IMG/VR virus record: IMGVR_UViG_3300044451_000119
Span: 1 to 53,029 of that record
Length of the DNA: 53,029 nucleotides
Reading direction: 5' to 3' (one strand)
Origin: a virus
Taxonomy: Duplodnaviria > Caudoviricetes
The translations under genes were made by a program, and so were the position numbers. This document shows, one piece after another, positions 1-53,029 of this stretch (position 1 is its first letter; each line of letters opens with the position of its first letter). The notes under the pieces are model-generated. The model did no database searches. It had not been told where the DNA came from and saw nothing but the letters and a program-made list of their open reading frames with translations.

Positions 1-295
1 CCTCATCTACCTCAGATTCTTCTTTGTTCATCTTTGGCATTGGGTCAGCAGGTTTTGCGCCCTTGTTTACGATGTCTTTGACGGTTTTGAGTGAAGGTTC
101 TCTCAATTTTGCAGAATCATCATCTGGTTTATAATTCTCAGGTGTTGGACCGCCGAGATCTTCGATGCTACCTAACTGAGAACCATCATTTTGCAGTTTT
201 GGCATGGAATCACCAGCTTTCGCGCCAGCATTTACTGATGTTTTTGATTGCTTGCCCACTGCTGTCTCCATCTCTTGTAAGTTACCACCAGACAT
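1..295 (-). CDS. gp22: Prohead core scaffolding protein, N-terminal part (runs off the window)
   Basis: Not in the ORF track. Read manually: MSGGNLQEMETAVGKQSKTSVNAGAKAGDSMPKL...EDLGGPTPENYKPDDDSAKL, the typical cyanophage gp22 N-terminus. Lies directly downstream of gp21, preceded by a GGAG SD and a TATAAATA promoter. Confidence 0.9.
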   Translation of the reverse strand, partial: MSGGNLQEMETAVGKQSKTSVNAGAKAGDSMPKLQNDGSQLGSIEDLGGPTPENYKPDDDSAKLREPSLKTVKDIVNKGAKPADPMPKMNKEESEVDE

Positions 296-331
296 TTGAA
301 ACTCTCCGATTTACCTGTTTATAACTATATT

Positions 332-339
332 TATTTATA
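332..339 (-). promoter_or_regulatory. T4-type late promoter TATAAATA for gp22
   Basis: Exact T4 gp55 consensus (plus strand tatttata) about 37 nt upstream of the gp22 ATG. Confidence 0.85.
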
Positions 340-341
340 AA

Positions 342-992
342 TTAAAGATTTGCGAGAAAATCGTTGAAAAGATCCAACTTTTTCTCATCTAATTGTTTTT
401 GTGCAACCAAGGTATTTATTGTGTTTTTCATTGATACCATTCTCTTTTCGCGGAGAATGCCACCATCCCAAACCCATTCTTTACCTTCCATAATGCCTTC
501 AATAAAAGCATCTGGGGCAGATGGATCTGCAACAATATCTGCTGCTGTTGCTAACATAAAGTCATCAGAAACAATATTAACTCCCTCTCTATTGACAGAA
601 AGAGAACCAATTCCTCGGGAAGAAACACCAAGTTTTACTCCTTCCGAAAGAAGTGACTCTGCAATTTTTCCCATTGGAGTTAATAAAATTTTTGCCTTAC
701 CAATATAATTACTTCCACTTTCTCTAAGGGAAACAATTTTATGAGAAACTCTATCTAGATTAACAGTTGGTCCATCTGGATGACCAAGTTCACCAAGAGC
801 TCTTCCTTTTTCGATATAAGTTTCGTTGTATCTACCAACTTCACGGCGGAGCGTTTCCATTGGATACATACGTCCATTACGGTTTTTAATATCACCCTGA
901 AGGAATACACCTTCTATGTAAAGTGATTTTTTACCGTTACGGGATTCTACGATAACTTCTACGTTTTCGATTTCTTCTCTGATGAGTTTCAT
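342..992 (-). CDS. gp21: Prohead core protein protease
   Basis: Motifs LYIEGVFLQ, NRNGRMYP, ALGELGHP, GVSSRG(I)GS, DIVADPSAPDAF; position between gp20 and gp22. Confidence 0.97.
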   Translation of the reverse strand: MKLIREEIENVEVIVESRNGKKSLYIEGVFLQGDIKNRNGRMYPMETLRREVGRYNETYIEKGRALGELGHPDGPTVNLDRVSHKIVSLRESGSNYIGKAKILLTPMGKIAESLLSEGVKLGVSSRGIGSLSVNREGVNIVSDDFMLATAADIVADPSAPDAFIEGIMEGKEWVWDGGILREKRMVSMKNTINTLVAQKQLDEKKLDLFNDFLANL

Positions 993-993
993 T

Positions 994-1545
994 TTAGGCT
1001 TGTCCTGAAATTTGAACTTGGTGAATGTAAAGAACTCCTGTTCCAGAAGCAGTTCTTGCTGCTACTTTAATGGACTTTCTTGCAACGCAATCTTTATCAG
1101 TAAACGCCGCAGTAACAGCACTTGAATCGTGATCAACAGTAATTCTTGTTGAATAAAACCCACCAACATTAGAAGTAGTATTCACCGAAATTACACCTTT
1201 ATGTGTAAAATTAAAATCACTCTGAGTTCCACCAGTTAAAGATAAGTAATCTCCAACATCAAATGGTGATCCAGTTCCCTCAGGAAAATGTAAAATAGTT
1301 GTTGCACCAGTAGTAATACCAACAACTCTTTGAGAAGCTGGTGACAGTGCCAGAGTTTCAGAAGATCCTGCTGGAATAAAAAAGTCAATAACATCTGCTG
1401 TTGGTTCAGTTCCAATTGCAACGTTTGCACCAGAAGTTACAGCAGTTAATCTGAGAGTATCAGATTGAACGGAAATTGCGGTAGACTTTGCGCTTGTTAC
1501 TGTTATTGCAAATGATGTGCCAATACCTACTGGTTTAAGTGTCAT
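994..1545 (-). CDS. Conserved cyanophage virion/structural protein of unknown function
   Basis: 183-aa Thr/Ser/Gly-rich ORF with its own late-promoter motif at 1569-1575; usual position upstream of gp21. Confidence 0.75.
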   Translation of the reverse strand: MTLKPVGIGTSFAITVTSAKSTAISVQSDTLRLTAVTSGANVAIGTEPTADVIDFFIPAGSSETLALSPASQRVVGITTGATTILHFPEGTGSPFDVGDYLSLTGGTQSDFNFTHKGVISVNTTSNVGGFYSTRITVDHDSSAVTAAFTDKDCVARKSIKVAARTASGTGVLYIHQVQISGQA

Positions 1546-1571
1546 TATTCTTTGTACTCAACTATATCTAT

Positions 1572-1736
1572 TTATCCTTCTGTGTCTTCTGCATCAAACT
1601 CAAACATTTTAGTGGCAACCTCTGGTTTGAGTGCTTCGATTTTATCTGCGCTCTTTGCAAATAAAACGTCCTTAATGTAGTCACTAATTTGTGATGGACT
1701 TTCGTCCGCAATAATTAAATTCATTAAATCATCCAT
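1572..1736 (-). CDS. Small acidic prohead core protein (gp67-like by position)
   Basis: Not in the track. MDDLMNLIIADESPSQISDYIKDVLFAKSADKIEALKPEVATKMFEFDAEDTEG (54 aa), immediately after the portal gene, preceded by TATAAATA at 1761-1768. Confidence 0.8.
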   Translation of the reverse strand: MDDLMNLIIADESPSQISDYIKDVLFAKSADKIEALKPEVATKMFEFDAEDTEG

Positions 1737-1760
1737 TGTGTTGCTCTAAGTTTTCGTTTT

Positions 1761-1768
1761 TATTTATA
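1761..1768 (-). promoter_or_regulatory. T4-type late promoter TATAAATA overlapping the gp20 stop codon
   Basis: Exact consensus match. Confidence 0.75.
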
Positions 1769-3437
1769 TCTCGCCACCTTTCGGCATTTCAACTTGCTTT
1801 CCGCTGGCTTCTGTTGCAGAACCATCCATTTCTGGTTCCACCACAGGTGCTCCAAGATCTCCAAGTGGAGCACCTGTTGCAGGATCAACTGGTGCATTAG
1901 GATCTGGAAGAATACCATCTTTGATTTCTTTCTTAATTAATTGATCCTGCTCAATAATTTGTTGATCAGTTTGTCTGAGAATTTGACGGCGAACATAATC
2001 TTTGGAATAATATTTGCCGACATATGGTTCAGCAGTTGCGACAAGATTAAGTCTCTCAGTCATCAACTCTGCTTCTTTTAGTTCAGCAAAATGATTATCA
2101 TATAAGAAGTCATATTGTACATGTTCTTGCATCAAATCCCAATCTTCGGGAGTTACAATATTTTTTAAGATTAGTTGAGTTTTCAGCATGTCATTAAACA
2201 TTGTAGAAAACCTTTTTCTTAGTCTTCCAACAAACTTACTAAACTTGACTTCATCTCTTAAAATTTCTGATGATCGACCAAGATTAAATCCACCTTCTCC
2301 ACCAATTCTAGATGTGGGAACATTCAATGATCTATAAAGTTTTTCTTGAAAATACTTAATATCGGTAATTTCTCCAAGATTTTGACCACCAGGAAGAGTT
2401 GAAATTTCTGTTCCTCTACCACCTTCACGACGAGGAAGCCAAAAGTCTTCCATCATACTCATGAACTTTTTGTCGTCACGCATTTCTCCTGTATTCGCAT
2501 CATAAACAAGTTTATTGCGATAACGCATCATAACATCACGAAGATATTGTTCTGCTTTAATTTTAGGAAGATTGCCAACGTCAATATAGAAAATACGACG
2601 TTCTGGTGCTCTTGATAATCTATAAATGACCAAAGAATCTTCAATCATTCTAAGTTGATTGAGTGCTTTAATGGCTTTATGTAAGTAAGAAAGAACCAAA
2701 CCTTTATTTCTATCTACAAGTCCAGACGTGCAATATGTAATTGAATCTTTTGTAATAGTAATATTTTTTTGTGGTCCATTGTAAAGAGTATTGCTAACAG
2801 AAGCAATTGAATCTGGTGTATAAATGAAAAATTCATCAATATCAGGAAACTCATATTTTAAAGGAGAATCTGGATGACTTGCCATCAAAATAGGAGTATT
2901 TGATTGAACAGTAGCATTCTTCTTTAATTTTCTTACATAACGCATTTTCATTGCGTCAATGTATCTGAATTCTTTAATTCCTTCCTGAGGGTTTTTTAAA
3001 TCAATAACTTTATGATAAAAAAGTTTACCATCGACATACCAGTTTCGATAGATTTCATGCGCCTTTCTATCAAAATCTAAAAGTTCTAGAATATATTTAA
3101 ATTCTTCTCTGATTTTTCTTTTTATGCCATCACTAGCGTTCAAATTTGATAATTCTATTTGAACAGGACTATCATTTGTATCTGATACGATTGCTTCATT
3201 TACGATATCTTCAATAGCACTATCGACTTCTGGATGGAGCGCCATTTCGCGGTATCTTCTTAGAAGATCATTCTCATTTTTATAAACTCCTTCAAGATCT
3301 AAGTAAGAACCATAAAATCCAGCTCCCGATGTCGCATAATAGTCAACCCCGTCCGCATCATTTTGCGGAACGGGGGACTGTATATTTTTGGATGACTTGT
3401 TATCATCCTCAATTGAAAAGCCAAATAATCTAGCCAT
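1764..3437 (-). CDS. gp20: Portal vertex protein
   Basis: Motifs YRLSRAPERRIFYIDVGNLPK and MMEDFWLPRREGGRGTEISTLPGGQNLG; cyanophage-type sequence. Confidence 0.98.
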   Translation of the reverse strand: MARLFGFSIEDDNKSSKNIQSPVPQNDADGVDYYATSGAGFYGSYLDLEGVYKNENDLLRRYREMALHPEVDSAIEDIVNEAIVSDTNDSPVQIELSNLNASDGIKRKIREEFKYILELLDFDRKAHEIYRNWYVDGKLFYHKVIDLKNPQEGIKEFRYIDAMKMRYVRKLKKNATVQSNTPILMASHPDSPLKYEFPDIDEFFIYTPDSIASVSNTLYNGPQKNITITKDSITYCTSGLVDRNKGLVLSYLHKAIKALNQLRMIEDSLVIYRLSRAPERRIFYIDVGNLPKIKAEQYLRDVMMRYRNKLVYDANTGEMRDDKKFMSMMEDFWLPRREGGRGTEISTLPGGQNLGEITDIKYFQEKLYRSLNVPTSRIGGEGGFNLGRSSEILRDEVKFSKFVGRLRKRFSTMFNDMLKTQLILKNIVTPEDWDLMQEHVQYDFLYDNHFAELKEAELMTERLNLVATAEPYVGKYYSKDYVRRQILRQTDQQIIEQDQLIKKEIKDGILPDPNAPVDPATGAPLGDLGAPVVEPEMDGSATEASGKQVEMPKGGEI

Positions 3438-3483
3438 TTATAGAACCGAACAGTATTCTTACTGCTCTATTTATCCAATTAGA

Positions 3484-4137
3484 TCAGGCGACCACATCAT
3501 TAGCAAGATCAGTTGGTGTTCCTGCTGTCCAGTACTGAACTTGGAACTCAACTGTGAACTCTTCGATTGTATCACCAGTATCGTAGGAAAGATCAATCTG
3601 TGATACGTTGGTTGGGAAGATATCGTAGAAGCGATATGATCTCAGTTTTGGAGAAGCAACGTTTCCACCAGCGCCAGCAGCATCCGAACTATCAGTGGTG
3701 GTTGAGAATCTTCCAGCGTTGTAACCACGACCCAATTGATAAACATATGCATCAGTCATGTATGAAGATGGATTTGTTGCACCAGAAGCGTTGTCAAGTT
3801 TGCTGATTGCATTCATCCATGCTTCAAACTGAGTTCTGAGAAGGAAATCTTCATCATTGATAACTGTAACGGTCCAAGTATCAAAAGTACGATCTCCTGC
3901 AACTTTCAGAATACGACCTCTGAAAGGAACATCGATAGGAGCAATGTTTGATGCTGGGAGAGCAGCTGCTTTGCAAAGAAATTTAAATGTTTCTTGTTCA
4001 TTCGATCCCCAGGTTGCACCATTTTCAGAACGGACGGCCGCGGTGGGGAAAGTAGGGATGTCAACTTCGAATAAATTAGGACGAGCGCCACCCCCTTGAA
4101 GTTTTGATTTGAAGTTTGAGATTGTTCTGAGAGCCAT
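3484..4137 (-). CDS. gp19: Tail tube protein
   Basis: Motifs GGGARPNLFEV, VPFRGRILKVAGDRTFDTWTVTVIND, IEEFTVEFQVQYW. Confidence 0.97.
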   Translation of the reverse strand: MALRTISNFKSKLQGGGARPNLFEVDIPTFPTAAVRSENGATWGSNEQETFKFLCKAAALPASNIAPIDVPFRGRILKVAGDRTFDTWTVTVINDEDFLLRTQFEAWMNAISKLDNASGATNPSSYMTDAYVYQLGRGYNAGRFSTTTDSSDAAGAGGNVASPKLRSYRFYDIFPTNVSQIDLSYDTGDTIEEFTVEFQVQYWTAGTPTDLANDVVA

Positions 4138-4177
4138 TTTTAGGTTCCTCCGTAGTTGGTTTTATTTGTTAATTGTC

Positions 4178-6400
4178 TCAGACGCGACCAGCGACTTCAT
4201 TGAAGCTGACGCCAGTTCTTGTTGCTATGAAAGTCAATTCAACGAAGTTGATAGACTTGGTTGGCTTCAAGAAAATGTCTGCACGGAACTCATTATTGTC
4301 AATGATGTCGGGGGTGTTATTCGTCTCATCACAAATAACCAGGAAATCAAAAAGACCTCTCTTCGATTGAATATCTCTGAGGAATGGTTCGACAATGTTG
4401 ACGAAGTTTGCTCTTGTGATTTCATCGTTGAATTCAAAGAGTTGAGCATCTGCTGCTCTTTGAAGTGCTTCCTCAACATAGAGGAACAGGCGACGAACGT
4501 TAATTCTATCAAATGCTGATGCATAACCTAGACCAGTCTTATCACCAAAAAGTAGAACTCCAATACCTGGTTTGTTCAGAACTGGGTTAATTCTTCTTGG
4601 ATACAGAAGATCTCTTTGTGCCTTAGTTGGGTTGTATGCAAGTTTAACCGCATTCAACAGAACTCCTCTTTGTTGACCAGCAGGCGAGAACCATGGGAAT
4701 GAATCTCTTGTGGTTCTTGCCATCAATCCAGCGATGTCACCATTACATGGAATGTAACGGAACTCATCATTGAATCTGTCATACATGTACTTGTATCCAG
4801 AATCAAAGACTGCGTATGAAGAAGATGTAATTGCAGAGAAGAAGTCAATTACATTATCAGTTTGTGTATCTGTATCTGTAATATTAACAACAGATGTTCT
4901 ATATGGCGAGATAACTGCAATACAATCTTTTCTAGTATCAGCAACCGCAATTAGTTTATTTGCTTTTGCCTGGGATTCCTCTTTTGTTCCAAGTCCAGGA
5001 CCCATGATAAGGAAGTCAATATCAACTTCACTATCATCGAGGAACTTATCATAAGCAGTTGAAAGTTTTCCGAGAGTTGCAGTTAATGCTCCTGTCGAAG
5101 TTAGACTTTCTGTACCTGAGTAGTTCTTACCACCCACGAGTGAATAAGTAACTTTTCCTACTGAGGAGAATGTAATGCTTTGTGCGTTTTGACCCCAAGT
5201 TCCAGCAGCTACTGTATATGGAGTAAAGTTGGTGGAGAATCCTGTTGCAGCAGGGATAGTTCCGTGGAATGCGTCAACTGCACTTGAAGGGTTGTTTCCT
5301 GCAAAGACGTATGCAGAATTTTCTGCAAGATAGTTCTTGTAGTAAGTTCTTTGTGGAGAATTTACGCTAGAAATAGCATCTTTTGCTTTTGATAAGAAGA
5401 GGTGCTTTTCAAGAAGTGTTGCTTGGTTTCCTGTGATGGAACCATTATCGTCTACAACGACAACGTGAACCGCATCGTTCTTTCCGTTTCTATCTAATGA
5501 GTATGCGTTTGATACTGGTTTTGGCGCAATCGTTTTCCAGTAAACTGTTGCATTAGAAAGACCAAGAGTTTGTTGATCATACCAATCAACCGCAGTTTGA
5601 ACTGAAAGAACTCCAACTCCCTTTCCAGTTCCCCCATCAGTTCCAACACCTGATGAATTCATAAATGTAAGAGTTTTTCCAACAACATATGCGGAAGTTT
5701 CATTTCCTTCTGCATAAGTAATTTGAGTTTCTGTTCCTGCGGTAGAAACTCTACTTATAATCTTAATATCAATTGTGCTATTGCTATTGGTCGAATCAGT
5801 AGATACACCAGTAACAATTGCTTTTACATATCCGCTGAACACACTGGTTGAACCACCACCAGCCAATACAGTTGAAATTCCAACAGTAACACCAAAACCA
5901 ATTCTTGCACCAATTGCGCCCAAATTGGTTGTTGCAATACCAACTCTTTGATCTGCAAGATCGTCAATCTGACAAACTTTTAGACCATTTGCCCAAGAAC
6001 CTGGATCCTTAGCAGCATATACGAAGTTAGTGGCTTCTGAATAATTTTCAGAGTAATCATCGTAACTCTTGATTTTCAGAGTAGTTGTAGATGCGATACC
6101 AACGCCAGCATTTGCGTTTTTGAGATCGTCATCGTCTGTACGAACGACTCTCAGATTGCCACCATACGCAAGATATGATGATGCACTCATCCAATATTCG
6201 TAGTGTGAATCCGTGCTGTATGGTTCACCAAAAGTATTGAGAAGATCTGCTTCGTTTTCGATAAGAGTAGGAACCTCTATTGAACCTCTCTCAAAAGGAG
6301 CTGCAATACCACCAGTAGTAGGATTTACATTATCAGCTCTCCCTACTGTTAAATCAACCTCTCTAATTCTTACACCAGGAGACAATTGTGGAGTAGCCAT
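4178..6400 (-). CDS. gp18: Tail sheath protein
   Basis: Motifs SPGVRIREVDLT, PWFSPAGQQRG, SAFDRINVRRLF, IFLKPTKSINF. Confidence 0.97.
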   Translation of the reverse strand: MATPQLSPGVRIREVDLTVGRADNVNPTTGGIAAPFERGSIEVPTLIENEADLLNTFGEPYSTDSHYEYWMSASSYLAYGGNLRVVRTDDDDLKNANAGVGIASTTTLKIKSYDDYSENYSEATNFVYAAKDPGSWANGLKVCQIDDLADQRVGIATTNLGAIGARIGFGVTVGISTVLAGGGSTSVFSGYVKAIVTGVSTDSTNSNSTIDIKIISRVSTAGTETQITYAEGNETSAYVVGKTLTFMNSSGVGTDGGTGKGVGVLSVQTAVDWYDQQTLGLSNATVYWKTIAPKPVSNAYSLDRNGKNDAVHVVVVDDNGSITGNQATLLEKHLFLSKAKDAISSVNSPQRTYYKNYLAENSAYVFAGNNPSSAVDAFHGTIPAATGFSTNFTPYTVAAGTWGQNAQSITFSSVGKVTYSLVGGKNYSGTESLTSTGALTATLGKLSTAYDKFLDDSEVDIDFLIMGPGLGTKEESQAKANKLIAVADTRKDCIAVISPYRTSVVNITDTDTQTDNVIDFFSAITSSSYAVFDSGYKYMYDRFNDEFRYIPCNGDIAGLMARTTRDSFPWFSPAGQQRGVLLNAVKLAYNPTKAQRDLLYPRRINPVLNKPGIGVLLFGDKTGLGYASAFDRINVRRLFLYVEEALQRAADAQLFEFNDEITRANFVNIVEPFLRDIQSKRGLFDFLVICDETNNTPDIIDNNEFRADIFLKPTKSINFVELTFIATRTGVSFNEVAGRV

Positions 6401-6436
6401 TCGTTTTTTCTCCGAAACCTTAAAATTAACTAAAAC

Positions 6437-6444
6437 TATTTATT
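6437..6444 (-). promoter_or_regulatory. Late promoter (AATAAATA) for gp18-gp19
   Basis: ATAAATA core 37 nt upstream of the gp18 ATG, followed by a GGAG SD. Confidence 0.7.
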
Positions 6445-6481
6445 ATTTCCTTTTTTTCACAGGGGAAATCCTGGGTGAACA

Positions 6482-6739
6482 CTACCAATCTGGATATTCC
6501 CATTCAATGTTTAGTTTTTTCTTAGGTCTCTTTAATTTTTTTCTAGATTTTGTGACTCTTTCAACTGTACACAACTTACATTCATAAGAATAAGAAGAAG
6601 CAACTGCACCTCTGTCTTTATGAGTTCTATAAAATCCATCTGTTAAACTTTTAATTTCTCCACATATTCTACACTTTCGTTCATTAAGTAATAGATGCCC
6701 AAATTTAAATTGATCATCTAATTCTAATTCTAGTTCCAT
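6482..6739 (-). CDS. Small zinc-finger-like protein (CxxC...CxxC)
   Basis: RKCRICGEIK...FY...SYSYECKLC; abuts the gp17 stop codon. Confidence 0.8.
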   Translation of the reverse strand: MELELELDDQFKFGHLLLNERKCRICGEIKSLTDGFYRTHKDRGAVASSYSYECKLCTVERVTKSRKKLKRPKKKLNIEWEYPDW

Positions 6740-8389
6740 TTACATGTACTCCCACATATAAGAACGGTCACCATACTCATCACTATACCATCTATCACCA
6801 TCCGCATCAACAAATGTTGTATTACTATCTAGACCGTCAGAAATAAATCCAAATGGTGCCATGTCTTGTTCAATTTGATTTTTCTGCTCATCATAAAGTC
6901 TTTTTCTCACATCCTGATCAGTAAGTTCTTTAAAATAATCCTGAGCAACTAACCAAGAATAGATTACCAGACACATTGCTAAGTCGTCATTACATCCTTC
7001 TTCTGCTTCAAATGAATTATTCTTTTGAATAAATGTTGTAAGTTCAGAAATAATATCATAGTCATTGATAAAAAGTTTGTCCTCTTCAATCATTGTTTTG
7101 AGATTAAGAGAACCGATCTTTTTAACTGTCTTTGACATTTTCACACCAAGTTGAGTTTTCTTTCCTGAAAATCCTTGTCCGACTATTTGACCCGCTCTTC
7201 CTCTCATAGAACACATGAGAAGATTTTGATATTCCAAATCATATTGAAGAATCGATGCAACCTGATCACCAACATCGTTTACCTCACATAAAATAAAAGC
7301 GTTGTTATAACTTTTTGCTATCTCATAAATTACCGATGGAAAAAGCATCGGTTTAATTTCATTATCTCTATATTTCGCTACTACCTTATGAGGAAATGTT
7401 GTAATGTCAATAACTACAAAAGCAGAATAATCATTACCAACTCCTCTTGCAACGTCAACCGTTACAATGTAATCATTCTCTTTTACCGGTTCATGATATA
7501 CATCCAACCCAGCATTTTTCTTGATGGGGTTTTCATATACAAGAGATCGTAGCTTACTTGGAGCAATAAGAGTATCGACAGATCCAAGGAATTCGCACTC
7601 AAACTCAACTTTAAATTGAGATTCGGAAGTGTTTGCAATTGTTTGTCTTTTCCACTCAGAGTCTCTTCCAGGAACTTCTGTCCAATGAACTTCTGTTGGA
7701 ATATATTCATTATCACCCCGTTCTGCGTCATGCCACATGCGGTAGAAATGATTCATACCGTGTGGTGTTGAAACGACTATGACTTTTGTGCTTTTACCAG
7801 AAGAAATAGTAGGATAAACAGATGCAAAGAATTGGTCTGCAATATGGTTTGGAATAAACGCGAATTCGTCGAGGAAGATGACATTGTACGAACCGCCTCG
7901 GACAGTACTTGCAGATGTAGAAGCTGCCAATATCTTACTGCCATTTTCAAGCTCTAAACTACCTTTGTTCCAGGATATGATACCTTGCTGCAACCATTTT
8001 GGTAGGTTTTCATAAGCAAGTTGTAATCTTTGAAGGAGATCTCTTGCTGTTGATGCTTTGTTTGCAAGAATTGCAATATTTACATTATCATTGAAAACCG
8101 CATAATGAAGTAAGTATGAAACAACAGTGGTAGATTTACCAGTCTGTCTTGGCATCTTACAAATATTAAATCGATGATTATGGAAGTTTCGGATTAGATT
8201 CTCTTGGAATGGATACATTCCAAAAGGAATCAAACCTTCATCGAGAGAAACGATCTTTACATAATTTTTTGCAAAATAAACTGGATCATCATTGCACTTA
8301 ATAAATTCCTCAATCTGACTACCAGTGAACTCAATTGGAGTGTTAGCCTTTTTGAGGTTTGGATTACCAAGATATACACCTTCAACCAT
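6740..8389 (-). CDS. gp17: Terminase large subunit
   Basis: YLGNPNLK N-terminus, Walker A MPRQTGKST, Walker B IFLDEFAF, VVSTPHG, nuclease motifs VDVARG and DDLAM; no intein or intron visible. Confidence 0.98.
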   Translation of the reverse strand: MVEGVYLGNPNLKKANTPIEFTGSQIEEFIKCNDDPVYFAKNYVKIVSLDEGLIPFGMYPFQENLIRNFHNHRFNICKMPRQTGKSTTVVSYLLHYAVFNDNVNIAILANKASTARDLLQRLQLAYENLPKWLQQGIISWNKGSLELENGSKILAASTSASTVRGGSYNVIFLDEFAFIPNHIADQFFASVYPTISSGKSTKVIVVSTPHGMNHFYRMWHDAERGDNEYIPTEVHWTEVPGRDSEWKRQTIANTSESQFKVEFECEFLGSVDTLIAPSKLRSLVYENPIKKNAGLDVYHEPVKENDYIVTVDVARGVGNDYSAFVVIDITTFPHKVVAKYRDNEIKPMLFPSVIYEIAKSYNNAFILCEVNDVGDQVASILQYDLEYQNLLMCSMRGRAGQIVGQGFSGKKTQLGVKMSKTVKKIGSLNLKTMIEEDKLFINDYDIISELTTFIQKNNSFEAEEGCNDDLAMCLVIYSWLVAQDYFKELTDQDVRKRLYDEQKNQIEQDMAPFGFISDGLDSNTTFVDADGDRWYSDEYGDRSYMWEYM

Positions 8390-8399
8390 TTAACTACTC

Positions 8400-8561
8400 C
8401 TATATTTTCACAGAATCATCTTTATTTTTATTTGTCTTGTTTGTTTTACTTTTTATTTTAAAAGCCGTATCGCCAAGAAATGATCCAACAGCAAGAATGA
8501 GAACCTTAGAATATGCATCTCTGCTTGTGCTTTCTAATTCTACTTGACCCTCTGGAAGCAT
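8400..8561 (-). CDS. Small hypothetical protein with a short hydrophobic segment and basic tail (53 aa)
   Basis: Not in the track. MLPEGQVELESTSRDAYSKVLILAVGSFLGDTAFKIKSKTNK...; fills the gap between the nuclease gene and gp17. Confidence 0.55.
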   Translation of the reverse strand: MLPEGQVELESTSRDAYSKVLILAVGSFLGDTAFKIKSKTNKTNKNKDDSVKI

Positions 8562-8567
8562 CACTAT

Positions 8568-8999
8568 TTATTCCACCAGAGTTCCTCTTTGTCGTCTAAT
8601 AGTGTTTAACATCTCAAAGTCTTTTACTTTTTTGTCTCCCTTATACGACCAGGCATAACCGGAAACTATCATCTGCTCATTCAGTGATGTTGGTTTATTA
8701 TTGATAAACAAATGTCCCAGAATTCTACCATACTTCTCTGTGCTGTCTGGAAGTTCGGTCTTAATGAGAATATCTTTCGCACCCTCAACTTTCTTCTTCA
8801 ACCACTCTTTTGATTCAAGTCCAAGTTTCTTTTCGTATGCGTCCGTAGTGCGTGATTCAGGCGTATCAACACCAGCAAGACGAATTCGCTTAGTAAGGGA
8901 AATATCAAAACCCAAATCAATATCCGCATCTATCGTATCACCATCGACTACCTTATGAATCTCACGGATTCTGTAAATGTACGGGTCTCTGTCTGCCAT
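8568..8999 (-). CDS. Staphylococcal nuclease (thermonuclease, SNase-like) homologue
   Basis: Motifs KVVDGDTID, RIRLAGVDTPE, KYGRILG, LNEQMIVSGYA match the SNase fold catalytic pattern. Confidence 0.9.
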   Translation of the reverse strand: MADRDPYIYRIREIHKVVDGDTIDADIDLGFDISLTKRIRLAGVDTPESRTTDAYEKKLGLESKEWLKKKVEGAKDILIKTELPDSTEKYGRILGHLFINNKPTSLNEQMIVSGYAWSYKGDKKVKDFEMLNTIRRQRGTLVE

Positions 9000-9027
9000 T
9001 AGAATAACTTAATACTCCCAGTATTTA

Positions 9028-9165
9028 TCAATCAAGAATAGAGTTTCTCCACTCTTCACTCATATTCACCATAATTGATTCTGCTGCTTCTGGTGTTTCT
9101 GCATATCCTTCATCAAGAAGGTGTGAGAGGATGATGTCGTATAAATCTACTTGTTCTTTTAATGC
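9028..9165 (-). pseudogene. In-frame duplicated C-terminal module behind the stop of the 194-aa gene (pseudogenised tail or readthrough extension)
   Basis: After ...GAT GAG TAA the same frame reads ALKEQVDLYDIILSHLLDEGYAETPEAAESIMVNMSEEWRNSILD*, nearly identical to a module inside the upstream ORF; it has no start codon before the module. Confidence 0.75.
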
Positions 9166-9455
9166 TTACTCATCCCAGTCCTTAGGGGTGGTTCTAACCT
9201 TGGTGCCTCCCTGCCCCTGATCTGCATATCCTGAACCATATTTCCAAGTGGAAGATGGTTTAACAAAAGGAGGTTTTTTCTTTCTGAATGGTTTTTTTGG
9301 TGGTAATGGTTCCTGGTTTACTTCTGTAATAATATTCTCTCTCCATTCTTCACTCATATTCACCATAATTGCTTCTGCTGCTTCTGGTGTCTCAGCATAT
9401 CCTTCATCAAGTAAGTGTGAAAGGATAATGTCGTATAAATCTACTTGTTCTTTTT
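9047..9455. repeat. Imperfect direct repeat of about 114 bp (about 9047-9160 and 9341-9454)
   Basis: Both copies encode KEQVDLYDIILSHLLDEGYAETPEAAE(A/S)IMVNMSEEWR; differences are mostly synonymous. Confidence 0.9.
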
Positions 9456-9750
9456 TTAGTTTTGATTGTGCTTCCTTTTCTGCTCTGTAACTATCTGGTT
9501 GTCCAGTTTTCTTTGCTTTTGCAGCAGCAGTTTTTCTTTTTGAAAACTCGGCACCTACTTTTGCCATTTTTGGGTCTCTATAACCGTGAGGGTCTTCTGG
9601 AGTTCCCATTCCCATACCACCTCCCTTGGAGAGTTTTTTAATATAATCTTTTTTTCCAAATTTTGGTTCTTGATAACCTTCATCAAGTTGCTGATTTTCA
9701 ACAACTTCCATATATGCTTCTTGAAGATTGTGATAGTCTTGTGCGTCCAT
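9166..9750 (-). CDS. Putative internal head protein with modular structure
   Basis: Acidic leader MDAQDYHNLQEAYMEVVENQQLDE, basic segments and the DLYDIILSHLLDEGYA module; late promoter at 9771-9778. Head localisation is inferred. Confidence 0.7.
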   Translation of the reverse strand: MDAQDYHNLQEAYMEVVENQQLDEGYQEPKFGKKDYIKKLSKGGGMGMGTPEDPHGYRDPKMAKVGAEFSKRKTAAAKAKKTGQPDSYRAEKEAQSKLKKEQVDLYDIILSHLLDEGYAETPEAAEAIMVNMSEEWRENIITEVNQEPLPPKKPFRKKKPPFVKPSSTWKYGSGYADQGQGGTKVRTTPKDWDE

Positions 9751-9776
9751 TTTTACAAATAATTTTTAGTTATTTA

Positions 9777-9887
9777 TTAAAATGGGAGTCTGAACTCTTT
9801 GGTATTGAGTTTCGGAATAGGAAGTTTCTCAAATGCTTTATTGACTCTTTTTTGAAGATCCTTTAAGTCTTCATTGGTAATATTCAT
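9777..9887 (-). CDS. Small hypothetical protein (36 aa), possibly a deletion-fusion remnant
   Basis: Not in the track. MNITNEDLKDLQKRVNKAFEKLPIPKLNTKEFRLPF; start overlaps the end of the upstream ORF. Confidence 0.5.
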   Translation of the reverse strand: MNITNEDLKDLQKRVNKAFEKLPIPKLNTKEFRLPF

Positions 9888-10041
9888 TGATGATATCCAG
9901 AATTCGATTTAATACTTCGTTCGCCCCCCTTTTCTTTTCCTCAGAAAAGTTTTTAAAAATATCAGAATTTTCATAAAGTAATTTTTTTAAACCATAAACT
10001 TTATGAAGCATATCTATTCGGGTCAACATGCCTCTTGACAT
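9871..10041 (-). CDS. Small hypothetical protein (56 aa)
   Basis: Not in the track. MSRGMLTRIDMLHKVYGLKKLLYE...GANEVLNRILDIINEYYQ; fills the gap in the operon direction. Confidence 0.65.
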   Translation of the reverse strand: MSRGMLTRIDMLHKVYGLKKLLYENSDIFKNFSEEKKRGANEVLNRILDIINEYYQ

Positions 10042-10073
10042 AATTTTAATCTCATGGAATAATATCTATCGCA

Positions 10074-10325
10074 TTAATCTTCTGGAAAATTTTTTTCAAG
10101 ATCTTTATTTCTTTGTTGCCAAGTGATTCCACCATCTATACCTCTACATGGATTGATACAAGCGTCATCACCTAAATTATTACAAACAAGTCCAGCAAGA
10201 TCTAATTCATTTCCCCGTTTACCAGTTCCAGACCAATAATGTTCACCATTTAACCAAATAGCACCACATTTGAGGCATTCTTTTCTTTCTAATGAAAGAT
10301 CAGACAGTTCTTTTTCAATGTTCAT
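10074..10325 (-). CDS. Cys-rich hypothetical protein
   Basis: ECLKCGAIWLNGEHYW...LDLAGLVCN...CINPC; pattern I recognise from cyanophage hypothetical proteins. Confidence 0.75.
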   Translation of the reverse strand: MNIEKELSDLSLERKECLKCGAIWLNGEHYWSGTGKRGNELDLAGLVCNNLGDDACINPCRGIDGGITWQQRNKDLEKNFPED

Positions 10326-10545
10326 TTAAATGTTCCTCTATTTCTTTTTTCAATGATGTTCTTGGTAGATTCAATTCCTTTTCGAGATTTCTCTTCATGA
10401 AAAACATTTGAATCTCAATCCAAGTGTATCTAATGTTTAGATCCACATATGAAAAAAGGCGTATAGTGCTTTCGTAACCACCATATGCAAAGAGTAACCC
10501 AATTAATAGGAGAATAATATAAAAACCAGTTAAGATAGGTTGCAT
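10315..10545 (-). CDS. Hypothetical membrane protein
   Basis: N-terminal hydrophobic helix (ILTGFYIILLLIGLLFAYG); overlaps the next gene start. Confidence 0.7.
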   Translation of the reverse strand: MQPILTGFYIILLLIGLLFAYGGYESTIRLFSYVDLNIRYTWIEIQMFFMKRNLEKELNLPRTSLKKEIEEHLNEH

Positions 10546-10650
10546 AGATTTCTCCGATAAAATCTTACAAGTAGTAAAATCATAATGTATATAGACTATA
10601 CTATCATGCCAATTATAATGTTGTAAAATTTAATACTAATATTCTGACAT

Positions 10651-10679
10651 TTGACAAGATATCAAAATATGGTTAGAAT
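10651..10679 (+). promoter_or_regulatory. Sigma70-type promoter TTGACA-N17-TAGAAT, antisense to the late operon
   Basis: TTGACA at 10651-10656, exactly 17-nt spacer, TAGAAT at 10674-10679, with AT-rich sequence upstream. Confidence 0.65.
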
Positions 10680-10773
10680 ATCTTTGTTAGAGATGATAGA
10701 TAAGGTATAGATAATATTTAACTATTTTGTTTCTCTCCGCCGCAGTGCCGCACGTATGTTAATATCTGCATTT

Positions 10774-12675
10774 TCAACATCTCCAACGACGACGTGCCTT
10801 ACAGATTGCCTTGTCTGGATCTTTTGAGCAATCAATGTTATGCATCTTCTGCTGCCCCGCTGAGCGGGCACAGAAGGACTTACGACGCTTTGATCTTTCG
10901 GGACCAGGATCTTTCTCAGTAACTGCTGTTTTGAGTTTTGAACCAGGATTTTCGCGACGATAAACATTAACTGCTTTTTGACTCATTCCATCAGTTTTAT
11001 CAGACTTGTTTACCTTTTGCCAATCTTCTTCAAATTCAACTTGTTCTCTATATGATGGTAATCCTGCTGAACCAGTTTGAATCAATGGTTGCCCAGGAGT
11101 AAATTCAGATATTACATGATTAACAACTTTTGATCCAGGGTATATTTTTTGAAGTTCATCTGTTACTTCTTGACGACTTGGTAGTTTTGCTTGTGGGAAG
11201 AACATACGAATTGAATAATACTTTCCTCTCCAAGACAACGTAATAGCGACAATGTTTCCTGTTTGAGCTTGCAGTCTTGTTGCTTCCTCAATTTGAGACT
11301 TAAATCCCTTAATAGGTTCTGGTTCAATTAAATCAACAATTTCTGTAAAAGTATTGCCATCAACATCTTCAATGGTTACATCCTCTGCTTTCACACAATT
11401 TGGATATCTTTTTCCAAACATTGTTTTCATGCCCTTTTTCTTGTACCCAGGCCAGCATTTTTCATTTAAAAGTTCATCTAAAATTTTATCAACTAATTTT
11501 TGCTCCTTCATTTCTCCACTTGCAACGTAATCTGCTGCAGTATCAATATAATCTGCTGCCTTGGTAATTTTTGATTGAACCCAAGCTTCTAAATTTCCTT
11601 CACCTTTTCCGATTGACATTTTTAATTTTTTAACTGCATCTTCAATATTTTTTAGTTCTGATCTTGCCATGGAATATTCATGATCTTTTTTTTCTTCAAG
11701 AGTTGGACACACGTTAGATCCGTGTATTGGGCAAGTAGTTCCTTTCTTTGTATGATTACAAAACTTTTCTTCTGCTGTAGGTTTTCCAATCCCCACTTCG
11801 GTTGGTTTTACTGACTGCCCAGGAACATTAAATCCTTTTGGAAGTGGTTTACATTCTTTGTTTGTGTTGCACCAATACATACCTTTGCCACATAGTTCTT
11901 CACCAAGAATTATTTGTTCTATAGTTATTTTTTCTTCCGATTTAGTTCCCCAATTGTCAGCACCAACTTTACGGCACTTTACGAGTGCGCCAGATGCATA
12001 CGCACTTGGCCAAACTCTATAACGTAATTTTACTTTATGATAGCAAGCATCTTTATTGCCACTGCCTTTACCTTTTTTATCTTTTGCTTCTTGTACGTTT
12101 ATTTCTTCTTTCATTTTTTTTCTTGGAGAATCGGTAGAAACATAAGTTGGTTTTGCAGCCCCTGATTTTTCTTGTTGACCGGGATCTGCGATTTTTTTTC
12201 TTCTGGATGCCGACAATCTTTCTGCTTTTGTCATACTTGCCCTTTTAGAAGAAGAAACGCATTTTGGCGTTCCCTCTCCTGGTTCATCACTTGCACAAGT
12301 CCCACCAGTCACTACATTCACCCAACCAGGCTTTCCATCTTTTGATTTTGATTTTCCAAACCAATCACGAAGACCTTCCTCATTCATTTCTTTTGTTTTT
12401 TCTTTCATAGAGTTAATGAATTTTCTGTAAACTGCTGCTTCTGATGTTTTTCCAGATGCTCTTGCTCTTTGTTCCATTGCGATAGCTGCTTGAATTTTAT
12501 GAGCGTGTGAACGACTTGATTTTTTTATTTTAGTTACTGATTGTTTTGCAGTCTCAACATCCTTAAATCCGAGCCCATGAATAGTGCCTTTTGGATTTTC
12601 ATCCGTATAAAGATCAGAGTGTTTTTTTGATCCCGCAGGTTGTCCTGGTTTTCTTGAAATACGAGGATTGTTCAT
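10774..12675 (-). CDS. Multi-module basic, Cys-rich protein; putative internal head polyprotein
   Basis: 633 aa made of distinct modules (SDLYTDENPKGT; GLRDWF; KDACYHKVK..WPSAYASGALVKCRK; DHEYSMARSEL; CWPGYKKKG; SFCAR..KARRRWRC) separated by acidic xxE linkers. Confidence 0.75.
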   Translation of the reverse strand: MNNPRISRKPGQPAGSKKHSDLYTDENPKGTIHGLGFKDVETAKQSVTKIKKSSRSHAHKIQAAIAMEQRARASGKTSEAAVYRKFINSMKEKTKEMNEEGLRDWFGKSKSKDGKPGWVNVVTGGTCASDEPGEGTPKCVSSSKRASMTKAERLSASRRKKIADPGQQEKSGAAKPTYVSTDSPRKKMKEEINVQEAKDKKGKGSGNKDACYHKVKLRYRVWPSAYASGALVKCRKVGADNWGTKSEEKITIEQIILGEELCGKGMYWCNTNKECKPLPKGFNVPGQSVKPTEVGIGKPTAEEKFCNHTKKGTTCPIHGSNVCPTLEEKKDHEYSMARSELKNIEDAVKKLKMSIGKGEGNLEAWVQSKITKAADYIDTAADYVASGEMKEQKLVDKILDELLNEKCWPGYKKKGMKTMFGKRYPNCVKAEDVTIEDVDGNTFTEIVDLIEPEPIKGFKSQIEEATRLQAQTGNIVAITLSWRGKYYSIRMFFPQAKLPSRQEVTDELQKIYPGSKVVNHVISEFTPGQPLIQTGSAGLPSYREQVEFEEDWQKVNKSDKTDGMSQKAVNVYRRENPGSKLKTAVTEKDPGPERSKRRKSFCARSAGQQKMHNIDCSKDPDKAICKARRRWRC

Positions 12676-12827
12676 TCAACTGGTTTTGATTTAGTCTTCT
12701 CACTTTTTGCTCTTTTTTTTCTCGCGGCACAATGTGCTTTTTGAGAAAATCCTTTTGGATTTGAGCAATCAATACTTCTTTTATATTTATTGCTCCACTC
12801 TTCTTGAAACTCTTTATAAGTTTTCAT
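12672..12827 (-). CDS. Small basic protein with a T4 capsid-targeting-sequence-like N-terminus (51 aa)
   Basis: Not in the track. MKTYKEFQEEWSNKYKRSIDCSNPKGFSQKAHCAARKKRAKSEKTKSKPVE; ATGA overlap with the 633-aa gene. Confidence 0.8.
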   Translation of the reverse strand: MKTYKEFQEEWSNKYKRSIDCSNPKGFSQKAHCAARKKRAKSEKTKSKPVE

Positions 12828-12831
12828 TTAT

Positions 12832-14358
12832 TTATGCGAGGGTAATGTTTGCTGATCTTAAAACTCCATCAGTTCCTCGTACTTTAATTCTTAAATTAGT
12901 GTTACTTATAAGTTCAAAACTCATTTGAGAATTATTTGGAGGTGTTGAAGTGGTTCCTAACCCAATGGTAGATATTCCTACAATTAAAGAATTTCCGACA
13001 ACTTGGGAACTACCATTAACAAAAAGACTTGTACCAGAAGCACCTACTGCACCAACAGTTAATGTGTGCGAAGAGTTTGTTGTTCCTATTCCAGTGTTGC
13101 CACTTACAGATTGTCGATGAAGAGTAGAACCACTTACCGTCCAAAAGTTTAAATCTGATTGATGAGAGATAAACTGCAAAATATCATTTGCTCTGGCAGA
13201 AGTTGCGATGCCAACTGTTGTTGAGTTTATTTCTGTAAATTCTGATGAATCGAGTTTAATGCCATTGTAGAAAACATCTATTGAATTTGTATTTGCATCA
13301 TATGCAGAAACTGTAAATGATGTCTGACCAGTAGATGCAGTTGCGTTTGTAACAGATCTCTTTGGAGTTGTGGCTGTTTTTGGTCGATATGTAATAATAT
13401 CAACATCGTCACCATCAAAAGTCGATGATGATATACCTACGGTTGTTCCATTTGTTGCAGTATAATCAGATGATGCTAAACGAACTCCGTTTAAGAATAC
13501 ATCAAGATATCCAACTTCATAATTTACACTAAAACTTGTCTGCCCTCCTGTTGCAGTAAAACGAGTTTCATTTTTTTCAAATATCCCAGTTAACCCAGTA
13601 AAATCTAACTTGATTGTGCTTATTCCTGCAGAAGGAGTTGTAATTGAACTTACCGCAGATCCAATAAAGTTTAATGTAGTTACTCCCGATCCAATGTAAG
13701 TTCCAGTGCTCTGAACTCCAACACCAGCAATTAATCTTCCATCAAATGCTGTTATAATTCCTGTGTATATTGCATTTCCTATAACATGTAGTTTTGCAGT
13801 TGGATTTGTGCTTCCTATACCAAGATTATCAGAAACATAAGCACCACCTGTAACTTGAAGTGGTTGTGCTGCTGTACCAGTTGAGGTTGCTGTTCCAATA
13901 GAAACTGGACCATTTGTAAAATCAACTTCCGTGGTAAAAGTAGAAAAACCAGTTACATTTAAGTTTGTTGAATTTAATCTTGTAACAGTTCCAATTGTGC
14001 CAGTTAAGTTGGTTGTATCAAACCTTGTAACAGTTCCAATTGTTCCAGTAAGATTAGTTGTGTCTAATCTTGTAATTGTTCCTACACCAGCATTAATTTG
14101 ACCACTAAACGTTGCTGCTGTAAGAATTCCAATTATACTTACATTGCCATTATATGAAATATGACCCGCACCATAAGATTCTGCCCAAGGATTAACTGCG
14201 CGTACCGTTGTAGCGATTCCTACGCCGCCAGTATCCTGCCTGACATACAAAGTTCCATCATAAGTGTTTAGAGCTAATTCGCCTAGTTCTAAATTTGCCA
14301 ATGTTGGTCTCTTATCAGCAGTTGCTGATCTCTTTAACTTAATTTTTGAATCTGCCAT
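12832..14358 (-). CDS. Tail-fibre-like structural protein
   Basis: N-terminus IKLKRSATADKRPT...GELALNTYDGTLY typical of phage fibre anchors; TNLTGTIGTVTR repeats; LGIGSTNPTAKLHV motifs. Confidence 0.8.
   Translation of the reverse strand: MADSKIKLKRSATADKRPTLANLELGELALNTYDGTLYVRQDTGGVGIATTVRAVNPWAESYGAGHISYNGNVSIIGILTAATFSGQINAGVGTITRLDTTNLTGTIGTVTRFDTTNLTGTIGTVTRLNSTNLNVTGFSTFTTEVDFTNGPVSIGTATSTGTAAQPLQVTGGAYVSDNLGIGSTNPTAKLHVIGNAIYTGIITAFDGRLIAGVGVQSTGTYIGSGVTTLNFIGSAVSSITTPSAGISTIKLDFTGLTGIFEKNETRFTATGGQTSFSVNYEVGYLDVFLNGVRLASSDYTATNGTTVGISSSTFDGDDVDIITYRPKTATTPKRSVTNATASTGQTSFTVSAYDANTNSIDVFYNGIKLDSSEFTEINSTTVGIATSARANDILQFISHQSDLNFWTVSGSTLHRQSVSGNTGIGTTNSSHTLTVGAVGASGTSLFVNGSSQVVGNSLIVGISTIGLGTTSTPPNNSQMSFELISNTNLRIKVRGTDGVLRSANITLA
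13975..14085 (-). repeat. Coding tandem repeat, 45-bp period (GTxTRxxxTNL)
   Basis: GTITRLDTTNLTGTIGTVTRFDTTNLTGTIGTVTRLNSTNL. Confidence 0.8.
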
Positions 14359-14386
14359 TTTTAGTCGTTATGTAACGTCAAGTCGG

Positions 14387-14404
14387 AAGCGATATATATC
14401 GCTT
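14387..14404. promoter_or_regulatory. Perfect 18-bp palindrome AAGCGATATATATCGCTT in the fibre gene leader
   Basis: Directly visible; lies just downstream (minus sense) of the late-promoter motif at 14407-14414. Confidence 0.6.
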
Positions 14405-14412
14405 TTTATTTA

Positions 14413-14943
14413 TTAAAATTCTCCACCATCCTCTGCAATTGTGGAATCTTCTGCATCAACTGGTATCTCTACATTCATAATTTTTTCACTTAAATCAGAA
14501 TCTAATTTTTTCTTTTTTCTACTGTTACTTTTTGGCAACACAATTTTTTCTTCCATTTGTGGAGGAGGAGGTGAAATAATTTTTTCTTTTACTTTTATGA
14601 GTTCTTCCGCAGCATCTCTCATACAATTCATTCCACCTTCTAAATCATGCATACGCTCATCCAGTTTCATTAAATAAGATATGCGATTTTCAATATTAAT
14701 TACCTTTTGAGTAACATCAGTATGTTTTGAGATTACATCCTGATGATTTTGAATTAGAATTTTTTCAACACTAGTCCCTTCAAGTCTTGCTTGTTGATCT
14801 GCAATAATTTTTTCCAACTCCTTTATCTTTTCAGAGAAAAACATTAGTTTAGACTCTAACCCAATATTTAAATTTGCTATCTCTGAATATTTTTTTTGAT
14901 ATACTGCAATGCAAGTTTTAAGTTCAAGAATTTCATCTTCCAT
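14413..14943 (-). CDS. Coiled-coil hypothetical protein between the fibre genes (possible fibre chaperone)
   Basis: Heptad-rich sequence ending DGGEF; ATG at 14943 preferred over the TTG at 14949. Confidence 0.7.
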   Translation of the reverse strand: MEDEILELKTCIAVYQKKYSEIANLNIGLESKLMFFSEKIKELEKIIADQQARLEGTSVEKILIQNHQDVISKHTDVTQKVINIENRISYLMKLDERMHDLEGGMNCMRDAAEELIKVKEKIISPPPPQMEEKIVLPKSNSRKKKKLDSDLSEKIMNVEIPVDAEDSTIAEDGGEF

Positions 14944-14972
14944 GGTCAAAAAATCAATCTAATCTATTTAGA

Positions 14973-16892
14973 TTAGAAAGCACCAGCGTCAACAGTGATG
15001 TTTTCTAAAATTCTTGCAGTTCCATCATAACGAATTACATCAGTATCACCAGCAGCATCATTGACTTTTAAAGAACCAATTTTTAAATTGCCAACAACAG
15101 TTGCAGCACCAGAAACATTAACGTCAATGGCACTCATCAACCCATTAATGTTAACTCTGGCAGAAAATGTAGAAACTCCAGTTACATTAATTCCACCCGC
15201 ACCAACAAGTAATCCACCACCGCCATAAGTTAAGTTTGCACTATCTTCAAGGGATCCAAAAATTCCTGCCAACACAACTCTGCCAGAAGTAAGATCTGAG
15301 ACAGTTGCAGATGATAGAACTGTTTCTCCACCACTAATGTCAGCTCCACCATTAGCATCAATTGCACCAGTAAACGTCGAAACACCAGTAACGCTTAGGT
15401 TAGTTGCATTGATTCTTGTTACAGTTCCTATCGTGCCAACTAAGTTGGTAATAGTGCCACTAGTGCTGTTTAATGTTGTAATTGTACCAATAGTTCCAAC
15501 AAGATTCGTAATAGTACCATTTGTATTATTCAGAGTAGTAATTGTAGCAGCAGTACCTGTTAGGTTTGTGATTGTGCCACTAGTGCTGTTTAGTGTTGTA
15601 ATAGTAGCAGCAGTACCAGTTAAGTTAGTAATTGTACCACTAGTACTGTTTAATGTTGTAATTGTACCAATAGTTCCAACAAGATTCGTAGTGTTGAGTC
15701 TTGTAATTGTGCCAATAGTACCACTGAGATTAGTTGCAGTTACATTTGTAACGCTTAATGTTGCAATCGTTGCTGCACTTGAAACATTGACATCATCAAG
15801 TTCCGCTAATCCATCTACATGTAAATTTCTCCATTCTTGTGTTGGACGCCCAAGATCATAATTATCATCTGCACTTGGGGAGAAATTTTGATTTACTTCC
15901 CACGAGTCTGTTGCATTCCGCCAAAGTAGAGTATAATTATTATCTCCATATACTTCAATACCAGCACCATTTGCACCAGCATCTGATGGAGTGGATGTTG
16001 AAGCAATACCAACAATTTTGTCCTCAACATCCAATCTTTCGGTGTGAATGATTGTCTCAGTTCCATTAACAGTCAAATTACCATTGATTGTTAAATTCTG
16101 AGAAATTAAAACATTCCCTCCACTAAAAGTAGATGCACCAGAAACATTGACGCCGCCAGCACCTACAACTAATCCACCACCACCATGAGTTAAGTTTGCG
16201 CTATCTTGAAGTGCGCCATTTGTGCCAGCAAGAACAACTCTACCAGAAGTTAAATCAGAAACTGTTGCTGATGAAAGGACAGTTTCTCCACCACTAATAT
16301 CTGCACCACCATTAGCATCAAATGCACCAGTAACAGTTAAAGCTCCTCCAACAGATGCACCTTTTGTTACTACCAAGTTTGTAGTAACTGTCAATGCTCC
16401 ACCAACAATAACATTGTCTGGCATTCCAATAGTGACCTGGTTATCACTCACTGCCGTATTAATTTCATTTGCAGTTCCTGCAAATGTTATTGTCTGTCCA
16501 GTGCTTACTACGTCAGGAGTTCCACTATCAGCAGCAATTGTAAAATCACTTACAACTTCTCCCCAAGAAAGATTACCAGATCCGTCTGTTTTGAGATAAT
16601 AATTATTTGTTGGAGAAGATGGAAATGTATAAGTTACATCTGCTGCAATGTTTGCTGGGGCAGCAAAAGAAATTGAATTTGTTCCATTTGCAGTTGCTTC
16701 GTATACTCTTACTGCACCACCAGTTGATGCAGTTTCTGTTGTCCAAAACCTACCACTGCCAATGAGTTTATTTCCTGCTGCACTACCAACGTATAAGTCA
16801 TGTTTGTCAGTTGTAAATCCAGGTTCTCCAATATTCAATGCTGGGAGGTTTGCAAGTAAACCTCTTTTAAATTTTAAAATAGGTGCCGCCAT
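14973..16892 (-). CDS. Tail-fibre-like structural protein with internal repeats
   Basis: MAAPILKFKRG...GEPGFTTDKHDLYVG N-terminus; TINGNLTVNGT motifs; repeats; ends DAGAF. Confidence 0.8.
   Translation of the reverse strand: MAAPILKFKRGLLANLPALNIGEPGFTTDKHDLYVGSAAGNKLIGSGRFWTTETASTGGAVRVYEATANGTNSISFAAPANIAADVTYTFPSSPTNNYYLKTDGSGNLSWGEVVSDFTIAADSGTPDVVSTGQTITFAGTANEINTAVSDNQVTIGMPDNVIVGGALTVTTNLVVTKGASVGGALTVTGAFDANGGADISGGETVLSSATVSDLTSGRVVLAGTNGALQDSANLTHGGGGLVVGAGGVNVSGASTFSGGNVLISQNLTINGNLTVNGTETIIHTERLDVEDKIVGIASTSTPSDAGANGAGIEVYGDNNYTLLWRNATDSWEVNQNFSPSADDNYDLGRPTQEWRNLHVDGLAELDDVNVSSAATIATLSVTNVTATNLSGTIGTITRLNTTNLVGTIGTITTLNSTSGTITNLTGTAATITTLNSTSGTITNLTGTAATITTLNNTNGTITNLVGTIGTITTLNSTSGTITNLVGTIGTVTRINATNLSVTGVSTFTGAIDANGGADISGGETVLSSATVSDLTSGRVVLAGIFGSLEDSANLTYGGGGLLVGAGGINVTGVSTFSARVNINGLMSAIDVNVSGAATVVGNLKIGSLKVNDAAGDTDVIRYDGTARILENITVDAGAF
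15405..15735 (-). repeat. Coding tandem repeat with mostly 60-bp period (ITNLxGTxxTITTLNxTxGT)
   Basis: About five imperfect copies visible at DNA and protein level. Confidence 0.85.
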
Positions 16893-16926
16893 TGTATTGT
16901 AAAAAATTCTTTGCTATGTTTATTTA

Positions 16927-17946
16927 TTAAAAAGTTCCATAGTCAATAATGTCATCATCTATATTGTCAGCAAGATCCATCACTTCTGACGGGTCCACAA
17001 AAACAAAAGTACTTGTAGATGCCTCGTAAATAAGAAGTCTCCTGTTTGCCAAATTTGAGGTGTTGACATCACTTAACGTAACTAAACTTCCACCAGATGC
17101 ATCAGATCCTTCCCATTTGCCAGTTGTTGAATTGTATTTCAAAAACTTGTTGTTGACAGTTGCACTTGCTCGGTCAATGTCGTCCATGAATTCAAGACGA
17201 ACTTCTCCACCACCACCCTGAACAGAAATATCTCTTAGACCTTGATAAAGAAGATTTCTGAGATATCTCACTTCTTTTTTAAGACTTTCTATTTCGGTAT
17301 TTTTTTCTCCAACAATATTATCATCTTTGATGAGAGATTTTAAAGTTTTTAATACCTGAGATACTGATGGGTTTTCTTCTTCGATTTTTTCACCATTTTC
17401 AATTTCTGATGAATCCGAAATTTCATCAATTAAATCTTCATTCTCATTTTGAATATTGTTAATTTCTTCATTTGTTTCTTCTTCTTTATTTTCTTCCTCA
17501 AAAGTAATTTCGATTGGAATTTCATAATCTTTAATAGGAACTTCAATTAACGATCCGGATGTTTCTTGTTTGTCTTTGTTAAGAGTAACAAACTCATCTA
17601 CAACTTCAATTGACTCATTAAATAACCAATTTTCAAATGCTTTTATTTCCTGTGTTTCTTTTTTCTTTTTTTTCTCTTCTTTCTTTTTTAATACTACAAG
17701 TTCTTCAAATAAGTTATTAATATCTATTTTTGGTTCTTCTATTTTAATTTCTATATCTTTTTTTGATTCTTTTATATCCGATGATTTTTTATTAGAAATC
17801 TTAGAAACTTTATCAAGTTCAGTCAGAACAAAATTTAAGTCTCCTAAAAGAGACTGATATTCTTCTTCTTTCTTCTTTTTTTCCTCTTTGATAAGAGAGA
17901 AGAAATCGCCTAGATTTGTTTGGTTTTCATCTTTTGTTCTAGGCAT
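16927..17946 (-). CDS. Hypothetical acidic/coiled-coil protein downstream of gp16
   Basis: Glu/Lys-rich N-terminal part, then GGGGEVRLEFMDD and a fibre-like C-terminus (FLKYNSTTGKWEG; ends DYGTF). Confidence 0.75.
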   Translation of the reverse strand: MPRTKDENQTNLGDFFSLIKEEKKKKEEEYQSLLGDLNFVLTELDKVSKISNKKSSDIKESKKDIEIKIEEPKIDINNLFEELVVLKKKEEKKKKKETQEIKAFENWLFNESIEVVDEFVTLNKDKQETSGSLIEVPIKDYEIPIEITFEEENKEEETNEEINNIQNENEDLIDEISDSSEIENGEKIEEENPSVSQVLKTLKSLIKDDNIVGEKNTEIESLKKEVRYLRNLLYQGLRDISVQGGGGEVRLEFMDDIDRASATVNNKFLKYNSTTGKWEGSDASGGSLVTLSDVNTSNLANRRLLIYEASTSTFVFVDPSEVMDLADNIDDDIIDYGTF

Positions 17947-18364
17947 TTTCTCTATTAGATAAACCCTGCTTCAATAATTTTTGAAGTTCTGCTGTGGATC
18001 CAACAAATAGGGCATTATTAACTGTGGTGGGCCCTTTTGGCGTGTCCTCTGTTTCCAAGTCTTTTAATTTTCTTTGCAAATCCATCAATTTATCAGTTGC
18101 ATCAGAAACACTCTTAATCAATTGACCAGCAACTTCATATGCTCTTGGAGTGTCACTTTCCTGAGCCAATTCCAATATATTATTTATTGCTTCTTGACCT
18201 TTTTCAATTATGGAATATAAGTTTCCCCTTGTATATTCATAGTCTTTTCTGATGTCCGTGCTACTAGATACTTTTTGTATTTCTTTTGATAATTTTTCAG
18301 CAGATACAATTTCTCCTTCTACATCAAATACATCATTCAATTTGCTGAATTTATCGGTTTTCAT
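17939..18364 (-). CDS. gp16: Terminase small subunit
   Basis: Motifs DYEYTRGNLY, PRAYEVAGQLIK, NNALFVGSTAELQK. Confidence 0.93.
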   Translation of the reverse strand: MKTDKFSKLNDVFDVEGEIVSAEKLSKEIQKVSSSTDIRKDYEYTRGNLYSIIEKGQEAINNILELAQESDTPRAYEVAGQLIKSVSDATDKLMDLQRKLKDLETEDTPKGPTTVNNALFVGSTAELQKLLKQGLSNRENA

Positions 18365-19404
18365 GGGTCAATATCAGTATTAAGTGTTGGACTAAATTCT
18401 TTAAAGTCTTGGAAGAAAGAAACAGTCTCATTGAAACCAAAATCATCTCCAATTTCAATCAGAGCGTCGTCAGCAGTTGTAATTGTTTTGACCGCAGATC
18501 CTCTTACATGTTCCGTTTCAACTGTGTTATCCTGACCCCTCTTAACTGTAAGTTTATTGCCAGATATTGAAGTAACATACATTTCTTCTTTATTCACGTA
18601 AATATATGATGACTCAGATAGACCTGCGGCATCGTTCACGACAAAGATTGTTTGTCCAACTGGAATATCTTCATCAAGAGTAGTGACAATACTATTGTCA
18701 TAGTCTTTGACTGCCCTAGGAGTTACTGTATATCTCATTTCTCTCTTAGGAATCTCAATACCAGTCATAACATCAACAGTAGCCTTCTTGATAATCTTAC
18801 TATCTTGTACAGGACCAAACAGATGAGTTTTGGCAGTAAAGATTAATGTATAGACAAGAGCTCTTCTTGTAGTATAATCTCCCTCATATTGATCATCCAT
18901 TGAAATTGATTCCAACTGAATTGGAACATCTTTCTTTTCGTCAATTGTATCAACTAAATTGATAGTTAAATTATAAGATGGTTGAAAATATGGTAATATT
19001 TGCTCAATAATTTGAAGAGCATCATCATTTGTTTTTGATAAAATTGACAGTTCAAACCTCATGTTGTAAGGCACAGGCATGAATATCTTTTTTTGAAGTG
19101 TTGGATTGGATGGATTTTTTGTTGTAAAAGATTTTGTTGATGATGTTTTTCTAGAAGGATCGTATGTAACTCCAGTAAATTCAAAAGACATTCTTGGTAA
19201 TGTCAATTGGACTGGTTTATTGAGATCTGCCGACTGCTCCAATCTCGCTAAAAATTTCTGAGTAGGACCATAAGCAAGAGGAACCTTCATCACACTAAAA
19301 GTGTTATTGCTATTGTCCTTATGTTTAATGTTTATATTATTGAAAAGAGTGCCAAATCCAATGACAGTTCTTCTAAAAATTTCGTGATAAAAATATTCAA
19401 ACAT
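18361..19404 (-). CDS. gp15: Tail sheath stabiliser / tail terminator
   Basis: Motifs YFYHEIFRRTVIGFGTLFN, VPLAYGP, LPRMSFE, EQILPYFQP; extra C-terminal domain. Confidence 0.95.
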   Translation of the reverse strand: MFEYFYHEIFRRTVIGFGTLFNNINIKHKDNSNNTFSVMKVPLAYGPTQKFLARLEQSADLNKPVQLTLPRMSFEFTGVTYDPSRKTSSTKSFTTKNPSNPTLQKKIFMPVPYNMRFELSILSKTNDDALQIIEQILPYFQPSYNLTINLVDTIDEKKDVPIQLESISMDDQYEGDYTTRRALVYTLIFTAKTHLFGPVQDSKIIKKATVDVMTGIEIPKREMRYTVTPRAVKDYDNSIVTTLDEDIPVGQTIFVVNDAAGLSESSYIYVNKEEMYVTSISGNKLTVKRGQDNTVETEHVRGSAVKTITTADDALIEIGDDFGFNETVSFFQDFKEFSPTLNTDIDP

Positions 19405-19445
19405 TTTTTGATCCTATTATATAAACTATTTAACAACTTTTTAAA

Positions 19446-20801
19446 TTATGGTTCGCCAAAGGGATTTCTTTGCGTGAAGTCTAAAATATCATCAGCATTG
19501 AGTTCAATAACATCATTTTGAGCATATGGATCGACAAGATCCTGAGTTTCTGCACTATAAAATGCATATACTGCTCCCGATTCTGATCCTGTGATTGCCT
19601 CACCATTTACAAAACTGCCGTTAATAATACTGATTTGAAGTTCCTTAGTTGATGCTGTCCACTTTTTAACTCTTGCAGTTGTTTCAGAATTACTACCAGT
19701 AATTATTTCATTGAATACATAATTTCCTGCTCCGAGTGTATTGGGTGCGGCAACTGTGACTGATGGAACAGAAGTATACCCAGATCCAGCATTAGTAATG
19801 TAGATCGCTGATATAGCATTTCCAGATAGAATTGAATATCCCTTTGCCGTAGTTCCTCCACCAGGAGCACCCGAGAAAGTGATGATTGGTGCAGTTGTAT
19901 AACCAGATCCACCACTTGTGATTGTTACAATACCCACTGTTCCAGTTGTTCCAATACCTGCGGTTGCAATTCCCCCACTACCCGTTGTACTTATGAAACT
20001 AATTCCTGGTGGATTAATATATCCAAAACCAGGATTTAAGATTGCAACTGAACTAATACCAAATCCAGAGTTTGCAAATGCTAGAGCCGATGCAGTTTTT
20101 CCTCCTGCTGGTGCAGAAGATATTGCTACGATTGGATCACTTTCATAATCATATCCATCATTAATCAATTGAATATATTGTAATCCGCCATTTCTAATTG
20201 TAGTCAAAGCAGTAGCCGTTGATCCTATTCCAACAAGAGTGAGAGTCTGAATATACCCATCTTCTTTAACATTATCATCAATATTTGCAACATCCGTATC
20301 GATAACTTCGTCTTCATAACGGAAGAGTTCACATCTCAGTTCATAAACATAAGTCTTTTGAAGTTGATAGAAAGGTTGCTCATGCTCAACAAATTTAATC
20401 TCAAATAATCTATCGCCAAGAGGAAACCAAATTAAATCACCTTCTTTTGGTCTAGTTGATAGTTCAATATTTGGTAGATTTTTTATCAGCGGAGAAATAT
20501 AATTTTCATATCTTTCTTTGGATATAATTAATGTTAAATCATTTAGAGGTTGTACACCAAATTTTGATAAAATAGTCCCCTGTCCTTCATATCCATCATA
20601 AGTATTCACATAAGCTTCTATTGGATATGCATCATCAAATTTTGATTGTATTACTTCTTTAATAACCGTCTTTTTGGTTACATATTTTCTGGGAAGATAA
20701 TAAACTTCAACTCCATACATTTGGAGTTGTTCGTTAATCAAACTCTGTATTAATCCTTGTTCTGCGGATGTTCCCTGAGTAAAAAACGGATTAAGTGCCA
20801 T
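19446..20801 (-). CDS. gp14: Neck protein / head completion protein
   Basis: Motifs NPFF, YGVEVYYLPR, RPKEGDLIWFP, PFYQL, NPFG; inserted GxGY repeats. Confidence 0.93.
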   Translation of the reverse strand: MALNPFFTQGTSAEQGLIQSLINEQLQMYGVEVYYLPRKYVTKKTVIKEVIQSKFDDAYPIEAYVNTYDGYEGQGTILSKFGVQPLNDLTLIISKERYENYISPLIKNLPNIELSTRPKEGDLIWFPLGDRLFEIKFVEHEQPFYQLQKTYVYELRCELFRYEDEVIDTDVANIDDNVKEDGYIQTLTLVGIGSTATALTTIRNGGLQYIQLINDGYDYESDPIVAISSAPAGGKTASALAFANSGFGISSVAILNPGFGYINPPGISFISTTGSGGIATAGIGTTGTVGIVTITSGGSGYTTAPIITFSGAPGGGTTAKGYSILSGNAISAIYITNAGSGYTSVPSVTVAAPNTLGAGNYVFNEIITGSNSETTARVKKWTASTKELQISIINGSFVNGEAITGSESGAVYAFYSAETQDLVDPYAQNDVIELNADDILDFTQRNPFGEP

Positions 20802-20802
20802 A

Positions 20803-21648
20803 TCATCCTATCATGTCTAGTGGTGGTAATTCGTAATAAGATGAACTTTTCTCCATGAGAGCATCAATTTCTCTTTGTCCATCATCATAAATTTGCCTTC
20901 CATTGAGTTCTACACCACCAGGAAGTCTTACTCCTTGGAATTTAATTAGATTCATTCCCCACTGTTTTTTTACGAGAGCAGTTAAATATTGCTTTAAGAA
21001 AGAATCATTCCAAACTCTTGCATATGTATTTGGATCTAAAAGTCTATAACAATCAATAATTATATAATCTCCCACATTTAAACTTTGGAAATCAACATCC
21101 AAATAAAGTCTATCTTGTCTCTTATTAAATCTAATCGGTTTATGAGTGCTCAATAAGAAATCAATAGTTTCCAAGTAAGTTCTTGTCATAGAATATGTCA
21201 AAAGTTCTGTTGATCCCCAATAATAAATATCATTCAAAAATAATTGATATTTGATACTAAACATGTTGTTGGTCAAAGAATTTGACCCATCAAATCGAAA
21301 TATTTTTGTAACTCCAATTACAGATGGAGGAACTTCGATGTAATTGCTGTTTTCGTTGTATGTAAATGTGGTAGCAGCACCAACCATTGTTGTTGTAACA
21401 GTTTCTGTGGTTAATCCAACAACAGAGTTTTTTGCAGGTGCCCTTCCCCTATCTATATCATCTTGGGTAATTTGATATTTTAAAAAAGTTTGATATACGC
21501 CATCAAAATGTCTTTCTTGGAAATATTGAACAGCATCATCTACAAGGTCTTCAATTTGCTCATCGGACACGTTAATCTCCAAAACTGGTGCTCCCAGTTT
21601 TCTTTTTACGTAATCAATTAATTCTCCCCTCGATGCTGGTTGAGCCAT
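20803..21648 (-). CDS. gp13: Neck protein
   Basis: Motifs RKLGAPVLEINV, ERHFDG, KKQWGMNLIKF, LPGGVELNG. Confidence 0.95.
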   Translation of the reverse strand: MAQPASRGELIDYVKRKLGAPVLEINVSDEQIEDLVDDAVQYFQERHFDGVYQTFLKYQITQDDIDRGRAPAKNSVVGLTTETVTTTMVGAATTFTYNENSNYIEVPPSVIGVTKIFRFDGSNSLTNNMFSIKYQLFLNDIYYWGSTELLTYSMTRTYLETIDFLLSTHKPIRFNKRQDRLYLDVDFQSLNVGDYIIIDCYRLLDPNTYARVWNDSFLKQYLTALVKKQWGMNLIKFQGVRLPGGVELNGRQIYDDGQREIDALMEKSSSYYELPPLDMIG

Positions 21649-21686
21649 GAATAATTCCTTATTCTCTTATATCCTAGATTTATTTA

Positions 21687-22070
21687 TCACTCAACCACTA
21701 CTGTCCCCTCTGCAACTCTAACTGTTTGTATATCAGAATCTATATCTACACCACTTTTTGACTCAACCGTTAGTATTACATCATAAAAATATCTTCCCAC
21801 TTTTAATTTTGAACTTTCTGAATTGCTCAATGAAATTTTAACTATTCCATTAGATGCGTCAGAAATTGTAGTAACAAAGGTTGCTGCATATGAAACCGAT
21901 TCTTTATATTGTTTCATTTTTGAACTAACAACATAAGAAGAAAACCCACTAATGTTTATTGCAGATCCATCAAAATCTTTAACATAAAAAAGTTGTTCAT
22001 AATTAACACCTTTTGGTATCACTAAATTTTCAGTTGTTTTTTTATTTCCGATTAATTTTACAAGAGTCAT
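21687..22070 (-). CDS. Small structural protein with a BppU-N-like Ig fold
   Basis: ISDASNGIVKISLS...GRYFYDVIL...RVAEGTVVV; likely start MTLVK coupled by TAATG to the upstream stop. Confidence 0.65.
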   Translation of the reverse strand: MTLVKLIGNKKTTENLVIPKGVNYEQLFYVKDFDGSAINISGFSSYVVSSKMKQYKESVSYAATFVTTISDASNGIVKISLSNSESSKLKVGRYFYDVILTVESKSGVDIDSDIQTVRVAEGTVVVE

Positions 22071-22918
22071 TATAGTAATCCAGTAAAAGGTTCTACCCAA
22101 TCTTCACTTCCATTTGATTCTTCTCTAATTAAAATTCCAGAAGAACTACAAGTTGATATAAATTTATTATATGATGCTTGAACGGTTGCTAGTGTCATAC
22201 TTCCAGAAGTATCTATGAATAGCGCAACATTAACATCTAAACCAGTTTTTAGTCCTACAATTGAAAACCAATCAGATGCAAGTGCAGTGGTCCCATTATC
22301 TCTATTTACTCCTTTTACTTGAATGGATGTTCCAAAACCACTATCATAATTAGAAGGAACACCCAAATCTGTTGTAATTGCAATCCCAGTTGAAGTTGGT
22401 TGCAGTATATAGTGAAGTCTATTTGGCCAAACTAATCTAAAATTTTGCCACTTTTCATAAAATTGAGAATCGGTAAAGCTGTCAGATTCATCAATAACTG
22501 CTATACATTTTGAAAAATTTTGTTTTTCGTTTTGAGTAATTCCGACATTAACATTAATATCTCCATCCATTATTCTCCTTTTATATCCAGAAGAATTTTC
22601 AGTTGCAATAATTTCATACTTGTATCTTGGAGAATTTTTATCAAAATTTGTTGTTAAACCAGAATTGATTAAAACGGTTACAATTCCAACTGAAATATTT
22701 GAAGTATCAAATCCAACGTTTATTGTATCAGATGCCGTTGAAGAAGCTCCAACATGTTTTTTTACTGTTCCCGAAAAAGCATATCCAGACATATTAATAA
22801 TCGTATTTCCAGATCCAACAATTTCAACTCCATAAATTAGATCTGAATATTGATCAATTTGTATATTGACTTTATTTGTTGCCCCAATTTTATCAAAGGG
22901 TACTTTTAGTAATCCCAT
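22070..22918 (-). CDS. Structural protein: BppU-N-like domain plus vWA-like C-terminal domain
   Basis: N-terminal half resembles the neighbouring gene (RYKYEI...RIMDGDINV); C-terminal half has CIAVIDESDS and ALFIDTSGSM. Confidence 0.65.
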   Translation of the reverse strand: MGLLKVPFDKIGATNKVNIQIDQYSDLIYGVEIVGSGNTIINMSGYAFSGTVKKHVGASSTASDTINVGFDTSNISVGIVTVLINSGLTTNFDKNSPRYKYEIIATENSSGYKRRIMDGDINVNVGITQNEKQNFSKCIAVIDESDSFTDSQFYEKWQNFRLVWPNRLHYILQPTSTGIAITTDLGVPSNYDSGFGTSIQVKGVNRDNGTTALASDWFSIVGLKTGLDVNVALFIDTSGSMTLATVQASYNKFISTCSSSGILIREESNGSEDWVEPFTGLL

Positions 22919-22919
22919 A

Positions 22920-23150
22920 CTATCCTAATTTTTCTATAAAAGTTTTAAGAAGATTTTTTATTTCGTCAACATCGTCTTTTATATTACTAATTTCATTTTC
23001 AATATTCTTAACTCGATTCACTTCATTTTCTTTTTGTTTTTTTAGACGCATATATTTCTCATATTCGTATTTAGAGTCATTAACAATCGCATTGCTCTTC
23101 TGATCTCTCAAAAGAGCATCATTATCTTTTACTTTAATATAATCACTCAT
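22920..23150 (-). CDS. Small coiled-coil protein following the VrlC-like gene
   Basis: YIKVKDNDALLRD..SNAIVN...IKDDVDEIKNLL; translationally coupled to the upstream gene. Confidence 0.8.
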   Translation of the reverse strand: MSDYIKVKDNDALLRDQKSNAIVNDSKYEYEKYMRLKKQKENEVNRVKNIENEISNIKDDVDEIKNLLKTFIEKLG

Positions 23151-26100
23151 TATGCCAATGCGAGTGCTCGCATGTCTTTGATCTTAGGAACGTAAGCTTG
23201 ATTTATTGATGTCAATACAATTTTAATTCTAAAATACTTAAAGTCTGGTAAGTTATTTGCAGTAAATTCATAATTTGCATAACTATCAATTGTAGAAATT
23301 GACTGATTAATATAATTTTTATCAATGAACTTGTCTGATGTTCCATCATTATTTGCAAAATTAATAACATCACCATCAACATCCAGATTCTGATATCCTG
23401 GGAAAGGAATGAAAACTGGGTCTCCATTCTCAGAATTATCTATTGCATAAAATGCTCTAATATCGGAATCTACATTTATATGAGCAGATAAGAATAATTT
23501 GATTGATCTTGCTGGATTTTTCAATCTAACAATTTTAGTTACATATTGACAATCTGATGGATCTTCAAAGAACGAATTAACTCTTGGATCAGTCTTATAG
23601 TCTGTAAATACGCTATTGATTCTATTAGAAGTTGTAATTATATTGACTCTTGTTGTATCAATAATAGGAGATAACCTTGTATTATCTGTTGCCAGATTCA
23701 TTGACATTGTAAGAGATTTATTTCCAGGTAAAGTTGGAAGTAAATTCTTTTCATTTACCTTAGACGCAATAATTCTTGGAGAATTCAGATAATTTGTTCT
23801 ATTAAGAATTACAGATTCATATCCTTGATCAATGAATGATGTTTCTGAACCACTAATACTTGTTCCACTGACTGTTCTAATCTGAGCGTTGACAGATGTT
23901 AGATTTGGAATAAAGGTTTGAATATTAGGAGTTACAGCTTCGAATGGAATGTTTTGAGTTGCTTTTGCAATATTTCCACCAGCAGTTGTTGTATCATTGA
24001 AATATAGTGGAATATATGTAGACTGTTCATTACTTCTATCTACACCATAATCTGAATCCTTCGTATTTAATTTAATGTAGTAGTAATTCAATCCGACTGA
24101 ATTTGCAACCGTAGAATCGGATAATCTGTGTGTCTTATTAATTCTTCTCAGTGAAACTCCACTGTACTCATACTTATAAATCACATCACCACTAGTAATT
24201 GCCTTTCTTACACTGTTGTCAATTCCCCTGGTAATAGTGATAAGTTGACCATTACTTACACCTTCATATTTAATGATTTCTTCATTGACAAGAATGTATC
24301 CTGGATTTGCACCAGATACTAGAAGATTTTCAAAAATTTCAAATCCAGAAACACTTCCAATTGCAATCTCTCCATTATAGTCCTTAGTATAAGGAACAGT
24401 AATAGTTGTTGGAGAAACGTCTGGAAGTACACCTTTTAATGTTACATAGTTTGTATTTGAATGCATACCATGGTTTTTGTGATTGACTTTAAAGTGCAAT
24501 CCATCAGATACTACATCTATTGCATCAGAGATGTACAGTTCAGATCCAGAGGAATTTATAATCGCTGTTGTTACCCCTGCACTAGTATATTTGTAAATTG
24601 TGTTAGCAACACCCGCAATAAAGTTACCTTGTACGTTATCAATGACCAATTGATTTACATCGCTCACTGATGTAACATTAATCTTTAAGTTAGTACCAGT
24701 TGATGTTGTGCCAAAAGTTGCGGTTAAAACATCACCAACAGAGTATCCAGTTCCACCAGACACTAATGCTATTGTTGCAACTACACCATTTTCAACTGTT
24801 ATATTTGCTGTTGCATCTTTTCCTGTTCCAGTTAAAGTTTTTAATGCAACCGCAGAATAAATTTCATTTCCTTCTAATGGAGCATAACCAAGTCCGCCAT
24901 TTAAAATGGACAGACCACTTGCCTTTCCAACTGACCCAACATAATTGCCATAAGCACCAGTTGAAAGTTGAATCACACTGTTGCCAAGGATAAAATTATT
25001 ATCAGAAAGTGCAGATGAAATACCAATCTTAATTCTTCTTGAATTTGATGTAATTGGATTTTGTACTAAGATAGGAATTTGTGCATTTCCTTCTGCTAAA
25101 TCGGGGTTAAAGAATGAAATACTTCCACTAGTTGCAAACTCGGCTCTATACAGTTTGAATGTCAAATCATCTGTAACTGTTGGTTGCCAGTTTGATGCAT
25201 TTTGTGACTTGTATAGTGCGCCGAGAATTGGTTGAGTTGAAACCAAGACTTGTGAAGAAGATGATGGTTTTTTATCAACTTCACCTAGCCTAGATGTCCA
25301 AACTTTGTAGTTATTTGAATTAGTTGATAAAACAATTGCATAATTTCTCTTTCCTTCCAGATAAACTGGTGAATTAAATGCAAAGTGAGTTGGAGTTGTT
25401 GCATCAGAAGTCTTCACCACAGAACTTGCATCAAGAGTAACTTCACTGAATGGAAGAACTACATCTGATGGTTGATTAAAATCAACAGTTCTAAGTTGGC
25501 AAGTAACTGGCAGTTCATCATCTTTATCTTTAAAGTAAATATCAAGACCTGTTAAGAAAACACCAGTTTCATCATCAACAATGAAAGTCTGTGCAAGAGG
25601 ATCAATATATTTTCCACCAAAAGATGAAACAACAGAATCTTTAAATGTAAACTTACTAATCTTCTTAGGACTCTTAATTGAAGCAATATCATCTTCAACT
25701 GCTTCAATTGTGCCAACTGACAAGTACTTGTCCTCGGATACAGAATTAAGAACGCGAGTAGAAGAACTATTGACTGAACTATTAGTCAGTTTAAATACTT
25801 TTTCACCAGTTGTGAACTTTGGATTAATTGCAACATTTGGATCTGGAATATAGAAGGACCCGATTGCAGTTCCAGTGCTATCGTTTACGATTCTGACATT
25901 TTGAACTGTTGCTTGTGCTCCACTCGTTTGTCCATATAGTTTCATTCCAACTGCAATAAATCCAAAGTATTCACCTTGTGGTTTGTTTGCAAGAGAATAT
26001 GTATCAATATTTAGAAGTGTTGATGTGGATGAATACTGAGCTGGAACTGTGAGATCTGAATTGTATGGGTTAAACTTATGTGTTTCCGTTGGAGCATTGT

Positions 26101-29100
26101 ATGGACCAAACTTGTGATTTGATATTGCCACTCTGAATGCAATCTTTGGATTCACTCCACTGATAACATCATCATAATCAATTCCTGGGAAGAATCCACT
26201 GACAGTTTCCCCAACAGAGAAAACACCAGAATCCATTGTAATTTCAACCAATTTGGGAACCACAAAATTATTAACATCTACGCCATCAAAAAATGCATAC
26301 ATTCTAGAATATGGTTGCAGACGCTTAGAAACAAATTCTACGTTTCTTGAACGGATAAATGGAGTAATTTCCGAAGCAATTGATTTATCACCAACCGTTA
26401 AAGTTTCAAATTCTTGGGTATCAATAGTTTGAGAATAAGTCTTATCAGTATCGGATGTGATAGATTCAATTGTTACACCATCTGAACTCTTTTCAAGACC
26501 AATCCATCTTAGATCTCCATTATTTGAAGAAGTTCCATTATTATTAAAGAACTGTGTATAAGTTGATCTTGTTTCTGATTTATCATTCAATAAGTTTCTA
26601 TTTCCTGTCCAAATAATGTTCCACGACTCCCAAATAGTGGGAATAAATCCAATTTGAGAATCATAATTTTCTAACTTAGCAATTTTATCAATTGTTGAAG
26701 TAAAGTTTCCAGCAACATTGAGATTTTCTGGATCGAGTTTTACAGAATCTACCCAAATATCCGAATCTGGTGTAAGATCAAGAGTTCCCTCCCAGAAGTT
26801 AACCAGATATGGTGAAATTTGTTCAGTTCTAGTTGCAAATGGTTGAGATAACCATTCAGTTGTGGTGTAATCTAAACTAATTACATCGCCAGTTTTCTTG
26901 ACATTTGAACCTTGAAGATCCGTTACATAGTTTAAATCAGCATAAGGATTAGATGACTGTCCGATTCCAATAATAGAATTTGAACCTAAAATTAGATCAA
27001 TCGCACTGGTGTAGTGTGATGGTCTTATCTCTCCGACGTTTGGATTGATCGAATTCTTTACACCGTTTCTTACATCTTGATTGGAACTGTTTTTGAAATT
27101 ATCTACAAGAAAACCAGACTTAAATTGATTGATGCCATTTTTATCTGGAACTGAAAGGTTTGCAGTGTCTGTTTCGAGTAAAGAAAGTGTTGTAAACTTT
27201 TCTAGGCTGTTAATTCTAGTTTCCAGTCTAGAAATATCAGCCATTGTGTATCTCTTATAACTTTGTTGAGATACAGACGCATTTTGTGTATTATACAGAT
27301 AAGGTGGTAAGAAAATTTGAGCAACCTCGATTGCATCATCAATTGAAGTTGGTGGATTTGGTGTTTCCGAAGATACACCTTGAACCAACTTAAATATTCC
27401 ATTTTTATTGAGGAAAACTTTGTCTATTCTTGGAAGATAGAATTTAAAATCAAGTAAAATCTGCTCATCAGATGCCAAAATATTTTTTGCACTATTTCCC
27501 GATTGTGCAAATGATCTTCCAGAAAACTCAAATGGTGATTTTGCACCAGATGAAACCGTATAAGATGCAACTCTTGGACGAATATCAATAATGTCTGTAT
27601 TTCTTAATTCATTGTAATATGGAACATCCTTATTAAAATTGAAGGAGTTGTATGAGTTTACAGTTGTGACATCTCCATCATCATTTGAAGAATAATAACC
27701 ATATTGGAAATAAACTTTAATTTTTTTCTTTGGAGAATCTTTTTCTGAGATTCTTCTTATTCTTCCATAGTCATAAAAAGTATCTCTTTGACCATTATCT
27801 AGAATATATGAACTTGTAATATCTTTACCATTAGCAGTTACGCTAGAAACCCTAGATTCAATCCCAGATTCCTCAAAAACGAGGATTTCCCCGACCGTGA
27901 AAGATTTTTGATTGAGATATACAATTTCAACTGTGGTGTCTGTTGTTTTCTCAACATATGTCGCTCTGGCACCGCTGAGAGCGCCTCTAACGGTCTCTCC
28001 TAGGATTAGATCTGCCGTAGTAGCATTTGGTCCTGTAAGCGATTCTAGGGACAATCTGGGAGCACTTGGATTATCTGTTCCGTAAGATTCAAAAACACCA
28101 CGAAGTTTGATAATGTCTGGAACATTAAGAGAAATTTCTTCGTCTTGAACTCTTGTTCCATATGGATAGTTTCCATGAGAAAGACCATCATTTAACGTAG
28201 TTGTTCCAATTCCAGACGAAGCATTTGCTGAGTATGAAACAATCAAACTGCTTGATCTCTGATTTTCTTTTGCTTTGGAAACTACATTAATTTTTCTTAA
28301 AGTGGCAATCAGTCTTGCATTTCCACTCTCGTTGATGCCGTTTATAGTTAATCTAGTAGAACCTGCACCAAACGTGAACATATCAGACCTTAAAGCCTGA
28401 ACTGTACCATCAGAGAAAGTTAAGATATATCTTTCTTCGTCAAAAGGGAGGAAAGTTTCATTTGCTGCTGCTATTACCGTATTGGTAGAATTTGCACTTA
28501 CAACAACATCATACTGTTTTCTAATTGTTAAATTTGAAGATGACAAATTAATATCTGAAACGTTTCTTCTTGAAAGCGGTGTATAGAGAGTATTGTCAAA
28601 AGATTCTGGTAATTTTGTACTAATTACTTCTAAATCCGAAACTTTTATTGTATTTTTTGGTAAATTTCCATTATTGACACCAGCAACACTTGTAGTTCCT
28701 TCAACTATAAGGGTTGTAAATCCATTATTTGTTCCTATGGACTTAACTTTTGCATAAGACTTATCATAAGCCGTTGCAGCAGCCTGTATGCTAAATGCTG
28801 ATGTTGAATATGAAATAAACTCTACAATGTCACCAGCACTCAGTCCAACTCCAAATACAACAGAAGTGCCACTTAGTGCATCATAGTTTGAATAATCAAG
28901 TTTAATACCGTTTACGTAAACATCTAAAAATCCTGGTGTATATGAAACCGTGAATGTTTGTTGACCCTTTGTTGCTGTAAATTTTGAACCAGAAAAATAA
29001 TTACCACTTCCATAGAGAATCACCTCTACCAAATCATTTGTAAATAATTTATAGTTAAGTAAGAATGATGAGTTCTGAGCAAATTGCACAAAATCATTTT

Positions 29101-31900
29101 TGTTATACTTAACGCCATCTACAAATATTTCATAATCTTTTGACGAATTATTTGGTATAAAATCATCTTGTGATTCAGATGAAGTTATTGTACTTGCTGA
29201 TGAAACATAAGACGCTGATGGATACGAAATAATTTCAACTCTATCACCTGCAACAGCTGGATTTGGTACATAAATTTCAGTTGCTGTGTTTTCAATAAAT
29301 TCTGTTGGTCTCAGCAATACACCATTATAAAAAACGTCAACATATCCAGAATTATATGATGGTACGGTATATCCAGTTTGTAGTCCAACCGCAGTAATTG
29401 TTGTTGCAGTACCAGTTATTGAACTTTGTTGTACAATCTCTACAATATCACCAGGATTTGTGTCATTTACTAAATTAATAACTGCTCCACTCGTTGCAGT
29501 ATATTCAGTATTTTTGAGAAGTTTTACACCATTGACATATACTTCTTCTCTACCTGGCGTATATGCAGCAGTAAATGATGTTGTTGCAATAGATGTTGTT
29601 ACTGTCGATAATCCAATTTTTGATCCAATAGCATACTCTCTAATTGCAACATAAGCATCTACGGTTGGAGGAGTATTTAAGTGAATAATACCAGTTCCAG
29701 TGTAGATATTAAATAAACTATCATCAATTTTAATGCCATTAATGTATAATTGAGTATTATTTTTATCTGTTGTAGTTAATGATGTTGTCGTCGAGAATGG
29801 TATGACAGTTTGTCCTTGATATGCAACAACTTCTTGCGACTGCCTAATTCCAGAGACGAAAGCATTAACTTCTACTTCATCACCAAAATTTGTTCCAACA
29901 TTCAATTGAATTGCAGTTGCACCAAGAGAAACATATTCGGAAGATGCTAATTTGATACCGTTTACATAAACATCATTATATCCAGGATTATTTTCTATCG
30001 CAAATACAGTCTCTCCTGCTGCTGAGGAAATTGATGTGATTCCTTTTGATGCAGAAGTTTCTAAAATAAAGTTATTTGAGTCAAAATATGATATTAGATT
30101 ACCTTTTTTAATTACCTTGGAGAAAGTAAGATTTGGAATTGTTACAATGCTGGTATTGGTTGCAGCATCACGCAGAGAAATAGTTGCCTCACCTATGGTT
30201 AATTTCTTGGTTTGAGTTGTATCTGCATTGAATGTTCCAGCAGCACCAACAAATCCATAAATTGATTGAACATCTTCTACGCCAAATGTTGTAACTGCAG
30301 TTGATACTCTTCCGTTTTCAGTTCCATTGAATGAAAAATTTTCACCAACAATAAAAGATCCTTTAACACTTTGTAATTGAATTTCTGTTTGATTTGTTAC
30401 GCCAGTTTTTACAAAACCAGTGGCTCCACTTGATCTACCTTTTACATAAGTGGATGCCGAAAGAGTTACTGGTTGATTGAGTACAACATTTGTATAAGTT
30501 TGAATATCATATAAAGATATGTCCCACTCATTCGATGCTGGATTTGTTGTATTGTAGGATCCGCTTTCTAGTGCGAAATCATAAACTCTTGCAACACCAA
30601 TTTCATTTCCATTAAAAACATTTTTGTTTGCAATTCTAGAATCTCTAAGGCTAACAACGTAGGTATTGCCAATTCCAATTACTGGTGATCCAGAAACATT
30701 GTTTAATGAAATTGCTGGGCCAGTTAGATAATTAATTCCTTGCTCTTTTAACTCTTTTCTGTCTCTTGGTTTTTCAACATCTAAGAATGTTGGCGCGGTT
30801 GTGTCAACTCTATAACCACGGACATATGCTTTACCAGGAGATATTTTGTAAACTGCAAGATTGTCGGATGGTGTTCCTCCATTATAAGTTAGTTGATTTT
30901 TTTTAAAAATACCATTATTTCCTTCTTCATCATTTAAAGATTCTACACAAGTTAACTTAAATGGTTTAATGTAGTAATCACCAGATTCTTCATAAGTTCT
31001 TGCTGCAAGAGTATCATTAATTAAATTATATTGCGTGTCATTTGGAGTATTTCTTAAAAGTCCATTTTGAACTGTTGCAATTTCAACGAAGTTTTTATCA
31101 TCAAAATCTAAAATAGATTTCTTTGTTAGGATGGCAGTGATCTTTAATCTATCTGCACCAGGAGAAGTATAATTGTTAAATCCTTGCGAATTGTCATAAA
31201 GGGTTTCATCGGTATCTGATGTGATCGTTTCTTCAATAATATTGAAACCAATTCTATAAGTTGGGGTGTTGAAATATTGGTCTAAAATAATTGTCTGTGT
31301 AGAAATATTAACAAATGTTCCTCTTAAAAAATATACTCCATCTTGTACTGTAAACGAAGAAGCAACTGACGTTGAGTTTTGACTTACAGTTGTTGCAAAA
31401 TTTTCATTTGGAATGAAAATAATATTCGACGTTTGCAGTCCACTTTCGGTTAGTAAGTTTTCCCCATCACTAAAAGACTGTGCAGAATTTGTTGATCCCG
31501 ATGAAATATAACTTATATAAAGAGAAGCATTTTCTCTATCCGATTCTGCTGAAAGAAGAACAGATTCAACTCTTGCTCTTACACCAGAGGTCTCACCCTT
31601 AATAGTTGTTCCTACAAGAGATTTGATGTAAGATGACACTGGAATTCCAGTGAATGAGTTTTCAATTTCAACAACACTATACTGTGTATTGTACAGCGTT
31701 TGTCCAGGAATAACTTTTGCACCCTCTCTAAAAATATGAGTTCCAAACTGCTCTGTTTGATTTTGCAGTATAGATTGTAAGGTTGTCAGTTCCCTTGCTT
31801 GAACTGGATAACCTGGTTTGAATAATACTTTATAATAATTCTTTGTTGGATCAAAGTCGTCAAAGTATGGAGAGACGTTTAAGTTAGTTTCCTGTGGCAT
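23150..31900 (-). CDS. Large virion structural protein, VrlC/DUF4815-like
   Basis: N-terminus TNLNVSPYFDDF..YYKVLFKPGYPVQARELTTLQSILQNQ; ARTYEESGDY; RYTMADI..LETRI; FKSGFLVDNF; DPLAQTF; position after gp8. Confidence 0.9.
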   Translation of the reverse strand: MPQETNLNVSPYFDDFDPTKNYYKVLFKPGYPVQARELTTLQSILQNQTEQFGTHIFREGAKVIPGQTLYNTQYSVVEIENSFTGIPVSSYIKSLVGTTIKGETSGVRARVESVLLSAESDRENASLYISYISSGSTNSAQSFSDGENLLTESGLQTSNIIFIPNENFATTVSQNSTSVASSFTVQDGVYFLRGTFVNISTQTIILDQYFNTPTYRIGFNIIEETITSDTDETLYDNSQGFNNYTSPGADRLKITAILTKKSILDFDDKNFVEIATVQNGLLRNTPNDTQYNLINDTLAARTYEESGDYYIKPFKLTCVESLNDEEGNNGIFKKNQLTYNGGTPSDNLAVYKISPGKAYVRGYRVDTTAPTFLDVEKPRDRKELKEQGINYLTGPAISLNNVSGSPVIGIGNTYVVSLRDSRIANKNVFNGNEIGVARVYDFALESGSYNTTNPASNEWDISLYDIQTYTNVVLNQPVTLSASTYVKGRSSGATGFVKTGVTNQTEIQLQSVKGSFIVGENFSFNGTENGRVSTAVTTFGVEDVQSIYGFVGAAGTFNADTTQTKKLTIGEATISLRDAATNTSIVTIPNLTFSKVIKKGNLISYFDSNNFILETSASKGITSISSAAGETVFAIENNPGYNDVYVNGIKLASSEYVSLGATAIQLNVGTNFGDEVEVNAFVSGIRQSQEVVAYQGQTVIPFSTTTSLTTTDKNNTQLYINGIKIDDSLFNIYTGTGIIHLNTPPTVDAYVAIREYAIGSKIGLSTVTTSIATTSFTAAYTPGREEVYVNGVKLLKNTEYTATSGAVINLVNDTNPGDIVEIVQQSSITGTATTITAVGLQTGYTVPSYNSGYVDVFYNGVLLRPTEFIENTATEIYVPNPAVAGDRVEIISYPSASYVSSASTITSSESQDDFIPNNSSKDYEIFVDGVKYNKNDFVQFAQNSSFLLNYKLFTNDLVEVILYGSGNYFSGSKFTATKGQQTFTVSYTPGFLDVYVNGIKLDYSNYDALSGTSVVFGVGLSAGDIVEFISYSTSAFSIQAAATAYDKSYAKVKSIGTNNGFTTLIVEGTTSVAGVNNGNLPKNTIKVSDLEVISTKLPESFDNTLYTPLSRRNVSDINLSSSNLTIRKQYDVVVSANSTNTVIAAANETFLPFDEERYILTFSDGTVQALRSDMFTFGAGSTRLTINGINESGNARLIATLRKINVVSKAKENQRSSSLIVSYSANASSGIGTTTLNDGLSHGNYPYGTRVQDEEISLNVPDIIKLRGVFESYGTDNPSAPRLSLESLTGPNATTADLILGETVRGALSGARATYVEKTTDTTVEIVYLNQKSFTVGEILVFEESGIESRVSSVTANGKDITSSYILDNGQRDTFYDYGRIRRISEKDSPKKKIKVYFQYGYYSSNDDGDVTTVNSYNSFNFNKDVPYYNELRNTDIIDIRPRVASYTVSSGAKSPFEFSGRSFAQSGNSAKNILASDEQILLDFKFYLPRIDKVFLNKNGIFKLVQGVSSETPNPPTSIDDAIEVAQIFLPPYLYNTQNASVSQQSYKRYTMADISRLETRINSLEKFTTLSLLETDTANLSVPDKNGINQFKSGFLVDNFKNSSNQDVRNGVKNSINPNVGEIRPSHYTSAIDLILGSNSIIGIGQSSNPYADLNYVTDLQGSNVKKTGDVISLDYTTTEWLSQPFATRTEQISPYLVNFWEGTLDLTPDSDIWVDSVKLDPENLNVAGNFTSTIDKIAKLENYDSQIGFIPTIWESWNIIWTGNRNLLNDKSETRSTYTQFFNNNGTSSNNGDLRWIGLEKSSDGVTIESITSDTDKTYSQTIDTQEFETLTVGDKSIASEITPFIRSRNVEFVSKRLQPYSRMYAFFDGVDVNNFVVPKLVEITMDSGVFSVGETVSGFFPGIDYDDVISGVNPKIAFRVAISNHKFGPYNAPTETHKFNPYNSDLTVPAQYSSTSTLLNIDTYSLANKPQGEYFGFIAVGMKLYGQTSGAQATVQNVRIVNDSTGTAIGSFYIPDPNVAINPKFTTGEKVFKLTNSSVNSSSTRVLNSVSEDKYLSVGTIEAVEDDIASIKSPKKISKFTFKDSVVSSFGGKYIDPLAQTFIVDDETGVFLTGLDIYFKDKDDELPVTCQLRTVDFNQPSDVVLPFSEVTLDASSVVKTSDATTPTHFAFNSPVYLEGKRNYAIVLSTNSNNYKVWTSRLGEVDKKPSSSSQVLVSTQPILGALYKSQNASNWQPTVTDDLTFKLYRAEFATSGSISFFNPDLAEGNAQIPILVQNPITSNSRRIKIGISSALSDNNFILGNSVIQLSTGAYGNYVGSVGKASGLSILNGGLGYAPLEGNEIYSAVALKTLTGTGKDATANITVENGVVATIALVSGGTGYSVGDVLTATFGTTSTGTNLKINVTSVSDVNQLVIDNVQGNFIAGVANTIYKYTSAGVTTAIINSSGSELYISDAIDVVSDGLHFKVNHKNHGMHSNTNYVTLKGVLPDVSPTTITVPYTKDYNGEIAIGSVSGFEIFENLLVSGANPGYILVNEEIIKYEGVSNGQLITITRGIDNSVRKAITSGDVIYKYEYSGVSLRRINKTHRLSDSTVANSVGLNYYYIKLNTKDSDYGVDRSNEQSTYIPLYFNDTTTAGGNIAKATQNIPFEAVTPNIQTFIPNLTSVNAQIRTVSGTSISGSETSFIDQGYESVILNRTNYLNSPRIIASKVNEKNLLPTLPGNKSLTMSMNLATDNTRLSPIIDTTRVNIITTSNRINSVFTDYKTDPRVNSFFEDPSDCQYVTKIVRLKNPARSIKLFLSAHINVDSDIRAFYAIDNSENGDPVFIPFPGYQNLDVDGDVINFANNDGTSDKFIDKNYINQSISTIDSYANYEFTANNLPDFKYFRIKIVLTSINQAYVPKIKDMRALALA

Positions 31901-31906
31901 TATTCT

Positions 31907-33466
31907 TTAAAATTGCAAAATAACTTTGATATCTTCTTTTTGATTGGTCGATCTAGTAATAGATGGTCTATTATCGACATAAATTATGTTTCCAGAATAT
32001 TTTTCAACCTCTGGTTGCGCCACACCACTTATAAACGATTGACCAAGGTTATAGGTCCTATTATTTATTACGGTAGATATACCAGTAAATGAAGTATCAA
32101 TTTGTAATCCAGTGCTTACTTCATCATTACTGATAAGAGTAGAACCACCAGATCCAACTGTTGATGCAAATTTATTCAATGTTAACCCATACTTTGGAGT
32201 TAAATTTTGAACACCACTGGTTGTAAATCCAGCCATGCTCTTGTCTTGCCAATATTTTAAGACACCAGTTACATTATCATATGAAATAACTCTACCAACA
32301 GCGGTAGATGCCAAACCAACAGTTTGGGTGATGAAACTATCGGCAGTTGGAGTAAAAGTCGTTACAGCAGTTCCAGTGAGTCTAAGTGCATATACTCCAC
32401 TTGCTTTACTAAAATCTAAGTTAGATGTAGAACTATAAGCTTTTGGATTTTGAACAATTCCAACTCTGGCAATTTGATTTCCCGTTATGAAATCTGGATT
32501 TTCTATATCATTTTCAATTCTGGAATAAATTAAAACATTACTCGCACCCAATTCACGGTAAATGTCTTTACCATGACCTCCTTGTGAAGGAATAATCACA
32601 TTAAATGAAGGAGTTGTTGTGCCTGTGGGAACATTTCCCGAAACCAAATCTACAATTCCATATGTATAACCAGAACCACCTTTTGAAATGTTTATTGATT
32701 CAATTTTTGAATCATTTCCAACAATAATAGTTGCTTCTGCACCAGAACCATTTCCTTTGATTGGAACTCTGGTATAAGTTCTATTTGCAGTCCCAAGACC
32801 AACGCCTCTATCTGTAATAGTTACAATTTTAAGTTGACCACTAGTTTCAGCATTATTTCTAACTGCCGCATTATCTGTGCTAGTTGCCCAATTAGTTGGC
32901 ACTGGAATAAAATCAATCGAATCAAATTTTATAATGTCGCTAAGATTAACAGTGTACAAATATTTCCAAATATATCCATCTCCACTGGATCCAGCAGATT
33001 TTGGTTCTAGATCAACAAAATTTGGTTCATCGAGAGATGGTCTGCCATTTGTATTTTCGGGATCAGTTCCATTTTGTAGACAAATATAAATTTTATACTC
33101 ACTGTTCATTACATAAAAATTCGAATCATATAAGTTTGTCGAATTTGATGGTTTTGATAGATTATCTCTGGTTATATCGTGACGATACATGTCATATGTT
33201 GTTCCAGAAGTCCACGTTATTTTACGAATAACTTGTCTCACATCAGATGTCGTTATTTTTTTTAGAGCAATAACAGTGTCCCAAATATCATTCTCTTCCG
33301 AAAAACTATCTTTTGGGGATGGTGGAGTCGTGTTCCATGTAGAACTTATATCTGTGGCGTTTGGCAAACCAATGAAAGTATAATATGCATTAGCAGTTGA
33401 CGCCACGGATGTGACAAAGTTATTTGCACTTAATATTCTGAACTGATCAGTTATAATAGCGGACAT
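31907..33466 (-). CDS. gp8: Baseplate wedge subunit
   Basis: MSAIITDQFRI, WTSGTTYDMYRHD, YKIYICL, DGYIWKYLY, RSTNQKEDIKVILQF. Confidence 0.93.
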   Translation of the reverse strand: MSAIITDQFRILSANNFVTSVASTANAYYTFIGLPNATDISSTWNTTPPSPKDSFSEENDIWDTVIALKKITTSDVRQVIRKITWTSGTTYDMYRHDITRDNLSKPSNSTNLYDSNFYVMNSEYKIYICLQNGTDPENTNGRPSLDEPNFVDLEPKSAGSSGDGYIWKYLYTVNLSDIIKFDSIDFIPVPTNWATSTDNAAVRNNAETSGQLKIVTITDRGVGLGTANRTYTRVPIKGNGSGAEATIIVGNDSKIESINISKGGSGYTYGIVDLVSGNVPTGTTTPSFNVIIPSQGGHGKDIYRELGASNVLIYSRIENDIENPDFITGNQIARVGIVQNPKAYSSTSNLDFSKASGVYALRLTGTAVTTFTPTADSFITQTVGLASTAVGRVISYDNVTGVLKYWQDKSMAGFTTSGVQNLTPKYGLTLNKFASTVGSGGSTLISNDEVSTGLQIDTSFTGISTVINNRTYNLGQSFISGVAQPEVEKYSGNIIYVDNRPSITRSTNQKEDIKVILQF

Positions 33467-33484
33467 TGTAGGTTTTTTATGTAT

Positions 33485-36400
33485 TTATTGGATATAATTA
33501 AAGTTTTTTAGGGGACTCAACCTTCTTACCAAAGGAGACGTTTCAATTCCAGATAATCCATTATTATATATTGCAAAAGTATTAGTCCCACTTCTACCTG
33601 TAATTGTCATTCTTGCCCAGGAGTATTCACCAAATACTTTTCCATATCCTAGATTTGTGAGTCCATTATAATCAGTTAGACTTACAGTCACTTGCATAAC
33701 ACTAGTTGTACCAATACCCGCAGAAACATAAGATTGTCCAATTGAGACCGAAACAACTTCGTAGACGTTATCAATGTTATTCGTACCATTCCATACAATA
33801 GAACCACTAGAATTTAAAGAAGTTACTCCATTACCCACGTTCGAATTTTTAACAACAAATCGATATCCAGTTTGAATTTGACTTAAAGTAATTGCAGTTC
33901 CAACAATCGAAGCATCTCTCAGGAAAGACTTCTCTGGAATGTAGAAATCAAATACAAGTCCCGTTGGTGCCACTCCAACGCTGGTAGTTTTAATACCCGT
34001 AATCTGACCAAAATCACCAGAGTAAGTTACATCAGCGACAGTTTCAATGTCATTACTTGGGGCAGCGATTAAGACGTTTGGAGCTTGTGTATAACCAGTT
34101 CCAGCATTTGTTATTGATATTGTAGAAACTGCTCCGCCAGAAATTGTTGCTGTTGCTTGTGCTCTCGAAGTTGTTCCTAGTCCAGTTGGACTTTCAAAAG
34201 TAACCACAGGTGGTTGAGTATAACCAATACCAGCGTTTGTTATGGTTATGACAGTAACTGTACCACTTCCAGAAATTGTTGCTGTTGCTGCCGCAGATAC
34301 CTTAGAATCCTGACCAATAATTTGAACAGTTGTTCTTGTTGCAATTGGAGATGGATTCTCATTTACCGAATCAAAGAAAGTTTTTGCTCCTTCAACAAAT
34401 ATTTCTGTGTCCGAAGGAGAAACAGATTTAATAACATTTGTTGTTGGATAAATTAAAGATTCGTATTCTTCTCTATTTTTTGGAATATAATTTCCATTAA
34501 CGAGTGAATCTGAACGCTGCTTGCACCAAATTACTGGTCTAAGTAATCCTGTTGTAATAATTCCAGGACCATCATATGTGTTTGTTGTGACAACATCGAT
34601 AGAGTCAATAGAGAAAACGGTTCTTTCATCTTGACGATTATCTGCCTCTGGTGGGAAAATTCTGAGTCCATCACCAACCTTTACAGTTTCTAGAATGTCT
34701 TTATTGATAACATCAATATCTTTATTGCCTTGATAGAATAGAATAGTAGCATTATCACCTTCTCTTGGAACTTCTGTGAATGAAAAAACACTACCACCAT
34801 TGAACTCATATGCTTTTCCTGGTTCTTGAAGGACTCCATTTAAGAAAATTAATAAAGTATATGCCACATCAATTCCAGAACCTTCTCTTCCTATAATGGA
34901 CTGTCGTATTCCATCAATTCTAAGTGGGAATTTAGTTTTAAATCCATCAAACAAGTTACTTATATCATCAAATAAAGTTAGATTGCCAATAGTCCACCCA
35001 TTAAATTGTTCCTGATACTGCTCCGTTACTGTTAATTGGAATTCATTATATGATTTTGAAGTGTCAGTTGGTATTCCACTGGTTCCACCAATAGTAAATG
35101 TAAGTTTATCTCCAACTTCATATCCTCTTCCAACATTAGTAATTTCAAAGTCAATAATGCTAGATCCTTGACCAACTACAATACTTACCTTAGCTCCCGT
35201 TCCAACACCAGTTGTCCCTCCTGTATATTTTAAATCTAGATTTTCATATGAGAATGGAGAATCGAATACAACAAATGGTGGATTTGAGGAGGTGTATCCA
35301 GATCCAGGGTTTGTGATTGCAACACTTACAACAATTCCATTCGAAATTGTTGCCGTTCCAACTTTTTGAAGATTTGAAATAGTTAATGATGAAGTTCCAA
35401 CTGATACATTGATTGTTGTTTGTATCCCAATTCTATAACCAGAACCACTATTTCCAATAGAAATAGCAGAGATAGTTCCTGCGGAAGAAACAATTGCTGT
35501 TCCGCCAGCAGCAACAAGTGGTTGATAACCAAGACCCTTTGTAGAATCAACAGAAACAATTTCTCCACCAACAGGAGAACTATTAAAGAATATTGAAGTT
35601 ATTCCTGATTTTTCTGTTAAGTATTGGTTGTTTATAATTGGATTTGAACCAAATCTTGTTGGTGATTGTAATATACCATTTAACAGAACAACTGCATTAT
35701 CAGTAGAAATACCACTTACCGTTCCTCCTGCGGAGGTAATAGTAAATTCTGTCTTAATTCCAGTGAAAGAATCTGAGATATCATCAAAGATATAATTCTT
35801 ATGATATGGTTCAATGGTAGAATTCTTTGCAGAAGTCTTCATAAATGCTCTTCCACCAAAACTTGAACTGGTAGTTATTCCAGCAAAATCTCTATCATCT
35901 GGTGGATTTGTTACAGTTCCGATTGGAGATTTGCCATAAGGTGCCGCAACAAAGTTGATAGTGTTATCAACAATATTGTAATTTCCTTTAACTTGCTTCA
36001 CAACCACTGCTGTTGTGTGAATACCAATATTTGTTCCCATCCATCCTCTTCTCACATCAACAACTTTTGTCGATGAGTTTATTGCATCAATGAAACAAAT
36101 TTCCTGATCAACCTGTAATAATTGCCCAACAAATAATTTTTCTATTGAATTTAAACTAAACTGATCGTCAGACGATGTTGCCGTAGATGTAAGGTGTGTT
36201 GTAACTGATGTTGCAACTACTGGCGATTGAATTAAATTGTCAATAGTTACAACAACTCTTTGGTTCGATTTTTTAGATATGAATCTATGAGATATTCCTA
36301 TTCCAGCAGAAGTAATGTCTAGTGGATTTGGAGGGACTACCAAAGAATCTGTTGCCGAAAGAGCAACTTTTATTGAAAACTTATCAACTTTAATTAGATA

Positions 36401-39400
36401 AACGTTACCTGGAAGTTTATCAGTAGAAATGCCAGATATTGTTGTTGTTGCAATTCCAATAGGAGAAAATCCATCAATATTTGGATATGAATAAAATACC
36501 TCTTCCCCAGTTGTAAAGAAGTGCTCATTGGAGAAAGTAATTGTATTTGCACTTAAATTAACAACTCCCGTTTCAGTAGCAACTCCTACTCTTGGATCTG
36601 TTGTTGGACTAAAATATCTTTGGAAGATATCTTTTTGATTATGAGTCAGATCAAAAGACCTTCTTATATCGAGCTCAGTTCCAGCATAAGTTCCATTTCC
36701 AGAATTTAAACTTGCATTATTGAAACTAATTCCAGTGAGACTATTGAAGTTGTCAACTAACCTCATAGTGTGCTGCCACACTCTGACATCGACATCAATA
36801 TTAGCGTTTGGAGTGTATAAAATCTTTAAAGTTGAGTTGGTACATGCAATTCCAATTGTTCCAATTCCAGAATCTGTTTGCAGTAAACCATACTCAGTAA
36901 ATGATTGATCAAGATCATCCTGTGCAGCAATTAATTCTAAAAATTCATATTCATCATTAGTCTTATCCTCAATACCGATAATTAAATATCCAGCATTAAA
37001 GTTATCTGTTGACCATCCAGCAATTCTACGAGCAACTGGTGTTGATGTTGATCCAATTCCCGTGTAAATTGTTTCAACAGTATTAGTATTAAATGTTATA
37101 GATCCTATCCCAGTTGCATCAGTAATTCCCATACCAATGGTTAATGCATGTACTGTTCCAGCAACTCCCGCATTTGGATAGAAATCCAAAACCATTCTAT
37201 CAGATTCAAGAGTCATTTGTGTGACTCCATAGTTATCAAAATCATTACCACTATTGGTAGGTTGATTTAGTCTGAATAATGTACTAGAAGTTTTTGCTGC
37301 TTGTGGAAGAATTGCGCGATATTCTTGAAGAGTTGCAGAACCAGTTGTTGGAACAATAACACCAATATCAACAAAATTGCTTCCATCCGTGCTATATCCA
37401 ACACGAAGGTCATCCCCAGGTTCTGGATCTTCGCCACCATTTGAATCATTTCCAACAATTGCCTTTACTAATATTTCGTCATAATTTCTAGCATCAATTG
37501 GATTTAAAGTAAGATTCCTATTTCCAACTCCCGTAAACCTTGTATGTGGACCAACTGCAAATCCTCCAAATGGTCCACTACCAGTTCCTCCTGGTGAAGT
37601 TGTAACGCCAGAACTACTGAAATATTCAGAAATTTTTACAGTTGGTATAACTTTTAATGGGACATTTGCATCATATGTTCCGAATCCAGATATTACAGAT
37701 CCAGTTAGTGTTGAGTCTGTAAGTTGTCCATATTCCAACATTAAAACGTTTCTATCTTTATCTTTAACAAGACTTATTTCGTCATACTGATGTTGAAAAT
37801 CGGTCGTTGAAACTGAAACTAAAATCCTTGCAGCTCTATGAGTTGAAGATACACTTACAATAGGAATAGATGTTAACCCAGCACCAGCAGAAATAACTGA
37901 GCGAGATGAATATATTTGAGCAACGGATCCAACTGACGTGCTTCCTATTCCAGTTGTTTGATCTATAATATTATAAGATGCAAGGCTTATGTCATAATTG
38001 TTGACTTTATATTTGTTTGGATAGAATAATAATTGTCCCTGCAAATTAGTAATACCAAAATCAAAAGAACCAACATCAAATTCAAATATTCCTAGATCTT
38101 TTTGTGTATTAACTCGACCATACTGACTTAAATATCCCTTTGTATTGTCATGCAATAATGTTACCAACATTATTTGTCTTTCATTTGTAAATCTCTTATC
38201 CTTAACATAAGTGATATACTTTTTGTATCGTTGCGATAAATTAAACGTATCAACTACACTAAATCTATCAGTTCTCTCATCACTTAGGAATTGATCACTT
38301 ATATCATCAATATTTAAAACTCTGTTACCAACAGATTCTAAATAATTTTGAATCAACTTAGAATTAAAGATTATCTCATCGGATGCTACGTTTCCTACAA
38401 TGTACTTAAAGTTCTCATCAACTAAATCCCAGTCAAAATAGCAATTTGTATCAACAACATTAATAATATCAGTTATAGCACTGAAATCTCCACCATCCTG
38501 AGTAGTTCCTATTCCAATAGCAGATTTGCTATTGATCAATAAATTGCTAAACTTTTTATATCCAGCTGGATGATTTAAAGATTGTACTGGTTCGTCCCAA
38601 GTCTCATATGAGACTTCCGATTTTAAAGCGTATGAAAAATACTGATAATAATCACTATCTTGTACTCTCTGAGTGTCATTATTTAAAAATCCTGTTTCTC
38701 TCTTCCATCCTTTTCTAACCTTTGAAGATGGACCCAATTTGTACTCAGTTTCAAACGAAGTTGATTTATTGATAATGGCTTTTGTTCCTGAGGTTTCCCC
38801 TTCAATAACATCATCAATAATAAATGATCCAAAAGGAGATACTACTTTTACCAAATTGCTTTGTGGATTCCATTTATCAACGAATCCAGAAGATCCATTA
38901 GTATTATTTTTAATCTTCTCATTTAATAAGAAATCATTTTGCTTTAATTTGATCGTAAATACTGGAAAGTCTTTTGCTGGTATAACTCTACCAGCAGAAT
39001 TTAGTGCATCAAACTGACCAGGATATTCTCCATTTTTTAGATTAGAAGCAAGATTATAGGTTATAGTTGGATTTGATCCACCATATTTCGGATCTATATG
39101 TGTTAAAGTGAATGTAGAATATGAATATTGATTTGAATTGTATCCTTTTCCAGCAGTTGTAATGCCAATATTTTCAATGAAAACTTTATCTCCAACTGAG
39201 AATGGGAATCCACCAACCGTTGCAAATGAACCAACTAATGTAACAGTAACATTTTTAGAAGTTTGATTATATGCAACTGTGTTTATTCCAACTCCGTTAG
39301 AATTTTTAGTTGGAATAATTATTGGATTTACATCATATAAATCTCTGGTATTTTTGATAATCTTTACCTGAGGATTTCCAATCTCATATTTCAATTTAAC

Positions 39401-42400
39401 ATCGATAACGTTATTTGTTACACTATCAATAACAACTAATTCTGGCGGAGTTGTGTAACCCTTTCCAGCACTTGAAACACCAATACTGTCAAAAGAACTG
39501 AATCTTTCAATATTTAAAATGTTTGAAAGTTTTACTGTTGGTCTTAGAGTATTATCAGTTGGATAGTCAAATCCAATATCTTCAATTTTTATTTTTTTAA
39601 TTTTTCCAATACTTGTTGAGATGCCATTCAATAAAGAATTAGATCCTGTGGATGATAGTGCATCAATTTTGGGTATATCTGAATATCCATAACCACCAGA
39701 TGATACTCTAATTGAAGAAATAGGTCCAACAGCAGTGGTTGAACTTGTCTCATACGAAATTTTATTTGAAATTAAATCATATTCAGATATTTCAGGTTGC
39801 TGACTTACTGTGTATGTGAAAGAAGTTGAGGCAATTGAAGTTAATTGATGTCTTCCAGAGTAAACACTTGGAACTTGAATTATCGTATTTGCATTATCAA
39901 TTTTTTCATTATCATAAATGATTGATGACTTTACTGGTTGATTTATTCCAAATCTTGGTTTTAATGCATAATAAAGAATTTGTGGAGTAATGTTGGAAGA
40001 TTGGAAAACTAAGTTTGCGTTAGTATCAATTCCAATTCTTCCTGTTTTAGATACGTTAAATAAACCAGTGTCTTGCGAAGTTAGATATTCATTTTCAAAA
40101 TTTTGATCTGTATATAAATTAAAATCAAATGCAGATTCACTTACTTCATTTTTAACAAATGATAGTGAAGAATCTGAAAGATCGAAAATAACATTTTGAC
40201 TCGAATAATATTTTACTTGCGGATTTACCGCAGATATTGTGCCAGAAAAGACAGAGGTAAAGTTTTTATATACTGGAACGTCTAAAACACTTTCGTAATA
40301 TGAATTTGATAGTCTTATTTTATTATCATCATAAACAATAACATAATAAATCATGTTATTGTCTAACTGTGTAGTTGAAGAAGAACTGAATATTACTTTC
40401 TGTCCAGTATAGAAACCATGATTGTTAATTCTGATTGTATCTGTATTCAGATTTATATCTGATGAAGTAAAGTTCTTAGGATTAATTACAATTCTTCTAT
40501 TATAATCATCATATACAACCTTAATTGTAGTTGTTATTCCAACATCAATACTGACTGTTACTTCATCCTTTAATGATAATCCGTGAGTAGAAGCTGTTGC
40601 AACAGTCACTTGATTTCTTTCAATTTGTCCAATGATTACATCATTTTTTACCGTTTCAAAACTATGAAAGGTTCCCGTTCCAATTCCGATAAATTGTAGA
40701 ATTGTGTCATCGCTGCTTAGATCTCCAATAGTCTGAGCTATTGAAATCAAATCATCAGAAATTTTCTTAACAAATAATTCTTGGTTTTGTGTTAGTGTTG
40801 ATGATGTTGAAACTCTTCTTACTGATAAAGTTGTTCCTCCATTTGACTTATAAAGAATTTTATCTGCTGTTTTTAATCCATGATTTTCTATTAAAATAGT
40901 TCTGGTTGGAACTTCATCAACTTCATATTTGTTTAGATATATTGTAACTCCTAATCCAGAAAGATTTGAACTATCAAAATCAATATTAATTGAAGTGGTT
41001 CCTACTGAAAGAATGTTTACTTCATCTCGATTAAATCCAGATGACGTAGCATTTGTCAGGGCAATATATCCACCACCAGCAAACTTATTAATGTCTGCTG
41101 CCTTTTGGAAAATTAAAATTGAAGTAGAACCAGTTGAAATAGAAACGGGAGATTGATGCTCAATAACTCCCAAAAATAGAGATGATGTTATTCCAACTCC
41201 CCAAGTGGATCCAAGGGCAACACTTGTCTTTGGGTCAAAATAAAATTGTCTGTTTATAGTTGAAGAATCTGACTGTTTTCTATTTGTCTGTACTCTTATT
41301 CTTCTGGATTTCTGTCTAATTTGTGTAGATATTGTGTGAGAAGATCCAACTGGTGATCTCAATACTCTAATTTTTGACTTTTCTCTATTAACGTTTAGAA
41401 TTTGAACATCTTCACTCCCAATAGTTAATATATCATTTTCCAAAATGAATGGATATGGTGGAATATTTGTCAGTTGAATGTCTGTAACAACACCAGTATT
41501 AGTTGCTGAGGAAATACTCGAAGCCAAAGACAGGGTGCTATCGAATACTCTTATTTTAAAATTCTTCTGTAAATCATTTTTATATGTGGAAATCCCTGCG
41601 ATTGAAACAACATCAAAATCATTGAGTTGATGTGGATTTGGTGTTATGCCAAGATAATTACCATCATTGTCCAATGCTAAAAACTCAACATCTTCGATGT
41701 AAGTTGTTGCAACACTAATTTTCGTAATTTCTTTTCCTTTGATAGAAGATACCTTAAAAGATGCTCCTCTTCCAGTTCCAGAAATTAAAAGCGAATCATT
41801 TACTTTATGGTTTGAACCCGATGATAAAATGTCAACGCTTTCCAAAGATCCTGGATTTGCATACTCAACAATTGAAGTTTGTTTTTTAATCTTATTCGGA
41901 TCAAAAATATACTGATAAGAAGTATTTCCCGTTGTTAAATTATATGGATTCGTGTTTCTTAACCATCCAGTTGAATTTAAATCAATAGAATTTTGATTTG
42001 AATTATTTTGATAATTAAAATCAATTGGTTTAGAATAGAATGAATTTCCAATTACATATGGGAAAACGGGTTTTCTATAATTTTTAAATGGACCAGTTGA
42101 TTCCGAATTCTCATCGATAGTAACAAAATAAGCATACACACCCTTTGGATATTCTGGCGTAACGCAGAATCTTCCATTATACTCATCTAAATCGCCAGAT
42201 GCATTATATTCCCAGTCCTCAATAAAGAAACCACTTGGGAAGTCGAGTAAAGATGGTCTTTCAACTTTGGACACTTTTGCATAACTAGATGTTATTCTTC
42301 TTACAATACCACCTGTTGGTTGATCAAATCCATATGGACCATAAATTGGATTTCCGTCGTAAGCCCATCCAATAATTGGCGAATGGAAAGACGTATCCGA

Positions 42401-45400
42401 CTCGTTTCCATTAGTATCCTTTGTCAAATCTGATTTAAATATATCAACACCATTAACGGTTTTGATGCCATAAATTTCTTCCCTTAAAGATCTTGGTGCA
42501 TATAAGTGAACGTATTGGAGATTATCATTCTTATCTGGAACAAGAATTCCATCATCATCAGATATTTTTTTTCTTTGTAACAATCTTTCAAAATAATTAA
42601 CATTCCATCGTTTTGGATTTGCTTCAAACTTTGCTCCTAATCCTGCTGATGTTACTTCAATAGATGTTGTATTTTGATTATATCCTACGCCAGGATTTAT
42701 TACTTTTACTGATTCTAAAATACCATTGTTTATGATTGGAACTAAAATTGCTCTCGATCCAGAACCAACTATTCTAAGATTTGGTGGAGCATTATATCCA
42801 GAACCAACGTTTTTAACCAAAATATCTTGTATTCCACCAGTTGTTTGATTGATAACTGAAATTAATTCTGCACCAGATCCGCTGTTTAATTCAAATAGTG
42901 GTTGTCTTTTGTAATTTAAAATTGCATCCGATCCGTAATTTGCACCTTTATTTGTTAAAAACGCAGTTTCAATGTTTCCTCTAAAAATAGGTTGAACTCT
43001 TGCGTTGAAATTATCTCCTAAATTTATGAGTTCGCTAATGAAGTAATATGAAATGAATATAGTATCACCAGATATGGCTCCTTCTTTGAGGGTAATTAGT
43101 GCAGAATCGGTGTCGTCATAATCTTCTTTTGGTAATTTAATACCATTGATGTATACATCCAACAACCCAGATAATCCAAACTTAGTTGGGTGTTGAAATG
43201 TAAATACTGTTTGATTTGCCTGAGCAATAAAAGTTTTTTCAATTCTACTAATACCAGGATATCCAATTAACTCTACAATATCTCCACTTGCAGTAGCACC
43301 CAAGTCTAAAATGATAGATGTTCCACTATCAGATTCATATTCATTTCTTGGAAGAGTTACGCCATTGTAAACTACGTCAACAAATCCAGGAGTATATGCA
43401 AATGGGAAATTGGTTTGTCCCAAACCAGCAGAAACTTTTGCATATTGAGTTCTGATAGTAGATGCATAACCAACTATCTCAACAACTTCACTTCCAGATG
43501 CTGCATCAGTTAAAATAACCTGAGAACCACTTGATGCATCATAATCTGTTGAATCAAGTCTAATACCATTCATAAAAACATCAAGAAGTTGTGGTTGGCC
43601 AACATTTGCAATATATGAATAGTTAAATGTTGTTTGTCCTGATGTTGCTGTATAAGTTACAATACCAGATCTAATACCACCAGGATTTGGTTCTATGCTA
43701 TTTGTTGTAGTAACAGTTGATAAACCTATCTTGCCAAAAACTTGCACAGTAATTGGTTCATAGTTAAATGAATGTGTTCCACTTCCAACTGTTTTTAGAT
43801 CTACAAATTCTCTCGATCTATAATATAAGTCTCTAATTGTAGTTCCAATGCCAACATTTGATAGATAAAAATTATCATTATCAAATTTGGTAACATGATA
43901 TGTTAATGCAGTAGATAAACCAACTATCTCATTACCAGTAGTTCCATAAGTTACAATATCACCACTACTGTAACCGTGATTCTTGATAGTAATAGTATTT
44001 GCTGCGGTATTAATACCAATAATACTGGTTTCCCTATATTTGTTTTCGTATCCAGTTCCACTATCAATCACTCTGATTGAAGCTATTTTTTTTCTATTCT
44101 CACATGTACTGACTGTATGAGTTCCAGTTCCATTGGAAGTTAAATTAATTCTGTCATGCCCATTAACAGCATCAATTTCTGTTTTATAAAATTTAACTCT
44201 AAATGCATCAACAACACCAACATAATATTCGTGCTTATCTTCTAAACCACCAACAGGATTTCCTCCATTAGTTTCGTAGAAAACACGTTCACCATCTCTA
44301 AACTCATGTCTTTCGCCAAAAGTAATAATATCAAAAAGAACATCAACTTGATTTGCCCGAGAAACTGAATTAAAAATTTTACTGTGCTTGAACTCCATCA
44401 ATGAAGCTTCTGCAACCGCTCCTTTACCATTTCCTCCATTAATTGTTATAGATGGGGTGCTGAGATAATCAACACCAGGATAAATGATATCAATTCTTTC
44501 CAATCCACCATTTACGGATACTTTTGCCTTTGCACCAGTTCCAGAGTTATCTGATATAGTCATTACTGGTGGATTGATAATATCGTATCCACTTCCTTCT
44601 GCTGTGACAATTAGATCTTCAATCTCACCGTAATAAATGGCATCGTTTGTTTTGTAGTTTAATATTTCAACACCATTAATAAGAATACCTGTTGGACCTT
44701 CAACAGTTTCTACTTTGTCTTTATCTGTAACTGGTTCTTTAATCGTTCGAATTAATTTTTGTATCTCAAAAGTTTTTCCCTTATACCCATATCTTGTGAT
44801 AATTGCATTAGATGTTGTTCCACTAATAGTAAAGAAAATATCATTTGAAATATTTGGCTTACTTGCTGCTAATTTAATTGTTGTTGAGTTGACAACTTTA
44901 ACAAAATAAGTTCCAGAAGAAATATTAAGACCTTCTCCAACATATTGAACAGCATCACCAGTGTAGAATGGATGATTTCCAATAGAAATTTCTGTTCCAG
45001 AAAAAGTTCCAGAGAATGTAACCGTAAAATTTTCTGGATTTAGTGGTTTATTAGAGTAATGTGGAATTGAATTTGAAGTAACATATAGATCACTTTCTTT
45101 AACGTAAGTATTCTGTACATTTGCAATATACTTTGAGATATGAGAATATGTTACTGAATTTCCTTTTAGTATTTGCCTTTTCGCAGTAAATGTTCTAGTA
45201 GTTGGTAAAGATCCACCAGATATTGTAAATTTCTTATTGTTAATTACATTAGAGATTGTGTATGTATAAGTTGTAGATGTATTGTCAGTAAGAACAACAG
45301 TATCTCCGACCAGAAAAATATTTTCATCAAAAGTTACAACATCATAAATTTGAGATCCAAAAGATCTCTCAGTGATTGATTTAACATTATAAGTTGTTTT

Positions 45401-46732
45401 TAAGTTATACAACCAATTTTTTGCTCTTGTATCTTCAACTTTCTTTCCTAGGGTTTGAATTTCAAACTTATCATCTTTCTCAAAAAGATAGTTATTAGAA
45501 GGTATAATCAGATCTTCAAGAACGGCACCTATACGAACCTGCACGGGGTTTGTTTGTGATGTTGATGTATACCCATAAACCACTGTGTTTTGACGCACTT
45601 CCTGTGCCTCAGGCATTGATTGAGTAATACCAGAGACACTAAAAAATTGATTTAATGACTTCGATAAATACGTGATTGTTTGTGTTGTACCATTCGAAAG
45701 AGCTGCGACAATTTGACCAGTTGATGCAAATCCAACTGTTGAGTCAACATCAATAACTGTTGCTCCAATTGCAACTGTGTTTAAAATTTGCGTTTTTGGA
45801 TTTATTACAAACTTTCCTTTCTGAGATCCTCTTACAGTGTCAATATCTCTTCCATATTCTGCATCAAGGTTCAAAACGTAGAATGTGTCAGTTCCTCTAA
45901 AAATTTTTTCTACATTCGAAATCGTTGCACTTGCAGCATTATGATATTGATTTAAATCTTGAAAGAGTGTTTTATTAACTAATAGTTCTGGATCACCACT
46001 TATTGTTTCAACAACAAGATCATTTGTAACTCTGTAACCAGCATCCGAAGGGATAAAGAGTTGATCGCTTGGTCGAACTAATTCAACATCCTTACCATAA
46101 AGGGCACGAAAAAGAATTTCGTAAGATTGTTCAGCACCCTTTGACGAATAAAAGTCTTTAACTTGTCTAACAAAAACGTTTTGATTTATGTCCTGATATA
46201 AGTCTCTATTTTCAAATCCAGGAGAAATTTGCTTTTTAGTCTTTGTAAAAAATTCGTTTAAAAATAAAACACTTAGATTCTTAACAGTTGATCCACCTTT
46301 GTGAGTTGATGCATCTGTTGATGAGAATACTAATTCATCTGGTTGATTTGGAGCATGATAGGAACTAATGCCACTAAATCCACGAATGCATCCAGTAAAC
46401 GAATTTGTTGTAATACCAGTGTAAGTTATGATTTCAGAATTGATCTGTATGATGCCGTACTGGTCTGGGAACCCTTGTGTACTTGTTACAGCGATAGTTG
46501 AGTCACCACTCTGAATTGTGCTTCCCAGAGAGGTTTGTGTGGTCAGATTTGTAAGGTTATTAACCTTAACATATTGATCAATGTTTGATAAAATATCAGC
46601 TGGAAGACTTTGAGAGTCTTGTGATCTATAATAAGTTTTTAAAAATTGAACAGCAAGAGGATAATTATCCCTTACATACGAAGGTAACTGACTTTCTAGA
46701 ACAGTGCTAATTTTAACTCTTTTATTGATCAT
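33485..46732 (-). CDS. gp7: Baseplate wedge initiator, 4415 aa, with many accessory domains
   Basis: Position between gp6 and gp8; SQLPSYVRDNYP..FLKTYY, KDFYSSKG, QDSDYYQYFSY, HPAGYKKF motifs. Confidence 0.9.
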   Translation of the reverse strand: MINKRVKISTVLESQLPSYVRDNYPLAVQFLKTYYRSQDSQSLPADILSNIDQYVKVNNLTNLTTQTSLGSTIQSGDSTIAVTSTQGFPDQYGIIQINSEIITYTGITTNSFTGCIRGFSGISSYHAPNQPDELVFSSTDASTHKGGSTVKNLSVLFLNEFFTKTKKQISPGFENRDLYQDINQNVFVRQVKDFYSSKGAEQSYEILFRALYGKDVELVRPSDQLFIPSDAGYRVTNDLVVETISGDPELLVNKTLFQDLNQYHNAASATISNVEKIFRGTDTFYVLNLDAEYGRDIDTVRGSQKGKFVINPKTQILNTVAIGATVIDVDSTVGFASTGQIVAALSNGTTQTITYLSKSLNQFFSVSGITQSMPEAQEVRQNTVVYGYTSTSQTNPVQVRIGAVLEDLIIPSNNYLFEKDDKFEIQTLGKKVEDTRAKNWLYNLKTTYNVKSITERSFGSQIYDVVTFDENIFLVGDTVVLTDNTSTTYTYTISNVINNKKFTISGGSLPTTRTFTAKRQILKGNSVTYSHISKYIANVQNTYVKESDLYVTSNSIPHYSNKPLNPENFTVTFSGTFSGTEISIGNHPFYTGDAVQYVGEGLNISSGTYFVKVVNSTTIKLAASKPNISNDIFFTISGTTSNAIITRYGYKGKTFEIQKLIRTIKEPVTDKDKVETVEGPTGILINGVEILNYKTNDAIYYGEIEDLIVTAEGSGYDIINPPVMTISDNSGTGAKAKVSVNGGLERIDIIYPGVDYLSTPSITINGGNGKGAVAEASLMEFKHSKIFNSVSRANQVDVLFDIITFGERHEFRDGERVFYETNGGNPVGGLEDKHEYYVGVVDAFRVKFYKTEIDAVNGHDRINLTSNGTGTHTVSTCENRKKIASIRVIDSGTGYENKYRETSIIGINTAANTITIKNHGYSSGDIVTYGTTGNEIVGLSTALTYHVTKFDNDNFYLSNVGIGTTIRDLYYRSREFVDLKTVGSGTHSFNYEPITVQVFGKIGLSTVTTTNSIEPNPGGIRSGIVTYTATSGQTTFNYSYIANVGQPQLLDVFMNGIRLDSTDYDASSGSQVILTDAASGSEVVEIVGYASTIRTQYAKVSAGLGQTNFPFAYTPGFVDVVYNGVTLPRNEYESDSGTSIILDLGATASGDIVELIGYPGISRIEKTFIAQANQTVFTFQHPTKFGLSGLLDVYINGIKLPKEDYDDTDSALITLKEGAISGDTIFISYYFISELINLGDNFNARVQPIFRGNIETAFLTNKGANYGSDAILNYKRQPLFELNSGSGAELISVINQTTGGIQDILVKNVGSGYNAPPNLRIVGSGSRAILVPIINNGILESVKVINPGVGYNQNTTSIEVTSAGLGAKFEANPKRWNVNYFERLLQRKKISDDDGILVPDKNDNLQYVHLYAPRSLREEIYGIKTVNGVDIFKSDLTKDTNGNESDTSFHSPIIGWAYDGNPIYGPYGFDQPTGGIVRRITSSYAKVSKVERPSLLDFPSGFFIEDWEYNASGDLDEYNGRFCVTPEYPKGVYAYFVTIDENSESTGPFKNYRKPVFPYVIGNSFYSKPIDFNYQNNSNQNSIDLNSTGWLRNTNPYNLTTGNTSYQYIFDPNKIKKQTSIVEYANPGSLESVDILSSGSNHKVNDSLLISGTGRGASFKVSSIKGKEITKISVATTYIEDVEFLALDNDGNYLGITPNPHQLNDFDVVSIAGISTYKNDLQKNFKIRVFDSTLSLASSISSATNTGVVTDIQLTNIPPYPFILENDILTIGSEDVQILNVNREKSKIRVLRSPVGSSHTISTQIRQKSRRIRVQTNRKQSDSSTINRQFYFDPKTSVALGSTWGVGITSSLFLGVIEHQSPVSISTGSTSILIFQKAADINKFAGGGYIALTNATSSGFNRDEVNILSVGTTSINIDFDSSNLSGLGVTIYLNKYEVDEVPTRTILIENHGLKTADKILYKSNGGTTLSVRRVSTSSTLTQNQELFVKKISDDLISIAQTIGDLSSDDTILQFIGIGTGTFHSFETVKNDVIIGQIERNQVTVATASTHGLSLKDEVTVSIDVGITTTIKVVYDDYNRRIVINPKNFTSSDINLNTDTIRINNHGFYTGQKVIFSSSSTTQLDNNMIYYVIVYDDNKIRLSNSYYESVLDVPVYKNFTSVFSGTISAVNPQVKYYSSQNVIFDLSDSSLSFVKNEVSESAFDFNLYTDQNFENEYLTSQDTGLFNVSKTGRIGIDTNANLVFQSSNITPQILYYALKPRFGINQPVKSSIIYDNEKIDNANTIIQVPSVYSGRHQLTSIASTSFTYTVSQQPEISEYDLISNKISYETSSTTAVGPISSIRVSSGGYGYSDIPKIDALSSTGSNSLLNGISTSIGKIKKIKIEDIGFDYPTDNTLRPTVKLSNILNIERFSSFDSIGVSSAGKGYTTPPELVVIDSVTNNVIDVKLKYEIGNPQVKIIKNTRDLYDVNPIIIPTKNSNGVGINTVAYNQTSKNVTVTLVGSFATVGGFPFSVGDKVFIENIGITTAGKGYNSNQYSYSTFTLTHIDPKYGGSNPTITYNLASNLKNGEYPGQFDALNSAGRVIPAKDFPVFTIKLKQNDFLLNEKIKNNTNGSSGFVDKWNPQSNLVKVVSPFGSFIIDDVIEGETSGTKAIINKSTSFETEYKLGPSSKVRKGWKRETGFLNNDTQRVQDSDYYQYFSYALKSEVSYETWDEPVQSLNHPAGYKKFSNLLINSKSAIGIGTTQDGGDFSAITDIINVVDTNCYFDWDLVDENFKYIVGNVASDEIIFNSKLIQNYLESVGNRVLNIDDISDQFLSDERTDRFSVVDTFNLSQRYKKYITYVKDKRFTNERQIMLVTLLHDNTKGYLSQYGRVNTQKDLGIFEFDVGSFDFGITNLQGQLLFYPNKYKVNNYDISLASYNIIDQTTGIGSTSVGSVAQIYSSRSVISAGAGLTSIPIVSVSSTHRAARILVSVSTTDFQHQYDEISLVKDKDRNVLMLEYGQLTDSTLTGSVISGFGTYDANVPLKVIPTVKISEYFSSSGVTTSPGGTGSGPFGGFAVGPHTRFTGVGNRNLTLNPIDARNYDEILVKAIVGNDSNGGEDPEPGDDLRVGYSTDGSNFVDIGVIVPTTGSATLQEYRAILPQAAKTSSTLFRLNQPTNSGNDFDNYGVTQMTLESDRMVLDFYPNAGVAGTVHALTIGMGITDATGIGSITFNTNTVETIYTGIGSTSTPVARRIAGWSTDNFNAGYLIIGIEDKTNDEYEFLELIAAQDDLDQSFTEYGLLQTDSGIGTIGIACTNSTLKILYTPNANIDVDVRVWQHTMRLVDNFNSLTGISFNNASLNSGNGTYAGTELDIRRSFDLTHNQKDIFQRYFSPTTDPRVGVATETGVVNLSANTITFSNEHFFTTGEEVFYSYPNIDGFSPIGIATTTISGISTDKLPGNVYLIKVDKFSIKVALSATDSLVVPPNPLDITSAGIGISHRFISKKSNQRVVVTIDNLIQSPVVATSVTTHLTSTATSSDDQFSLNSIEKLFVGQLLQVDQEICFIDAINSSTKVVDVRRGWMGTNIGIHTTAVVVKQVKGNYNIVDNTINFVAAPYGKSPIGTVTNPPDDRDFAGITTSSSFGGRAFMKTSAKNSTIEPYHKNYIFDDISDSFTGIKTEFTITSAGGTVSGISTDNAVVLLNGILQSPTRFGSNPIINNQYLTEKSGITSIFFNSSPVGGEIVSVDSTKGLGYQPLVAAGGTAIVSSAGTISAISIGNSGSGYRIGIQTTINVSVGTSSLTISNLQKVGTATISNGIVVSVAITNPGSGYTSSNPPFVVFDSPFSYENLDLKYTGGTTGVGTGAKVSIVVGQGSSIIDFEITNVGRGYEVGDKLTFTIGGTSGIPTDTSKSYNEFQLTVTEQYQEQFNGWTIGNLTLFDDISNLFDGFKTKFPLRIDGIRQSIIGREGSGIDVAYTLLIFLNGVLQEPGKAYEFNGGSVFSFTEVPREGDNATILFYQGNKDIDVINKDILETVKVGDGLRIFPPEADNRQDERTVFSIDSIDVVTTNTYDGPGIITTGLLRPVIWCKQRSDSLVNGNYIPKNREEYESLIYPTTNVIKSVSPSDTEIFVEGAKTFFDSVNENPSPIATRTTVQIIGQDSKVSAAATATISGSGTVTVITITNAGIGYTQPPVVTFESPTGLGTTSRAQATATISGGAVSTISITNAGTGYTQAPNVLIAAPSNDIETVADVTYSGDFGQITGIKTTSVGVAPTGLVFDFYIPEKSFLRDASIVGTAITLSQIQTGYRFVVKNSNVGNGVTSLNSSGSIVWNGTNNIDNVYEVVSVSIGQSYVSAGIGTTSVMQVTVSLTDYNGLTNLGYGKVFGEYSWARMTITGRSGTNTFAIYNNGLSGIETSPLVRRLSPLKNFNYIQ

Positions 46733-46740
46733 GATTTATT

Positions 46741-48675
46741 TTAACGTCTGATTAGGCTTCCCGTGTCTGCACAACTATTTGCTGCTACATATCTCGATCC
46801 CGAGACATCAGCACCAGATGATATATCGTCTTTAAGCATATTAATAATGCTGTTATTAATATCTAGTTGCAAATACAACTCTTGTTTTCCAATAACGTCG
46901 TTGGAGTAAGGTTTTATAGCAAATTCAATGATTGGTCCTTGTGAATTTGTTTTTGACGTGGATGTAATTTTTATTGTATCAATCAAAATCTCACCCTTTT
47001 CATAATTAATAGTACCAACAGACTTTAATACAATCCCTGCTTGTGTAGTAGTATCAACTTTAAACATAAAAATATCACCAGTCAATAAATCTGGATTGGG
47101 AGCATCAGAAGTCAATAAATCTGGATTGGGAGCATCAGAAAAGTAAACAGTATCTGCAATGCCATTTACTTTGAATCCAGAAGTTTTTAGGTTATAACCA
47201 TTTGGATTCACATGAAAACGATTACCAAAACAAATCTCATACTCTGCAAAACTGTTTAGAACTGGTGCAAGATCTCTACGAATGAAAATATTAGTAATAT
47301 TTGAAGTAATTGCATCTGTGCAATCATCGATTACTTTTGTAAATTTACTATATTTGAACTTTGCTCCATACTTATTCAACTCTGTTGAATCTGCATACAT
47401 CTCAATACAATGAGATACTTCTGATTTTAAATTGTCTGCGTTTGATCCTAAGGAAGGATCATAGAAGATTGTTGAATTAAATTCAATATATACGTACTTA
47501 ACATCAAGAATTACAGGTAATACTCCTGCAATTTTATACTTACGAAGCTCATCTATAAGATTATCCTTAATTGATGCTGAAAGATATTGTCCATTTACTG
47601 GTTTGATTGAAACATAAACTCTTCCGTACTTTGGAGGAGTTAATTCTTCGCCACCAAAAACAGTCACAGATTCTGCTTCTGGGTAAATTCTTGGAATCAT
47701 TGCCTCATAATCTGACGCTGTTACCGCTCTATTTTGAGCAGAATATCTTTTTGGGGCATATTTTCGAATCGAATCCACCGATTCAACCTCTTGTCCACCA
47801 GTAGAATTTGAATTTGTGGTAATTGCCGAGATATCTGAGGTTACTAATGTTCCATTATTGTTAAATATTCTTCCCGCAAAGGCAAAAGAAGAGACACCGT
47901 TACCATTTTCTCCATTTGTTACAGTGTAACTTACTGTAATATAGTTCCCATTATCTAATTTTTTACCAAAAACTCCATCACCAAAGAACATTTCATATCT
48001 TTGGTCAGAAATTTCCTCAATAAAGTAAACTCGTGAATCTGAAATTACATCAAAAAGATCAGTTTTGAGATTATATTGCTTAAATGAAGTGTTCTGAGAC
48101 GTTGGATAAACTTTTACATCCAAAGTTGACGTGTCAATATGCTCATTTCCAAGAACAAACTTCTGATTTGGTATATTTGTATTAACTGTAAAGTTTTCAG
48201 TAATATAATTTCCTTCGTAAATTGTAATATTACTGAAATTTGCTGTTCCATTTACAATCGGAACTATAATATCTGATGGAATTGTAAAAGAAAATGATAA
48301 ATTTCCAAATTTTTGCTTTGAAGTTGCAACTGTTCCTGCTTTTAAAGTTAAAGTTAGAGCAGTTGAAGAACCAACATTTACTGAAAAAGATATATTTGCC
48401 TTTGCTGCTTTTCTTGAACGAGGAGTATAACCAATATTTCTTGCTAATGAAACAATATTTTCCCTGAGTGTTGCAGAATCAATGAAAACCTCATTACTCA
48501 GCATGTTTGCGTTGTAAGAGGAAAGATAAGTGTTATAAGCAAGTGCATCAATAATCACTGAGAGATTTGATCCCTCAAAGTCATAATCAGTGAAATTTGA
48601 GTTAGATTTGATATAGTCTTTGATAGACTCTTTGACTTGATCAAAATCTAAATTGGCAAACTTAACTAGTGGCAT
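46741..48675 (-). CDS. gp6: Baseplate wedge subunit
   Basis: LDFDQVK, FTDYDFEGSNLS, DSATLRENIVSLARNIGY, QNRAVTASDY. Confidence 0.96.
   Translation of the reverse strand: MPLVKFANLDFDQVKESIKDYIKSNSNFTDYDFEGSNLSVIIDALAYNTYLSSYNANMLSNEVFIDSATLRENIVSLARNIGYTPRSRKAAKANISFSVNVGSSTALTLTLKAGTVATSKQKFGNLSFSFTIPSDIIVPIVNGTANFSNITIYEGNYITENFTVNTNIPNQKFVLGNEHIDTSTLDVKVYPTSQNTSFKQYNLKTDLFDVISDSRVYFIEEISDQRYEMFFGDGVFGKKLDNGNYITVSYTVTNGENGNGVSSFAFAGRIFNNNGTLVTSDISAITTNSNSTGGQEVESVDSIRKYAPKRYSAQNRAVTASDYEAMIPRIYPEAESVTVFGGEELTPPKYGRVYVSIKPVNGQYLSASIKDNLIDELRKYKIAGVLPVILDVKYVYIEFNSTIFYDPSLGSNADNLKSEVSHCIEMYADSTELNKYGAKFKYSKFTKVIDDCTDAITSNITNIFIRRDLAPVLNSFAEYEICFGNRFHVNPNGYNLKTSGFKVNGIADTVYFSDAPNPDLLTSDAPNPDLLTGDIFMFKVDTTTQAGIVLKSVGTINYEKGEILIDTIKITSTSKTNSQGPIIEFAIKPYSNDVIGKQELYLQLDINNSIINMLKDDISSGADVSGSRYVAANSCADTGSLIRR
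47081..47140. repeat. Exact 30-bp tandem duplication inside gp6 (SDAPNPDLLT x2)
   Basis: gtcaataaatctggattgggagcatcagaa occurs twice in a row with no mismatch. Confidence 0.97.
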
Positions 48676-48679
48676 TTAT

Positions 48680-49090
48680 CTACCTGGTTTTAACTAAGGG
48701 AAATGCTAGTGCTTGTTGTGGTATATCGACTCCAACAATCTCATACTTTACTGTTGCATTGAAAATTCCATTATCAAAATCTGGAACAATGATAACTTCT
48801 TGCAATCTGACTCGTGGTTCGTAGTTTTGAATGGTATTTTCAACATAAACTTGAATTTGAGACGATGAAATGACATCAATGTTCTCAAAAAGTGACTGCG
48901 AAATACCAGTTCCAAGATCAGGATTAAAAAATCTTTCTCCTGGATCAGTTAAAACTAAATTTTTAACTGATTGAGCAATCGCATTTGCATGATTAAGTGC
49001 AATCAGGTCGTTTGTCAACGGATTTTTTTGAAAAGACATGCTGAGGTCTTTAAATCCGAGTGATGTTCGTTGTTGAACCTCAACTGGCAT
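48680..49090 (-). CDS. gp25: Baseplate wedge subunit / sheath initiator
   Basis: FKDLSMSF, SVKNLVLT.PGERFFNP.LG, IQNYEPRV. Confidence 0.93.
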   Translation of the reverse strand: MPVEVQQRTSLGFKDLSMSFQKNPLTNDLIALNHANAIAQSVKNLVLTDPGERFFNPDLGTGISQSLFENIDVISSSQIQVYVENTIQNYEPRVRLQEVIIVPDFDNGIFNATVKYEIVGVDIPQQALAFPLVKTR

Positions 49091-49138
49091 CGAAAAACAC
49101 TATATTTCTATCATATTTATTACATCAAAATTCCCTTT

Positions 49139-49375
49139 TTATCCATAAAGTGGCTCTGTTCCATATTCCCAATCATCATAATCATCATCATTGCGAATTT
49201 TTGCGTGAATTTTGTTTTGTTTTTCAAAATTATGTTTTATTGGAGTTTCTGAATCCCCAACAACCTCTCGAATTTCTTTCTGATTCGTGTTTTTTGAGTA
49301 ATCTGTGATCAGTGAGGTTGTTCCCCACATCTGATACATGTAATTTTGATCTCTATCAACGGGTAAATTTGACAT
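49139..49375 (-). CDS. Hypothetical protein upstream of gp25
   Basis: 78 aa with AGGAG SD; MYQMWGT...IRNDDDYDDWEYGTEP. Confidence 0.8.
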   Translation of the reverse strand: MSNLPVDRDQNYMYQMWGTTSLITDYSKNTNQKEIREVVGDSETPIKHNFEKQNKIHAKIRNDDDYDDWEYGTEPLYG

Positions 49376-49380
49376 GTTGC

Positions 49381-49425
49381 TCCTAATTCGATTGAATTAG
49401 AACTTTTTACGGGGTTGCCATCCCG
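49381..49425 (-). promoter_or_regulatory. Two-hairpin leader; the second hairpin sequesters the SD of the 78-aa gene
   Basis: Minus strand: CGGG-AT-G-GCAA-C-CCCG, then TAAAAAG, then TTCTAATTC-AATC-GAATTAGGA-GCAAC-ATG. Confidence 0.55.
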
Positions 49426-49438
49426 ATTAAATTAAAAT

Positions 49439-50050
49439 TTAGTACATAAAGTTGTCAGAAGTCTCAATTTTTCTCTTATTCTCAACTGAATATTCGTTCA
49501 TGTCAATTAAATATCCAGGATTTTGAGTGATTCTATTGCAAATCCAAGCATCATCATACCATATGATCTTGTTATTTGGATATGCATAGAAGTTTCCATT
49601 GTCCATTTTGAAAAAATGAGCACATTTATGTTCAGGAGTCTCACTGAAATTAGTATTTAGAGTCGATTTTGACTCCCAGGACCAATCCATCGTGAACATG
49701 TAGACTCCTTCATTCCTTTCTTCCCGATAATTAATCAATTCTGCACGTAGTCCCGCAAGTCGAGATCGAATCTGAACATCAATATAAGGAGAAAAGCAGT
49801 CCCACCACATACAATCTTCCAATTTTGGAACAATTGCATCGGGTTTCCAACAAAATGCATGAATTGGTCTTCGAGTCCAGTTCACACCATTCTCTAAAAA
49901 TGTTTCAAATAGTGGAACTCTTTTTTCAATTGATGCTACTGAATGCACATCACATAAGGTAACGTCTTCATGCCCCTGTTTATGATTGTAAAGAAACTCA
50001 TTACGAATGTAACAAGTGAATGTTGGAAGATTATGATTTAAATATGCCAT
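49439..50050 (-). CDS. Conserved hypothetical protein (Trp/Cys/His-rich)
   Basis: 203 aa; MAYLNHNLP..CYIRNEFL, WWDCFS, EHKCAH, GNFYAYPNN. Confidence 0.8.
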   Translation of the reverse strand: MAYLNHNLPTFTCYIRNEFLYNHKQGHEDVTLCDVHSVASIEKRVPLFETFLENGVNWTRRPIHAFCWKPDAIVPKLEDCMWWDCFSPYIDVQIRSRLAGLRAELINYREERNEGVYMFTMDWSWESKSTLNTNFSETPEHKCAHFFKMDNGNFYAYPNNKIIWYDDAWICNRITQNPGYLIDMNEYSVENKRKIETSDNFMY

Positions 50051-50127
50051 AAAGTTTTGTTTTTAAATAAGAGTCAGGAGTTTTGGGTCTACTCAGGAAC
50101 GCGCATATAAGACTCTTTGCTATCTAT

Positions 50128-50161
50128 AAGAAAAGATCTTCCAAATACATGAAAGATCTTT
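50128..50161 (-). terminator. Probable intrinsic terminator
   Basis: Minus strand AAAGATCTTTC-ATGTATTT-GGAAGATCTTT followed by TCTT, just after the small-ORF operon. Confidence 0.55.
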
Positions 50162-50165
50162 ACGA

Positions 50166-50289
50166 TTACTTACCTTGTTTTCAATAGGGCTTTTACGCAT
50201 TATTTCGACTTGCCACATCCCTGCCGTGTGTTCTTGGGATGAGATTCAATTTTTGCTGATCCAGATAACGACTTTCTTGTTTGTGCCAT
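50166..50289 (-). pseudogene. Decayed small basic protein gene
   Basis: MAQTRKSLSGSAKIESHPKNTRQGCGKSK* (stop 50200-50202); a shifted frame continues SRNNA*KPY*KQGK*. Confidence 0.55.
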
Positions 50290-50427
50290 TTAGTCTTCCT
50301 CCACTTCAATTTCTGTTGGATCTATTTTATCATTGTAAATTTGTTCGGATAATTCGTCAAGAATCTCAGCACATTGTTCATGACTGAGATTCCGATAAAT
50401 GATTCTACCGTTATAAAGAATTCTCAT
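50290..50427 (-). CDS. Small acidic hypothetical protein (45 aa)
   Basis: Not in the track. MRILYNGRIIYRNLSHEQCAEILDELSEQIYNDKIDPTEIEVEED; TGATG coupling with the upstream gene. Confidence 0.7.
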   Translation of the reverse strand: MRILYNGRIIYRNLSHEQCAEILDELSEQIYNDKIDPTEIEVEED

Positions 50428-51197
50428 CAGATAATACGAGTTTTTTCATGACCGACACGAATGCGAGGATCACACCAGGTCTCAATACCCAGTTCCTTTG
50501 CATCTAAACAGAAGCTCACGTCTTCGCCACACATGTCTTGAACTGCACCAGACTCAAACTGTTGCATCTTTGGAGCAAACCAAGGATACTCCATACGTTC
50601 AAATACACCATTCTTAATCATGACCCAACCAAAACCAGTGTAGTCCGCAATGAAAGGTTTCTTACGCTTTGCCATCGATTCCACAGTTTCGTGATTCATC
50701 ACACCACCGTTCTTACGAAACTCTTCTTCCTCTAACCAATGAGCAACAGAGGTTGTATGACCGTCTTCGGTTGCATACCAACCACATGCAATCTCACGTT
50801 CTTCACCACTTTCAGGAACTGCAAGATCACACAGTTGCCAGAATTTTTCAGTGTTGAATACAATGTCATTATCAATCCAAAGTTGATAATCGTATTCCAG
50901 TTTTCCATCCCAGGGAATTTGCTTCGGACCACGAAGAACATTTGCACCAAGAACTTTACAACGTGCAAAGTTCACCATGGATGAATAATCCTGAGAAATT
51001 TGAATACTCATTCCGTTTTGAACCATATCAAAACAGAGTTGTACAAAGTTTTTCAGAAATGTGTAAGAGCAACCACGACCAGGTAGGCAGAATACAATTC
51101 GCTTACCTTTCATTCGCTCTTTAATTGCAGCAATATCCCACTCGGGTGCCTTCTGTGCAAAGGGGGAGTTTGCTTTCACTACAAATCCTTTTGCCAT
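50427..51197 (-). CDS. Glycosyltransferase-like protein (GT-A/family-2-like)
   Basis: YDYQLWIDNDIVF (DxD), DYTGFGWVMIK, GEDVSFC, RIRVGHEK. Confidence 0.75.
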   Translation of the reverse strand: MAKGFVVKANSPFAQKAPEWDIAAIKERMKGKRIVFCLPGRGCSYTFLKNFVQLCFDMVQNGMSIQISQDYSSMVNFARCKVLGANVLRGPKQIPWDGKLEYDYQLWIDNDIVFNTEKFWQLCDLAVPESGEEREIACGWYATEDGHTTSVAHWLEEEEFRKNGGVMNHETVESMAKRKKPFIADYTGFGWVMIKNGVFERMEYPWFAPKMQQFESGAVQDMCGEDVSFCLDAKELGIETWCDPRIRVGHEKTRII

Positions 51198-51222
51198 AAG
51201 TAATTTCCTTTATTCAAGTTCA

Positions 51223-51251
51223 AGTTTACAGTAAATAGAATGATCTGTCAA
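51223..51251 (-). promoter_or_regulatory. Sigma70-type early promoter TTGACA-N17-TAAACT
   Basis: Minus strand TTGACA gatcattctatttactg TAAACT, about 25 nt upstream of the glycosyltransferase ATG. Confidence 0.75.
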
Positions 51252-51252
51252 T

Positions 51253-51423
51253 CTATGATGAGGCATTCACAATTTCAAAGTCGTCTGCAATATAATCGGT
51301 TTTTATTCCACTGATCGCTATCAATCCCTGAATTGTCAGCAGATTTTTCTCTGCTTCCTCTTTCGTTTTCAGATCGTCACAGAATATAACTCCTGTTGTT
51401 TTTGCTCGTATTTGATATGCCAT
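51253..51423 (-). CDS. Small hypothetical protein (56 aa)
   Basis: Not in the track. MAYQIRAKTTGVIFCDDLKTKEEAEKNLLTIQGLIAISGIKTDYIADDFEIV; late-promoter motif at 51451-51457. Confidence 0.6.
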   Translation of the reverse strand: MAYQIRAKTTGVIFCDDLKTKEEAEKNLLTIQGLIAISGIKTDYIADDFEIVNASS

Positions 51424-51453
51424 GAGGGTTGCATAATTTCACCTTGCATCTAT

Positions 51454-51630
51454 TTATGAGAATATCAGGTTGATCAACCGAACTGCTGCCCAACCTGTCA
51501 ATACACACACTGGATAACGTATCAGAGGATTCCAGAAGATCTGGCGAGGATATCGGCCGCACCAACCAGCTAACACGACTTTCCAAAAAGACCAATACGG
51601 TGAATTTTTTCTGCGAAATTTTTTTGCCAT
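51454..51630 (-). CDS. Small basic/hydrophobic hypothetical protein (58 aa)
   Basis: Not in the track. MAKKFRRKNSPYWSFWKVVLAGWCGRYPRQIFWNPLIRYPVCVLTGWAAVRLINLIFS. Confidence 0.6.
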   Translation of the reverse strand: MAKKFRRKNSPYWSFWKVVLAGWCGRYPRQIFWNPLIRYPVCVLTGWAAVRLINLIFS

Positions 51631-51802
51631 AAGAGGGTTTTTGTGGTCGTTTTATATACTGGGAAATTTTTTTTGAGTCTGATATTTAGAGGTCGATTTG
51701 GGTTCGTTGTAGGTTAGGGGAGGTTGGGATTTTTATAACCGCATCGCCCGCAAAAATATAAACGAACCCCCATAAAAACACTGCCAAAATCACATCATCT
51801 GC

Positions 51803-51842
51803 AAAAAGTGTCACGAACGATAACACATTCGTCCGTGACACT
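51803..51842 (-). terminator. Intrinsic terminator closing the early operon
   Basis: Minus strand AGTGTCACGGACGA-ATGTGTTA-TCGTTCGTGACACT-TTTT: 14-bp stem with one G-U pair and a U tract, 10 nt after the upstream stop. Confidence 0.75.
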
Positions 51843-51851
51843 CAGCATCAA

Positions 51852-52433
51852 TCAGGCGAGCACAAGTTCATCCAGATTCTCTACATCAATCTGATCAAAT
51901 TGCTCGGAGCGTGTAAAGTTCCGCACATCGCTAATATCAAAGAATAGGTCCACAGATTCGACCACACCGTTATACTGTGCCTGCAAGACTTCATTAACCT
52001 TGGTGCGAGACTTTGCAGACAGGACATCATCGAATCCGACAACATCTCCGCCCTTGTTAAAGCGAGGTGCAACACGGGGAAGAATACTCACAAAGAGAAC
52101 TTTCTCCATCTCAGCATTAGGAGCAAACATGATTCGCGCTGCTTCACCGATAGTGGTGTTCGCGTAGTTCTTGATATTTTTGTTGACATTGCTATTGATA
52201 GCTTTGGCAAGAATTGCAACCTTAAGTTGACCCTCACTGAAACCAGCAATGTCTACATCAAAAGTGCCGCCGAAACCATCAACGGACAACTGATATTCAT
52301 ATTCCCAGGTATATTCTGCCCACTCAGGATTCGAATTCAGAACTTCATCGAGCAGCACTTTGTGCAGTTCATCAGTACGCTTTGATGAACGTACATTTTG
52401 AAACGAAGTGATCAGAAAGTCGGAGATTTGCAT
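51852..52433 (-). CDS. PD-(D/E)XK restriction-endonuclease-like protein
   Basis: EYEYQL...FDVDIAG...VAILAKAINSNVNKNIKNYANTTIGE follows the E...D...xxK plus Asn-rich helix layout of type II restriction endonuclease folds. Confidence 0.55.
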   Translation of the reverse strand: MQISDFLITSFQNVRSSKRTDELHKVLLDEVLNSNPEWAEYTWEYEYQLSVDGFGGTFDVDIAGFSEGQLKVAILAKAINSNVNKNIKNYANTTIGEAARIMFAPNAEMEKVLFVSILPRVAPRFNKGGDVVGFDDVLSAKSRTKVNEVLQAQYNGVVESVDLFFDISDVRNFTRSEQFDQIDVENLDELVLA

Positions 52434-52472
52434 TGGTTGATTATAAACGAAGAACGAATGAGTTAGTTATAC

Positions 52473-52664
52473 TCAGGAGTATAAAGGTCCGGAATAATCT
52501 GTATAAAGACCTGCAAGTTCAGCAGCAGAGAATCCATCAATGCCAGCAAGTTTGAAACACTCAGAACTGTGAGAGTTAAGTTGTGTATGACCTTTGACGA
52601 CATTAGTTGCAACCCAAATCGTCTCCTTAGTGTTGAGATCAGTTGCGATGTTGTAGAGTGCCAT
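52473..52664 (-). CDS. Small hypothetical early protein
   Basis: 63-aa ORF co-oriented with its neighbours. Confidence 0.65.
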   Translation of the reverse strand: MALYNIATDLNTKETIWVATNVVKGHTQLNSHSSECFKLAGIDGFSAAELAGLYTDYSGPLYS

Positions 52665-52751
52665 GAGAAAAAAGATAAGGTGAAAAGTGTTAACGAAGAA
52701 TCAAACGTGATGGCGAGGTGGTGCTTTTAATGTCATCACCAGGGCAGAAAT

Positions 52752-53029
52752 TCAGTTCAGGCGCATACCGGAGAAGAAAGGAACTTTATCTCCGTTGATA
52801 GTGATGAACCACTGGCCTTTCTGTTGGAAGACACGCTCACCATCACAGCCGTGTGCAGCAAGAATAGCATTCAGACGGGACTTGGTGGTAGCAGTTTTCC
52901 AACCACCATCAAACAACTCAATCCAAGTTTCACCGATACGAGCGATCAGATTGCCATGCAGGTAGACATCAGCGACATTGGTGCAGTTGATGACTTCGGT
53001 GTTGTCAAACTTGAAGTCAACACCGTTGG
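52752..53029 (-). CDS. Hypothetical early protein, C-terminal part (start outside the window)
   Basis: Not in the track. ...DNTEVIN...VYLHGNLIARI...FDGGWKTATTKSRLNAIL...VFQQKGQWF...FFSGMRLN*; pattern I recognise from cyanophage early genes. Confidence 0.8.
   Translation of the reverse strand, partial: NGVDFKFDNTEVINCTNVADVYLHGNLIARIGETWIELFDGGWKTATTKSRLNAILAAHGCDGERVFQQKGQWFITINGDKVPFFSGMRLN

Follow-up and report, generated by a model that had tools for sequence, protein, structure and literature searches.

The window, by which we mean the whole 53,029-nucleotide stretch of DNA analysed here, belongs to a T4-like cyanomyovirus from the ocean and carries three ORFs, referred to as p51, p633 and p194, that had been singled out in an initial annotation and whose sizes and positions were confirmed, all on the minus strand. 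The features needed for what follows are these:

342..992, minus strand: prohead protease gp21 (Peptidase_S77), assigned by profile score and identity to T4 and presumed to carry out the processing
9028..9165, minus strand: 45 codons trailing p194, in frame past its TAA and without a start codon of their own
9166..9750, minus strand: p194, with an acidic leader, a basic middle, a helical LSHLLDEGY...MSEEW module and a Pro/Lys-rich tail
9771..9778, minus strand: AATAAATA, a motif resembling a late promoter, about 27 nt upstream of the p194 ATG; a conserved 5' leader comes after it
10774..12675, minus strand: p633, 633 AA, basic (pI 9.5), with nine mini-modules; homologue of T4-GC119/phrog_727
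12672..12827, minus strand: p51, 51 AA, basic (pI 9.9), with a leader like the T4 capsid-targeting sequence (CTS) and the Cys-pair module A (WSNKYKRSIDCSNPKGFSQKAHC...)
12798..12827, minus strand: the CTS-like leader of p51, residues 1-10, MKTYKEFQEE
12829..12836, minus strand: CATAAATA, ending 1 nt before the p51 ATG and overlapping the fibre stop codon

The three genes lie, as had been described, between fibre-like genes (12832-14358 and 14973-16892) and terL (gp17, 6740-8389), and with gp16 at 17939-18364 the p633 gene is flanked by the two terminase genes. The p51 and p633 reading frames overlap at an ATGA. A frameshift fusion of the two was rejected because the codon directly before the p633 ATG, read in the p633 frame, is TGA. 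Four small ORFs (9777-10545), an SNase gene (8568-8999) and a spacer of 228 nt are further features in or beside the interval; the initial annotation mentioned none of these. Megablast of the region returned only short pieces, from five records.

All three genes had also been described as associated with late promoters, which held cleanly for p194 only: TAAATA was present between -45 and -15 in all 53 distinct upstream regions of p194 relatives. The description held less cleanly for p51, where CATAAATA, at a spacing of 1 nt, would be too near the ATG to serve the gene if T4 spacing holds, or for p633, whose nearest motif is a copy of AATAAATA inside p51, 109 nt upstream. Over the whole window WATAAATA was not over-represented (15 seen, 14.2 expected), and 14 of the 15 occurrences were on the coding strand.

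The N-terminus of p51 (MKTYKEFQEE) is similar to those of the T4 internal proteins IPII and IPIII (MKTYQEFIAE) and IPI (MKTFKEF), and its earlier designation as a targeting-sequence peptide is supported by its match to the T4 capsid-targeting sequence at the determinants Tyr/Phe4 and Phe7. According to the portion of a T4 review available to us, residues 4 and 7 determine targeting and residues 8 and 10 processing, and in T4 the leader alone experimentally suffices for head loading. The DNA pattern of the leader matched once in the whole window, with 0.00 matches expected, and in the T4 genome it found only ipI, ipII, ipIII and gene 61.1, the reversed control finding nothing. At the protein level, M-K-T-(Y/F)-x-(E/Q)-F stands at the start of p51 and is absent from the starts of p633 (MNNPRISRKP) and p194 (MDAQDYHN). 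Residues 8 to 10 of p51 are Q8-E9-E10; F7-Q8-E9 fits hydrophobic-x-Glu, position 8 is neither Ile nor Leu, and the protein has no strict [LI]-x-E. Position 8, a Gln here and an Ile in T4, is among those that the same portion of the review names as processing determinants. Without its first nine residues p51 would have a pI of 10.1 instead of 9.9, as befits a small, basic mature protein. A tblastn search of 50,697 phage records with p51 revealed no homology of the mature part to IPI, IPII or IPIII (17 records at E<=1, all cyanophages), and the locus was therefore classed as one that works like the T4 internal proteins rather than as their homologue.

Among 37 distinct contexts of the p51 module, 22 had the heptad at the start of the ORF. 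The leader was also found on other proteins: a scan of IMG/VR for MKTFKQF gave 85 ORFs among the 80 loci listed, and after removal of duplicates 67 of them were not p51-like. In this set position 8 was hydrophobic in 42 ORFs (background 21%), position 10 was Glu in 39 (background 6%), and 59 had a Glu at one or other of positions 9 and 10. The leader-bearing ORFs had mature parts with a median pI of 9.9, and seven types of cargo occurred singly behind the leader, namely modules A, M1, M2, M6 and M8, an M7-like unit and DUF5661. Three of the five large leader-bearing contigs, both complete ones included, encoded an S77 protease. The leader was rare at the start of p633 homologues (3 of the 120 closest) and of M2-M3 representatives (3 of 150), and 13 full leader-like decamers were found at internal positions in the relatives. 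In the literature searched we found no paper containing MKTFKQF and none linking the term "capsid targeting sequence" with cyanophages, save the T4 review, which cites a cyanophage count study.

The second gene, p633, had been described as a chain of basic or Cys-rich modules, and this agrees with its pI, with that of p51 and with the 16 Cys residues of p633, most of them paired within a module. Its modules, all on the minus strand, are as follows:

12391..12675, minus strand: M1, residues 1-95, helical; found elsewhere directly behind the leader (locus L092)
11941..12375, minus strand: M2 and M3, residues 101-245, with one Cys pair each, forming the core with the highest conservation; preceded by MNE/E and VQE/A
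11701..11901, minus strand: M4a and M4b, residues 259-325, rich in Cys (six residues); no other part of the chain varies as much
11383..11691, minus strand: M5, helical and acidic, and M6, with a CWPGY...C Cys pair; preceded by LEE/K and LNE/K
11056..11292, minus strand: M7, residues 462-540, a small alpha/beta unit beginning IEE/A
10777..11031, minus strand: M8, the Pfam family DUF6321, preceded by FEE/D; a small four-helix unit in an AlphaFold2 model (pLDDT 77)

That these modules are real units follows from the tblastn breakpoints, at about residues 95, 192, 247, 328, 396, 433 and 462 of p633, together with matches to 14 different PHROGs, each on a separate stretch of the protein. DUF6321 (PF19846) matched residues 559-631 with 45.9 bits (curated cut-off 28.5) and phrog_727 matched p633 with E=5.5e-94. 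The p633 family comprises at least 8000 matches (all 8000 of the 8000 candidates scored), and the M2-M3 core alone was represented by 3211 cluster representatives at E<=0.001. The proposal that modules are shuffled like cassettes gained support from the 41 module orders seen among the relatives, and an invariant order forming one fold was not what we found. Some relatives begin with DUF5661, and in both S-SCSM1 and S-B43 a leader-bearing, stand-alone relative of M7 adjoins the p633 homologue. The DUF6321 model gave no Foldseek match in the PDB, a best VIA-align Z of 4.5 and no functional lead; phmmer against PDB sequences gave no match for p633 and only matches at E>0.6 for p194, the ESM Atlas returned only clusters of viral "hypothetical protein", and a full-text literature search for "DUF6321" retrieved no papers.

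The linkers between modules had been described as carrying hydrophobic-X-E motifs, and across the relatives this motif proved position-specific. [LIVMF]-x-E lies within -8 to +2 of seven of the eight internal module starts of p633, where the predicted cuts would follow E99, E196, E259, E328, E405, E464 and E550. Of 859 unique junction windows from the relatives, 508 had the Glu of the motif at -4 to -1 of a module core; two control offsets gave 121 and 142, and the motif in reverse gave 167. These windows were dereplicated but are not phylogenetically independent, and the module anchors were of our own choosing. The strict T4 form, [LI]-x-E, showed no enrichment, either in p633 (7 occurrences against 4.6 expected, p=0.17) or in a linker shuffle test (z=1.7). 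The undirected form of that test was ambiguous because E-x-hydrophobic was enriched as much as hydrophobic-x-E, and the position-specific test was used instead. In relatives in which the two genes are fused, F-S-E/M or M-N-E/M stands at the very place that is taken up in the window by the p51 stop and the p633 start, and in an alignment of gp23 the T4 cut site L-T-E/A lies opposite I-A-E/Q of S-SM2. Judged by sequence, p633 and its relatives would qualify as polyproteins, in that a conserved cut-like motif borders units that also occur independently. The leaderless single DUF6321 ORFs of phages that lack S77, described below, also count in favour of the cargo reading.

The same linkers could nevertheless be read as co-recombining joints within a multi-domain virion protein that is never cut, be it an accessory of the neck, fibre or baseplate or a whole head protein. 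The gene lies among fibre-like genes and its product has no leader, both of which would suit such a protein, and the linkers alternate between acidic and hydrophobic in both directions; AlphaFold2 rendered the whole of p633 (33-row alignment) as a loose chain with a pLDDT of 45 and a pTM of 0.21, a model too poor for the definition of domains and one that gave only generic helical matches in VIA-align (Z<=8.1). The mass-spectrometric detection of a homologue, considered below, speaks in the portion of the report available to us neither to location in the particle nor to the cut state. An uncut protein would not, however, account for seven module types occurring singly behind a T4-like head-loading leader, for a motif that is directional and position-specific in front of the cores of unrelated modules, or for fused and split forms that differ exactly at a hydrophobic-x-Glu/Met junction, and we regard it as a rather unlikely, if serious, alternative to the cutting of p633 at these junctions.

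A candidate enzyme for such cuts is encoded by the window itself, where gp21 matched PF03420 with 107 bits (cut-off 27) and shares 40% identity with T4 gp21. Virions of S-SCSM1 provide a link to the particle: in the part of the proteome report seen (PMC9602691), the nucleotidyltransferase ORF91 was detected by mass spectrometry, and SSCSM1_29, the homologue of p633, is annotated as a virion protein of the same proteome. ORF91 starts with MKSFLQFLKE/A, a leader nearly identical to the heptad-bearing one described above, and T4-GC190 of S-SM2 starts with MKSFFQFLSE/A. ORF30 of S-SCSM1 bears the leader as well, yet its record does not mark it as a virion protein. No relative of p194 could be tied to virions, Petrov 2010 does not mention internal proteins, and the available portion of the P-SCSP1u cryo-EM paper is silent about the small basic gene that follows the gene for the capsid. 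The solved structures nearest to the phage portal were portal proteins, including two entries for gp20, the T4 name of the portal gene; no entry among those listed names a cyanophage, so that our search found no solved cyanomyovirus particle.

A further reading is that these are late intracellular proteins, binding nucleic acids or modifying the host, that are not packaged on purpose, with MKT(F/Y)K(E/Q)F a favoured translation start spread by recombination. DUF6321 was a single ORF of 84-94 AA without the leader in all four inspected phages that lack S77, and in two pelagiphages (HTVC100P, Skadi-3) it stands near replication genes, so that the job of this module need not depend on capsid loading; the status of ORF30 and the basic character of the modules, common among DNA and RNA binders, point the same way. 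Set against these are the experimental sufficiency of the leader in T4, as given in the accessible part of the review, and the two leader-bearing or homologous proteins that the accessible part of the proteome report places in purified S-SCSM1 particles, and a preference in translation initiation would not explain why hydrophobic-x-Glu is kept after the heptad. We consider purely intracellular proteins improbable.

For p194 we found an acidic leader of 24 residues (MDAQDYHNLQEAYMEVVENQQLDE) that contains LQE/A. The 45 codons that follow its TAA in frame, confirmed here after having been reported in the initial annotation, repeat residues 99-143 or thereabouts of p194 itself and thus duplicate the LSHLLDEGY module, with six synonymous changes and one non-synonymous change from the internal copy over a core of 37 codons. 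Most relatives of p194 terminate right after this module, and the two closest full-length relatives (L213 and L214) continue past the same TAA with unrelated, stop-containing sequence. Translation of the 45 codons by read-through, as a C-terminal extension of p194, would be in keeping with the conserved frame and with an excess of synonymous changes such as a conserved protein would show; that bias is explained equally well by a copy stranded through module-to-module recombination, the extension lacks a start codon, the window has no tRNA gene, and the relatives either end after the module or carry unrelated sequence past the stop. We therefore judged read-through, given the unrelated sequence in the relatives and the missing tRNA gene, to be very improbable, and regard the tail as most probably a scar left by recombination.

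Taken together, p51 and p633 are, on the strength of leader and junctions, probably packaged cargo, and we put at about even chances the fuller proposition of a head cargo locus of the T4 internal-protein type, partly in polyprotein form. The sequence patterns lead us to infer that the cargo is targeted, cleaved and injected, as well as any effector role it may have. The first seven to ten residues of p51 would act like the T4 capsid-targeting sequence and dock the protein on the prohead's scaffolding core, after which gp21 would probably cut the leader off behind Glu9 (F-Q-E). Translation of p633 would be separate from, but coupled to, that of p51, the two drawing on the same pool of mini-modules. 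Probably enclosed in the prohead too, p633 would be cut by gp21 at its hydrophobic-x-Glu junctions into about eight peptides, mostly basic (predicted fragments of 7-11 kDa, six of eight with a pI of 8.3 or higher), that would remain associated with the DNA and exit together with it. The p194 family, with its acidic leader and L-Q-E/A site, would be a second late-expressed family, and that it too is cargo is a guess.

More tentatively still, and with the chances against it, the heads of T4-like cyanophages and of other marine T4-like phages may hold a combinatorial repertoire of small peptides, most of them basic. These would be encoded as leader-tagged singles or as chains, separated by the prohead protease at hydrophobic-x-Glu joints that are themselves portable, and brought into the host along with the DNA. 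Leader and joint would then form a universal address-and-cut cassette able to recruit any module or enzyme, and the peptides might serve as counter-ions of the DNA, as anti-defence factors or in host take-over. If this were true, such peptides would be a feature of viruses that rank among the most abundant of the ocean, and genes for injected cargo could be predicted in uncultured marine T4-like phages. Purified cyanophage particles, such as those of S-SM1 and S-SCSM1, have repeatedly proved to hold "non-structural" and unknown proteins, for which the parts of the reports available to us state no loading mechanism (PMC3037559, PMC9602691); a T4-type address tag and protease-cut chains, if real, would explain how such proteins enter the particle.

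Several known systems may be compared with this locus. The C-terminal module of p633 is Pfam DUF6321, and DUF5661 heads some of the relatives; Pfam gives no function for either of these marine phage families, and the DUF6321 model has no convincing structural relative. As a whole, p633 is a member of T4-GC119, a "hypothetical/structural protein" of T4-like cyanophages (Sullivan et al. 2010, PMC3037559; phrog_727), whose S-SM2 representative, SSM2_109, carries that label and also lies between the terminase genes gp16 and gp17. Besides S-SM2, the locus is shared by the cultured relatives Bellamy, SynMITS9220M01 and S-SCSM1. T4-GC119 is named only as a hypothetical protein in the part of that paper available to us, and its reading as leader-linked, protease-cut cargo was not found in the literature searched. 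In the heads of the giant phages phiKZ and SPN3US, as far as the available portions of the sources go, many head and ejection proteins are likewise cut after Glu, some at several sites, by proteases related to gp21; there, in contrast, the motif is S/A-x-E, and the proteins are large, lack a T4-type leader and are not chains of shuffled mini-modules. With the internal proteins of T4, for which loading is experimental whereas the cyanophage case is known from sequence, the differences are that the mature part of p51 has no similarity to them, that Gln8 replaces Ile, and that a long module chain lacking its own leader makes up the main cargo. What the two systems share is a nearly identical leader on p51, small and basic cargo, a gene for a gp21-type protease, and a leader that is carried by many unrelated cargos and followed, in most of the ORFs bearing it, by hydrophobic-x-Glu.

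The genes of the window are all on the minus strand and make up the structural block of a cyanomyovirus of the T4-like type, with the Synechococcus phages S-SM2, SynMITS9220M01, Bellamy, and S-SRM01 as the closest named relatives (about 52-66% protein identity) and one IMG/VR contig (L007) 98-99% identical to the window. The three genes that the initial annotation had proposed as a capsid-cargo system, encoding the 51-AA p51, the 633-AA p633 (a T4-GC119/phrog_727 homologue), and the 194-AA p194, are present; they follow two fibre-like genes and lie between the terminase genes gp16 and gp17.

Features of the window
Start only, minus strand: gp22, first in order
342-992, minus strand: prohead protease gp21 (Peptidase_S77), after gp22
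994-1545, minus strand: DUF7243 protein, 183 AA, between gp21 and portal gp20
After the DUF7243 protein, minus strand: portal gp20, tube gp19, sheath gp18, in that order
6740-8389, minus strand: large terminase gp17
Between p194 and gp17, minus strand: SNase-family gene
9028-9165, minus strand: 45 in-frame codons after the p194 TAA
9166-9750, minus strand: p194
9777-10773, minus strand: 228-nt AT-rich spacer and four small ORFs (phrog_1181, phrog_484, phrog_566, one without match), between p633 and p194
10774-12675, minus strand: p633
12672-12827, minus strand: p51
17939-18364, minus strand: small terminase gp16, further up than gp17
23150-31900 and 33485-46732, minus strand: giant ORFs of 2916 and 4415 AA, upstream in the structural block

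The p51 and p633 ORFs overlap by ATGA, and since a TGA is the codon just before the p633 ATG in the p633 frame, the two are separate polypeptides in the window. The N-terminus of p51, MKTYKEFQEE, resembles those read from the T4 genome (NC_000866) for the internal proteins IPII and IPIII (both MKTYQEFIAE) and IPI (MKTFKEFTST). Excerpts of a T4 review state that the first ten residues are sufficient for head loading, that targeting depends on residues 4 and 7 and processing on residues 8 and 10, and that gp21 cleaves after L/I-x-E. The DNA pattern for the leader, M-K-T-(F/Y)-x-(E/Q)-F, matched once in the window against 0.00 expected, and in T4 its only matches were gene 61.1 and the genes of the three internal proteins, with zero matches for the reversed control. 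Gene 61.1 (18966-19130, L303) encodes a hypothetical protein of 54 AA that begins with the heptad of IPI, MKTFKEF. In relatives, the p51 module was seen in 37 distinct contexts: the heptad stood at the ORF start in 22, usually as MKTFKQFQE(D/E)W; in 10 the long ORF opened straight away with M(G/S)W...; in three the module was internal to a protein (one with RKTFEEF); and two were cut by contig ends. By these comparisons, a T4-like tag on p51 is well supported.

The leader is also carried by many other proteins. Scanning IMG/VR for DNA encoding MKTFKQF returned at least 85 ORFs, in the 80 loci listed; among these listed matches, with duplicates removed, there were 15 p51-like proteins and 67 of other kinds. 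For these 67, in which the residues after the heptad lay outside the query, position 8 was hydrophobic in 42 (background 21%), position 10 was Glu in 39 (background 6%), Glu stood at position 9 or 10 in 59, and 15 had Ala at position 11. Behind the leader, again among the matches listed, the mature parts had medians of about 100 residues for length and 9.9 for pI (above 8.5 in 51 of 66), and included lone DUF6321 domains, modules M6 and M1 of the p633 chain, DUF5661, nucleotidyltransferases, and RlpA-like domains; module M2 was likewise found behind the leader, and in S-SCSM1 and S-B43 the gene directly behind that of the p633 homologue encodes an M7-like unit with the leader. An S77 protease was encoded in three of five large leader-bearing contigs, both complete ones among them, and those with S77 had two to three leader ORFs apiece.

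Leader ORFs can be clustered: a 14-kb viral contig (L134) has four ORFs beginning MKTFKQFI(S/T/L)E within about 2.4 kb, and a complete 168-kb T4-like genome (record G001; L207 and L210) has three in 2 kb, two of which show a putative ADP-ribosyltransferase-like R...STS...E pattern. In some leader-bearing proteins (S-SM2 SSM2_108, L001; L122; L148), the leader is followed by a stretch that closely resembles the N-terminus of mature gp23, the major capsid protein (TPTNSVGNGGYTSAGGQTVAGY vs QPTNAVGNGGYTSSGGQTVAGF); in SSM2_108 this stretch is joined to a p51-type module.

The p633 family is very large, and its modules, A (in p51) and M1 to M8 (M8 being DUF6321), were delimited by tblastn breakpoints and iterated profile searches. 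The window has the string M1-M2-M3-M4a-M4b-M5-M6-M7-M8, and other strings include A-M5-M2-M3-M6-M8 and M4b-M5-M6-M1-M2-M3-M7. In all, 103 ORF translations from 82 loci gave 41 different strings, so that the cassette-like shuffling suggested earlier is well supported by comparison; because of this diversity a fixed module order with a single fold does not describe the family, and AlphaFold2 likewise gave no single fold for p633 (pTM 0.21). Pfam gives no function for the modules, and our searches yielded no solved relative and no convincing fold match; roles as DNA counter-ion, anti-defence, or take-over factors would be guesses by analogy with T4.

The modules had been described as bordered by hydrophobic-x-Glu. 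Simple counts did not support the strict T4 motif, and the linkers taken whole are rich in Glu (15%, compared with 6% for modules), which alternates with hydrophobic residues in either direction. A position-specific test gave a clearer result: hydrophobic-x-Glu with Glu at -4 to -1 occurred in 508 of 859 junction windows anchored on nine module cores that we picked, compared with 121 and 142 at two control offsets and 167 for the reversed motif at the junction, these windows being unique but phylogenetically dependent. The M2 junction read hydrophobic (79%)-x-Glu (86%)-Glu (53%)|Gly-Leu-Arg-Asp-Trp-Phe regardless of the upstream module. In p633, a site stands at seven of eight internal module starts, giving eight predicted pieces of 7-11 kDa. 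Where p51 is fused to the long ORF in relatives, the joint is F-S-E|M or M-N-E|M and coincides exactly with the p51 stop and p633 start in the window. At 13 internal joints, relatives carry a complete decamer resembling the leader (e.g., NRTFLQFMDE|AAAAWQRK), which suggests that the chains arose through fusion of leader-tagged genes. In gp23, the cut site L-T-E|A of T4 aligns with I-A-E|Q of S-SM2, which indicates that the cyanophage protease probably keeps the T4 preference. DUF6321 was a single ORF of 84-94 AA with no leader in all four of the complete phages without an S77 match that were inspected (two pelagiphages, a cyanopodovirus, and a Microcystis myovirus). In the T7-like cyanopodovirus P-SCSP1n (L294, 11941-12359), a gene for a stand-alone DUF6321 protein and one for a second, very basic protein of 58 AA sit between the major capsid and tail tube genes. 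Cleavage of p633 as a polyprotein is a reasonable but unproven reading, and the initial annotation is largely right in what it observed.

An association of all three genes with late promoters was borne out cleanly only for p194, with AATAAATA about 27 nt ahead of its ATG. Next to p51, just 1 nt separates the motif from the ATG, which would be too near if T4 spacing applies, and that of p633 is present only inside p51. TAAATA occurred at -45 to -15 in all 53 distinct upstream regions of the p194 family, mostly as (T/A)ATAAATA at -27 or -26, followed by a near-invariant 5' leader (actaaaaagtatttgtaaaaATG) and often preceded by a hairpin with a T-run. Judged by this arrangement, the p194-family genes (9751-9800, minus strand, in the window; L213-L292) are predicted to be self-contained late cassettes. 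The spacer ahead of the four small ORFs at 9777-10773 holds several sigma-70-like hexamer pairs, and one of these ORFs has a hydrophobic N-terminus and another (phrog_484) is Cys-rich; amid late genes, the segment has the look of a small cassette belonging to a different expression class.

The p194 family, with at least 420 relatives in IMG/VR, shares a conserved acidic leader (MDAQELRNLQEAYMEVVENQQLDE), a variable basic stretch, and an LSHLLDEGY module (54 of 55 distinct ORFs), and a segment EPRF...AEKEAQSK precedes this module in some relatives and follows it in others. S77 was found in four of five large contigs carrying p194-type genes. Cargo status for p194 is only a possibility, because no virion link was found for any family member and S-SCSM1, S-SM2, and S-B43 lack its leader. 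The 45 in-frame codons after the p194 TAA, as first described, form a second copy of its LSHLLDEGY...MSEEW module, with six synonymous changes and one non-synonymous change from the internal copy over a 37-codon core. Most relatives terminate just past this module, the closest full-length relatives lack the copy and show unrelated sequence behind this TAA, and the window contains no tRNA gene; the best reading of the tail is a module copy stranded by recombination.

The large terminase gene of the window is uninterrupted. The terL match in relatives L009, L028, L049, and L081 is interrupted near residue 265 by inserts of about 0.9-1 kb, with a second near residue 89 in L009, the pattern that an intron, an intein, or the insertion of a homing endonuclease would leave.

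The tie between the leader and virion proteomics is indirect. Excerpts of published cyanophage proteomes place S-SCSM1 ORF91 in virions by mass spectrometry, together with the S-SM1 counterpart of the cytidylyltransferase T4-GC190, and the N-termini are MKSFLQFLKE|A for ORF91 and MKSFFQFLSE|A for T4-GC190 of S-SM2. Against the leader as a general loading signal, S-SCSM1 ORF30 has it yet bears no virion-protein mark in its record. Both the S-SCSM1 record and the excerpted proteome list the p633 homologue SSCSM1_29 among virion proteins, and the homologue of S-B43 is annotated as a structural protein. Between portal and protease, the DUF7243 protein of the window lacks any L/I-type hydrophobic-x-Glu; in T4, that place is occupied by gp67 and gp68.
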